Positions 1-64,000 of a stretch of DNA of 64,000 bases are shown here, one piece after another. The stretch lies in contig NC_043007.1 in assembly GCF_006345805.1 (NCBI RefSeq), positions 22,382,001 through 22,446,000 of the forward strand, read 5' to 3'. The translations under genes were made by a program, and so were the position numbers. The DNA is from Octopus sinensis (lineage: Eukaryota). Numbering within the stretch: position 1 is the first letter of the stretch; every line of letters starts with the position of its first letter. The notes below the pieces were generated by a model, which saw only the letters and a program-made list of their open reading frames with translations, was not told the DNA's origin and searched no databases.

Positions 1-275
1 AATAAATAAATAAGTTGACATAATATAATGTCTCAAAGTTGATGAACCACCTATTGGTCCACTCCATTTTCTTATTGCTCTCTATATACATGTACATATT
101 TACCTAGTTATACACACACATGTGTGTGCATGATGAGCTTCTTTTAGTTTCCATCTACCATATTCACTCACAAGGCTTTGGTCGGCCTGAGGCTTTAGAA
201 GAAACCACTTTCCATGTTCCCGCAGTGTGGGACTGAACCCAGGACCATGTGGTTGGGAAGCAAACTTTTTACCAC

Positions 276-692
276 ATACTCTTTTACTTGTTTCAGCCAT
301 GTGACTGTGGCCATGCTGAAGCACCGCCTTTAGTCGAGCAAATCGACCCCGGGACTTATTCTTTGTAAGCCCAGTACTTATTCTATCGATCTCTTTTGCC
401 GAACCGCTAAGTGACGGGGACGTAAACACACCAGCATCGGTTGTCAAGCAATGCTAGGGGGACAAACACAGACACACAAACATATACACACACACTTATA
501 TATATATATATATATACATATATACGACAGGCTTCTTTTAGTTTCCGTCTACCAAATCCACTCACAAGGCTTTGGTCGGCCCGGGGCTATAGCAGGAGAC
601 ACTTGCCCAAGATGCCACGCAGTGGGACTGAACCCGGAACCATGTGGTTGGTTAGCAAGCTACTTACCACACAGCCACTCCTGCGCCTATAG
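276..692 (-). mobile_element. tRNA-derived composite SINE, family A (about 400 bp)
   Basis: Head with Pol III A-box (TGGCTGTGTGG) and B-box-like (GGTTCAGTCC) motifs, an internal (TA/TG)n tract, and a 3' tail ending cagtc-aaat-gactg-aaacaagtaaaagagt. Further copies: 2099-2492(+), 8247-8645(-), 25931-26350(+), 27615-27935(-), 29770-30188(-), 33781-34200(-), 40077-40482(-), 42240-42575(-), 44943-45342(-), 49690-50090(-), 58295-58680(-), 60404-60815(+), 62095-62490(-); boundaries approximate. Confidence 0.85.
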
Positions 693-1681
693 GTATTTTT
701 TTTTTTGTTTTAGTTGTAGGGTGGAGTTTCAAAATGTAAACTGATTGCAGTTCCTTCTATTTAATCTGCTTCTTTGGTAATTTCAGTATATTTTTGTTTT
801 TTCTTGTATCAGATAGGAATTTGAAATATTCTTTAATTTTTCTGGAAACTAGATAACATATCAGAATGTAATCATATATCTGTTGTGAATTTTTCTGCTA
901 AATTCACAAAAGAAAACTTCTGTCTTGTATGCATTTGATAAATTTGCTTCTTATAAATAAATGTTTCTTGTAAATTCTTGCATAAAACGCATTAGAATTT
1001 TCACACAAGAATTTTGTCACACCATTGCATTTCATAAGCCTTGTGTGTTGCAAAGTAAATTATCTCAGAAAGTTATGTGATGCAGTGAGAGATAACCATG
1101 TTCTCTGGTATATTCAATCAGATGAAATTTACTTGTGGCAACATTCACCCTGGGCGGGTTGAGTCAGCTTCTTCTACTCATGGAAGAAGTTTTGTGGGAA
1201 TATGTGGATTTCACAAGCGATCCCCAACAATCCTGCATGTGGAGACATCCTGTTTGCCGCAGATTGTCCGCAGACGCAGGGACAGAACGACCGAGGAGCT
1301 GCTGGTTGCCAAAGCAGACACTCCGAGGATTTTTCACCAGAGCCCCGTCTGCCGGGTTGTGGCCCTAATACCACTCGGTGTCAGACCAATCCACCTTGAG
1401 TGGCCCTACCAGGAACCAAAGTTCCCGACGGCATAGCTCTGACACTACCCGTTGCCAGCATCCCCACCACGGTGAGGAGGGGATGGACTTTGGGGACGCA
1501 GGAGGGGATGGACTTTGGGGAATTTATGTAAAGCACAAAAAAAGTTGCTTACCTTCTTTCTACTAAACTTGGTGTTACTATAACCAGTGTGTGTGTACTT
1601 GTATTTGTGATGACTTTATTTTATTGAACCCTTATATGTCGTTCACGACAAGAGAACCCATCAATATATATATATATATAT

Positions 1682-2070
1682 ACTAGCAGTATCGCCCGGC
1701 GTTGCTCGGGTTTGTAAGGGAAATAACTATATAAGCATTTTTAGAGATGTAAAGTATAATAGCCATCTCAATATGGCTAACCACAAAGGGGGGGGGTGTT
1801 ACTGTAGCTTTTTACGTTCTGAGATTTAATAATACATTTTTAGAGAGTTACTTCCCTTATATATGCCAAAAATGCATTAAAAATGTGAAAAATTGATGGT
1901 AAATTTTTTTTTAAATCGTAGACTCGCGCTAATACCCAGAAGGGCTCGATATGAATCACGACTATAAGATACTCGGTTTTGGTTAAACTGCACCGCAAAA
2001 TGTGGGAGTAGTTAGGAATCTAAATCGTAGGAGACAGACAGCACACAACCTCTCTTTTATATATAAAGAT
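1682..2070 (+). mobile_element. Non-autonomous Helitron/Helentron-like (HINE/DINE-type) element
   Basis: Starts ACTAG followed by the short palindrome cccggcgttgctcggg; ends with a gaca-type microsatellite and TTTTATATATAAAGAT; no TSD. Near-identical copies at 19733-20100(-), 34393-34778(-) and 43188-43560(-). Superfamily assigned by end structure only. Confidence 0.6.
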
Positions 2071-2493
2071 ATATATATGTATATATATATATATAGGTGT
2101 AGGAGTGGCTGTGTGGTAAGTAGCTTGCTTACCAACCACATGGTTCAGGGTTCAGTCCCACTATGTGGCACCTTGGGCAAGTGTCTTCTACTATAGCCTC
2201 AGGCCGACCAAAGCCTTATGAGTGGATTTGGTAGATGGAAACTGAAAGAAGCCCGTCGTATATATGTATATATATATATGTATGTATGTGTTTGTGTGTC
2301 TGTGTTTGTCCTCCCAACATCGCTTGACAACCGATGCTGGTGTGTTTATGTCCCCGTAACTTAGTGGTTCGGCAAAAGAGACCGATAGAATACGTACTAG
2401 GCTTACAAAGAATAAGTCCTGGGGTCGATTTGCTCGACTAAAGGTGGTGCTCCAGCATGGCCACAGTCAAATGACTGAAACAAGTAAAAGAGA

Positions 2494-2528
<35 letters not shown>

Positions 2529-2809
2529 ATTATGTGCTTGTCTTTGTGTTTATGTTTGTCTCCCTTCCTGCTCCTTCCCCCACCACTCCACCGTTTGACA
2601 AGAGATGTTAGTTTGTTTAGGTGCCCTTAACCTGATCAGTAAAGGGGGACTGAGATGATTGAGTAAGAACCAGATTTAAAAATAAACTGCCCCCCCCCCC
2701 AATTCCCAGGATTGATTTGTTTGACTAAAAACCATTGATGCTGATCTCTCAAGCATGGCTGTAAGTTCAATAACCGAAACAAGTTAAAAGATTTATGTGC
2801 ATATAATCA

Positions 2810-2875
2810 TGTAATATATATATACACACACATATATATATATATATATATACATACATATATATATATACATAC

Positions 2876-2909
<34 letters not shown>

Positions 2910-3350
2910 CCACATATATATATATGTACACACATATATATATATACATATATATACACACATATATATATATACAAATATATACACATATATATATACA
3001 AATATATACACATATATATATACAAATATATACATATATATATATACAGATATATGCACATATATATATATACAGATATATGCACATATATATATACATA
3101 TATATATACACACATATATATTTACACATATATATACACACATATATATATACACACATATATATATACACACACACATATATATATATATACATACATA
3201 CATACATATATATATACATATACATATATGTATACATATATATATACATACATATATGCATACATATATATATACATACATATATGCATACATATATATA
3301 CATATACATATATATACATATACATATACATACATATATATATATATATT
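2810..3350. repeat. (TA)/(CA) compound microsatellite with higher-order units
   Basis: Alternating TA/CA tract with recurring units of about 22-24 bp such as atatatatatacaaatatatacac. Source of the spurious Y/I/H/T ORFs. Confidence 0.95.
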
Positions 3351-3619
3351 AAAATCCTTTCCCCTTCCTAGCTCACACACATTACCAGGACACCTGTATA
3401 GTTACTATGGTTACGAATGGAAGCTCGGAAAAACAAATAGAAAAATGAAATGAAATTTTGTATCAGCCAGATCAATAACTAATATTTGGTGGACAGATAT
3501 GAATGGAGGAAATATAGATTTTAAAAATGTCAGCACTCTTGGATCTCTCTCTCTTGTAAAGCAACTTTATGTACCTGTCACGCTGCTGTGCTAACATCTT
3601 TGCCTACACAACACAGTAG

Positions 3620-4270
3620 GAGTAGTGGTGGTGGTATTGGTGGTGATGGTTGTAGTAGTACTGTTGGTGGTGATATTAGTAGTGGTGGTGGTGGTGGTAG
3701 TGGTGGTGGTGGTAGTGGTGGTAGTGGTGGTGGTGGTGTTGGTGGTATTGGTGGTGGTGGTGGTGGTAGTGGTGGTAGTAGTGGTGGTGGTGGTAGTTGG
3801 TGGTATTGGTGGTGGTGGTGGTGGTAGTGGTATTAGTATTGGTGGTGGTGGTGGTAGTGGTGGTAGTAGTAGTGGTGGTGGTAGTTGGTGGTATTGGTGG
3901 TGGTGGTAGTGGTGGTAGTAGTGGTGGTGGTGGTAGTTGGTGGTATTGGTGGTGGTGGTAGTGGTGGTAGTAGTGGTGGTGGTGGTAGTTGGTGGTATGG
4001 TGGTGGTGGTGGTGGTATTGGTGGTGGTGGTGGTGGTGGTGGTAGTGGTGGTAGTAGTGGTGGTGGTGGTAGTTGGTGGTATTGGTGGTGGTGGTAGTGG
4101 TGGTAGTAGTGGTGGTGGTGGTAGTTGGTGGTATTGGTGGTGGTGGTAGTAGTGGTGGTGGTGGTAGTTGGTGGTATTGGTGGTGGTGGTGGTGGTGGTG
4201 GTATTGGTGGTGGTGGTGGTTGTAATGGTGTTGGTAGTAGTAGTAGGTATTGGTGGTAGCGGTGGTATTA
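3620..4270. repeat. (GGT)n/(TAG)n compound microsatellite with higher-order repeat
   Basis: About 650 bp G-rich tract with the recurring block tagttggtggtattggtggtggtggtagtggtggtagtagtggtggtggtgg. Confidence 0.95.
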
Positions 4271-4510
4271 GTAGTGGCAACGAGCTGGCAGAAACGTTAG
4301 CACGCCGGGCGAAAATGCTTAGCAGTATTTCGTCTGCCGTTACGTTCTGAGTTCAAATTCCGCCAAGGTTGACTTTGCCTTTCATCCTTTCGGGGTCGAT
4401 AAATTAAGTACCAGTTACACACTGGGATCGATATAATCGACCCAATCCGTGTGTCTGTCTTTGTTTGTCCCCTCTGTGTTTAGCCCCTTGTGGGTAGTAA
4501 AGAAATAGGT
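4270..4510 (+). mobile_element. tRNA-derived CORE-like SINE, family B (about 230 bp)
   Basis: Head gagctggcagaaacgttagc...gttctgagttcaaattccgcc, central gcctttcatcctttcggggtcgat, tail tttagccccttgtgggtagtaaagaaata. Other copies: 10218-10440(-), 17974-18120(-), 27951-28160(+), 40617-40850(+), 50530-50708(+), 55035-55260(+), 56590-56820(+), 58733-58963(+), 59408-59645(-). Probably one of the described Octopus OR/OK SINE families (not verified). Confidence 0.85.
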
Positions 4511-4804
4511 ATTAGTAGTGGTGGTGGTGATAATGGTGTTTGTAGTAGTAGTAGGTGTGGGTGGTTTTAGGTGGTATTGGTGATGGTCCTTCTGCTACAA
4601 GCACAAGGCCTGATTTTTGGGAGAGGTGGAGGTAGTTAATTACATTGACCTCCAGTACGCAACTGGTATTTATTTTATCGATGCCAAAAGGATGAAAGTC
4701 AATCTCTGTGGAATTCAAACTCAGAATGTAAAAACCAGCAAAATGCTGCAAAACATTTTCTCCAGTGTCCGAATGATTCTCCTGACTCACCACATTAATA
4801 ATAA

Positions 4805-5626
4805 CTAGTAGCATAGCCCAGGTATGTAAGAGCCCCTAGTAGGCAACGACTAATCCCAATCTAGTCCTTTCCCTCTTGGGAACAAAGGCGCATGTGTAGG
4901 TTGCAATGTCTTCCCTTCACTCGAATACTTCTGTGTATACGATGTTCCTAGCTGTCCCTTTGGGCGAAAACATGAAAACATCATTGCGCCTCCCAAGACA
5001 GTTAAAAAGGTCGAGTTGCGTCCCCTAGACAGTCTGTGGTTTGTGTTTAATTCACAAATCGGTTTGCTATGTGTGCCACATATGATTTAATTAACCGACT
5101 TTTTCCAGTTATAAAGTATCCTATTGGAATAAAAAGGGCCATATAGCTCCTTGGAGCAGACATGATGCTCGCTGTGAATTAAAAAAAACATTCCTGCCAA
5201 TTTGTGAAAGATATTGTCGAAAATATGTCATCTTGAATTTGAACGCGATTTCCCAAAATGGCATGATTTTATCGATTTTTTTCTGATGGTAAGGTATTGC
5301 ATGGAAAACTAACATAAGAATTAAGTTTCTTAAGGTAACATTAAGCTTCACCATGAGTTTGGTGAAAATCGATTGCAAGTTGCGAAAACTACAACAGAAA
5401 ATGTGTTGCATATAAAAAGCTTAGATTCTCGACCCCATGTCGAATTTATCGATTTTTTCAGAACTGGGGGAACTTTTCAAAATTTTCGCTGCGTTTGTTT
5501 TGAATTATGACATTGGGCTATGCGTGTGTCAAGTTTCATCAGAATCGGTTGAAAGCCGTGGTCAGGGTGAGGGTACAACCTGACAGACACACAGACAGAC
5601 AAACTGCTGTTTATATAGAGAGAGAT
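4805..5626 (+). mobile_element. Longer Helentron-like non-autonomous element
   Basis: Begins actagtagcatagccc and ends gacagacacacagacagacaaactgctgtttatatagagagagat, the same end architecture as 1682-2070 with a different body. A related end fragment is at about 13030-13200(-). Confidence 0.4.
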
Positions 5627-5629
5627 AAT

Positions 5630-6690
5630 AATAATAATAATCCTTTTTACTAAAGGTACAAGGTCTGAAATTTGGCTGGAGGGGATTGGTTGATTACATC
5701 AACCTCAGTGTTTTATGGGTACTTAATTTATTGACCCCGAAAGGATGATAAGCAAATTCAACCATGGCGGAATTTGAACTCAGCACAGAGCAACAGGCAA
5801 AATCCTGCTAAGTATTTCATCCAGTGTGCTAACAATTCTGCCAGCTTGCTGCTTTAATAATAATAATGATAATAATAAAAATAATAATAATAATAACGAT
5901 GATGACAATGATTTCAAGTTTTGGCACAAGGCCAACAATTTTTTTTGATGGGGGGAGGATAAATCAATTACATCGACTCTAGTACTCAACTGCTGCATAT
6001 TTTATTGGCACCAAGAGGATGAAAGGCACAGTCAACCTCAGTGGAATTTGAACTCGGAATGCAAGGACAGATGCAGTACCCCTAAGCATTTTGCCCAGCC
6101 TGCTAACAATTCTGCCAGCTTGCTGCCCTAATAATAATGATAATAATAATAATCCTTTCTACTATTGATACAAGGCCTGAAATTTTGGTGGGGAAGGTAC
6201 TAGTTGATTACATCAACCCCAGTATTTCACTGGTACTTAATTTATTGACCCTGAAAGGATGAAAGGCAAAGTCAACCTCTGCAGAATTTGAACTCAGAAT
6301 GTAGCTACAGGTGAAATACTGCTAAGCATTGATTCTAATGATTCTGCCAGCTCATCACCTTAATAATAATGATGATGATGATTTCAAACTTTGCCCATAA
6401 GGGCAGCAATTTTGGAGGAGGAGATGAGTCAATTACATCGACCCCCCCCCCCTCAAAGGATGAAAGATAAAGTTGACCTCGAAGGAATTTGAACTCAGAA
6501 CATAGCGATGCATGAAATACTGCTAAGCATTCCATCCAGCATGCTAACGATTCTGCCAGCTTGCCGTCTTACTAATGATAATAATAATCCTTGCTAATGG
6601 AAGCACAAGGCCTGAAATTTGAGGGGAGGGGGTCTAGTCGATTACATCAACCCCAGTGCGTAACTGATTCTTAATTTATCACCCCTGAAA
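5630..6690 (-). mobile_element. Cluster of five degenerate CORE-like SINEs with (AAT/GAT)n tails
   Basis: Five successive copies of the accccgaaaggatgaaaggc...ggaatttgaactcag module, separated by taataat tracts. Confidence 0.8.
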
Positions 6691-6697
6691 AATAATT

Positions 6698-7075
6698 TTA
6701 CCTACAAGGGCAACCTCACTAAGAAACGAACAAGGGACAACAATCAATGTACACCAACAAACTGTCCCATCTGTGACACAGATTTATGCCAATGGGTAAA
6801 TGTTGTGTATAGAATACAATGTAACAAATGCAACAAGTTCTATGTGGGTAGCACAACAAGACCGTTACACGTCCGCATCAAAGAACATCTGAACACGAGA
6901 GCTTCCTCCTTCAGAAAACATCTAGACAGATGCCGGAACACCGACAAAAGCATAACAGTCGCAATTGAGGCCAATGAAAGAAATTTGGGTAATTTAAGGA
7001 TTAAGGAAGCTATACTCATACACTGACTAGGGCTCCAAATTAACAACAGGCTGGAGGTTGGTAATCAATACATTA
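6698..7075 (+). mobile_element. Penelope-like retroelement GIY-YIG endonuclease fragment
   Basis: Frame reads CTPTNCPICDTDLCQWVNVVYRIQCNKCNKFYVGSTTRPLHVRIKEH...NLRIKEAILIH*LGLQINNR: VVY-x-YVG motif, RxxEH, conserved E, N and an upstream Cys cluster typical of PLE endonucleases. One in-frame stop at 7024-7026. Confidence 0.88.
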
Positions 7076-7449
7076 TTTAGATACATCTGGATGTGTGTAG
7101 GTTCATTTTTGATAATATGCTCATCTGTAGTTTATAACAAAAAAAAAAGGAGAGAATAGAGGGGAAAAAAGGAAGCTTCACGTTTAATACGTAACTTAGA
7201 AGCAGTGCTACAGATGTACCAGCACACATGAGATTGAGACATGGTCAACCTCACACACTTCCCATGAGGAATTCTGGAAGGAGCATCATGAAACCACTGC
7301 TGAGACACTTCCACAAAATAAAAAAGAAAAGCCATTAGAAAACTGATTATATCGACTCCATCTAAGAATATCTGAAGAAGGAATATTATTCCGAAATATC
7401 ATATCAGACTATGGATGACTAAATTACAACAGTTATTATAGCCCAGGGC

Positions 7450-7762
7450 AGTCTGGCATTGGCCACGATCGGTTGGTGCTTTCAACGTGCCACCGGCCCT
7501 GACTGGCTTCCGTGCCGGTGGCACGTTAAAAGTACCAACCGATCGTGGCCGATGCCAGACACCCCTGGCACCTGTGACGGTGGCACATAAAAAGCACCCA
7601 CTACACTCGCAGAGTGGTTGGCGTTAGGAAGGGCATCCAGCTGTAGAAACACTGCCAGATCAGACTGGAGCCTGGTGCAGCCCCTGGCTTCCCAGACCCC
7701 GGTCGAACTGTCCAACCCGTGCTAGCGTGGAGAACGGACATTAAACGATGATGATGATGATG
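7450..7762 (+). mobile_element. RTE-tailed SINE-like repeat, family C
   Basis: Internal ttttacgtgccaccggcac subrepeats, then ggttggcgttaggaagggcatccagctgtagaaac...ggacgttaaacgatgatgatg with a (GAT)n tail. Other copies at about 11350-11685, 12500-12655, 39450-39625, 45930-46090, 47400-47775 (+) and 31220-31420, 39085-39255, 56340-56490, 57613-57815, 60006-60285 (-). Confidence 0.75.
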
Positions 7763-9019
7763 ATTGTCTGTATTATAGTGCATTGTTGTACCATTCAAAA
7801 CTTTTTATTCTTTACAAACAATACACAATGCTTCAAGCAAACTACAATACTCTCCGGTAATAAGAGCATTGAGATAGCACAAACCTCTGCCAAGGCAACA
7901 CCAATGTCCTTTCAACGATTAGCCAGAGATGATTTTTAAAATGAGAATATCTGAAATAAACTCGACTGCTCTTAAAAGTTAAGTAAAAAAAAAACCAGAA
8001 TGAATAATCCAGAATCATTGTCCGGTACTAGATTGATCCCAAAATCTAATCAGTTCAATCCAGTCATGAGACCAAAGAAACTTTTGGGGAAAAAATGTGG
8101 ATTATACTCGAGGATTTATGGTAGTTAAGAAGTTAGAGAAAGGGTGCGTATTATACACAAGGTTTAGGTTTTTAAGAGGTATAGTCCCCTAAAATCCCCT
8201 GCGTATTATACTCAAGGGCGGACTATACTCGAGGATTTACGGTATACTCTTTACTCTTTTACTTGTTTCAGTCATTTGACTGCGGCCATGCTGGAGTACC
8301 ACCTTTAGTCGAGCAAATCGACCCCAGGACTTATTCTTTGTAAGCCCAGTACTTATTCTATCGGTTTCTTTTGCCGAACCGCTAAGTGACGGGGACATAA
8401 ACACACCAGCATCAGTTGTCAAGCAATGCTAGGGGGACAAACACAGACACACAAACACACACATGCATATATATATACATATATACGACAGGCTTCTTTC
8501 AGTTTCTGTCTACCAAATCCACTCACAAGGCATTGGTCGGCCCGGGGCTATAGCAGAAGACACTTGCCCAAGATGCCACGCAGTCGGACTGAACCTGGAA
8601 CCATGTGGTTGGTTAGCAAGCTACTTACCACACAGCCACTCCTATAAAGAAAAAAAAAAAATATCTGTTGCAATCTTGTAAGGCTTAATAAAGAATCATA
8701 TCAAGATCTGAAACAGTTATTACAAACAAAAGGAAATAAAATAAAAATAAAATAAATGTATTGTTCTTCATTAGTATTTTATTAGTACAGTTTCATTAGT
8801 TAAATTAGTAGCTTGTCTTGACCTTGGAATTCTCAGGAACATAATTGTTTTAATATTTCATTTGCTAATCTACTTTTGGCTGCAAGTAAAACATAAATAT
8901 AAAATAAAGAAATGCATAAATAAATAAATAAGTAAAAAAAAAAACAGAAATAGATAGATAAATAAGTATAAAAATAACATGGACATTCTTTCAATTACCT
9001 AATTGTTAGTAAATTATCT

Positions 9020-9088
9020 ATCTACTTTGCCAAATAGATGATTCCATGTATGTATGTGTGTGTGTGTACATGTAAGCATATGTATATA

Positions 9089-9133
<45 letters not shown>

Positions 9134-9570
9134 ATATATATATACATGTGTGTATGTATATAAGTAAACATATGTATATATACATACGTGTGTCTATGTA
9201 TATATATATAACAGATGTGTGTGTTTGTATGCACATGTGTGTGTGTATGTATGTATGTGTGTGCATATATACATACACACACATCTGTGTGTGTGTATAA
9301 ACGTGTGTGTTTGTCTGCCTGTGTGTGTATATATACATGCATGTGTATTTGTATACATGGATGTATGTTGGCATATATATATATATATATATATAAAAAC
9401 GTGTGTGTTTGTCTGCCTGTGTGTGTATATATACATGCATGCATGTGTATTTGTAAACATGGATGTATGTAGGTATATATATATATATATATATAAACGT
9501 GTGTGTTTGTCTGCCTGTGTTTGTATATATATATACATGCATGGATGTATGTAGATATATATATATACAG
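9020..9570. repeat. (TA/TG) microsatellite containing three tandem units of about 110 bp
   Basis: The block ataaacgtgtgtgtttgtctgcctgtgt...tacatggatgtatgt occurs three times between about 9295 and 9550. Confidence 0.85.
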
Positions 9571-10569
9571 TTGGATTTGTTTGTCTTTCTAATGACTACT
9601 TATTGACTCGCTGTCCCACAATGAACAAATGAAAAGGAAATGGCCTCTTTCCTTTCTATTTTAAGCTATTTGCCACATTTAAATTCTGAGTGGAAATTAC
9701 TTCCATTTACAGCTGGCCACTTCACTGCTCAAAATCTGAGTCGAAAACTTACTTGTTCCCTTGGCACGAAAATTTAATCTTGTATTACAAATTTTTCACT
9801 GCTTTCTTTTTGTTTTGTTTGACCCACTGACATCATAACTTGTTTTCTCAGGCACTAGGTTTTACCTTTTCTTTAATTTTTTCTTTTTTTCCCCCCTTAT
9901 CTGAAATCGGTTCATTTTAGGGTGCTTGAATTTTTGAAGCACTAAGTTAAAGCCATATAATATGAAGTGAGCAGATGAGAATCAATGTTGATTCTGGTTA
10001 CTAATTGCATGGGGCAGTTGTTCTAAGCATATTAATTTTTAATTGTGGCTCTCAGAATCGCCAGCTCCTTGCCAAACTGTCCAACCCATGCCAGCATGGA
10101 AAACGGATGTTAAATGATGATGATGTAAGGCACAATTATTAATTTACCAGACAAAATTTCTAGTAGCATTTTTAGTAATGGAAGGCAAGGTTTATGATAT
10201 CTGAGGAGTATCTATTTCTTTACTACCCACAAGGGGCTAAACACAGAGTGGACAAACAAGTACATACAAACGAATTAAGTCGATTATATCGACCCCAGTG
10301 CGTAACTGGTACTTATTTCATCGACCCCGAAAGGATGAAAGGCAAAGTCGACCTCGGCGGAATTTGAACCCAGAACGTAACCGCAGACGAAATACTACTA
10401 AGCATTTCGCTGGCGTGCTAACGATTCTGCCAGCTCTTCGCCCTGATATCTGAGGAATGTCATCTTCTTCCATCATCTCTTTCTTGTTCTTTATGTAGTT
10501 CAGGCTTTTGACAGGCAAAGAAAAAAAACTTGAAGCATAAATGCTATTTACAACTGGTTTATTTACAGG

Positions 10570-10870
10570 AAAGGGTGAAGTCGTGCTGTTCTCAGCTACC
10601 ATCTTAAGCTCCGATAGTGTGGGCACATAGCCACTGGAGATAGACAGGCAGAAGGCTCAGCCAGTGTTCGTGTTCAGCCAATGCTACTGTGTAAATGGCA
10701 CCAAAAGAGGCTGGTCTGAATCGGTTTCCCGTTTATATAGTTTTCTCCATCGCGAACCTCGTGATCTCGTGCATGGCAAAATGGGTGCAGGTGAGGTCTA
10801 GCTCCAGTCTCAGAGATGGCAATGGCTGCTGCGAGATCTCATCCAAAATGGCGCTGGCTGTTTGCACCGC
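10570..10870 (-). mobile_element. Degenerate RTE-type LINE ORF fragment (pre-RT region)
   Basis: Minus-strand translation AILDEISQQPLPSLRLELD...HEIT...LAEHEH...PTLSELK, with a stop and frameshift, resembles the linker N-terminal to RTE reverse transcriptases. Confidence 0.35.
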
Positions 10871-13800
10871 TAGACATTTCATCCGTCTTCATGTTCTGAC
10901 TTCAAATTCTGCCGAGGACAACTTTGTCTTTCAGAGTTGATAAAATAAATACCAGTAGAGCCCTGGGGTCAACGTAATTGTTATTGCCATTATTATTAAG
11001 GTGACATGTTGGAAGAATTGTACCAGGATGGACAAAATGTTTAGTGACATTTCTTCCAGCTGTTTACATTCTGAGTTCAAATACCACCAGGGTTGACTTG
11101 ATCTTTCATCCTTTTGGGGTTGATTGACTGAGATCTCTGGAGATATGCTGTGACTGTGAAGACCCGATAAATAACGTGAGTTCATGGCTGTTTCCTGCAC
11201 CAGCTTCACATAGCAGCCCCAGCCCATCCAAAGAATCTTGGATTGCAGGACGGCCTGCTGTGCTTACCTTGAATTGTAGGGTGATCTGCTGTGCTTGAGG
11301 AGACCGACTGAGTCAAGTACATTAACATCAAAATAAAAATCAAATGGAAATTACAGTGGTGATACGCATGCTGGTGGCATGTAAAAAGCACCATCCGAAC
11401 ATGGCCGATGCCAGCGCCGCCTTGATTGGCTTTTGTGCTGGTGGCACGTAAAAAGCACCAACCGATTGTGGCCGTTGCCAATCTCCCCTGGCACCTGTGC
11501 CGGTGGCACATAAAAAGCACCCACTATATTCATGGAGTGGTTGGTGTTAGGAAGGGCATGCAACTGTAGAAACACTGCCAGAGCAGACTGGAGCCTGGTG
11601 TAGCCTCCTGGCTTCCCAGACCCCTGTCGAACCGTCCAACCCATGCTAGCATGGAAAATGGATGTTAAACGATGATGATGATGAATTGATGTCAATGTGA
11701 ATATGAGTTCAGATTACTGACTTTTTGTGATTTTGAATGTTGTTGTTATTATGAGGGAGTGACAAAAGTGGAGTGCGGCATTTACTTATTTTCCATTCGG
11801 AGTTCAGATTCTACTTAGGCCAACTTTACCTTTCACCCTTTTGAGACTGGTAAAATAAGCTCTAGTCAAGCACTGTAGTTGATCTTCAGTGACTTGCTTT
11901 GTGTCTATAAAAAATTATTAAGGGGGCAAGCTGGCAAGATTGGACAAGATACTTAGCAGCATTTCTTCCAGCTGTCTATGTTCTGAGTTCAAATCTGACC
12001 AAGGTCAACTTCACCACTCATCCTGAGAAGTCAATAAAATAAAGTACCTGTCAAATATTGGAGTTGATGTAATCAATTAACCCCCACCGTCCCCCTAAAA
12101 AATTGCTGATCTTATACCAAACTTTGAAGCACTTATTGTTATTGGGGCAGTGGAATGGCAGAATCATTAGAGCATTGGACAAAATACTCTGTAGTATTTT
12201 TTCCACTTTTTTACATTCTGAGTTCAAACTCAACTGAGGTCAGATTTGTCTTTTTTTTTTTTTCTATAATTGGCAAAATAAAGTACCAATCAATTCCAGG
12301 GGTTAATTTCATCAACTAACACCTTCCAAAATTTCAGGCCATCTACCTCTTTAACTAGAAACAGTTAGATGCCTGTCACCTTGCTGTACTCGTGAAGACC
12401 CGTACTCCACAGCAGAGTAAGTGTTAAGACCTGTCCCTCTGGTGGTGAAAAGTACTTGTGGTAGTTCCACAGAAAAGTACTTGTGCAGTGCCACGTAAAC
12501 GCACCCAGCATACCGTAAAGGGATTGGTGTTAAGAAGGGTGTCCAGCCGTTGAAACCATGCCAAATCAGACTGGAGTCTGACACAGCTCCTCAGCTTGCC
12601 AGCTCTGGTCCAATCATCCAACCCATGCCAACATGGACAGCAGATGTTAAATGATGATTATGATATTCATGAGTAGAAGGCAGCAAGCTGGCAGTCTAGT
12701 ACTGGAGCTGATGTAATCAATTTCCTCCTACCCTTAAAAATTGCTGGCATTGTGCCAAAATTAGAAAGAATTATTGAGGTTAGTTGATTAACAAAATTAG
12801 GAACTAGTACCTCACAATCCTCCTTATCTTTACAGTACTGTTCTAAAAATTGTTCTGACGATGTCTTCAACTCTTTAGTATTTAAATTGTTCTGTCAAAT
12901 GTAATGTTTATTTATTCACATTGTTTTGAATTAATCATGCATTATCTTGTAGTGTTGAGATTTTGATGATGTGATTGTTTATTTTTAGAATCATATTGTA
13001 GGATAGGTGTCAGGAGCTGGATTTTCCTCATCTATTATATAAAATCTGTCTGTTGTCTGTCTGTGCGTATGTCTTCTAGGATTTCGGGCATCCTGCATCC
13101 GATTGCGCTCAAATTTGATATGTAGATACCGACGTGTATGAGTCTTGAAAAAATTACAAAAATCAATTCCAGGTGAGAATGCGATCGATAAAGCCATGGG
13201 AACATGCATTTGTATGCACAAGTACATCAGCTGTTGTGATCTTTACTACGTGTATGCAAGAAAAATACACGTGCAGTTTGTTCAAAAAAAGCTGGCTGGC
13301 TTGAAATAATGCCACAAAATGCAGTATATCTAAGAGACCAAAAAAGTAAGATGCAAAAGAGATATTTTCTTCAAACTTGACATGAAGGAAGGAAAGACTA
13401 TTTGGTTTCTCAAGAAGTTTTTTTTTGCCTTAACTTCGTTTAACAAAACCAAAAATTTTATTGAAATAAGGCATGCTTAATTATTTTAATGAAAAGAAAA
13501 CACTGATTGCTTTTTTTCAGCGCATATGATTCAGCACCATCCATTGGACGGGGGGCGTTTTGCTCGTTTAAACATAAGACAGAATATCTGAGCTGGATAT
13601 GGCTAGTTTAAATGCTAGAGTTAAACTGCAGCTTGTAGTGAGGCATTGGTTTGCAAGTTCCAGGATTTTGAGATGTGTGGAACCACCTCTTAATAACTAT
13701 TGCCTCCAGGTCTACTCTGATCTGGGGTAGGGTCCCAACTATGGGTTAATTAGCATGTCACAGAGTTGCTTCAGGAAGGTCACTCACAGATATCCCAATG

Positions 13801-14649
13801 AACCCAGGGTAGACGAGACCCTTCAGCTCTTTTGCTGCCCACCTAAGAGAAGGTAACTCCATACAAGTCCCATATCCTGATAATTACTGGATTGTGGTAC
13901 TTGTTACACCAAACCAATACAGGTTTGAAGGATGAGAGAGTGGGACTTGCTCTGTACAGACCATGACAATAATATCCATCATGCTGGTCGTTCTTCAAAC
14001 CAAGTCACCAACATTAACATCTTCACACTTTCTTCCTAAGTCCTGTGGTGATAGGGGAGGTGGTGACAGAGACAGATGGAGGGTGCTACTGAAAGTCATC
14101 GACTTTGACCCTGTGCACAGGTGGCCATACAGTGATGGTTGTTTACCACAGACTTTGCAGCTGTGTCCTGTTGAACTGTCATTCATCAAAACTATGATAG
14201 TCCACCACTGTCCTAAATAAAACGATGGCTGTGATTTAACTATTGTCTTAAGCTATCACCTGGTTTAACACAATAACATGGATTTGTGCTGCTTTTAACT
14301 GAGATCATTCTGTTTGCAAGCAATTCAGACTCAGACCAGGTCTCCAATCAAAGGAAAACTTGAGCTGCTCTGCTTCTTACTCTATCAACAACCCAAAAGT
14401 CATTAAGAGTAAACACATGTGTGCTAAGGGTTCTGCTCTACTCTATCTCCATATCAGTAGTTGATGTCTCATCAGGCAGTGAAACAGCTCTATAGGGTTT
14501 TTAGCCCCTTATAATAATGAAATAATTGTATACAGTGCTCAGGTGCACCACAACTTGTCAAAAGTGCGTATAAAGCATATGCAGTAATGTACAAATGTCT
14601 GGAAAGTGAACAGTGTATGAGTCAGATACATGCTTGCATGTGTATGGAG

Positions 14650-15240
14650 GGGAGAAAATCAGGTGTAGCATTGGCAGATCTCAAGAAGCATGGAAGTTTT
14701 GAAGGATGCAGTGCTCCGACAACTAACAACTGATGCCGATAGTTTGTTCCATGCTTCAGCAACTCTTAGTGTGAAAAAATGTTTCTGAAAGTCATGGGAG
14801 CTGTGCTGTTTTCTGACTTTGTAAATATGTCCACGGGTGTTAGACGGGTGGAGTTTGAAAAGGGGCTCAGAGTTATTGTTTGTAAGATGGTTAATAATTT
14901 TATGGGTATCTGCCAAGTCAGCTGCCAGACGTCGGAGTTTCAATGTATCCATGCCCAGGGAAGTAAGGCGTTCAGAATATGGCAAATACCTGATGGAGGG
15001 TATTGTCTTGGTTGCACATCACTGAACGGTTTCCAGATGATTAATATCCTGAGCAAGATAGGGGTTCCAGATCAGTGATGCAATCTCCAGGTGAGGCCAC
15101 ACCATAGCTATATAAAGCCTCAGATAGATAGCCAGAGCGCGGCTCACAAAGGACTTGGTATATGATGGTTAATAATTTTATGGGTGTCTGCCAAGTCAGC
15201 TGCCAGACGTTGGAGTTTCAATGTATCCATGCCCAAGGAA
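14650..15240 (-). mobile_element. CR1-clade LINE 3' fragment (RT C-terminus)
   Basis: PHLEIASLIWNPYL...LETVQ...PYSERLTSLGMDTLKLRRLAADL...KII...TRGHIYKVRK...HFFTLRVAEAWNKL matches the CR1-type Y..RL..L..RR..DL / TRGH / FF..RV...WN.L pattern. Confidence 0.88.
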
Positions 15241-16466
15241 ACCAGCCTGGACTACAGATTGAGTCAGGTAATAAACTGGAGCTCTTCTTCCACCATTAGT
15301 CTCTTTCTCTTGCTCCTCATCTTCTTCAGTACTGCACTTCCAAACAACTTTTGGCTTCTAATCTTTGCCCATCTATCTTTGCCCTCACTATCCTCTGCAG
15401 GTACTTTGACCATACAACTGTAGCTTGCTTTCTAGATGTCTCCTTGTTTACTGTTCACCAGTTTTGGAAGCCTTGTATGTGCCCTTCCTCTTCTGAAGTA
15501 TGAAAAAGAAATAATTGATTGCTTTTACTCCTTAGTAAATTTATTGCATTTAATCTCTATAGAAGTTGCAGTATTTTTCTTTGAAATTCTGGCTTGGCTT
15601 TGATCTAGAGAAAATCTTTACACAAGAGGGAAGATATTATTTAGCTCCAAGTCAGCTTTGATCGAGCAAACCTATGATGATGAAACGGGTTCCAGCTTTG
15701 GTTGTTCTGCCATTTTCTTCAGAGTGTCTAGGACTATATCATGCAGAAAATGATTTGAGGGAAATTTGGTTGTTGTTTCTAGCAGGTAAAGTTACCACAT
15801 AAGGTTCGCCCACCCACCAGAAGACATTTTGAAAAGTGAGGTGAATCATTTCCAGGCACAGAAATATTTTTTTTCATAACTTTATTTGCATCATAAACTG
15901 AAGAATGCCAATTCTTTTTTTTTTTTTCTTCTGTCTTCAAGCTTCATAATGATATTTGGAGAGTCGAAAACCAGCCAGTTCTGTTGACAACGAAAAATTA
16001 GGTCACAATATATTGAAATAGAATGAATTCATTGTATTTCGAACAACAGATAAAACTCAGTATCTAGTGACAGGTTATGGGCGGGGATCATAAAATGTCA
16101 TTTTTGGTTTTGGTTGGTTTTCTTTTTGTCTTTTTTTAACTTTTATTTATATTAGTTTTTGCTGGTGGTGATGGTAACGAAGGTAGTGACTTTAGGGATA
16201 CTGTTGTAACAAAACTATTAAACATTCCAAGGGCCACTATGAGTCATTTCTGAATAAATTATGAATATTTCTCAGCAGGTTGAAGTCCTGTGAAGGACCT
16301 TCTCTCTGTGTGTAAATCTTTAGTGGTTTTGTCTCTAATTAATATTATATAATATTTACTATAAAATTGGATTCAATCCTAAATCTGATTTTTCCCTGTA
16401 AATTTGGATTTATTCCCTAATATTTATTATTATATATATATATATATAATGTGTGTGTGTGTGTGT

Positions 16467-16778
16467 GGAGGCGCAATGGCCCAGTGGTTAGGGCAGCAGC
16501 CTAGTGGTCGGAGGATCGCGGTTTCGATTCCCAGACTGGGCGTTGTGTGTGCTTATTGAGCGAAAACACCTAAAGTTCCACGAGGCTCCAGCAGGGGGTA
16601 GTGGCGACCCCTGTTGTACTCTTTTGCCCCAACTTTCTCTCACTCTTTCTTCCTGTTTCTAGAGTAACGCTGCGATGGACTGGCGTCCCCTCCAGCTGGG
16701 GGGAACACATACGTCACAGAAACCAGGAAACCGGACCCATGAGCCTGGCTAGGCTTGAAAAGCGCGCATAAATAAATA
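16467..16778 (+). mobile_element. tRNA-derived SINE, family D (V-domain-like centre)
   Basis: A-box TGGCCCAGTGG, B-box-like GGTTTCGATTCC, central gctgcgatggactggcgtcc, tail aggcttgaaaagcgcgcataaataaa. Two tandem minus copies at 21016-21522 and one at about 42880-43110. Confidence 0.7.
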
Positions 16779-17044
16779 TATATATGTATAGTTGAAATTT
16801 ACAGAAATGCAAAAGACAGACAGGTGTATAAACAACAAGCAGGTGTTTTAGTTTGACACTTATGTTTTGAGCCTATGCTCCTCAGCAGAAAGGAACACGG
16901 GGAAATAAACAGAGAGAGAATAAAAAACTTGTGGATTTAGCAATCAATCACATGCGTGCATACATACATATATATATATATATATGTTTTAGGCTTGGGT
17001 ATACACCTGGTAGTAACTGAGTGAAGTACCTTTTGAAAAGTTAC

Positions 17045-17125
17045 CTGATGAGACCAATTGTCTAGAATCTCAATCATAGAAGGCCAATGCAAAATTGGTC
17101 AAAACTATCGTTGTACTTGATAGTC
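17045..17125 (+). ncRNA. Degenerate type I hammerhead ribozyme-like motif
   Basis: CTGATGA (17045-51); stem II gaccaatt/aattggtc (17052-59/17093-100); AAAAC in place of GAAAC; stem III actatc/gatagt; GTC cleavage triplet ending 17125. Stem I not evident. Confidence 0.45.
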
Positions 17126-17339
17126 TTGTGAATTCCATTTCTCTCATTTGTTACACACACACACACACACACACATACATACATATCACATGTACAATAC
17201 CAAAATCTTTGCAAGAAGACAAAAGTTGTTAGATTTTTAAAGAAAACAAGTGCATCGCATCTTATATGCCATCAAATATTGAATGTGTGTATAATGTGAA
17301 TGAACAATTGCTATGCCTGTGTACCCATCACAATTTTCA

Positions 17340-17640
17340 TTGAAAGATGTACAGGTATATTAGAAGCATGCCAGTTTCAGCAGTGCATATTCAGTGGGAA
17401 AAGTTTTCAGTGCAGTGAAGCTTATGGGAAACCAACTTTGTATAGAAGACCTGGGGTGGGTGGGATATATTTGTTTTTCTTTTTCTGAGAAAAAGAGTGC
17501 ATCTAATACAGTATTAACAGGCTCATTAAAGTCATTAGCAATGATAATGAGATTCCTGTTGTCTGTTATCAAGGTAGTCTGCAAGAAGACTTTATAGAAA
17601 CAGTCCGTTTGTTTTGTGTTCACCAGTCAGTCCTGATTCT
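17340..17640 (-). mobile_element. L1/Tx1-type APE endonuclease fragment
   Basis: Minus ORF 17360-17623 contains NRNLIIIANDFNEPVNTVLD, resembling the LIIxGDFN...LD motif of L1-clade endonucleases. Confidence 0.45.
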
Positions 17641-18760
17641 GGTGAATGTGTAGAAATAGCTTGCCCTCCTTTTCTCTTATCACAGAAAACCATTCATTTC
17701 TGTTAACGCTCTTTCTGGACATGTTTTGTCTTTACAATTCTAAAATACACCTTATACAGAGACTAAAGAATTAAGAGAGTATTCTTTACTAATTCTCTGC
17801 TAGCTGTCTCTACCATTCCCTTCCATCCCCCCTCCTCCCGTATTTGCATGTGCATCAGTGTTATTGTCTATCATCACCACCACTACCACCACCACCATCA
17901 TCATCGCTATCATCATAACCACCTCATCATCATTACTATCATCATCACCATCATTATCATCATCATAATATATTTCTTTACTACCCACAAGGGGCTAAAC
18001 ACAGAGGGGGCAAACAAGGACAGACAAAGGGATTAATTCGATTACATCGACCCCAGTGCATAACTGGTACTTAATTTATCGACCCCGAAAGAATGAAAGG
18101 CAAAGTCGACCTCGGCGGAAAATCGTTATTTTAACATCCACTTTTCTATACTCATGTGGGTTGAACAGAATTTTCTGAGGCAGATATTCTACTGTTGGAT
18201 TCCCATCTCGTCACAAACCTTACCTGTTTAAAAGTAAGGTAACATTTTCCCCATTCCCATACCCATAAGGTAACATTTTTCCCCTTTCCCCATTGTTTTC
18301 GCAGAAATTTGGAAACAAAGGACACCGCTTGTATAAAGGTGACGCTTGTTTACAGCAACCACACAGTGTCAAGACAAGGAGACACTAACACAATCAGCAT
18401 AATTATCATCATCATTTAACATCCTTTTTCCATACTGGAATGGTTTTAATGGTTTCACAGAAACTGGCATGGCCAAGACCTGCACCAGGTTCCATTGTCT
18501 TTCTTAGCATGGTTTCTACAGCTCTATGCCCTTCCTGACCACACCACAGAATATACTGGGTGATTTTTATGTGACTGCATCACCAGTGTTTTCACATGGC
18601 ACCAGCACTGACAGGATCACCATGTACCTTCCAGTCATGGAACTCAAAGGAATCAGGGAATATGCGCACACACACACACACACACACACCTATCTATCTA
18701 TCTGTCTGTCTGTCTATATGTCTATCTACCTATCTATCTGTCTGTCTGTCTATATGTCTG

Positions 18761-18808
<48 letters not shown>

Positions 18809-18855
18809 AATATCTATCTATCTAAATATCTATCTATCTATCTATATATATATAT

Positions 18856-18886
<31 letters not shown>

Positions 18887-18904
18887 ATATGTATGTATAT
18901 ATAT

Positions 18905-18938
<34 letters not shown>

Positions 18939-19276
18939 GAGCTTCTTTCAGTCTACATCTCCTAAATGCATTTACAAGGCTTTAGTCAGCCTGATGCTAC
19001 CATAGAAGACACTTGCTGCAGCAAAGTGAGATTGAACCCAGAACCACTTGGTTGTGAAGCAAACTTCTCAATCACACAGCCATACCTACTTCTGTATTCT
19101 AAAATTTTTAGCTGCTGTTATTGAAGTTATCTCCCTTGTTTCTTGCTTATAAATTTTGAATACTCCTTCAGACACTTTATCTAATAATGTGGATAATTTC
19201 ATTTATCTTATATCTTATCGATCTTATCAAGTGGCCAGCATGGAAATAAAAACCTTCAAAGGTAATAATTATTATT

Positions 19277-19411
19277 AAAATTATAATTTAGGGTATCTAA
19301 GAGATACCTCCATGCTGGAAATAGCAGCCAAACCTTGACTCTTAATGTGGTTTTAGAGTCAAGTTTTGGCTGCTATTTCCAGTGTGGAGGTATCTCTTAG
19401 ATACCCTAAAT

Positions 19412-19420
<9 letters not shown>
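19277..19420. repeat. Near-perfect palindrome (about 66-bp arms, about 12-nt loop)
   Basis: aaaattataatttagggtatctaagagatacctccatgctggaaatagcagccaaaccttgactct pairs with agagtcaagttttggctgctatttccagtgtggaggtatctcttagataccctaaattataatttt, with two G-U-compatible differences and one mismatch. Confidence 0.95.
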
Positions 19421-19442
<22 letters not shown>

Positions 19443-19451
<9 letters not shown>

Positions 19452-19618
19452 TAACAATAAGGGTTTGCAACAAGTTGCATGACCACATACCGAAAATTTT
19501 AGAAATAGCAGCCAAAGGACTACTATTTCCTTTTTCTACAAAATTATGTCGGCTATTTCTAAAATTTTCGGTTTGTGGTCGTGCAATTTGTTGCAAACCC
19601 TTATTCTTATAATTATAT
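19443..19618. repeat. Second palindrome (about 65-70 bp arms)
   Basis: tataacaataagggtttgcaacaagttgcatgaccacataccgaaaattttagaaatagc pairs with gctatttctaaaattttcggtttgtggtcgtgcaatttgttgcaaacccttattcttata. Confidence 0.92.
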
Positions 19619-22075
19619 AAGTTTTTACCGAATATTGTCCTTTTCCATACCAAAATACTACTAGGTGAAATTTGTTGATTTTATTAAATTAATTATCTTT
19701 CACCCTATATCTGTAATGATATATATATATATATCTTTATATATAAAAGTCAAGTTGTGTGTCTGTCTCCTACGATTTAGATTCCTAACTACTCCCACAT
19801 TTTGCGGTGCAGTTTAACCAAAACCAGGTATCTTATAGTCGTGATTCATATTGAGCCCTTCTGGGTATTAGCGCGCGTCTACGATGAGTCTACGATTTAA
19901 AAAGAAATTTACCATCATTTTTTCGCTATTATATAAGGGAAGTAACTCTCTAAAAATGTCTACAATGAGTCAACGATTTAAAAAAAATTTACCATAATTT
20001 TTTTCCCATTTTTAATGCATTTTTTTGCTATAACTCTCTAAAAATGCTTATATAGTTATTTCCCTTACAAACCCGAGTAACGCCGGGCGATACTGCTAGT
20101 ATATATATATATATATATATGTAGTATGCAGAGCATATTCCTTTGACCATACTGTCTTGTTTCCTGGTGTCCACCTCATGTTTCTGCCTTGTAGTCTCAC
20201 TTTTCACCACTGACCCTGACCGCCTTTCTCTAATTTCAAGTGGATCCTGTTACAAACTTTGATCTCCTCACTTTGGTCCCACTCCCAACTTTACTCTCTC
20301 CATATAATATTGTTGACTCACTTCTTACGCTAAAACCAGCTGGCTCCCTCTCCCCTCCCTCCTCACATCAACTCCTTTATTCATTTTTCTCATTTGTAAT
20401 TTTTTACGACTAACCATCAACTTTAGTATGTTCTTTCTCTTTATACTTGCTGTAAATTAACTTCTTGAACCCTTCTAGGAATTCTCGTGTGTGTGTGTAT
20501 GTGTGGACTTAGTGCTTTTTACGTGGCACAAGCACAGGCGAGGTCAGTTTTAGTAGTTTTTACAGCTGGATGCTCTTCCAAACGCCAACCACTTTACAGT
20601 GTGGACTGGGTGCTTTTAAGTGGCACCTGCACTGACAGGGTCACCAAGTACCTTGCAAGACAAAAAATTTTCCTTTGAGAGAGGAGGGGGCATTGGAGGA
20701 GAGGATCTTGTGTCACAGTATGAAAGGTTATAGTGAGACAGAGAGAGAGAGAGAAACAGGTGCCTTGCTGTAGAGGAGGTACAAGTTTACCTGGCCAGAG
20801 AGAGATCAGGAATGAGGGTAGAAACGGGTGTGCTGCCACAAAAGAGATACGTGGTTACCCAACCTGGGAGACGTGCAAGAGAAGGGGAGAGAGAGAGTGG
20901 GAGACATCGGGATAGAGGTGGTGGCAAAGTGCTGGGCATACTTACAAGTGATGGGAATCAGAATATAAATGGGATGGTTGAGTAAAGGCAGAGAGAGATA
21001 TAATAAATAAAATAGATGTGCTCTTTTTAAAGCCTAGCCAGGCTCATGGGCCCAGTTTCCTGGTTTCTATGGCATATGTGTTCCCCAGCTGGATGGGACG
21101 CCAGTCCATCGCAGCGTTACTCATTTTTGCCAGCTGAGTGGACTGGAGCAACATGAAATGAAGTGTTTTGCTCAAGAACACAATGCGTCACCCAGTCCAG
21201 GAATTCAAACCACAATCTTACGATCATGGTGCTAACACCCTAACCACTAAGCCACGTGCCTCTACGAAATAAATGCGTCCTTTTTAAAGCCTAGCCAGGC
21301 TCATGGGCCCAGTTTTCCGGTCTCTATGGTGTATGTGTTCCCCAGCTGGACGGGACGCCAGTCCATCGCAGCATTACTCATTTTTGCCAGCTGAGTGGAC
21401 TGGAGCAACGTGAAATGAAGTGCTTTGCTCAAGAACACAACGCGCCACCCGGTCCAGGAACCGAAACCACAATCTTACGATCATGGTGCTGACACCCTAA
21501 CCACTAAACCATGCGCCTCCACAGAGAGAGATATAGATGGTGGCAAGTGCTAGGGCATACCCTTGGGGTTCCAATAGTACTCATAATATAAATGGCAGGT
21601 TATTGCCAAAGTGTGATTAGAGATTGGGGAGAGGAAGTGAGTGGTGAAAACCTGGGTATATAGAGGGAGGCTGGGCTACCAGGTAACAATGATTCAGTGA
21701 AACAGAGCCATGAGAACAGGATTGGGGTATGAGAGGTAGGGATAGTTCATGGAGGAGGAAATGTGAGGAAGTGAAGAGATGCTGATTGGTTTGTTGGGGT
21801 AGGGTGTGTCCTTCTTCGTCCTCTCTGTGTAGGGTGTGTGAAAAGTTTTCTGAAATTAACTTCTGTTTGTAAGCCTTGTGTCAGCCTGTCACAAAAAACT
21901 AATGAACTGCCACAGATCAATTAAACTGTGACATCTGATATGCTTGAAAGAGCAGCAAGATCTTGGTGTGATTCCGTGGGATGGTAGAGAGAGAGAGAGA
22001 AACAGAGAGATATTATAGAGTGAAGCAAAAAGAAGGAGATCTGATGTATAAATGATTGATGTATTTCTATTTTAG

Positions 22076-22675
22076 GTGGTGAGCTGGCAGAATCGTTAGC
22101 ACGCTGGGCGAAATGCGTAGCCGTATTTCGTCTGCCGCTACGTTCTGAGTTCAAATTCCGCCGAGGTCGACTTTGCCTTTCATCCTTTCGAGGTCGATTA
22201 AATAAGTACCAGTTACGCACTGGGGTCGATATAATCGACTTAATCCGTTTGTCTGTCCTTGTTTGTCCCCTCTGTGTTTAGCCCCTTGTGGGTAGTAAAG
22301 AAATAGGTATTTCGTCTGCCGTTATGTTCTGAGTTCAAATTCCGCCGATGTCGACTTTGCCTTTCATCCTTTCGGGGTCGATTAAATAAGTACCAGTTAT
22401 GCACTGGGGTCGATATAATCGACTTAATCCATTTGTCTGTCCTTGTTTGTCCCCTCTGTGTTTAGCCCCTTGTGGGTAGTAAAGAAATAGGTATTTCGTC
22501 TGCCGTTATGTTCTGAGTTCAAATTCCGCCGATGTCGACTTTGCCTTTCATCCTTTTGGGGTTGATTAAATAAGTACCAGTTACGCACTGGGGTCGATAT
22601 AATCGACTTAATCCCTTTGTCTCTCCTTGTTTGTCCCCTCTGTGTTTAGCCCCTTGTGGGTAGTAAAGAAATATA
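22076..22675 (+). repeat. Head-to-tail trimer of family B SINE, 184-bp period
   Basis: The unit start gtatttcgtctgcc recurs at 22123, 22307 and 22491; only the first unit has the 5' head. Confidence 0.95.
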
Positions 22676-23039
22676 TATATTTCTAGACCTACAGTCAGAA
22701 ATAGCAACCAGATCTCCTAGGGTCACAAATCTATCTATCAGTCTGTGGGTGGAACACACAGATCGAAGGGGGCGGAATGTGGGGTCAGCGGATAGGAATG
22801 ATACAACGAGAGGGCCAAGAGGACAGGATTGAAGAGTGGGAGGTAAGCGTAGTGCATGAAGTAGAAATGTGAGGAAGAGAAGAGATGTAGTTTGGTTTGT
22901 TGTGGTAGGGTGTGTGAGAAGTTTTCTTGTTAAGCGAGGGTGGGATACACAGCACTTCTAGAATTCAGTTTCACAGATGTGGGCAGGTCTTCTCAAGAAC
23001 CTCACATCGCCAGACATCTCGGTCCATTGTCATTTCCTC

Positions 23040-23660
23040 CAGTATGTATATGTATGTATTTTTTGTATGTATGTCTGTATGTCTGCCTGTATGTATATGT
23101 CTGTCTGTCTGTATGTATGTATGTATGTATATGTCTGTATGTATGTATATGTATGCCTATGTATGTATGTATATATATGTCTATGTATGTATGTACGTAT
23201 ATGTCTATGTGTGTATGTATATGTCTATGTATGTACGTATATGTCTATGTGTGTATGTATATGTCTATGTATGTACGTATATGTCTATGTGTGTATGTAT
23301 ATGTCTATGTATGTACGTATATGTCTATGTGTGTATGTATATGTCTATGTATGTACGTATATGTCTATGTGTGTATGTATATGTCTATGTATGTATGTAT
23401 ATGTCTATATATGTATGTATGTATATGTCTATATATGTATGTATGTATATGTCTATATATGTATATATGTATCTATATGTCTATATATGTATATATCTAT
23501 GTATGTATGTATGTATGTATGTATGTATGTGTGTGTATATCTATATGTATGTATGTATGTATGTGTGTGTATATCTATATGTATGTGTATGTCTATATGT
23601 ATGTGTGTCTGTATAGCTGTGTGTATGTATATATGTGTGTGTGTGTGTGTGTATGAGTGG
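23040..23660. repeat. (TATG/TGTC) microsatellite with a higher-order unit of about 40 bp
   Basis: Repeated atgtctatgtgtgtatgtatatgtctatgtatgtacgtat blocks. Confidence 0.92.
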
Positions 23661-23812
23661 CTATACATATTTACTTTAGTTGATCCAGTTTGAGACACAA
23701 GGGGCAGATGAATATTTAAAATGTATTTGAGTCTCCTCATCTATTATTTGCAATTAAACAAATTGGGAAGATCCCCATGAGTTCTGAGTTGATCCCAAAA
23801 TTATTAATCATT

Positions 23813-23864
<52 letters not shown>

Positions 23865-24286
23865 TATACGTGTGTGTGTGTGTGTGTGGAGGCACAATGG
23901 CCCAGTGGTTAGGGCAGTGGACTCCACTCTTTCTTCCTGTTTCTGTTGTACCTGGATTTCAAAGGGCCAGCCTTGTCACACTCTGTGTCATGCAAAATCT
24001 CCCCCGAGAACTACGTTAAGGTTACACGTGTCTGTGGAGTACTCAGCCACTTGCACGTTAATAAATGAGCTGCAACGTCACTGGTGCCAAGCTGTATCGT
24101 CCCCTTAGCCTTTCCCTTGGATAACATCAGTGGCATGGAGAAGGGAGGCTGGTATGCGTGGGCGACTGCTGGTCTTCCATAAACAACCTTGTCCAGACTT
24201 GTGCCTTGGAGGGTAACTTTCTAGGTATAATCCTATGGTCATTCATGACCGAAAGGGGTCACAACAATATATATATATACACACAC

Positions 24287-24317
<31 letters not shown>

Positions 24318-24319
24318 CA

Positions 24320-24354
<35 letters not shown>

Positions 24355-24806
24355 CAATGAGCAGGCAGAATCATTTGCAGGCCAGGCAAAATGCTTAGTA
24401 GTATTTTGTCCTTCCTGGGGTCAACTTTGTCTTGCATCCGTTTGGGGTTGATAAATTGAGTACTAGGGTCAATGGACTCAACTTAACTAGACCTGGGTAA
24501 GAATACAAAACAGCTCCACCCCTCTGATAAGCCATCTCAAGTCAGTGTGACAGGGTAACTTAATCAAACCAGTATGATCTCACTCAAATTCACAGCTTCC
24601 GCATCAGACTGTGGTCGGTGGAGAGAACATGGTGAGGCCTTCATCCTGCAGTGGACTAAACATAAGCAATTCAATCTAATCCAATATATTATCTATTTGA
24701 CAAAGATTTTAATTAAAAAAAAATCATTTTAATTTAAACATTTTCTTTATTTTTCATTTCAAAATTCTTATTTTTATTTATTCCATTCTATTTTATTTCA
24801 TTTCAG

Positions 24807-24964
24807 CCTGAAAACGAAATATATCTCCAAAGATGGCAGATCTGTTAATTATCAAAAACTTAAGACTTCAGCTGAGCTGAAGAATTTAGAAAAAGAAGTG
24901 CAGAAACTTGTTCATATCAACTTGGAAGACTTATCCATTGATGATCAGAAAGCACTCTTTATTA
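24807..24964 (+). CDS. DUF547-domain protein, internal exon (first identified)
   Basis: Acceptor atttcatttcag; 158 nt, reads LKTKYISKDGRSVNYQKLKTSAELKNLEKEVQKLVHINLEDLSIDDQKALFI(N), matching the DG..V.Y..L / AFxIN motif of DUF547 proteins; donor GTATCCTTTT. Confidence 0.9.
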
Positions 24965-25121
24965 GTATCCTTTTGTTTTCTTTTATTTTCTTTTATTTTT
25001 TTGTCACTGTGAATCCATTTTCAGCCAATCACTGCAATCATCTACAATAATGACACAGGCGATTTGTTGCCATTGTTAAATTATATAATGTTTGATTATA
25101 TATCATTGGTTAGATTTCTGG

Positions 25122-25782
25122 GATCTTTACCTTTTGACCGACAGATTTTTAAAATAATTTTTTGTGACTAAACACTTTCAAACTTCGGACACTGGTAGAA
25201 CGTGTCATATAAAACATCTTTTACTGTTGGCACTTTTGAGAAAAACTTATATTTACGAAGGTATTTCAAGTCAAAGTTCTCATATTTCGGTAATTTCAAC
25301 CAATCAATGACGTGTATTCAACTGAATAAAATTACTGCTGTTGTTTGTCAACAAGAACTTCTGGCGGTGTATATTTCGTTTGTCACTGTTATTTATGACA
25401 ACCCTAACCCTGAAATCCTAACCCTAAAACCCTAATCCTAAAACTCTAACCCTAACTCTAAAACCCTACCCTAAAACCTTAAAACCAGTACAAATGCACA
25501 AATGATGTCATAAATAAGTGACAAATGAAAAATACACCACTGGAAGTTTTTGTTGACAAACAACAGCAGTAATTGTATTCAGCTGAATACTTGTCATTGA
25601 TTGGTTGAAATTACCGAAATAGGACTACTTTAACGTGAAATTACTTTGTAAATATAAGTTTATCTCAAAAATGCTAAGAGTAAAAGATGTTTTACATGAC
25701 ACATTCTACCAGTGTCCGAAGTTTGAAAGTATTTAGTTACAAAAAATTATTTTTTATATCTGTAGGTCAAAAGGTAAAGATC
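25122..25782. mobile_element. Fold-back MITE-like element with about 280-bp inverted arms and a degenerate (CCCTAA)n core
   Basis: gatctttaccttttgacc...tttatgaca (25122-25400) is the imperfect reverse complement of tgtcataaat...ggtcaaaaggtaaagatc (about 25505-25782). Core 25401-25485 reads accctaaccctgaaatcctaaccctaaaaccctaatcc. Confidence 0.88.
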
Positions 25783-27066
25783 TGATTTCTGTAGCTACTC
25801 TAAAGTTCTAAGTGTGATTTAAATACATTTGTTGGATCCAAAGCTTAACTTTCCTTGGTTTGCCAATTGTTCTTAATTAAAATGATTACTTGATAAGCAA
25901 ATCCCATTCAATGTCTTTCAAAACTTTGACATAGGCACAGGAGTGGCTGTGTGGTAAGGAGCTTGCTTACCAGCCACATGGTTCCGGGTTCAGTCCCACT
26001 GTGTGGCAACTTGGGCAAGTGTCTTCTACTATAGCCTGGGGCCCACCAAAGTCTTGTGAGTGGATTTGGTAGACGGAAGCTGAAAGAAGCCCGTCGTATA
26101 TATGTATGTATGTTGTATATATATATATATATAATATATATATATATGTTTGTGTGTCTGTGTTTGTCCCCCAACATCACTTGACAATCAATACTGGTGT
26201 GTTTACATCCCCATAACTTAGCAGTTTGGAAAAAGAGACCAATAGAATAAGTACTAGGCTTACAAAGAATAAGTCCCGGGGTCGATTTGCCCGACTAAAG
26301 GCGGTGCACCAGCATGGCCACAGTCAAATGACTGAAACGAGTAAAAGAGTATATTCTGCACCTGTAATTCATTTACACTTCTCTTATACACATTTGAAAG
26401 GTATATTCATAGTGATAATACATGGGCTTGACTAAATACATCATAAAGAATATAAATTGCTATTACTTACATCAATATTTATAGGAAAGTCTGTACTTTC
26501 CTTTTTTACTTTCACCTCTTTCTCTCTCTTTTCCCATCTATCTAATCTTTGTCTATCTAACTCTATATGTTTTTTGATATTTGTACTTAAAAGCAGCGTG
26601 AAAGTGAAGCTGAGAAAGGCCCAAGAGAGTGTCCATGATTGTATATCTAATAAGCAACGTGGAAACTGTATGCGGCTATTTTAGTTCAAGCTGTTGAACA
26701 CACTACATGTATTGATTCTCACACAGCTCTGCAAGACATTCATTGTGAGATGCCATTCAACTGACATCTGTTGAATATCCTGTTGTAATGACATTGCCGC
26801 GTGTCCCATTAAAAAAAAATCACTAATATATAAATAGGTCTCTTTTATTCTTCTGCGTGAAAACAAACTTGCTAATGATATGAAAGCAAGCCGACTGAAT
26901 TCTGGGTACTGGCTTTTTAAACAAAATGACAAAGGTCTATATCTCATAAAGCAAATGATTTAATGCAAAAATATCTAATGTTCATATCTTAGAGTGCTTC
27001 CTCAAGTTTTGATATGCGAGTATTACTGGTTCAAACTCCACTACAACCTGCTGAGATGCAAGTTAA

Positions 27067-27287
27067 CCCTTTAGTGTTCGCATTATTCTGCCAAAATTAA
27101 TGCTTCTTCATCCACATTGTTTTGAACTAATCAAGCATTATCTTGTAGCTATGAGATTCTGATTAGGTAGCTGTTAATTTTTAAAACGATATTGTGGGGC
27201 TGGTGTGAGAGACCAGATCTGGCCAGTTTGAACATAAAACAGGCAGAATATTTTTGGCCGGATATGGATGGTTTAAATGCTAAAGGG
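27067..27287. mobile_element. piggyBac-type MITE
   Basis: TTAA flanks at 27063-66 and 27288-91; ends CCCTTTAG...CTAAAGGG. An opposite-orientation relative is at 46093-46313. Confidence 0.8.
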
Positions 27288-27731
27288 TTAAACATTACCG
27301 TAAATCCTCACGTATAGTCCACCCTTGAGTATAATACGCAGGGGATTTTTAGGGGGCTCTAACTCTGCAAAACCTAAACCTTGTGTATAATACACATCCC
27401 TTCTCTAACTTGAGTCATGGAGGTCTATATAACGTCCTTGGTTTGTAAAACTGTATACGATAACGTCCTTTATTATTGTTGTATATATAACATAATGCAA
27501 ACATGTAGCTTTTTTGTGCATTTTGTTTGCAGAAAATAAAGAAATAACATTTAATAAATGTTGCTTACTGCAAGTTATGGATGATTCTTTTATGACTTCA
27601 TTGCTTCCAGGTTTTGTAAGCCTAGTACTTATTCAATTGGTCTCTTTTGCCGAACCACTAAGTTATGGGGATGTAAACACACCAGCATTGGTTTCAAGCG
27701 AACTTGGAGGGGGACAAACACAGACACACAA

Positions 27732-27770
<39 letters not shown>

Positions 27771-28309
27771 TATATACGATGGGCTTCTTTTAGTTTCCAT
27801 CTACCAAATCCACTCACAAGGCTTTGGTCAGCTGGGGGCTATAGTAGAAGACACTTGCCCAAGGTGCCATGCAGTCGGACTGAATCCAGCACCATGTGGT
27901 TAGTAAGCAAGCTACTTACCACACAGCCACTCCTATAAATAATATGTAAGCGGCGAGCTGGCAGAAACAGTAGTACATTGGGCGAAATGCTTAGCAGTAC
28001 TTCGTCTGCCGCTATGTTCTGAGTTCAAATTCTGCTGAGGTCGACTTTGCCTTTCATCCTTTCGGGGTTGATCAAATAAGTACCAGTTATGCACTGGGGT
28101 CGATATAATCGACTTAATCTGTTTGTCTGTCCTTATTTGTCCCCTCTGTGTTTAGAAACAAATATGTAGGTGGGTAAATTTACAAATCCGTGTCCAAATT
28201 CAAGAATAAAAAATGCATCCACTTTTTCTATCGTAAAAATAATTGCTGCAAGATGCTAAAAAGTAACTGCTGAAATTTTATAAGTCTTACTTCTTTAACA
28301 TTTAATCAG

Positions 28310-28462
28310 ATTTATTCAATATTCTCACCATTCATGCAATTGCATTGCAACCAAGCCTCCCACAGTCTATACGTAATATCAGCCATTTTTGGGACAGAAC
28401 CGCATACAAAATTGGATCAGAAACCTACACATTGAATGATATTGAACATGGAATTCTGAGGG
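28310..28462 (+). CDS. DUF547-domain protein, internal exon
   Basis: 153 nt, reads (N)LFNILTIHAIALQPSLPQSIRNISHFWDRTAYKIGSETYTLNDIEHGILR(G), containing the N..N.L.IH and Y.L.DIEHGILR DUF547 motifs; donor gtaggt. Confidence 0.92.
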
Positions 28463-29479
28463 GTAGGTCCTTATTCAGATTTGTTGCTTATTGACACCGT
28501 TTCTGTTTTGTTTTGTTGTTGTAGCTTTTATTTTATTTATTTTTATATTTTTTTACTTGTTTTTATTTTTGCTTTTTGGTATGTTTTGATATGTTATTGA
28601 TACAGCATTTAAAGAACTTTTAAAATAATGTGTTTTTGTATTCGAAGGTTCAGGAGTATCTTGAGAACTTTCTTTGGTCAATATTACCCCTGAAAGGGTG
28701 ATCTTGTAAAGCCCCCCCCCCCTTTTTTTTACTAGTGCTGTTTCTCAAAGATAGTGAATCAGCAGACTTGTTAGATCACCAGAAAAAATGCTTTCCAATA
28801 TTTGTTTGGGCCCTTCGTGTTCTCAATTCAAATCCTGATGAGGTCAACGTGCTTTTCATCCAATCCATCGATCCATCAGTCTCCTTCACACACTATTCTT
28901 GGGAGAGTCATTGGAGCAGAGTTGTCAGGAACCTCTCCATAGGGTCACAAAAGAAGCTATTGTCATTGGACATTCTGGCTGAATTCCCAAGAATGACCAA
29001 CTGAAACTATTGGATATTGAATATCTAACCGTCTCATTCTTCATCTACCCTTAGGCCTTCTGTGGGTTGGCTCAGTTTGAAGAATCCGTTTTGCAATTCT
29101 TTACTGCAAAATTCTTATTACATGACTAGCGATGGAGTTACAATATTATTACAAGACTGCAGTTTCAATTCCTGGACTAGTAATACTTTACTTTTACTTG
29201 TTTCAGTCATTTGACTGCGGCCATGCTGGAGCACCGCCTTTAGTCGAGCAAATCGACCCCGGGACTTATTGTTTGTAAGCCCAGTACTTATTCTATCATT
29301 CTCTTTTGCCGAACCGCTAAGTGACGGGGACGTAAACACACCAGCATCGGTTGTCAAGCAATGCTAGGGTGACAAACACAGACATACAAACATACATGAA
29401 AGGTAAAGTTGACCTCAGCAGAATCCTTAATAATAAAAATGCTAATGATTTTCACCTGATTCCTTTTTTTAATTTCCAG

Positions 29480-29595
29480 GCAACAAACCTCCACCAACCC
29501 ACATTGAGCTTCCATTTGGTCCTAAAGATGCTCGCTTAAAGTTTGTCATGAAACCTGACCCCAGAATACATTTTGCTCTTGTTTGGGGTTGTAAA
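29480..29595 (+). CDS. DUF547-domain protein, internal exon
   Basis: Acceptor ttttaatttccag; 116 nt, reads (G)NKPPPTHIELPFGPKDARLKFVMKPDPRIHFALVWGCK with the DPRIHFAL motif; donor gtaagt. Confidence 0.92.
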
Positions 29596-30564
29596 GTAAG
29601 TTAGGTTTTTTATTATATTATATCAATCAATTGTGGGTAACATTTGTTCAGGGTCCCCTATTCTCGGTGATCTAGGTATACTCTGCATACCCATCGAAAA
29701 TGACAAATTCATTATAAACGTTAACTTGACTCGTTAATTTAATCATGAATCTTAATGGAAAACTTTTGTTATATCGTACTCTTTACTCTTTTACTTGTTT
29801 CAGTCATTTGACTGTGGCCATGCTGGAGCACCGCCTTTAGTCGAGCAAATCGACCACAGGACTTATTCTTTGTAAGCCTAGTACTTATTCTATCGGTCTC
29901 TTTTGCCGAACCGCTAAGTTACGGTGACGTAAACACACCAGCATCGGTTGTCAAGCGATGTTGGGGAGACAAACACAAACACACAAACATATACACATAC
30001 ATACACACATATATACATATATACTATGGGCTTCTTTCAGTTTCCGTCTACCAAATCCACTCACAAGGCTTTGGTCAGCCCAAGACTATAATAGAAGACA
30101 CTTGCCCAAGGTGCCATGCAGTGGGACTGAACCCGGAACCATGTGGTTGGTAAGCGAGCTACTTACCTCACAGCCACTCCTGCGCCTATGCTTAAAATTT
30201 GGTGGCATTGGGTGTGGCAGCACACCCAAGTACAACAACCATCATATACCAATACATTTGTTAGGTACCCTATCTATATATTCTATCTTGTTTCGGTCAT
30301 TAGACTGTGGCCATGCTGGGGCACCACCTTGAAAAATGTCAGTTGAACTAAGCTATTCCACAAGCTATTCCGGTCAGCTCCTCAGCTGCTGACATCATAC
30401 CATGCCCGCATACACCACAGACACTACATAGCCATGCATCAGTCTCTCTCCATATCCAACCACTACCTTGCAGGACCTGAATTTAAAACTGAGAAAAAAA
30501 GAACTCTCTACCTCAAACCATCCTACTGACCATCTGGATTATCTTTCAATATTTTGTTTTTCAG

Positions 30565-30743
30565 ACAAGCCCACAAATCAATATATACCAGGGTAAGAAC
30601 CTAGAAAGTTCCTTGGAAGAAGCAATGAAAACATTGTGTGAGCAAGAAGTTTGTATGTTTACAGAAATCAATGAGATATGGCTACCAAGCTTATTTAAAT
30701 GGTACCAGAAAGATTTCGGTAAATCGGACACCGATGCTGTTAG
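30565..30743 (+). CDS. DUF547-domain protein, internal exon
   Basis: Acceptor ttttgtttttcag; 179 nt, reads TSPQINIYQGKNLESSLEEAMKTLCEQEV...IWLPSLFKWYQKDFGKSDTDAV(R) with the LFKWY..DFG motif; donor gtaagc. Confidence 0.92.
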
Positions 30744-31747
30744 GTAAGCATCAAATAATGTTACTAATAAAAAAATTAATTCCATACAACATTCGTGACT
30801 ATCATCATGTATAATACAAGGTTTGTCCTTTTTACTGGACCTCATTCAACATAGCCTTATTGTCCAGTTATATAAGACATAAATCTCACAATATCTACCT
30901 TTTAACCTATTTCTCTTGTCCAACTGCACTACACATTACAGTTTCACTCGGAAAATAATGTCTGTGTGTGTGTGTATATATATATATATAAACTATTTTT
31001 CCTATCACTCACCTTCCTTTCCTGGATATCAGTAACAAAGGCTTCTAGTTGCTTTAACCCAAATTCTTCTTTTGTCATTCCTCTAAATTTTTCTGCTGTC
31101 TCTACCACATCTCAAACCCCTCCTATGCATCAGCAGGTATTTGAATACCTCAGGTCCTACATCAGAGAGGCTGCCTTTTTTTAAAATAAGACACACTATC
31201 ACAAGTTTCATTCATAACGGTTTGATGGAGGACTGGCAAGCCAGTAGGCTGCACCAGGTTCCAATTTGATATGGCAAGGTTTCTACAGCTGGATGCCCTT
31301 CCTAACGCCAACCACTCCGAGAGTGTAGTGGGTGCTTTTTACATGCCAACCAACACAGGGGCCAGTCAGGCGGCACTGGCATTGACCATCCTTGAGTGGT
31401 GCTTTTTACGTGCCACGGGTACTGGCATAGATATCATATCATATATCTTGGTACTGTGGGGATTAATTTCTCCATTAACAGGTCTTTGCTACAGGTTTCA
31501 AATTTTGGCACAAGGCCAGCAATTTCAGGGTTGGAAGTAAGTCGATTACATCAACCCCAGTGCTCAGTTGATACTTATTTTGTTGACCCTATGAAAAACC
31601 AAATCGACCTTGGCAGAATTTCAACTCAAAACATAAAGATGGCTGAAATGCTGTTGAGCTGCTAAGCCTTTTGCCTGGCATGCTAGCAATTCTGCCAGCT
31701 TGCTGCCTTTAATAAATCTTTGATATTGTGTTAAATGCTTACTAGTA

Positions 31748-32270
31748 CCGTAAATCCTCAAGTATAATCCGCATTTTTTCCCCAAAATTTAATGGTCAAA
31801 ATCCTTTGTGCGTACTATATACGAGGTTAAAAATAAAAAAATATTTTCTAGGTAATGTCTGAGTCTCTATTTGCTGTCCGGCAATGTTTATTCAGACACA
31901 TTTTGTGATGTCAGGCGCGAAAATACCTTAAGCTAAGCCTGAAAGCAATGAAGTCATAAAAGAATCATCCATAACTTGCAGGAAGCAACATTTATTAAAA
32001 TAAAAGTATTCAGAACACAGAATAACATGTAACAAAAACAATTTGAAAACATATTTACATTCCCATATAACAGTTAAGAACATCACCATTATTTTATTAT
32101 GCATGCATGGAAGTGTTTGTTCGACTAGGTGCTGCTGGCTTAATTACGCATGACTCAAGTTAGAGAAGGAGTGCTTATTATACACAAGGTTTAGGTTTCT
32201 CAGAGGTACAGCCCCCTAAAAATCCCCTGCGTATTATACTCAAGGGCGGACTATACTCGAAGATTTCCGG
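31748..32270. mobile_element. Tc1/mariner-superfamily (pogo/Tc2-like) MITE
   Basis: TIRs ccgtaaatcctcaagtata / tatactcgaagatttccgg flanked by TA. A second full copy is at 35267-35788, with partials at about 8090-8242 and 27298-27560. Confidence 0.75.
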
Positions 32271-32959
32271 TATGTAAATTACTAGCTTCTCTAAAACAAC
32301 TAGATCTGATGTACCCAAAGTGCCATGCCATGACACAGAAGCTGAAACCATGTGATTAGAAATCATCTATTTCAACCAAATTTACTTCAAATCATTCCCT
32401 ACTATTTTAAAATAATGAGCATCGTTTAGGATAATGTGGTCCTGAAAATAAGATGATCATAGAGGCAATGCTTTTGATCACCAGTTCACTTGATTGCATT
32501 TGACCTGGGGTTAAACAGTGAACAGGAGGAATTACAACTGTGTTTCGTGGTCTGCTACCACAACAGCTCTTTTATAGGATCCAGTTAGCTCAAGATATCA
32601 TCAGGAGGAACCATGTCCGGTTTCGGTCCCTACTCCTCTACTGTTTTAGACGTGGCGGGGCCCCCACTTTCGGAGGTGTCTTCAGCTCTGGTGTTGGGTG
32701 CATGTCTTCTTTCTTCTTCTTTCTTCTGTTCCCTGGCCTCTTCGATGTATCGTCAGCGAGTGTCAGCCGGTGACTGACTAACTTGTCAAATTTTTCCCTT
32801 TAAATACCTGCCGTTAGGCTCCAGCAGGCAGCCCCAGCAACTTGTCATGTGACACTGTCTCACCTTAACTGACTAGTGAAGGCACGTAGTCTTAGCCTGC
32901 ACATTCTCTAAGCGACCGTCACCTGTCAGTCAGCGAAGCTGATTCAGTGTCAGCTTGTC

Positions 32960-33330
32960 TCACCTAGTGATGTTATTTCCCGCCAGCATGTTATGACTTT
33001 CAACCCATTTTTGGTCTTCCCGCTTCAACCATATATAGAAGCTGGCTTTTACAACCACCTCCTGTACTCTCCTTATTAGTTTTCGCAGCTCGGAGCTAGA
33101 AAAAACAAATCCTCTTTTGAGTAGCATTGTCATTTTCCTTTCAATGAAGCCTCTAGCCCCCACTGCCTGGTGGTAATACTCGACATTCCATCCCTGTTCT
33201 CTGCATTTTTCGATTAGTTTTTCGTACCTCTTCTCCTTTTGTTCCTCTTGTGTTGATTGAAGAGGTGAAATAATGACATCATAAATATAAACTTCCAAAT
33301 TGCTGTTCTCTACTATTATGCTTGCAAACG
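32960..33330 (-). mobile_element. HERO/R2-group non-LTR retrotransposon, C-terminal restriction-like endonuclease fragment
   Basis: ORF reads EEQKEKRYEKLIEKCREQGWNVEYYHQAVGARGFI...VVKASFYIWLKREDQKW, matching the K..Y..L...CRE.GW...VG.RGF...AS..IWLKR..W pattern of HERO-type RLE domains. Confidence 0.75.
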
Positions 33331-33365
33331 TCAGGCTCTGAATTACTTTCTCTTTCTAATTTCAG

Positions 33366-33501
33366 ATCTGTCATGCCGTACTTGTCAAAGGAAAAGAAGA
33401 ACCGTGCAGAGCTTTTGTTGCTTGCTTTAGACAGAATTGGTAATGTGAACTTGAAGCTGACACCCTATGAATGGCAATTAAACAACTCTGGAACTGTATA
33501 A
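33366..33501 (+). CDS. DUF547-domain protein, terminal coding exon
   Basis: Acceptor tttctctttctaattttcag; reads (R)SVMPYLSKEKKNRAELLLLALDRIGNVNLKLTPYEWQLNNSGTV* with the C-terminal Y.W.LN motif; phase fits the previous exon. Confidence 0.88.
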
Positions 33502-34360
33502 CACACACACACACGTACGCATGCATGAACACCAACACATCACATATAAATATGAACACATCATTGATATGCTTTCAGAAATTCTGAGACACTCTCAGAA
33601 ACACTGGTACTCTGACACTTTCTGACATATGCATATTCTTCATGCAAGAATGGATTACAATTATTTAACAGAACATCCTCAAAAACCTGTTCGTTTATAG
33701 CTTTATATATTTTTGTAATTTCAATACTTACTAGTCTTCAACTTGAACCAGCTAATCAGCTAATGTCTGCTTCAAAGCATACTCTTTCACTCTTTTACTT
33801 GTTTCAGTCATTTGACTGCGGCCATGCTGGAGCAACGCCTTTAATCGAGCAACTCGACCCCGGGACTTATTCTTTTTGTAAGCCCAGTACTTATTCTATC
33901 AGTCTCTTTTGCCGAACCGCTAAGTAACGGGGACATAAACACACCAGCATCGGTTGTCAAGCAATGCCAGGGGGACAAACACAGACACACAAACACACAC
34001 ACACACATATATATACATATATACGACAGGCTTCTTTCAGTTTCCGTCTACCAAATCCATTCACAAGGCATTGGTCGGCCCGGGGCTATAGCTGAAGACA
34101 CTTGCCCAAGATGCCATGCAGTGGGACTGAACCCGAAACCATGTGGTTGGTAAACAAGCTCCTTACCACACAGCCACTCCTGCACCTATGGCCACTCCTG
34201 CGCCTATTTCCACTCCTGCGCCTATCTAAGCATGTCTACGGCAGAACGAATTTCCTTCATTGAATTGCCAGAATTGTTCTGGTGGTCAGACAGAAGGATT
34301 TACAATATTTAGTCTGGCTTTTTACGTTCTGAGTTTAAATTCTATGAGATCAACTTTGCC

Positions 34361-34396
<36 letters not shown>

Positions 34397-35223
34397 TAAT
34401 ATATAAAAGTAAGGTTGTGTGCTGTCTGTCTCCTACGATTTAGATTCCTAACTACTCCCACATTTTGCGGTGCAGTTTAACCAAAACCAGGTATCTTATA
34501 GTCGTGATTCATATCGAGCCCTTCTGGGTATTAGCATGAATCTACGATTTTTTAAAAAATTTACCATCAATTTTTCCCATTTTTAATGCATTTTTGGCAT
34601 ATATAAGGGAAGTAACTCTCTAAAAATTTATTATTAAATCTCAGAACGTAAAAAGCTACAGTAACACCGCCCTTTGTGGTTAGCCATATTGAGATGGCTA
34701 TTATACTTTACATCTCTAAAAATGCTTATATAGTTATTTCCCTTACAAACCCGAGCAACGCCGGGCGATATTGCTAGTATATATATAAAAGAAAGAGAGC
34801 TGACAAAGGAATAAATGATTATCTTATGAACTTCATCAGATAATATATATATTTGTATTTATATGTATGGTACAGTGGCTATGAATATAAGTGAAACAAA
34901 TGACTCTAAATAACTGTCATCTTTGAAAGAAGCAAAACAATTCTCATTTCCTTCACCTCCACCAAGGGTTGCTGTATTCAATAAGATTGTGAAACCAAGA
35001 TATGGACATGGATATAAAATTCTGAAATGCATGAATGCATACTGGATATATTTCTGTGTACATCGGAGGAAAGTCTTTGATGCATGTAGCAAACATTCAT
35101 TCAACCAAAACTGTAGCTTCCTTTCATTGCTACTCTGCTTTCCACATTTTGTTCTTAGTTTTTTTACGACAACCAGTTGCCTTTTTGACCGAATGAATAT
35201 GTAGGAGTGATGTGCGTGTATGA

Positions 35224-35267
<44 letters not shown>

Positions 35268-36414
35268 CATAAATCCTCAAGTATAATCCGCATTTTTTCC
35301 CCAAAATTTTAAAGGTCAAAATCCCTAGTGCGTATTATATACGAGGTTAAAAGTGAAAAATATTTTCTAAGCAATGTCCAAGTCTCTATTTGCTGTCCGG
35401 CAATGTTTATTCAGTCGCATTTTGTGATGTCAGGCTTGTAAATACCTTAAGCTAAGCCTGAAAGCAATGAAGTCATAAAAGAATCATCCATAACTTGCAG
35501 TGAGCAACATTTATTAAAATAAAAGTATTCAGAACACAGAATAACATGTAACAAAAACAATTTGCAAACATATTTACATTCCCATATAACAGTTAAGAAC
35601 ATCACCATTATTGTATTATGCATGCGCAGAAGTGTTTGTTTGACTAGGTGCTGCTGGCTTAATTACACACGACTCAAGTTAGAGAAGGGGTGCGCACTCT
35701 ACACAAGCTTAGGTTTTTCAGAGGTACAGCCCCCTAAAAATCCCCTGCATATTATACTCAAGGGTGAACTATACTCGAGGATGTACGGTGTATATATATA
35801 TGTATATATATATATTTGACTGCATCTCTGTGTGTATGAGAAAGATTATATACAGTGTAACCAATGGTAAATGACATAGATTACTTAGGTGTTTTGGCAC
35901 CCATGTAAGTCAAAGTGGTAACGGCATCTGTATCCACCCTAGGGTCCATAACTGACTGACTGACTCTGTGTGTGCTCACATGTGCATTTGTTAATGCATA
36001 AGTTTCTTTGATTCTGAAAATTTAGTAAAAGTACCCCTTTTTTATATTTGAGTATGTATAGATATGTATGTGTTTGAACCTGTAAGAATAAGAGAATTTA
36101 TTGGTTTTGTCAGCCTTGAAATGTAAATGCAATCCTTTAGCTAACATTAAGTCAGTCTCACTTTGTATGTGATGCAACATTTTGTCTGTAGGATGCTTAT
36201 TTCTAGACTAGAACTCACTGACAATATATCCCTGCCGTTGCTCTGTTTAATAATGCAATAATGATTCTTAGAAGGATGCTAGTCACTGTGATATGTCTTA
36301 TGACTAGGGTTGTTTCTAGAATATGACAAGTCTTCCATATCTCTAACGTGATAAAAGAGATATCAATTGTCATGTGCCAAGACTATCATTTGTTATATCT
36401 TTCCTTGTGATTAT

Positions 36415-36870
36415 CTATTTATCTGCCTACCTATCTATCTATCTGCCTGTCTGTCTGTCTGTCCACTTGCCCACCTGTCTACCTACCTATCTGTCTACCT
36501 GTTTGTCTACTTATCTATCTAGCTGTCTGCCTGTCTGTCTACCTATCTATCTAGCTATCTATCTACCTATCTATCTAGCTATCTATCTACCTATCTATCT
36601 AGCTATCTGTCTACCTATCTATCTAGCTATCTCTCTACCTATCTATCTAGCTATTTGTCTACCTATCTATCTAGCTGTCTGTCTGTCTGTCTACCTATCT
36701 ATCTAGCTATCTGTCTACCTATCTATCTAGCGATATGTCTACCTATCTAGCTAGCTATCTGTCTACCTATCTAGCTAGCTATCTGTCTACCTATCTAGCT
36801 GGCTGTCTGTCTACCTATCTATCTATCTAGCTGTCTGTCTACCTATCTATCTAGCTGTTTGTCTGTATAG
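36415..36870. repeat. (CTAT/CTGT) microsatellite with a higher-order unit
   Basis: Recurrent ctagctatctgtctacctatctat blocks. Confidence 0.92.
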
Positions 36871-37689
36871 ATAGATAGACAGACAGACAGACGTGTTAGA
36901 TAAATATTACAAGGCAATCAGATAGAGCCTTGTAATATTTGTCTGCCTCTTTGCTCTCTCTTTACACACTCTCTCTCTCTCTCTCTCTCTTGGATCCTGC
37001 CAAAGTTAATTTGCCTTTCATTCTTTCAAGTTTGAGGAATTCTGAGTGAAAAGCAGTCCTTACTTACAGCCCATCACTCCCTACAGAGCAAAGGCCATCA
37101 ACAGTTTTTCTTCTTTAAGCCATCATTCTGCTTCTCTGCAGTTGGATCCTTGCAGCTTCCTTTCAGATTTTGCTACCCTGCATCAGCTGTATCTCTGAGA
37201 GAAGGCTTTCATCTCTCAGGTCTTGTTCATTTTGAATTGTCATTGATGCTTCCATAACTTTACTTTGTTCTCAGAAGGAGCGTTGACTCTACACAAACAC
37301 ATTTTCACCTTTGGGAAGAGGTGGTCCATATTAGACTCGCCCTTCTCGTTTGACCTGTCCATGGAATGCCCTACTAGGGCATTGGGGTAAGCAAGCTGCC
37401 ATGCTGCAGCAAGGACTGGGCCATGTGGAGGAGTGCTTGACAGTGGACAGATGGAATTGTCAGAGCACTGGATAAGATGGCTTATTGTATTTAAACAGCT
37501 TTGTGCACTCTAAATCTAATTCACACCACCTATCACCAGACAAAATGAGTTCTTTGGGACCCAGCAAAATGGAAAAAAAAGTGGGGATAGGTTTGGGAAG
37601 TCTTTAAACAAGTGTACAAGTATCATGACTTGTTGCTCTCAGTGGTAGTACACCAAGTAGCAGGAAAGAATACAAGGGACTTTGAGGTC

Positions 37690-37950
37690 TTATGTAATCT
37701 CTCTATCACTTGTTTATATATGTATATATATGTGTGTGTGTATGTGCTGCCATGATTGACCACTAGCTCCAAAAGTTTTTTTATTCTTTCTTTGTTTATT
37801 TCCTTGTGTTCCCTTCTGTTGAAGAGCATACGCTCGAAATGTAAACGATTATTTCAACTTCCCGAGCGCTAAACTAATACACCTGTTTGTTGTTTATACA
37901 CCTGTCTTCATCTTTTGTTTTTCTGTAAATTTCAACTATATATGTATATA
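37690..37950 (+). mobile_element. Non-autonomous Penelope-derived-like repeat carrying a decayed hammerhead core
   Basis: ctgttga-a-gagc-atac-gctc-gaaatgta at 37816-37843 and the end ctgtaaatttcaactatatat. A reverse-oriented relative is at about 16785-16945; a related motif lies in 53710-54010. Confidence 0.5.
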
Positions 37951-38261
37951 TATATATATATATATGTGTGTTTTGTTTTATTTTTGTTCTCCTCTCCTTC
38001 TCTCACTACAACACTTTACTGTTTTTTTGGTTTTTTTTATCAATCTGGTCTATTTATTATTCATAATTGAAGCAAATATTCTTTCATTCATATCAATTAG
38101 ATTTACTAAACAGAGAAAAGACTTGAGCTGGTTGCCATTGTTTAACCCTAGGTCGACTCTGTTTTACCCAGATCATGATCAAAAGCATTCAAGCCATGAC
38201 CATCCTACCTTGAATGCCTTTAATCAAAGGTTTAACTGATCAGAACTGACTAAAAGCTATA

Positions 38262-38313
<52 letters not shown>

Positions 38314-41032
38314 AACAACAAACTGCGTCATTACTATTTTTTAATCTATAAATTAAAATTACCAAAGCCAAGCTTACTTGGAAAACCAAATGAAAAATTA
38401 CAAGTCTGGCAGTGTTTTTCAGGGCCTAATAATCTCAGACAAATCTAATCAACGTTTAATTGTATCTCAAGAGGGTCATTAAGCTAATAATAAATACATG
38501 CACTGGTTCTGTCATATGTATATTATTGTTATTAGACAGTTGGTTAAGGCAGTGAGCTGGCAGAATCATTAACATGCCAGATGCAAAATATTCTGAGAAA
38601 AAGTTTTCTTTCACCACAACAAAACACACACACATGCATGCTATGTTCTGAGTTCAAATTCCACTGAGGTCGACTTTGCCTTTCATCCTTTCAGGGTCGA
38701 TAAATGAAGTACCAGTGAAAGAAGGAAAAAAATAATAATGATAATAATAATAATAAATAATATAATAACAATAATAAATATAATAATAATAATAAATATA
38801 ATAATAATAATAATAATAATTAATAATAATAATAATAATAGTAAATAATAATAATTAATAATAATAAATAATAATTGTTTCAAATTTTGCCACAAGGGCA
38901 GCAATTTTGGGGGAGGGGATAAGTCCATTATATCAACCCTAGTGTTCAAATGGTATTTATTTTATCAACCTTGAAAGGTAACATCAACCTTGGCGGAATT
39001 TGAACTCAGAACGTAGCGACGAGCAAAATAGCACTAAGCATTTCATCCAGCACACTAACAATTCTGCCAGCTCGAATAATCGTTGTCATCATTCCTTAGC
39101 ATCCATTTACCATGTCGGCCTGGGTTGGACGGTTTGACCAGGGCTGGCAAGCTGTGGATCTGCACCATATTCCAGTTTGATTTGGCTTGGTTTCTAAGGT
39201 TGGATGCCTTTCCTAATGCCAACCACTTTACAGGGTGTGCTGAATCCTTTAACATGGCACTGGCACAAGGTTCTTGCTGGCCAATCCTCTTTACCAGTGG
39301 ATGCAGTCTTTACACTTCTGCCATGGAGGACAGATCTTCTTGAGTACAGCAAGGCTGTATCTTGGTCCTTTGGCATCTGACCCGAAAGGGTCAGCATTCT
39401 AAGGTCATCCTTCAATAAATAATAATAATAATAATAGTGGGTGCTTTTACGTAAAGGCATGTAAAAGCACCCACTATACTCTCGGAGTGATTGGTGTTAG
39501 GAAGGGCATCCAGCTGTAGAAACTCTGCCAGATCAGATTGGAGCCTGGTGCAGCCATCTGGTTCGTCAGACCTCAGTCAAATCATCCAACCCATGCTAGC
39601 ATGGAAAGCGGATGTTAAATGATGATTAATAATAACAATAATAATAATAATAATAATAAAGAAATGAAATGGAACCAGTATGTGTTTATTATTGGCACAA
39701 TGACCCCCCCCCCCGCCTCCCAAGATACAACAAAATATGTTTCAACACACAAGTTCTCATCAAGAATCTTGTGAACCAAATACAAAAACTAATCACTAAT
39801 ATTATCCACAAACCACGAGTAACCGCATTGAGCATCATGTCTGAGAAATTTGAAATAAGGAAACTACAGGAAAAAAATTCTATCAGAAATTAGGCAAAAC
39901 TGAAACTCGAGATCAAGGATTTAAGAGATAGAAATGAAATTAGAATTAATTAATTTATTATGTTTGATAATCTGAAGTGTCCAGCTGAGTATTTCCTTAT
40001 AGCAATAAAGCCTAGCCACATTTTGAGCTGTGCAGCTGAGCTTGCTCAAGCAACAGTGAAATTTGTTTTTTGTTATACTCTTTTACTTGTTTCAGTCATT
40101 TGACTGCGGCCATGCTGGAGCACCGCCTTTAGTCGAGCAACTCGACCCCGGGACTTATTCTTTTTGTAAGCCCAATACTTATTCTATCGGTCTCTTTTGC
40201 CGAACCGCTAAGTAACGGGGACGTAAACACACCAGTATCGGTTGTCAAGCAATGCTAGGGGGACAAACACAGACACACAAACACACACACACATATATAT
40301 ATATATATACATATATACAATGGGCTTCTTTCAGTTTCCGTCTACCAAATCCACTCACAAGGCTTTGGTCGGCCCGAGGCTATAGTAGAAGACAATTGCC
40401 CAAGGTGCCATGCAGTGGGACTGAACCCTGAACCATGTGGTTGGTAAGGAAGCTACTTACCACACAGCCACTCCTGCGCCTATGTTTTTTTCTTGTGAGA
40501 ACTTTTTTTTGTCTTGGCTAATTTTTTATTTCAGTGCTGCAAACTAGAAAAATTCCTCATTCTATAATGCCTTATCTTATTATAATTGTTGTTGTTATCA
40601 TTATTATTATGATTAAGGTGGCGAGCTGGCACAATCGTTAGCATGCCAGGCAAAATGCTTAGCAGTATTTCGTCTGCCGCTACGTTCTGAGTTCAAACTC
40701 CGCCGAGGTCGACTTTGCCTTTCATCCTTTCGGGGTCGATTAAATAAGTACCAGTTACGTACTGGGGTCAATATAATCGACTTAATCCGTTTGTCTGTCC
40801 TTGTTTGTCCTCTCTGTGTTTAGCCCCTTGTGGGTAGTAAAGAAATAGGTATTTTGCCCATCGCTACTCAGTTCAAATTCCGCCAAGGTCAACTTTGCCT
40901 TTCCTCCTTTTGGGATTGATAAAAATAAATGCCAGTTGAGTACTGGGGGTCAATGTAATTGACTTACCCCACTTGCCCTTTAATTATTGGCCTTGTGCCA
41001 GAAATTATTCTTATTATTGTTGTTGTCTCAAG

Positions 41033-41111
41033 CAGTGAACTGCAACTCCCATGGGTCCAGTTACAACCAAGTAGACTGAGCCATTTAGAAGTCATTCATA
41101 AGCGATAGAGT
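41033..41111 (+). CDS. Candidate exon of an orphan gene (TEX14-like?)
   Basis: NAGNAG acceptor aagcag; open frame SELQLPWVQLQPSRLSHLEVIHSDR; weak donor gtgaag gives phase 0, compatible with 42072. Confidence 0.35.
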
Positions 41112-41839
41112 GAAGCTATTTTCTTTAGTAGAGTGAATCCTATTAATTTGATCAGCTGCAACTATTATTTAAATTATAGTGTTTCAACCGCAAAAAAAAA
41201 AAAAATTGTTTTGTTTTTTTTCGTCGTTATTTCTTGATGTTCAAAATTAATTATGTAGAAATAGCAAAGCTGTTTTTGACATTCTTGGGTACTTGACATC
41301 CTCATCACTAAATATATTTCTTCTCTCTCCTGTTTTCATAATATTTATGGTACACAAGCTTTAACTTTGAACTACTTGAACATACGAAAACAAAAGGTTA
41401 ATATCTGTATAAAAATTCTAAATTCCAGCGGTGGTGCCCCAGCATGGCCGCAGCCTTCGGGCTGAAACATTTTAAGGATTTATTATTATTTTTTTTTTTT
41501 GTCCATTTTCTTCTACTTGAATTTAACATACTTTACAAGTTTTGAATTTGTCACTTTTTGAAGAAATATCTCCGTTGGATTCAATTATTATTGTTTTACT
41601 TCTTAGAGTGAGAAGTCTTTTGTGCTCTGGTTGATTTTGTGAGAGTGGACAGCAGCCCTTGTCAGAGGTCTCTTTCAGCACATTATAAGCTTTGATAATT
41701 GGTTGTTAATTAGCGTGGAAGGACATTCCACTCCCAAGTACCAATCTCAAAATCCTAGCTGTCCCCAGCAGAGCAGTTTTTTTTTTTTTGCTTGCTCTGC
41801 TCCCATGTCTGATTTCTATGACATATTTCTTGAACTTAA

Positions 41840-41876
<37 letters not shown>

Positions 41877-42071
41877 CATAGTCAAGGAACATAACTTTGC
41901 TTGCATTTCTCTGACTGACAGAAAATGATAATCATAATTCAATCGTTTTCTTGAGCAAGGTGCATAACTCTGCTTACCTTAGTTTGATAAGCAAGTTCCA
42001 CTCCACATAGAATGAAAACTGTAGTCAGTTGATATTTAGTATAATTTTTTTTTCCTTTTTTTATCTCTTAG

Positions 42072-42221
42072 TCTGAGAAAGAAGAGTATGCCTATAGTCT
42101 TCTCAGATCTTATAGTTTGAGTTATTACTCATATAAGAAAGCAGATCTATCTGTTAAAATACTCCACCAACAGACAAATGGTCGATTTTGTGATCCTATC
42201 CTACTTATAGCATTGGAAGAG
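42072..42221 (+). CDS. Internal coding exon, possibly the N-lobe start of a TEX14-like pseudokinase
   Basis: Strong acceptor (ttttttttcctttttttatctcttag) and donor GAG|gtaaaa; 150 nt, phase 0-0; open frame SEKEEYAYSLLRSYSLSYYSYKKADLSVKILHQQTNGRFCDPILLIALEE. Family identity rests on recalled similarity only. Confidence 0.55.
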
Positions 42222-42373
42222 GTAAAATATTTTAAGCATTCGTTTATTCTTTTATTTGTTTCAGTCATTTAACTGTATCTCTTGCCGAACCGCTAAGTGA
42301 CGGAGACGTAAACACACCAATATCAGTTGTCAAGCGATGTTGGGCAGATAAACACAGATACACAAACATATAT

Positions 42374-42426
<53 letters not shown>

Positions 42427-44387
42427 ATGGGCTTCTTTCAGTTCCTGTCAAATCCACACACAAGGCTTTGGTTGGCCCAAGGCTATAGTAGAAGACAGTT
42501 GCCCAAGGTGCCATGCAGTGGGACTGAACCCGGAACCATGTGGTTGGTTAGCAAGCTACTTACCACACAGCCATTTAAATTTATTTTACTATTCAAGAGA
42601 TTTCAAATGTTATCCCTGCCCTCCCCTACTTTCAAATTCTGTGAATTACTTTCTATATTCTGTTCAGATTTAATCAGTAGGGTCTTGGTATTTTTTTCGC
42701 TAAGGTTAAATTTGAGGAAGGAATCACTTGAAGTTATGTAGTCTTGGGTCAGTCCTGATTGAGCAATTCCTTAGCATGTAGGTTATGGACCAAATGACAA
42801 GAAGGTGCTAGAGTGTGTTAACTTACTGTGTATTATCTCAAAAGATTTCTGGACATTACTGTCTTGAGTCCTAGGGCCCACGGGACCAATTCCCCAGTTC
42901 TCATGGCATATAAATGAAATCACAACATTCCCCCTGGATGGGATGCCAGTCCATTGCAGGGTTGCTCATTTACAGCCGAGTGGACTGGGGCAACGTAAAA
43001 TGAAGTGTTTTTGCTCAAGAACACAATGTACCACCCAGTCCGGAAATTGAAACTACAATTTTGTGATTGCTAGTGCAACACACTAACCGCAAGACTACAT
43101 GTCTTCACATGAAAGATCTGTAGGCAAATGTAACTAATCATTAATTAATCTTGTGTTCTGGAGATATTCTTTTGTAGATTTATATTGCTTAATATATAAA
43201 AGTAAGGTTGTGTGTCTGTCTACTCCGATTTAGATTCCTAACTACTCCCACATTTTGCGGTTTGCAGTTAACCAAAACCGGGTATCTTATAGTCGTGATT
43301 CATATCGAGCCCTTCTGGTATTAGCGTGAGTCTACGATTTTTAAAATAATTTACCATCATTTTTTTCCATTTTAATGCATTTTTTTAAGGGAAGTAACTC
43401 TCTAAAAATGTCTACGATGAGTCAACGATTTTAAAAAAAATTTACCATCATATTTTTCCATTTTAATGCATTTTTTGCTATTTTTTTACTATAACTCTCT
43501 AAAAATGCTTTATAGTTATTTCCCTTACAAACCCGAGCAACGCTGGGCGATACTGCTAGTTGCTTAATAAAGCAAGCTAAGTATTGTTTGGATGAAGTAG
43601 GGGCTTTTTGTTATGTTTTTGTGTACAGTACATAAGCAGTTTTGGGTTGCCTTCTGATTTGATGGCATTCTTTCATTTGTGGAGTAAAACCTTTTCTGTC
43701 TGTTTCAATTCCATGTGAAGAATAAATGCCAGAGTTGTTTATCTTTCATCTGCTTGATACTACAGAGATGGAAGTCTAACACTTGCCTTATGAACCCTTG
43801 TGGTGTGGTAAAGAATTCAGTTTGTAAACTGGGGATGGGATTAATTCTGGCATTAATACAAAAAAGAAACCCCCTCGCAAAAAAAAAAAAAAAAAACTAA
43901 TTCACACTTACTTATTTATCAGCCACTCATCTTTGCCATCTTAAGCAATAATTTATGCATTCATTATCTTAATTGCTCCTGCCATTTTCTAAGTAAAATA
44001 CAAGATGTCTACAAAAGTTCTCTAGCGGTAGTGCCCCAGCATGGCCGCGGCCTTCGGGCTAAAACATTTTAAAGGATTTAAGGATTCATAATTTGTTGAT
44101 GGCCATATGTCTGCTGAACCAGGTCTGACCTGGACTAAAGATTAGTTCCAAAACTGACCGGCAGATTCACTGAGGAAAGTGTTTTTTGAACTTTTTATTA
44201 CTTTAGCACTGTTGCCTTATAAATGGTTTTCTAGACTTCTTGTGGCTCAGTTATATTATTTGTATATATTTATAAAAGTGTGGAGGCTGTTTTGTATCCT
44301 TTTTATAAATCTTTTTGTTATTCATTTTTTTAAAATTCTACCACAATCTTACATAGCTTTATAATTCTTGATATTTTCACTTGCTTT

Positions 44388-44491
44388 CTATTGTATAAGT
44401 TGTGTAGTTTTAGCATTTGCTAACAATTCTTTGCCTGCTGGGTCCTTAGCTCTGTTGACTCTCTCTTTAGCATAACTTACAGATAAGTAAA
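44388..44491 (-). CDS. Candidate terminal exon of an unidentified minus-strand gene
   Basis: Acceptor tatttttttag; open frame YLSVSYAKERVNRAKDPAGKELLANAKTTQLIQ*; no recognised homology. Confidence 0.3.
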
Positions 44492-44551
44492 CTAAAAAAA
44501 TATTTTAATAACCTTTTTCTACTTTTAGCACTTCACAGTGAAATTATTTAA

Positions 44552-44772
44552 CCCTTTCGTTACTGTATTTATTTTGAGATGCTCTGTGTTTCTTTCAATT
44601 AATTTCAAATATAACAAAGAGTTTAGTAAAATAACTTAGTCATCATTCCGCTAGTTTTAGGAACGTAAATTGTGACTAAGGTTTGGTGGAAGATTTTAAT
44701 TCAAAACTTATGGAAACAAGACATTTATACTCAGAGCCAGAGGCGGTTTCAGCCGGGTTGGTAACGAAAGGG
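44552..44772. mobile_element. piggyBac-type MITE (second family)
   Basis: TTAA flanks; perfect 12-bp TIR ccctttcgttac / gtaacgaaaggg. Confidence 0.85.
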
Positions 44773-46332
44773 TTAAACATCTTTGTTATTTTATAATGAT
44801 CTATATTTGTCTCTTGTACATATTAAATTTATCCTGTTTCGTTTTTTTTTTTATATATTTTTATTGTATTTCATTTCACATTTGAATTTTGTAAATAAAT
44901 TCTTCTTTCTGTTCAACTGTGATATCAAAAGTTTAAAAGCATACTCTTTTACTTGTTTCAGTCATTTGACTGCGGTCATGCTGGAGTACCGCCTTTAGTC
45001 GAAAACAAATCGACTCCGGGACTTATTCTTTGTAAGCCCAGTACTTATTCTATCGGTCTCTTTTGCGGAACCGCTAAGTGACGGGGACATAAACACACCA
45101 GCATCGGTTGTCAAGCAATGCTAGGGGGACAAACACAGTCACACACACACACACACACACATATATATACATATATACGTTGGGCTTCTTTGAGTTTCCG
45201 TCTACCAAATCCACTCACAAGGCTTTGGCTGGCCCAAGGCTATAGTAGAAGACACTTGCCCAAGGTGCCACACAGTGGGACTGAACCCAGAACCATGTGG
45301 TTGGTAAGCAAGCTACTTACCACACAGCCACTCCTGCACCTATATCTGAATCTCTTGCTACTTTATGTTCATTTTGCTAAATCATCGAATCTGTTTGTTT
45401 CTGTCTTTTACACTGGTTTTCTGCATTGTACTGTGGCCATTCTGGGGCAACACCATGAAGAGTTTTTAGTAAATCAAATCAATCCTTGTACTTAGTTCTT
45501 TTTTTGTTTTTGTTTTAAAGCCTGTTGCCTACTCTGTTGGTCTCTTTTGCCAAACCGCTAAGTTATAAAGACATTAACAAACCAACACTAATTGTCTAAG
45601 CGGGGTGGGAGAACATTTCTAACACATATCTGACACACTCACACATGCAACAGGCTTCCACACAGTTTCCGTCTATAAATTCACTCATAAAGCATTGGTC
45701 AGCCTAGAGCTATAGTAGAAGACACTTGCCCAAGGGGTCAGGCACTGGGGACTGAACCCCAAACCACACCATTGCAAATAAAGCTTTATAATCACACAGC
45801 CAAGGCTGTGCCTATATTGTGTTAAAAAAAAAAATTAAAACCAAATTAAATAGGAACTGAAATCCCTAGAATTTCATATTGTGATTCCTTTGAAAGGAAT
45901 AGCAAATCAAAGACTGATTACCAATATCATTAAGTGGTTGGCATTAGGAAGGGCATCCAGCTGTAGAAACTCTGCCAAATCAAGACTGGAACCTGGTGCA
46001 GCCATCTGGTTCGCCAGACCTCAGTCAAATCGTCCAACCCATGCTAGCATGGAAAGCGAACGTTAAACGATGATGATGATGATGATGATTAACCCTTTAG
46101 TATCTAAACAGGCCATATCCGGCCCAAATATGCTTCCTGTTTCATGCTCTAACTAGTCAGATCCAACCTTTCACACCTACCCTTCAATGCCATTCTAGAA
46201 ATCTACAATCTCATCATGAAAACTTTAAAGCTACAAAATAAAGCATGATTAATTATAAACAATGTCAATGAAAAAACATTACATTTTGACAAAATAATCT
46301 GAATACGAAAGGGTTAAAGTAAAATGCTTTAC

Positions 46333-46400
46333 CATTCCATAACAAATCGTTCTTTCACTGCTTTGGTTTGTTGTTCTATTCGTTTATTCAAATCTATTGC
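46333..46400 (-). CDS. Candidate exon of an unidentified minus-strand gene
   Basis: AG/GT bounded, 68 nt, only one open frame: AIDLNKRIEQQTKAVKERFVME(W/C); weak polypyrimidine tract. Confidence 0.3.
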
Positions 46401-46493
46401 CTATGCAAACATTGTGTGTCTGTGTTTGTCTGGATATTTTTACAGCAATAATCAAATTTTTATGTTCAATAAATGAGAAAACAATCAGAATAC

Positions 46494-46532
46494 CTTGAAG
46501 TTTTTTTTCCATTCCTGCCAGATTTTAACCAT
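46494..46532 (-). CDS. Candidate ATG-containing exon of an unidentified minus-strand gene
   Basis: MVKIWQEWKKNFK followed by AAG|gtattc; joins in phase 0 to 46333-46400 across a 93-nt intron; weak acceptor. Confidence 0.3.
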
Positions 46533-49129
46533 TGTCTTCTCAAATGTTACAATTTACTTTTTACTTCAAGGAATTGTGTTTTTTGTTTTGTTTTTTTTCC
46601 AATTTTTTTTGGTGTTTTTTTTTTCCAAATTTCCCAGATACAGCAAAATTTGATGATGTAGATGGTGACAACAATGATAGTGATGGTAGTGATGGTGTAG
46701 ATGACAATGATGATGAAAATGATGTCGATGATGATGATGATAACTGATATCAATGTCATAATGATGATAACAATGCTGGAAAATAGTGCTGTAGATGCTG
46801 AATGTTGTTCTTGTTGTTGTTGTTAAGCAACAAGACAGGTAAGGGTGATTAGGTGATGGTCTAGGGCTTAGGGGCAGGAGACCCCAGACCTTGGAAAAAA
46901 AAACTTTGGTTGTCTTGTAGTCGAGGGCTCTTCGTTGACACCCGACACCACTGGGAGGTGGCCCTCGAAGTCGCTGGAAATGGAAATCTCCAGGTCCAAA
47001 TTCTTGAATGGCTGTTGACGCTGATGCCAGTGGTGACAGTGGTAATGTCAATGTTTTGGTGATGACGGGGATAATGACATTGCTGGTGATGTTGACGGCA
47101 ATGTTGACACTGCTGGTATTGATGGCAACAGCGATGTCAATAATGGCAGTAATCTCAACACCTGCAGCAGCAATGATGATGACTGTGGAAGCAATGATGG
47201 CAATGCTAATGTCAACAGAGATGTCAACAAGTGTGTAGATGACGGCAGTGAAGATGAAGGTGCTGCAAGTAGTCAAGATCAACAATGGTTGCCCACCGAT
47301 GGATCTTGAGGCGGCAGGAGGGAAGGAAGGATTTCTGGACATGAAGGAGGAACTCCACCCTCCCGTCGTAAAGGAAAAGAAAAAAAGGAAGGAGAAAAAC
47401 GGGGCATTGCCGGCAGTTGCTGGTGCACTGGCAGAATGTCGCCTTACTGGCACTCGTGCCAGTGGCACATGAACAAAACATTCAAGCGAGGTCGTTACCA
47501 GTGCCGCTGGACTGGCTCCTGCGCAAGGTGGCACATAAAAAAACACCATTTGAGCATGGCCGTTGCCAGTACTGCCTGACTGGCCCTCGTGCCGGTGGCA
47601 CGTAAAAGCATCCACTACACTCTCGGAGTGGTTGACGTTAAGAAGGGCATCCAGCTGTAGAAACTTTGCTAGATCAAGATTGGAACCTGGCACAGCCATC
47701 TGGTTCGCCAGTCCTCAGTCAAATCGTCCAACCCATGCTAGCATGGAAAGTAGATGTTAAACAATGATGATGATGATATATATATATATTAACCTGATCA
47801 CTTTAATCGTTCATTTTTCAAATTTGCCAGTGTTCCTATTGATTATCTCACTGTATTCACTGCTGTCCCAATGTTTCCCTTATGACCTCTCATTTACCAA
47901 TTCTTTATTATTTTATTTTCTCTCTCTCTCATTCTTTTTATTCAGTACCATTATAACACATTATATAAGTCTATGTGATTATGGAGCCAACCCAAACCAA
48001 TCTTTTCTTTTCGTCATGACAAACCAACCTATTCCACTTTGCAATTTACAAACTTTTTCTACTCACTTTCCTGACACAGACTATCACCTGTAGCCTTGGA
48101 AACCAATGATATATTCCCTGAACTGCACTGATTTTAAATCGTTTCTGTAAGAAAAGCTACCTACAATAGGACCAAAACTCAGTTCTCTGAGAGGTTTACA
48201 TTCCAGTTACTTATCCTCAGTTTTCACAGTATCAATCAGTAGGTCATATGGGAAGTCGCGATTTGGATAGGATTAACTTTTAATCACCTCTACATCATCA
48301 TCATTGATCGACCGTGGTTGAGACAATGGAAAAGCTATTAGGTATTAGGCTGCCCTTGTCAGGTCAGGACCGATGTATGCAGCATCGGATCCTACTACTG
48401 GTAAACCAGTACAACCTGTGTCAGTGGGGTAGAAAGGGCTCCTTAGCCGTAGTGAAGGCAATCTATCTAGGGAGATAACCTTACAATAAATCACTCGGTC
48501 CGTAGCTTAGAAATACTAGGTTGACGTCCAGCGGGAACAGCTTTGTTTCATGGAGGAGGAAAGACCTTCTTTAGTGCTTGGTTGTACAATGCTTTCCAAT
48601 GTGTGTAGTAGCGGTGTGCGCTCACATTATTAGCCATTTGAAAATACTATGGAATTTACAATTAACTGCACCTCTACATATTCTGGTGGAGACTGTAGTA
48701 TGTCACTATTCCTTGCTGTTTAGTTTAGAAATGGTAAATCATCTCTAAAGGCTGGATTTTGCAATCACTTTTATTGATCTCTGTTTATAAACTAGTTAGG
48801 TGTGCCAGAATTACATCACGTTCCCAGACTTAACTCCCTTGATGTATTTACATTGGTGACTACCAATGCACAACACACACACACACACGTATATGTGAGG
48901 AAGTGTTTGTAGCGTACCTTGGTGAAATCCTTTCTGTTTGACATGTGTAATGCAAATGCGGACGTGGCAGAACACAGCCATCTTTTGGCCCCTTGGGCCC
49001 AGTTGTGTCCGCTGCTCTGATTGGTTGGTTTCAGTGCAGTTTAACTCTTCCTTTATTTCGCGCCAATGTGTAAACCAACCAATCGCAGCCTTCTGATATG
49101 GTCATGTGACACAGTCTTCTAGGTTCTCT

Positions 49130-49560
49130 TCTGGAGCCCACTAATCTCTTTAAAAGCTAGATCAACAAACTGGAATTCGTCTTTGGTTCTAGTCCTTCTT
49201 AGGACTAACCTCTGACCACAGAGCACAGCCAGTTTCAGTGACACAGCCATGTTCCAGCTACAGACACCACCACAGCATTTTAGGACCTTTCTCCACTGTT
49301 GCCTTAAGCTCAACGTCGCCTTTCAATCTTAACATCGTCTCCACCAACATCAATACATCCACAACCATTTTGCCTAGGTTTAAAAGATCCTGGCTTTGGG
49401 AGAAAAAGAAAATACAGGAGGGATCAGTTAATTATGATTTTATTGAACATATTCCCTTCTCAGATTTGCACACTTATTGCAGAGGTCCTTCAGTTTTTCT
49501 AAGCCCTGTAAAAGAACTTGAAAGGTTGGGCCTTCAACCAAGCCTTTTGTGATACCCTTA
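49130..49560 (-). mobile_element. Degenerate L1/Tx1-like ORF2 C-terminal remnant
   Basis: Stop-riddled translation (VETMLRLKGDVELKATVEKGPKMLWW) reminiscent of Tx1 3' ends. Confidence 0.3.
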
Positions 49561-50754
49561 AAGCCAGGAACTTTACTGCACCCCCTTGTGTATATATGTG
49601 TCTGTATATATAAGCATGGTTATGGATTAGAAGCTCACCTTGCAACCAATGGTCTCAGGTTCAGTCCCACTGTATGACCTCTTGGGTATTACTCTTTACT
49701 CTTTTACTCTTTTACTTGTTTCAGTCATTTGACTGCGGCCATGCTGGAGCACCGCCTTTAGTCGAGCAAATCAACCCCGGGACTTATTCTTTGTAAGCCC
49801 AGTACTTATTCTATCGGCCTTTTTTGCCGAACCGCTAAGTGACGGGGACGTAAACACACCAGCATTGGTTGTCAAGCAATGCTAGGGGGACAAACACAGA
49901 CACATACACATAAATATACATATATACGACAGGCTTCTTTCAGTTTCCGTCTACCAAATCCACTCACAAGGCATTGGTCGGCCCGGGGCTATAGCAGAAG
50001 ACACTTGCCCAACATGCCACGCAGTGGGACTGAACCCGGAACCATGTGATTGGTTAGTAAGCTACTTACCACACAGCCACTCCTGCGCCTACTATGGCCC
50101 TCAGCTGACTTATATTATGTGAGTGAGCTTGGTAAATGGAAACAGCGTGGAAGTATGTCATGTGTATGTATGTGTGTGCGTGTGTATAGCCTTGTGTCTA
50201 TTTGTCCTTCATCACCACTTGGCAACTGGTGTTGGATTGTTTACTCTCTTGTGACATAGTGGTTCAACAAAAGAGACAAGTGTGTGTGTTCCTTATTGAG
50301 CCACGCCTGGCTCCAAAGGGCCGGTTTCCTGGTTTCCTTGGCGTATAGGTTCCCCACTTGGACGGGAAGCCGGTTCGTCACAGGTGAGCTGCAAGATGCA
50401 GGAGGAAAGAGTGAGAGAAAGTTGTGGCGAAAGAGTCAGCAGAAGTTTGCCATTACCTTCTGCCGGAGCCGTGTGGAGCTTATGTGATTTGCTCATAAAC
50501 ACACACATCGCCTGGTCTGGGTAGTAAAGAAATACGTATTTCGTCTGCCGCTTCGTTCTGAGTTCGAATTCCACCGAGGTCGACTTTGCCTTTCATCCTT
50601 TCGGGTTCGATTAAATAAATACCAGTTACGCACTGGGGTCGATATAATCGACTTAATCCCTTTGTTTGTCCCCTCTATGTTTAGCCCTTGTGGGCAATAA
50701 AGAAATAATAAACACTATCTTTATCCTTTAGTTGATCTACCTATTTGCACTTAC

Positions 50755-51155
50755 GTCTCTCTATCTCTTTCTCTCTCTCTCTCTCTGATTTTTTTTATAT
50801 CGCTGTTCCCCCTCTCTCTCTCTCTCTCTCTCTCACGCGCGCGCACACTATTTCCATAAGGTCTCAGTCGATCCATCAAAATTATAGCGTCTGTAAATAT
50901 AGACTACCGGAAGCGCGTGTTTCTGCATGTCATGCGCAATACGATCGGGTTCCCTGCCCTGCCCAAAATTGATCTAGTTGTTGTTTATATGTAACTATCG
51001 AAACGGGCGTTCCAGCTGCACGTTCAAACAAGGTGTCGTTTTGTCAAAACTTGTGTACTGAGACGATGCGTAGCGATTTATTCCGTGATTATTTTGGTTT
51101 TATCAACAACAGGGTTCGAAGAATTACTAGTCTACAGTTCGTTTAAATCGTGCAG
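50755..51155. promoter_or_regulatory. Candidate bidirectional promoter with divergent first exons
   Basis: Locally CpG-rich and non-repetitive; CCGGAAG (ETS-like) at 50907-50913 and GCGCGTG/TGCGCA motifs; + donor CAG|GTAAGT at 51155/6 and - donor GAC|GTAAGT at 50755/4. Confidence 0.55.
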
Positions 51156-51290
51156 GTAAGTTCTCTCTGCCAAACTTCTCCGACGTGTTAACTCTGTCTG
51201 AAGATCTGGTTCCATTCTGTCGTTTTGATACACAGAACTGTTTGTTTCACCAAATCGTAACCTCTGTGTGTGTGTGATGAGAGAGCAAAA

Positions 51291-51470
51291 GAAATTTGGC
51301 GATCTTTCGTCTCTAGTAGACCTTTCCGTCGATTTCCGTAAAAAAATTTTTTTTTTTACATATGGGCTTGCGGGAACTTTTGAAGTAATGAGAGCGAAAG
51401 AGACTAAGAGAAAGCGATTGTATGACGAGGGAAGTTCTTTTGAAGTTACCGTGCATGGAAAGCATTGATG

Positions 51471-51508
<38 letters not shown>

Positions 51509-51739
51509 ATGGGGTGTGGGAGACAGTATGTTGTATAAGTGAAGTGCTTCTGTTAGTGTGTGTGAAGAGATAGAGTAATGTGTGAAAGAAAGAGATAACT
51601 GAAATTTTTTACTCGGTGTATGTGTATATGTATGTATATTACTTCAAAAGTTCCCGCAAACCCATATGTAAAAAAAAAAAAAAATTTTACGGAAATCGAC
51701 GGAAAGGTCTACTAGAGACGAAAGATCGCCAGAAATTTC
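51291..51739. repeat. Inverted repeat, about 100-bp arms around a (TG)n spacer
   Basis: 51291-51389 (ggcgatctttcgtctctagtagacctttccgtcgatttccgta...gaagtaat) is the near-exact reverse complement of 51638-51739. Confidence 0.92.
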
Positions 51740-51953
51740 ATTGCGTATTATTCTTATATTGTATTGTGTTACCGAAAATAACGCCGATTGTGGGAATGAT
51801 AATTCTACAGACACAAACTTTCAGAGCCGTAACGAAAGGAGGCGAGGCAGAGATGGGGCCCGATGAGGCTGTGTAACGTTCATGCTTATTCTCACAACCA
51901 GTTCAACCTCATGTTGAAATAGTTACAATTAAAGAACTCGGTTTGCAATTCAG

Positions 51954-51985
<32 letters not shown>

Positions 51986-52125
51986 GTTTGGAATTTTGCC
52001 GCAAGGGCAGCCTCTCCTCATAACATCAGTACATCTCATGTGGTACTACTGTTACTGCTTCTACTTACTAGTGGTAAGAAAAGACCGATATCAAGAAAAG
52101 ACCGACGCATTCATAGACACGGGTC

Positions 52126-52367
52126 GGTACTACTTGAGAACAGTGGTCCCGGTGCGCGCACTCGTGTACTCGCGCATCCGCGCTTGCAAGTCATGACCAG
52201 TCGATCGTGTTTTTTGTGTGTTATTTACTTTGTTTAAAAAATTATTTATTTTGTGGTTTATTTACTTTGCTAGGTAGTCGTTGTAGAATCGACTAGTCAC
52301 GACTAGCTAGCGCGGATGCGCGAGTACGCGAGTGCGCGCACCGGGACCACTGTTCTCAAGTAGTACC
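52126..52367. mobile_element. Merlin-like MITE (242 bp)
   Basis: 59-bp TIRs with one mismatch, starting GGTACTAC and extendable to about 80 bp; exact 8-bp TSD cacgggtc at 52118-25 and 52368-75. GG termini with an 8-9 bp TSD are characteristic of Merlin/IS1016. Confidence 0.75.
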
Positions 52368-53314
52368 CACGGGTCTATTGTCAATTCCCATCTACTTTTT
52401 CTTGTGGATTTTCGTGGATTCCTGAAATATAAAATTACTTCTACTACTACACACTACACTTTTTCTGTCACCGTCGTTCCTACACTACTGATAAAACACT
52501 ACTACTACTATTACTACAATCCCTATACTTAGATGACCACGACCCCAACAATCAGAGGCCCCTATAGCGACACAAATATGACTTTCACCACCACCAACAC
52601 CCGTACCATCATTACTATTATTACTTCTGCAAGTACCCTTATCAGGATCATAGCTGTTGCTGTGAGTGCCTTCCGTGTCCTTTTAATCTTACAAGTAGCA
52701 ACACGTCTATGAACCCCCGTCCCTTTTTTTCTTCTTTTTGGTCACAAGCCTGCATAGATACAATACATCTACAATAACAAAACTCTAACATTAAACTCTT
52801 CAAGCTGAGATGACAGGGACACCTGATAAAACACAAAAGCCTTGACAATTATCATCGGAGTTCTGTCTTGTAATTTAGAAGGTTTCAGTATAGGTGCAGG
52901 CGTGGCTGTGTGGTAGGAAGCTTGCTTCCCGACCACATGGTTCCGGGTTCAGTCCCACTGCGTGACACCTTGGACAAGTGTCTTCTACTATAGCCTCGGG
53001 CCAACCAAAGCCTTGTGAGTGGATTTGGTAGACAGAAGCCCGTCGTGTGTGTGTGTGTATATATATATGGAAAAAAAAATGTCAAGATAGAAAATGGTAA
53101 AATAATTTTATAAAAAACATTGAGACTTTTTCAACTGTAAGTATGGAAAGCAAATTTTGGAAAAATTAAAAGAATATTTGCATAGTGTTCAAATACAAGT
53201 GGCATTTTCCTTGTTTCTGCCTGTCTCTGTCTCTCTTGTTTACTCTTGTGAGTTTGAGGTCATTTTGAATTCTTGGTAGGGAAGAAGAAGAATGTGGGAG
53301 TGCCATGACAGTAG

Positions 53315-53383
<69 letters not shown>

Positions 53384-53394
53384 TCAAGATTAAT

Positions 53395-53530
53395 CAGCCG
53401 AAATTGCGAAGATGATCCGGTTCTTGACTGATGACTGAGAACTTCAAAAGTCCCGTCCGTGTTTTTTGTGTCGTCTTCTAAATGTTTCACGTTCTTGTCC
53501 CAGTTTGTGTATTTTTTTTTTTTTTACTTT

Positions 53531-53580
<50 letters not shown>

Positions 53581-53700
53581 ACGATACAAAATGAGACAAG
53601 AACGCAAAACATCCAAATAGACGATACAAAAAATATGGACGGGTCATTCGAAGCCTTTAATCTTCAGTCAAGAACCGGATCATCGTCGCAATTTCGGCTG
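53395..53700. repeat. Fold-back element with a central (TA)n
   Basis: cagccgaaattgcgaagatgatccggttcttgactga pairs with tcagtcaagaaccggatcatcgtcgcaatttcggctg; inner arms pair imperfectly. The six-frame track shows matching peptides on both strands. Confidence 0.88.
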
Positions 53701-53881
53701 GGAGTACGCCACTGAAATCGTAATTGGAAATCAAAAAAATTTTATCCGTGACTCTACCACTTTTTCCTCGTTCTTTTTCCTTGTACTTTTTCCTCGTCCT
53801 TTTTTACCTTTCTTCTTCTGTGTACCGTTGACGATTTTTTTCCCCTCTGTCTTCCCTTCTCTGGATCTTTCCTTCTCCTAT

Positions 53882-53916
53882 GTTTCCGACGAAGAGCTCT
53901 GCTCGAAACGTTAAAC
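53882..53916 (+). ncRNA. Minimal type I hammerhead ribozyme-like motif (PLE type)
   Basis: Stem I gttt/aaac; core CCGACGA (U4C); extra A after A9; stem II gagc-tct-gctc; GAAA; palindromic ACGT stem III; GUU cleavage triplet. Confidence 0.55.
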
Positions 53917-54295
53917 TCTCCTTCTTTCCTGAGCATCCAATAATACTTTATTTGTTCCACGTCCTCGCGTTGTTGTGTTTTTTAATGCTTTCTTGTTTGG
54001 ATTAACTATATATATATATATATACTTATTTGTGTTTGTCCCTCCTTCCTCCCACCATCGTCTGACAACCGATGTTAATGTGTTTACGTTTCTGTAACTT
54101 AGCGGTTCAGCAAAACAAACCAACAGAATAAGTACTCGGCTTACAAAGAATAAGACCTGTGATCGATTTCTTCGACTAAAAACCGTTTAGAGCAGCGATC
54201 CAGCATGGCCACAGTCAAATGACTGAAACAACTCTACTTTAGTGTAGTCAACAAACTTTCCACAGAAGACCCTGTTCTGCAGGGGTCTCCAACCA

Positions 54296-54720
54296 CCGGG
54301 ATTGCGGATCAGCATTCTTCACTGCCACCGCATCGATCGGGTTCCTACAGCCGGTCTTCGTCATTGCCTGAATCTCCGGCCCCTCCCTTTGGTGCTTCTA
54401 CAACGGCGCTTAAAGTGGTTTGGTCATGTGGCCCGGCGTCCAGAGGGTGAGCTGATTCACGATGTCCTCCCCCCACCTCCACTTCCCAGCTGGCGCAGAT
54501 GCGCAGGCGGGCAGCTGGAGACCTGGGCAACGACGATAAAGGAGGACCTCTCCGAACTCCCAGGTCCGCAGGTGGTCGGTCTGCGCAGATGGAACCGCGA
54601 ATGGCTCGCTATCTCCAGTGACCTCACACAAGACTGTCGAGTGTGGGTCACCATGGTTCATGATGCTGTTAGGACCAGAGAAGAAGCCACCCTGGGTGAA
54701 CGCCGTCACAAGTTCAAGTC
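54296..54720 (+). mobile_element. RTE-clade LINE 3' fragment
   Basis: QRRLKWFGHVARRPEGELIHDVL...WRRCAGGQLETWATTIKEDL...LTQDCRVW matches the RTE C-terminal RL.WFGHV.R / W..T.K.DL / QDR..W motifs. Confidence 0.88.
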
Positions 54721-55317
54721 AGTACTCACTCAGAGTGAGAGAGAGGGAAAGAGAAAGACTCAGTTTCATTGCTAGAAGAGCTAAAGGTTTACTTGACATT
54801 TTCCATCCACCCCATCCTCACTCTGGCTGGTATGGCATTGGAACTCTCACCTGCACCACTGGTGCTTAAGTGTTAGGGAAACCATCAACTACTTCTATGG
54901 AACCTTCTGAGCACTTAAAGGAGTTTCACACAGTAACATAGCTAGGAAAGGGTGAGGGAGCAGTCTGCCCCAAACGAAGCTATTATGGGGAAGGGTGACA
55001 CTTTTGGGCCTGCTGTATACTGTAATCCTGTATAGGCAGTGAGCTGGCAGAATCGTTAGCACGTGAAATGCTTGGCGGTATTTCGGCTGCCGTTACGTTG
55101 TGAATTCAAATTCCGCCGAGGTTGACTTTGCCTTTCATCCTTTCGGGGTTGATTAAATAAGTACCAGCTACGCACTAGGGTCGGTGTAATCAACTTAATC
55201 CCTTTGTCTGTCCTTGTTTGTCCCCTCTGTGTTTAGCCCCTTGTGGGTAGTAAAGAAATATGTATAGGGGGCTGTGGGCATTAGGGGAGGGGTTGCAGGT
55301 GGCACACACTCTAGCTA

Positions 55318-55882
55318 TTGGATTGTCTGGAAAGTTTGTGCCGATTTATAATAGCTTACCTTTCGACTTATTTTAGAACATGGTTGAGTCCATAAAATAG
55401 GATTTGATTACACCTTCATTTAGAGCACAGTTTAAGCTATCTTTTTGTGGAAGAAGGTTTGTGTTCCTATAACCTGTGTTAATTCTGTAACCCTTTAAAA
55501 TGGAAGATAAGAATATTCATTTTCGGCACTTGATGCTTTGGGAACCAGACAAAAATTGCTGCAGCTCGGCTGGGATGTGTTACCCCACCTTCCATATTCA
55601 CCAGATATTGCTCCTTCGGATTTCCACTTATTCAGGTCTCTGCAGAATAGTCTTAATGGTAAAAGTTTCAATTCCTTGGATGATGTAAAAAGATACCTTG
55701 ATGAATTCTTTGCCATGAAACTACCTCAATTCTGGGAAGAGGGTATTTTCAAGTTAAAGGAAAGATGGAGATGCATTGTGCAACAAAATGGTTCATATCT
55801 GGTTGATTAAAAATTGATGGCAAGTATTTATTGACCTTTTCCTTTCCTTTAAAAATTGGTACAAACTTTCCGGACAACCCAA
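55318..55882 (+). mobile_element. Internally deleted mariner transposon
   Basis: TIRs of about 30 bp (ttggattgtctggaaagtttgt / acaaactttccggacaacccaa) with TA TSD. Transposase N-terminus MEDKNIHFRHLML is joined out of frame to the C-terminus TRQKLLQLGWDVLPHLPYSPDIAPSDFHLF...KLKERWRCIV (YSPD.APSD motif). Confidence 0.93.
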
Positions 55883-57551
55883 TACATCACTGATTTCACA
55901 TGTGCTCTTACTGCTGAGTATTACTACGTATCTGTTATATATGAAGCGGTAGCGGCTCGTAGATAAAATTAGTGGTGGGGGGTGCTGCTTCAGAAAATTT
56001 TTAGCCATTGTTTTAATATTTGTATAAAAAGAAACAAACATTTAAAAAGAAAATTTATACATAAACTTGATCGGTTCGCGCTTTAGCCACTGCCGGGTAG
56101 TGTGTTTAATTTGTTCACTAAACACTGCCACGAATTCCCCCTAAATTACAAAATAAGGGGGGTGGGAATCTGCCCTATTTTTCAAATCCTGGGAGCAATG
56201 CTGTAGCTGGAAGCAGGATAATAATCTAATTCTACACTTTATCACATTCAAGTATATAAACACGTTTTTAAGCAGAATACATAGGGAGTCAAAAAGAAAC
56301 ACTACTTTTCACTACTGGGGTAGGCACTGCATGATGTTAAATCCATGCCAATCTGTTGTCCATGCTGGCATGGATTGGACAGGTTAACCAGAGCTGGCAA
56401 GGCTGGAAAGCTGCACCAGACTCCAGTCTGATTTGGCATGCCCTTCCTAACACCAACCACTTTACAGTGTGTGCTGGGTGTTTTTAACACACACACACAT
56501 ATGCATGCACATACATATACACAGTTTCTGTCTACCAAATTCATTCACAAAACATTGGTTGACCCAGGGCTATAGTAGAAGACTATAAAGCGGCGAGCTG
56601 GCAGACATGTTAGCATGCCAGGCGAAATGCTTAGCAGTATTTCGTCTGTCGTTACGTTCTGAGTTCAAATTCCGCTGAGGTCAACTTTGCCTTTCATCTT
56701 TTCGGGGTCGATAAATAAAGTACCAGTTTCGCACTGGGGGCGATGTAATCGACTCAATCCCTTCGTCTGTCCTTGTTTGTCCCCTCTATGTTTAGCCCCT
56801 TGTGGGCAGTAAAGAAATATATAGTAGAAGACAATTGCTCAAGGTGCTGTGCAGTGGGACTGAACTCCAAACCACGTGGTTCGAAAGCAAACTTCTCAGC
56901 CATAACAACCATAGCTACGACTATTGATTGGAGGGGTTTAAACAACAATATCAGCATGGAGTATTTTCTGTATCCATGTTGCCCACCTCAACTCCACCTT
57001 TTTCTAATTAACACAGAACAATTGACCCTAAAATGTAATTAGGCATTAAGGCAGTGGATTATAATTCATATCTAAACAACACCACAACAGCAGCAGCTGT
57101 GACCCCACCTGTTTTAACCCCCCTTCTGTTGCCTTGCTTCGGCTGATCGACGAAGCTACAGCATACGAATGCTGCTTGTCAGTACAACTTTCTCCTCATA
57201 ATCAATAATTTGGTAATTAACCCTCTTGCAACATCCACCATTCATCTCCATCCAATTTCCTGTGCGTTTCAACCCCAATTAAACTTTTATTATTAATAGC
57301 CGGACTTCTGTTCTTTGTTTTGCCAGGCTGTTTCTGCTTCACTAAATTCCACATACTGCCTCATTAGGTCTTGCATATATATATAGATATACATATATTG
57401 TATATATATGTATATAAGCTTGCACACACACACTCATATATGAGTATATATATAGATATGTGTGTGCATATATATATGCATATATATGATATATATATAA
57501 TGCATATATATGCGCGTGCATATATATGAATGTATATATATATATGTATGT

Positions 57552-57599
<48 letters not shown>

Positions 57600-57833
57600 G
57601 TATATGTATGTGTCATCATCATCATCATCATCATCATTTAACGTCCGCTTTCCATGCTAGCATGGGTTGGACGGTTCAACTGGGGTCTGGGGAGCCCGAA
57701 AGCTGCACCAGTCCAGTCAGATCTGGCAGTGTTTCTACAGCTGGATGCCCTTCCTAACGCCAACCACTCCGAGAGTGTAGTGGGTGATTTTATGTGCCAC
57801 CGACACAGGTGCACATAAACCTGTGTCGGTGTG

Positions 57834-57910
<77 letters not shown>

Positions 57911-59029
57911 CCTGTTTACTGATGTATACAGAATGCTTAGCTGGATGTAATAGGGCATTGTGTAAAAACTAACGAGGCTGAAGCAGATCTCGAACAGAAC
58001 AATGGGCAAATATATATATATATATATACATATCTATATTTGCTATGTATCAGAGCACACAACAATCTCGAGTGAATGCTCAGTTATAGTGTTGTCTCTT
58101 TGTCTCTGTGAATATCCTTACCATATTGTTGTTTTTAGCATCCACTTTTCCAGGCTCACATGGATAGGACGAAATTTGTTCCTTACTTGGAAATAGGCAA
58201 GGGTTCAAGACAGAAAGAGCATCCAGCCATAGAAAAAAAAATCTGCCTCATCAAGCATGGAAAAGTGGGGGTTAATTAAGGACCTCTTATCTTGTTCTTG
58301 TTTCAGTCATTGGACTGCGACCATGCTGGGGCACCACCTTGAAAACTTTTTTATCGAATTGACCCTAGCATTTATTTTTTTTTTCTTTCAACCTGGTACT
58401 TATTCTGTCAGTTTCTTTTGACAAACCACTAAGTTATAGGGATGTAAACACACCAACACCAGTTGTGAAGCAATGGGTGGTAGTGGTGGGGTCAACAAAG
58501 ACACACTCACATGTACACACATAATGGGCTTTTTTTTTGGTTTCTGTCTACTAAATCCACTCACAAGGCTTCAGTTGGCCCATGGCTATAGTAGAAGCCA
58601 TTTGCCCAAGGTTCCATGGTGTGTGACTGAACCTGGGACCATGTGGTTGGCAAGCAAGCTACTTATCACATAGCCACGTCTGGATGTTTATGATGACGAT
58701 GATGATGCTATTTATATTACCCAATATATTAAGGCGGCGAGCTGGCAGAAACGTTAGCACGCCGGGCGAAATGCTTAGCAGTATTTCGTCTGCCATTACG
58801 TTCTGAGTTCAAATTCCGCCGAGGTCGACTTTGCCTTTCATCCTTTCAGGGTCGATAAATAAAGTACCAGTTTCGCACTGGGGTTGATATAATCGACTTA
58901 ATCCCTTTGTCTGTCCTTGTTTGTCCTCTCTGTGTTTAGCCCCTTCTGGGCAATAAAGAAATATATATATATATATATATATATATATTACCCAATGATT
59001 GGTGTAGCAGCATTATGGTCAGCTGCTAG

Positions 59030-59385
59030 AAAGGGGCACAGAAATACTTACAGGGGCATCAAATTGCTGGACTAGGTTGTGAAAGTTGCAGAAAGGGTCA
59101 TAGCTTGATTAATTAGAAAGTGAGTTAATATAGATGAAATGCAGTTTGGATTTGTGCCACTGATGTTATCTTCCTGGTAAGACAGCTGCAGGAAAAATAC
59201 TTGGCCAAAAATAAACCTCAGTGTCTGGCTTTTGTTGACATAGAAAAGGCTTTATCTGGTGGCAATACAGAAGCTAGGGATAGATAAGGGGTTAGTGAGG
59301 GCTGTACAAGCTATGTACAGAGATACTATTAGTAAGGTGAGAGTTGCCAATGAGTATAGCAGAGTTTTGTGTACAAACAGGAGTC
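59030..59385 (+). mobile_element. RTE-clade reverse transcriptase fragment
   Basis: YRGIKLLD...IDEMQFGFVP..TDVIFLVRQLQEKYLAKNKP..LAFVDIEKA...KLGID..LVRAVQAMY covers RT subdomains 1-3, with stops and deletions. Confidence 0.85.
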
Positions 59386-61109
59386 CACCAATGCATGCAT
59401 GCATGCATATAACCCATTTCTTTACTACCCACAAGGGGCTAAACACAGAGAGGACAAACAAGGACAGACAAACGGATTAAGTCGATTACATCGACCCCAG
59501 TGTGTAACTGGTACTTAATTTATCAATCCTGAAAGGATGAAAGGCAAAGTCGACCTCGGGGGAATTTGAACTCAGAACGTAGCGGCAGACGAAATACGGC
59601 TAAGTATTTCGCCCGGCGTGCTAACGTTTCTGCCAGCTCGCCGCATATAACCATCCACCCATGCATGCATGTATGTATGTATCCATCCATCCACCCATCC
59701 ACCCATGCATGCGTGTTTGGGTTTACAAACAGGAGGAACAAGACCTGATGTATGTAATAGGGCTAAATCATATACTTTAATGTGAGGCTTGTCTCTGTTG
59801 GTCCTCTCTATTTTAGCTGTTTGCAGGGGACAGGACGTAGTCTCAGCTTTGAATAAATGCTTAATATTACACACAGGCACACGTGTATGTAATATTAAAA
59901 TTCAGATTCTGTCCTGATGTAACTGCATTTAAAAAAAAAAAAGACACACAAGAAAAAAACAGTACATTGTGTCAGTTAAATGTTTTCACTAATGTACTCT
60001 TACACATCATCATCATCATTGTTTAACGTCTGCTTTCCATGCTAGCATGGGTTGGACGATTTGACTGAGGTCTGGCGAACCAGATGGCTGCACCAGGCTC
60101 CAATCTGATCTGGCAGAGTTTCTACAGCTGGAAGCCCTTCCTAACGCCAACCACTCTGAGAGTGTAGTGGGTGCTTTTACATGCCACCGGCACGAGGGCC
60201 AGTCAGGCGGTACTGGCAACGGCCACGCTCAAATGGTGCTTTTTATGTGCCACCTGCACAGGAGCCAGTCCAGCGGCACTGGCAAAAGTCCCTTTTGCCT
60301 AAATTAATTTCCAGCATTTCTGTACCCTAGAACCCTACTTTATCTCCATCACTAGACAACAGAGAACACGAAAAGAACGCAGTTGGTGAGAAGAATCTCA
60401 GATAGGCACAGGAGTGGCTGTGTGGTAAGTAGCTTGTTTACCAACCACATGGTTCCGGGTTCAGTCCCACTGCATGGCACCTTGGGCAAGTGTCTTCTAC
60501 TATAGCCTCGGGCCGATCAAAGCCTTGTGAGTGGATTTGATAGACGGAAACTGAAAAAAGTCCGTCGTATATATGTATATATATATATGTGTGTGCATGT
60601 ATGTATGTGTGTCTGTGTTTGTCCCCCTAGCATTGCTTGACAACTGATGCTGGTGTGTTTATGTCCCCGTCACTTAGCAGTTCGGCAAAAGAGACCGATA
60701 GAATAAGTACTGGGCTTACAAAGAATAAGTCCCGGGGTCGAGTTGCTCGATTAAAGGCGTTGCTCCAGCATGGCTGCAGTCAAATGACTGAAACAAGTAA
60801 AAGAGTAAAGAGAGTATATACATTTGACACGTGTGTATGCACATGTGCATCCTTGTAAGGTTTAGAACCAAAGCATGCATCATGAGAAATGCATTAATTT
60901 TTGATGAGATAAATTGCAGGAAATATAAATTCGTGGACATCTATTTTGCCATTTAGTACTGCATGTATACCCATACTCAACCCTCTTGAGGTATAAGGAC
61001 AATCACCAGAAGTAATATATAATTCATGGGTTTTCTTTCACCACTCTCTCTCTCTCTCGTTCTGTTGGTCATCATCTCCCAGTGCGTTTGTAGTAATGCC
61101 TGTCTTAGC

Positions 61110-61735
61110 TCTAAGTCTTGAATGTGTGTGTGTGCATGTGTGAATGTGTGCGTGCGTATGAATGTGTGTGCATGCATGAATGTGTGTGCATGCATATGAA
61201 TGTGTGTGTGCATGAATATGTGCATGCGTAAATGTGTGTGCATGCTATGAATGTGTGCATGCGTGAATGTGGGCATGCATGAATGTGTGTGTGCGTGAAT
61301 GTGTGCATGCATATGAATGTGTGTGTGTGAATGTTGACATGCGTGAATGTGTGTGTGTGAATGTTGACATGCGTGAATGTGTGTGTGTGAATGTGTGTGT
61401 ATGTGAATATGTACGTGCATGAATGTGTGTGTGTATGAATGTATGTGTGTGTGAATGTATGTGTGCGTGAATGTGTGCATGCATATGAATGTGTGCGTAT
61501 GTATGAATGTGCGTGCGGGAGTATGAATGCGTGCATGCTTGAATGTGAGCATGTGTGAATGTGTGTGTGCATGAATGTATGTGTGTGTGAATGTGTGTTT
61601 GTGCATATGAATGTGTTTGTGCATAGGAATGTGTGCATGCATGAATGCGTGTGTACATGAATATGTTTGTGAATGTGTGCATATGTGAATGTGTGTATGC
61701 GTGAATGTGTGTGTGTGTGCATGAATGTGTGTGGC
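61110..61735. repeat. (TG)-derived minisatellite (gaatgtgtg units)
   Basis: Dozens of gaatgtgtg(tg/cat) variants; source of the His/Thr-rich spurious ORFs. Confidence 0.92.
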
Positions 61736-61854
61736 TTAATGGTTAGGGTATTCGGCTTGTGACCATAGGGTTGTGAGTTCGATACTCGGCAATGTGTTGT
61801 GTCCTTCAGTAAAACACTTTATTTCCCGTTACTGCAGTCCTCTCAGTTTTGTTG

Positions 61855-62612
61855 CACAATGTGTCTCCATCTTTCCTTTAACTTGAAAATACCCTCTTCC
61901 CAGAACTGATGCAGAGACCTGAATAAGTGGAAATCCGAAGGAGCAATATCTGGTGAATATGGAGGGTGGGGTAACACATCCCAGCTGAGCTGCAGCAATT
62001 TTTGTCTGGTTCCCAAAGCACCAAGTGCCGAAAATGAACTTTCTTATCTTCCATTTTTAAAGGGTTACAGAATTAATACAGGTTATAGGAACATACTCTT
62101 CCTCTTTATTCTTTTATTTGTTTCAGTCATTTGACTGTGGCCATGCTGGAGCACTGCCTTTAGTCGAGCAAATCGACCCCGGTACTTATTCTTTGTAATC
62201 CTAGTACTTATTCTATTGGTCTCTTTTGCCGAACCACTAAGTTATGGGGATGTAACAAACCAGCATCGATTGTCAAGCGATGTTGAAGGGACAAACACAG
62301 ACACACAAATGTATACACACACATACATATACACATATATATATACGACGAGCTACTTTCAGTTTCCGTCTACCAAATCTACTCACAAGGCTTTGGTTGG
62401 CCCGAGGCTATAGTAGAAGACATTTGCCCGGGACTGAGCCCAGAACCATGTGGTTGGTAAGCAAGCTACGTACCACACAGTCACTCCTACGCCATAAATC
62501 TTCTTCCACGTGCTCTAAATGGAGGTGTCGTCAAATCCTATTTTATGGACTCAAGAATAAGTCAAAAGCTAAGCTACTATAAATCGGCAAGAACCTTCTG
62601 GACAACCCAATA
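61855..62612 (-). mobile_element. Second copy of the deleted mariner, interrupted by a family A SINE
   Basis: Reverse-complement match to 55330-55790, including the same deletion junction (ttcccaaagca-caagtgccgaaaatg); left TIR ends ...ttctggacaacccaata at about 62612; SINE at 62095-62490; an additional internal deletion. Confidence 0.85.
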
Positions 62613-62704
62613 TTTTACTTCCTCTTGTTTCTATTTTCTCTGAAATGTTAGTATTTCTTTCTGAACACCTGTAATATTATTTTGTCCTTGTATTTCTTAT
62701 TTCT

Positions 62705-63482
62705 TTATTGCCTACAAGGGGCTAAACATAGAAGGGACAAACAAGGACGGACAAATGGATAAAGTCGATTACATCGACCCCAGTGCGTAACTGGTACTTA
62801 ATTTATCGACCCCGAAAGGATGAAAGGCAAAGTCGACCTCGGCGGAATTTGAACTCAGAACGTAGCGGCAGATGAAATACCTATTTTGTTACTACCCACA
62901 AGGGGCTAAATACAGAGGGGACAAACAAGGCCAGACAAAATGGATTAAGTCAATTATATCGACCCCAGTGCATAACTAGTACTTATTTAATCGACCCTGA
63001 AAGGATGAAAGGCAAAGTCGACCTCGGCGGAATTTGAACTCAGAACGTAACGGCAGACAAAATACCTATTTCTTTACTACCCACAAAGGGCTAAACACAG
63101 AGAGGACAAACAAGGCCAGACAAAATGGATTAAGTTGATTATATCGACCCAGTGCATAACTGGTACTTATTTAATCGACCCCGAAAGGATGAAAGGCAAA
63201 GTCGACCTCGGCGGAATTTGAACTCAGAACGTAACGGCAGACAAAATACCTATTTCTTTACTACCCACAAAGGGCTAAACACAGAGAGGACAAACAAGGA
63301 CAGACAAAATGGATTAAGTCAATTATATCGACCCCAGTGCGCAACTGGTACTTATTTAATCGACCCCGAAAGGATGAAAGGCAAAGTCGACCTCAGCGGA
63401 ATTTGAACTCAGAAATAACAGCAGACGAAATACTGATAAGCATTTCACCTGGTGCGCTAACGTTTCTGGCAGCTCACTCGCC
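62705..63482 (-). repeat. Head-to-tail tetramer of family B SINE, 184-185 bp period
   Basis: aaaggatgaaaggc recurs at 62815, 63000, 63184 and 63369; a single 5' head at about 63420-63482. Confidence 0.95.
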
Positions 63483-63666
63483 TTAGTCCTTGTATTTCTG
63501 TTGATGTAGAGGGGGTGGGGCAGTTATTTCCAGACTTCAAACTGCTTAATGATGAGTCATTCACTAATCCTCACAGATCTCACATACTTTATATTTTATA
63601 AACTTCTGTCCGCTATATTGACATGTGTCTTGACATGTCAGAACAGAATCTTTGTGTAAGTGTACA

Positions 63667-63709
<43 letters not shown>

Positions 63710-64000
63710 TATATATACATATACACTCATGCACATGCACATCACACACACAAACGCACATGCACACAAATGCACATGCACACATATGCACATACACACA
63801 CACATATACATACACACGCATGCACATGGACACACATACGCATACATGCACACACACATGCACACAAATCAACTACTAATTAGTATTTTATTCTTTTCCA
63901 AAGCATCAACGTTATTAATTTAAAATAATTAAAATAAATCTAAATGATAATTGGTCATGCTCTTTCTATTGTTTTTACTCCCGACGTTGGTTTCAGTTTG

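What the first reader, a model, noticed from the sequence alone, without database searches (positions are those of the whole stretch)
24965..28309. Minor-spliceosome (U12) intron in the DUF547 gene
The donor GTATCCTTT and branch TTCTTTAAC positioned just upstream of the AG match the U12 consensus (RTATCCTTT; TTCCTTRAC, one mismatch). The intron splits the codon of the conserved Asn of the FIN motif. U12 introns are rare, typically rate-limiting and concentrated in ancient genes, and are little studied in cephalopods.
Basis: partly seen in the sequence, partly recalled or inferred. Interest (0 to 1): 0.7.

Follow-up and report, generated by a model that had tools for sequence, protein, structure and literature searches.

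The report
Ancient U12 intron in octopus DUF547 gene
The 3.3-kb intron at 24965-28309 of an Octopus sinensis DUF547 gene is very probably a minor-spliceosome (U12-type) intron, kept at the same codon from corals to fish and molluscs; it is a well-supported but ordinary new example of a known intron class.

Summary
GTATCCTTT sits at 24965, TTCTTTAAC at 28291-28299 with its branch A 11 nt from the AG at 28308-28309. Joining 24964 to 28310 gives ...KALFI|NLFNILTIHA, phase 1, inside the Asn codon A|AT. The joined exons are 100% identical to the RefSeq protein of Octopus sinensis LOC115217066 (DUF547, Pfam E=1e-30).

The donor motif alone is at chance level in the window (2 found, 1.8 expected). 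What matters is that it coincides with a homology-fixed junction and a correctly spaced branch site (about 2e-6 per junction), and that it is conserved.

Exact spliced mapping of orthologs shows an intron at the same codon and phase, with U12-like donor and branch motifs, in Argonauta, Acanthosepion, Haliotis, Crassostrea, Owenia, Ptychodera, Branchiostoma, Amia and the coral Porites. All 46 other introns in these genes look U2-type.

In the bdelloid rotifer Adineta the same position holds a 58-nt U2-type intron. In a tardigrade the intron is gone. Both fit published minor-intron loss in those clades.

The intron therefore predates the cnidarian-bilaterian split. It is a new member of a known kind. 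Octopus sinensis has already been surveyed genome-wide for minor introns, so interest is modest.

The parts
24807..24964 (+). Coding exon 2 of the DUF547 gene (residues 45-97 plus the first base of Asn98). The acceptor AG is at 24805-24806. Exon 1 (residues 1-44) is not in the window.
   Evidence: Exact match to P0001 (XP_029642511.1) in the spliced mapping.
24965..28309 (+). U12-type (minor-spliceosome) GT-AG intron, 3345 nt, phase 1, inside the Asn98 codon (A|AT).
   Evidence: Orthologous U12-like introns in nine other species.
24965..24973 (+). U12-type 5' splice site GTATCCTTT. It matches GTATCCTT at 8 of 8 positions and the U2 consensus CAG|GTRAGT at only 3 of 9. The -1 base is A, fixed by the Asn codon.
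   Evidence: Tied for the top score among 128k window positions with a PWM built only from the nine other species.
28291..28299 (+). U12-type branch-point sequence TTCTTTAAC (7 of 8 to TCCTTRAC). [quoted passage not shown]
   Evidence: Rank 49 of about 128k positions with the leave-one-out PWM. It is the weakest of the ten orthologous branch sites.
28308..28309 (+). 3' splice site AG, preceded by the 8-nt spacer ATTTAATC. There is no room for a separate polypyrimidine tract.
28310..28462 (+). Coding exon 3 (the rest of Asn98 through the first base of Gly149); core of the DUF547 domain.
28463..29479 (+). U2-type intron 3 (GTAGGT...TTTTTTTAATTTCCAG), phase 1.
29480..29595 (+). Coding exon 4 (residues 149-187).
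29596..30564 (+). U2-type intron 4 (GTAAGT...TTTTGTTTTTCAG), phase 0.
30565..30743 (+). Coding exon 5 (residues 188-247).
30744..33365 (+). U2-type intron 5 (GTAAGC...CTCTTTCTAATTTCAG), phase 2.
33366..33501 (+). Last coding exon (residues 247-291 plus the stop codon).
25048..25050 (+). First in-frame stop codon if the U12 intron is retained. It follows 27 intron-encoded codons after the split codon (read-through SILLFSFIFFYFFVTVNPFSANHCNHLQ*) and would truncate the protein before most of the DUF547 domain.

Best explanation
The interval 24965-28309 is a GT-AG U12-type intron of Octopus sinensis LOC115217066, a 291-aa DUF547 protein. I infer the following mechanism from what is established for this intron class. 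The U11/U12 di-snRNP recognises the 5' splice site GUAUCCUUU and the branch sequence UUCUUUAAC together. The branch A, 11 nt upstream of the AG, attacks the donor, and U4atac/U6atac.U5 complete catalysis. This joins A(24964) to AT(28310-28311) and restores the invariant Asn of the F-x-I-N-x-[YF]-N motif. The single departure from the branch consensus (C to U at the second C) would still pair with the corresponding G of U12 snRNA as a G-U wobble. That point is an inference from the known U12 snRNA sequence and was not tested. The intron is ancient: it was already U12-type at this codon in the cnidarian-bilaterian ancestor. Only about 10 nt at the 5' end and about 20 nt at the 3' end are constrained. 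The rest of the octopus intron is filled with interspersed repeats. Because the -1 base is the first base of an invariant Asn codon (AAY), it cannot become the G that favours U1 binding without changing Asn to Asp. This may have slowed conversion to U2-type; this is an inference that follows the class-conversion argument of PMC7367187.
For: Shown by tool results:
- The motifs and coordinates are as reported.
- The joined exons hit Pfam DUF547 at E=1e-30 and are 100% identical to XP_029642511.1. All residues 45-291 map exactly, with GT-AG junctions.
- The same junction appears in protein models of O. vulgaris and O. bimaculoides.
- An intron at the same codon and phase has a GTATC[CT]T donor and a [CT][CT]TTRA[CT] branch motif 9-17 nt from the AG in Argonauta, Acanthosepion, Haliotis, Crassostrea, Owenia, Ptychodera, Branchiostoma, Amia and Porites.
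- In a uniform scoring of 56 introns, the ten orthologous introns score 7-8 of 8 on both U12 motifs and 3-5 of 9 on the U2 donor consensus. None of the other 46 introns exceeds 6 of 8 on either U12 motif.
- Silent exon positions (-2, -5) and intron positions +10 onward vary freely, while +1 to +5 and +7 are invariant.
- Adineta vaga has a 58-nt U2-type intron at the same site, and Paramacrobiotus has none. This matches the published extreme loss of minor introns in bdelloids and their absence in tardigrades (PMC10639083).
- The joint chance of donor plus branch motif at a fixed junction is about 2e-6.
- No in-frame U2-like donor lies nearby.
Against: There is no direct RNA evidence from octopus. 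The junction rests on annotation models and protein homology, and intronIC could not be run. The octopus branch site is the weakest of the ten, being the only one with T at the second C, and ranks 49th in the window rather than first. The Amia and Porites donors read GTATCT rather than GTATCC, so their U12 status is probable rather than certain. Pyrimidine content at -20 to -4 (0.71) does not by itself separate this intron from the U2 introns. Dependence on the minor spliceosome is inferred and was not measured.
Confidence: 0.93

Rival explanations
1. The intron uses the same GT and AG but is removed by the major (U2-type) spliceosome, or by either spliceosome. On this reading the U12-like motifs are relics in octopus.
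For: The termini are GT-AG. The octopus branch motif is degenerate (TTCTTTAAC) and T-rich, and upstream CTTAC (28287-28291) could serve as a U2-type branch site. Conversion from U12 to U2 at this very position did happen in Adineta. Dual-spliceosome introns are reported in the literature (PMC10853781 abstract).
Against: The donor matches the U1-complementary consensus at only 3 of 9 positions, with A at -1 and C at +5 and +6. The donor is a perfect 9 of 9 U12 match and is identical in the three cephalopods sampled. Only 8 nt, ATTTAATC, lie between the branch motif and the AG, which leaves no polypyrimidine tract. Molluscs keep many minor introns (PMC10639083).
Confidence: 0.05
2. The resemblance is chance or an annotation artefact, and the true exon junction lies elsewhere.
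For: RTATCCTTT occurs at chance frequency in the window, 2 found against 1.79 expected, and the copy at 44294 has no coding context.
Against: The junction restores an uninterrupted, gap-free DUF547 alignment through an Asn conserved in 113 of 115 homologs. The joint chance is about 2e-6. The same motifs sit at the same codon in nine other species. A 1209-nt Logan contig encodes the full 292-aa ortholog of a decapodiform-like cephalopod with FFINLFN uninterrupted, so it is probably a spliced transcript.
Confidence: 0.02

Closest known systems
U12-type (minor-spliceosome) GT-AG introns, as catalogued by U12DB, SpliceRack and intronIC/IAOD (PMC1557818, PMC7367187)
   Same: It has the /GTATCCTTT donor and a TCCTTRAC-like branch site 11 nt from the AG. 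It has no separate polypyrimidine tract, a poor U1 match, a non-zero phase and deep positional conservation.
   Different: The host gene (a stand-alone DUF547 protein) did not turn up together with U12 in the searchable literature. I found no mammalian ortholog among the best 120 hits, so the intron would be missed by human-centred catalogues. The branch site carries a C-to-T change that none of the nine other orthologs has.
Minor introns of Octopus sinensis and other molluscs in the pan-eukaryotic survey of Larue and Roy 2023 (PMC10639083)
   Same: The survey covers the same species and the same intron class. Its picture of mollusc enrichment, extreme loss in bdelloids and absence in tardigrades is mirrored by this single intron.
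   Different: The survey reports aggregate numbers. This intron is not described individually in the text available to me, and I could not check whether it is in their data files.
Minor-to-major intron conversion (Burge et al. class-conversion hypothesis, as extended in PMC7367187)
   Same: Adineta vaga keeps the intron position and phase but has GTAATT...TTTTTAG, a textbook converted intron.
   Different: The conversion happened even though the -1 base stayed A and the intron is phase 1, the less favoured case under that hypothesis.

Membership tests
U12-type (minor) spliceosomal intron | 5' splice site matching /RTATCCTT, with GT or AT termini | tested here: met
   GTATCCTTT at 24965-24973, 8 of 8. 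Tied top score in the window with the leave-one-out PWM.
U12-type (minor) spliceosomal intron | Branch-point sequence resembling TCCTTRAC, located roughly 8-20 nt (optimum about 10-15) upstream of the 3' splice site | tested here: met
   TCTTTAAC at 28292-28299, 7 of 8, with the branch A 11 nt from the intron end. Only 0.8% of AG sites in the window have such a motif at that distance.
U12-type (minor) spliceosomal intron | No distinct polypyrimidine tract between the branch site and the AG | tested here: met
   Only ATTTAATC separates the motif from the AG. The crude pyrimidine fraction at -20 to -4 (0.71) is uninformative because the branch motif itself is T-rich.
U12-type (minor) spliceosomal intron | Poor complementarity of the donor to U1 snRNA (U2-type consensus CAG|GTRAGT) | tested here: met
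   3 of 9 matches. The other three introns of the gene in the window score 6-7 of 9.
U12-type (minor) spliceosomal intron | Same class kept at the orthologous position in species that have a minor spliceosome | tested here: met
   Ten of ten species from Cephalopoda, Gastropoda, Bivalvia, Annelida, Hemichordata, Cephalochordata, Actinopterygii and Anthozoa. The intron is converted or lost in a bdelloid rotifer and a tardigrade.
U12-type (minor) spliceosomal intron | The junction is actually used in mRNA | tested here: inconclusive
   Protein models of three Octopus species use it. A short Logan contig of a related cephalopod encodes the uninterrupted motif. No octopus RNA-seq reads could be inspected.
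U12-type (minor) spliceosomal intron | Splicing depends on U11, U12, U4atac and U6atac snRNPs | not testable with these tools
   This needs a knock-down, an inhibition experiment or CLIP. The window holds no snRNA gene (no Rfam hits).
U12-type (minor) spliceosomal intron | High U12 probability from the standard classifier (intronIC SVM) | not testable with these tools
   Neither intronIC nor its PWMs are available here. Consensus-match counts and a leave-one-out PWM were used as substitutes.
DUF547 (PF04784) protein family (host gene) | Significant match to the Pfam DUF547 profile over its full length | tested here: met
   E=9.8e-31, 106.8 bits against a cut-off of 27, profile positions 2-122 of 125.

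The most novel reading that the evidence does not exclude
The intron may have stayed U12-type for more than 600 million years because slow or regulated minor splicing is used to gate DUF547 expression, rather than merely because conversion is hard. Retention puts a stop codon 27 intron-encoded codons past the junction. If so, this intron would be a natural, mammal-independent reporter of minor-spliceosome activity in cephalopods and other marine invertebrates. It could be older still, shared with plant or protist DUF547 genes and so of early eukaryotic age.
Probability: 0.15. Interest if true: 0.45.

Novelty: new member of a known kind. Interest (0 to 1): 0.25.

Why it matters
This is a clean example of a minor intron whose whole history can be read at one codon. 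It is U12-type from coral to bowfin and octopus, converted to U2-type in a bdelloid rotifer, and deleted in a tardigrade. Because I found no mammalian ortholog among the best hits, it adds a marker that human-centred U12 catalogues would not contain. It also offers a convenient test intron for minor-spliceosome function in cephalopods. It does not change what is known about the mechanism or distribution of minor splicing.

Tried and rejected
1. I tested whether the donor motif alone is significant. It is not: 2 copies against 1.79 expected. The second GTATCCTTT at 44294 and the ATATCCTT at 58112 lie in non-coding, AT-rich or microsatellite sequence and are not exon ends.

2. I looked for exon 1 (residues 1-44) in the window and found no 5-mer match in any frame. 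It lies upstream of the window, so intron 1 is longer than 24.8 kb.

3. Rfam at gathering thresholds gave no hit anywhere in the window. There is therefore no snRNA or intron-hosted known RNA.

4. Literature searches for DUF547 with U12, and for minor intron with cephalopod, returned nothing. The supplement of PMC10639083 held as text has no per-species data, so the minor-intron count for O. sinensis could not be retrieved.

5. SpliceRack and intronIC PWMs are not in the paper texts, so no true intronIC-style score was computed.

6. The Acropora look-up returned only an intron-less transcript contig. Porites was used instead for the cnidarian test.

7. A Pfam scan of six stray ORFs, in and around the gene and elsewhere in the window, gave nothing above the cut-off.

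8. My first spliced-mapping script failed at most junctions because BLAST HSPs ran into the introns. It was replaced by exact-block trimming.

Full report
**Observation.** The sequence reads ...CTCTTTATTA|GTATCCTTTTGTTT at 24964/24965 and ...CTTACTTCTTTAACATTTAATCAG|ATTTATTCAAT at 28309/28310. The As of the branch motif lie 11-12 nt from the last intron base. Joining the flanks gives KALFI|NLFNILTIHAIALQP, with the Asn codon split A|AT (phase 1).

**The gene.** The joined exons match Pfam DUF547 (E=9.8e-31). They are 100% identical to XP_029642511.1, 'uncharacterized protein LOC115217066' of Octopus sinensis. Exact spliced mapping places residues 45-291 on five exons: 24807-24964, 28310-28462, 29480-29595, 30565-30743 and 33366-33501. 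Exon 1 is not in the window. Four residues that differ in O. vulgaris identify the window as O. sinensis. The O. vulgaris and O. bimaculoides protein models carry the same junction. The split Asn is N in 113 of 115 aligned homologs, including bacterial ones.

**Is it more than chance?** The donor motif alone is not. RTATCCTTT occurs twice in the window against 1.79 expected, and the other copy (44294) is in non-coding sequence. The coincidence, however, is significant:
- GTATCCTT is found at 2 of 7751 GT dinucleotides.
- A branch motif matching at least 7 of 8 positions, 8-20 nt upstream, is found at 59 of 7484 AG dinucleotides.
- The joint frequency is therefore about 2e-6 for a junction whose position is fixed independently by protein homology.
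- With PWMs built only from the nine other species, the octopus donor ties for the best of about 128,000 window positions and the branch site ranks 49th.

**Comparative test.** I fetched the genomic loci of orthologs and mapped each protein exactly (mapping). An intron lies in the same Asn codon, phase 1, in all of the following:

| Species | Donor | Branch motif |
|---|---|---|
| Argonauta hians | GTATCCTTTG | CCCTTAAC |
| Acanthosepion pharaonis | GTATCCTTTT | ACCTTGAC |
| Haliotis rufescens | GTATCCTACA | ACCTTGAC |
| Crassostrea virginica | GTATCCTTTG | TTCCTTAAC |
| Owenia fusiformis | GTATCCTTTA | TTTCTTAAC |
| Ptychodera flava | GTATCCTTTA | TTCCTTGAT |
| Branchiostoma lanceolatum | GTATCCTTCA | ATCCTTAAC |
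| Amia ocellicauda | GTATCTTTTA | GCCTTAAC |
| Porites lutea (coral) | GTATCTTTTA | TTCCTTAAT |

In a uniform scoring of all 56 introns:
- The ten orthologous introns score 7-8 of 8 against GTATCCTT and 7-8 of 8 against TCCTTRAC, with the branch A 9-17 nt from the AG. They score only 3-5 of 9 against the U2 donor consensus.
- None of the other 46 introns exceeds 6 of 8 on either U12 motif. Most have G at -1, GTRAGT-like donors and pyrimidine tracts.
- Synonymous exon positions next to the donor, and intron positions from +10 onward, vary freely, while +1 to +5 and +7 are invariant. This is the signature of selection on the intronic signal itself.

**Loss and conversion.** Adineta vaga keeps an intron at the same codon and phase, but it is 58 nt long and reads GTAATTAT...TTTCGTTTTTAG, which is U2-type. 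Paramacrobiotus metropolitanus has no intron there. Larue and Roy (PMC10639083) report extreme minor-intron loss in bdelloid rotifers and no minor introns in tardigrades. They also report relative enrichment in molluscs, and Octopus sinensis is among their analysed species. The single-locus history fits that genome-wide picture exactly.

**Mechanism (inferred from the established biology of the class).** The U11/U12 di-snRNP binds the donor and branch sequence cooperatively, and the A at about 28298 is the branch nucleophile. The short 8-nt spacer to the AG, without a polypyrimidine tract, is typical of these introns.

The one mismatch to the branch consensus (C to T at the second C) would still allow a G-U wobble with U12 snRNA. 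This rests on my knowledge of the conserved U12 branch-recognition sequence and was not tested. It remains the weakest branch site of the ten orthologs.

If the intron is retained, translation stops at 25048-25050, after 27 intron-encoded codons past the split codon and before most of the DUF547 domain. No strong in-frame U2-type donor lies nearby that could substitute.

The -1 base is the first base of an invariant AAY codon and so cannot become G without an Asn-to-Asp change. Under the class-conversion argument of PMC7367187 this should hinder conversion to U2-type, and it offers a neutral explanation for the long persistence of the intron.

**Intron body.** Outside the two ends, the octopus intron is built from interspersed repeats:
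- an inverted pair at 25122-25400 and 25506-25782 (88.5% identical);
- two opposed copies of an element of about 430 bp (25921-26353 and 27612-27935) that occurs at least 15 times in the window;
- an element of about 200 bp (27947-28155) that also occurs in tandem elsewhere in the window.

This explains a length of 3345 nt against 600 nt in Argonauta. No Rfam family is present anywhere in the window.

**Comparison and verdict.** This is a standard GT-AG U12-type intron, and all sequence-level membership criteria are met. Direct RNA evidence and dependence on the minor spliceosome remain untested. No searchable paper links DUF547 with U12, and I found no mammalian ortholog among the best 120 hits, so the intron is probably missing from human-centred catalogues. 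It may, however, already sit in the data files of the 2023 survey.

I rate it a new member of a known kind, with confidence 0.93 that it is U12-type. Interest is 0.25: a specialist would find it a neat, well-behaved example rather than a surprise.

Noticed in passing
window 25921-26353, 27612-27935, and e.g. 276-690, 2093-2499, 8252-8651, 29784-30200, 33789-34190, 40074-40485, 44941-45346, 49705-50091, 60402-60807, 62107-62489: An interspersed element of about 430 bp, in both orientations and 80-88% identical between copies, occurs at least 15 times in the 64-kb window. It looks like a SINE-like repeat, often with a (CA)n or (TA)n tail. Two opposed copies sit inside the U12 intron.
   Followed up: partly
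window 27947-28155; tandem arrays at 22078-22649 and 62722-63475; also 4281-4483, 10237-10436, 40620-40823, 55033-55236, 56588-56795, 59439-59647: A second repeat family of about 160-200 bp (84-94% identical) is found both dispersed and in short tandem arrays. Its spurious ORF reads '...HNWYLFNRPRKDERQSRPRRNLNSE...'.
   Followed up: partly
window 25122-25400 and 25506-25782: A 279-bp inverted repeat pair (88.5% identical), separated by about 105 bp, lies inside the U12 intron. It looks like a MITE or foldback element and could form a long hairpin in the pre-mRNA.
   Followed up: no
window 44294-44302 (+) and 58112-58119 (+): There is a second perfect GTATCCTTT and an ATATCCTT. Neither has a coding context, and both serve as chance-level controls for the donor motif. 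All three RTATCCTT copies are on the + strand.
   Followed up: yes
window 54302-54775 (+): A 157-aa ORF contains '...RLKWFGHVARRPEGELIHDVL...', which resembles the C-terminal end of non-LTR retrotransposon reverse-transcriptase ORFs. This is from my own recollection and was not tested. It is probably a LINE fragment.
   Followed up: no
window 32960-33298 (-), inside the last intron of the DUF547 gene: A 112-aa ORF of non-repetitive composition (MEVYIYDVIISPLQSTQEEQKEKRYEKLIEKCREQGWNVEYYHQAVGARGFIERK...) has no Pfam hit. It may be a fragment of a mobile-element protein.
   Followed up: partly
P0123 (O. bimaculoides isoform X1, 325 aa) against window exon 6: O. bimaculoides has an annotated isoform that diverges right after the exon 5/6 junction (after ...DTDAVR) and replaces the conserved C-terminus. 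This suggests alternative 3' exon use or read-through at the last, U2-type intron rather than at the U12 intron.
   Followed up: no
L005 1-739 and L006 1-354 (Owenia, Ptychodera): A RabGAP-TBC gene lies head-to-head immediately upstream of the DUF547 gene in both the annelid and the hemichordate. This is conserved microsynteny that could not be checked in octopus because exon 1 lies outside the window.
   Followed up: no
L003 13267-13296 and 13690 onward (Branchiostoma lanceolatum): The first 10 codons of exon 2 (RMKGEHMVAG) occur twice, about 420 nt apart. This is a partial local duplication of the exon start inside intron 1.
   Followed up: no
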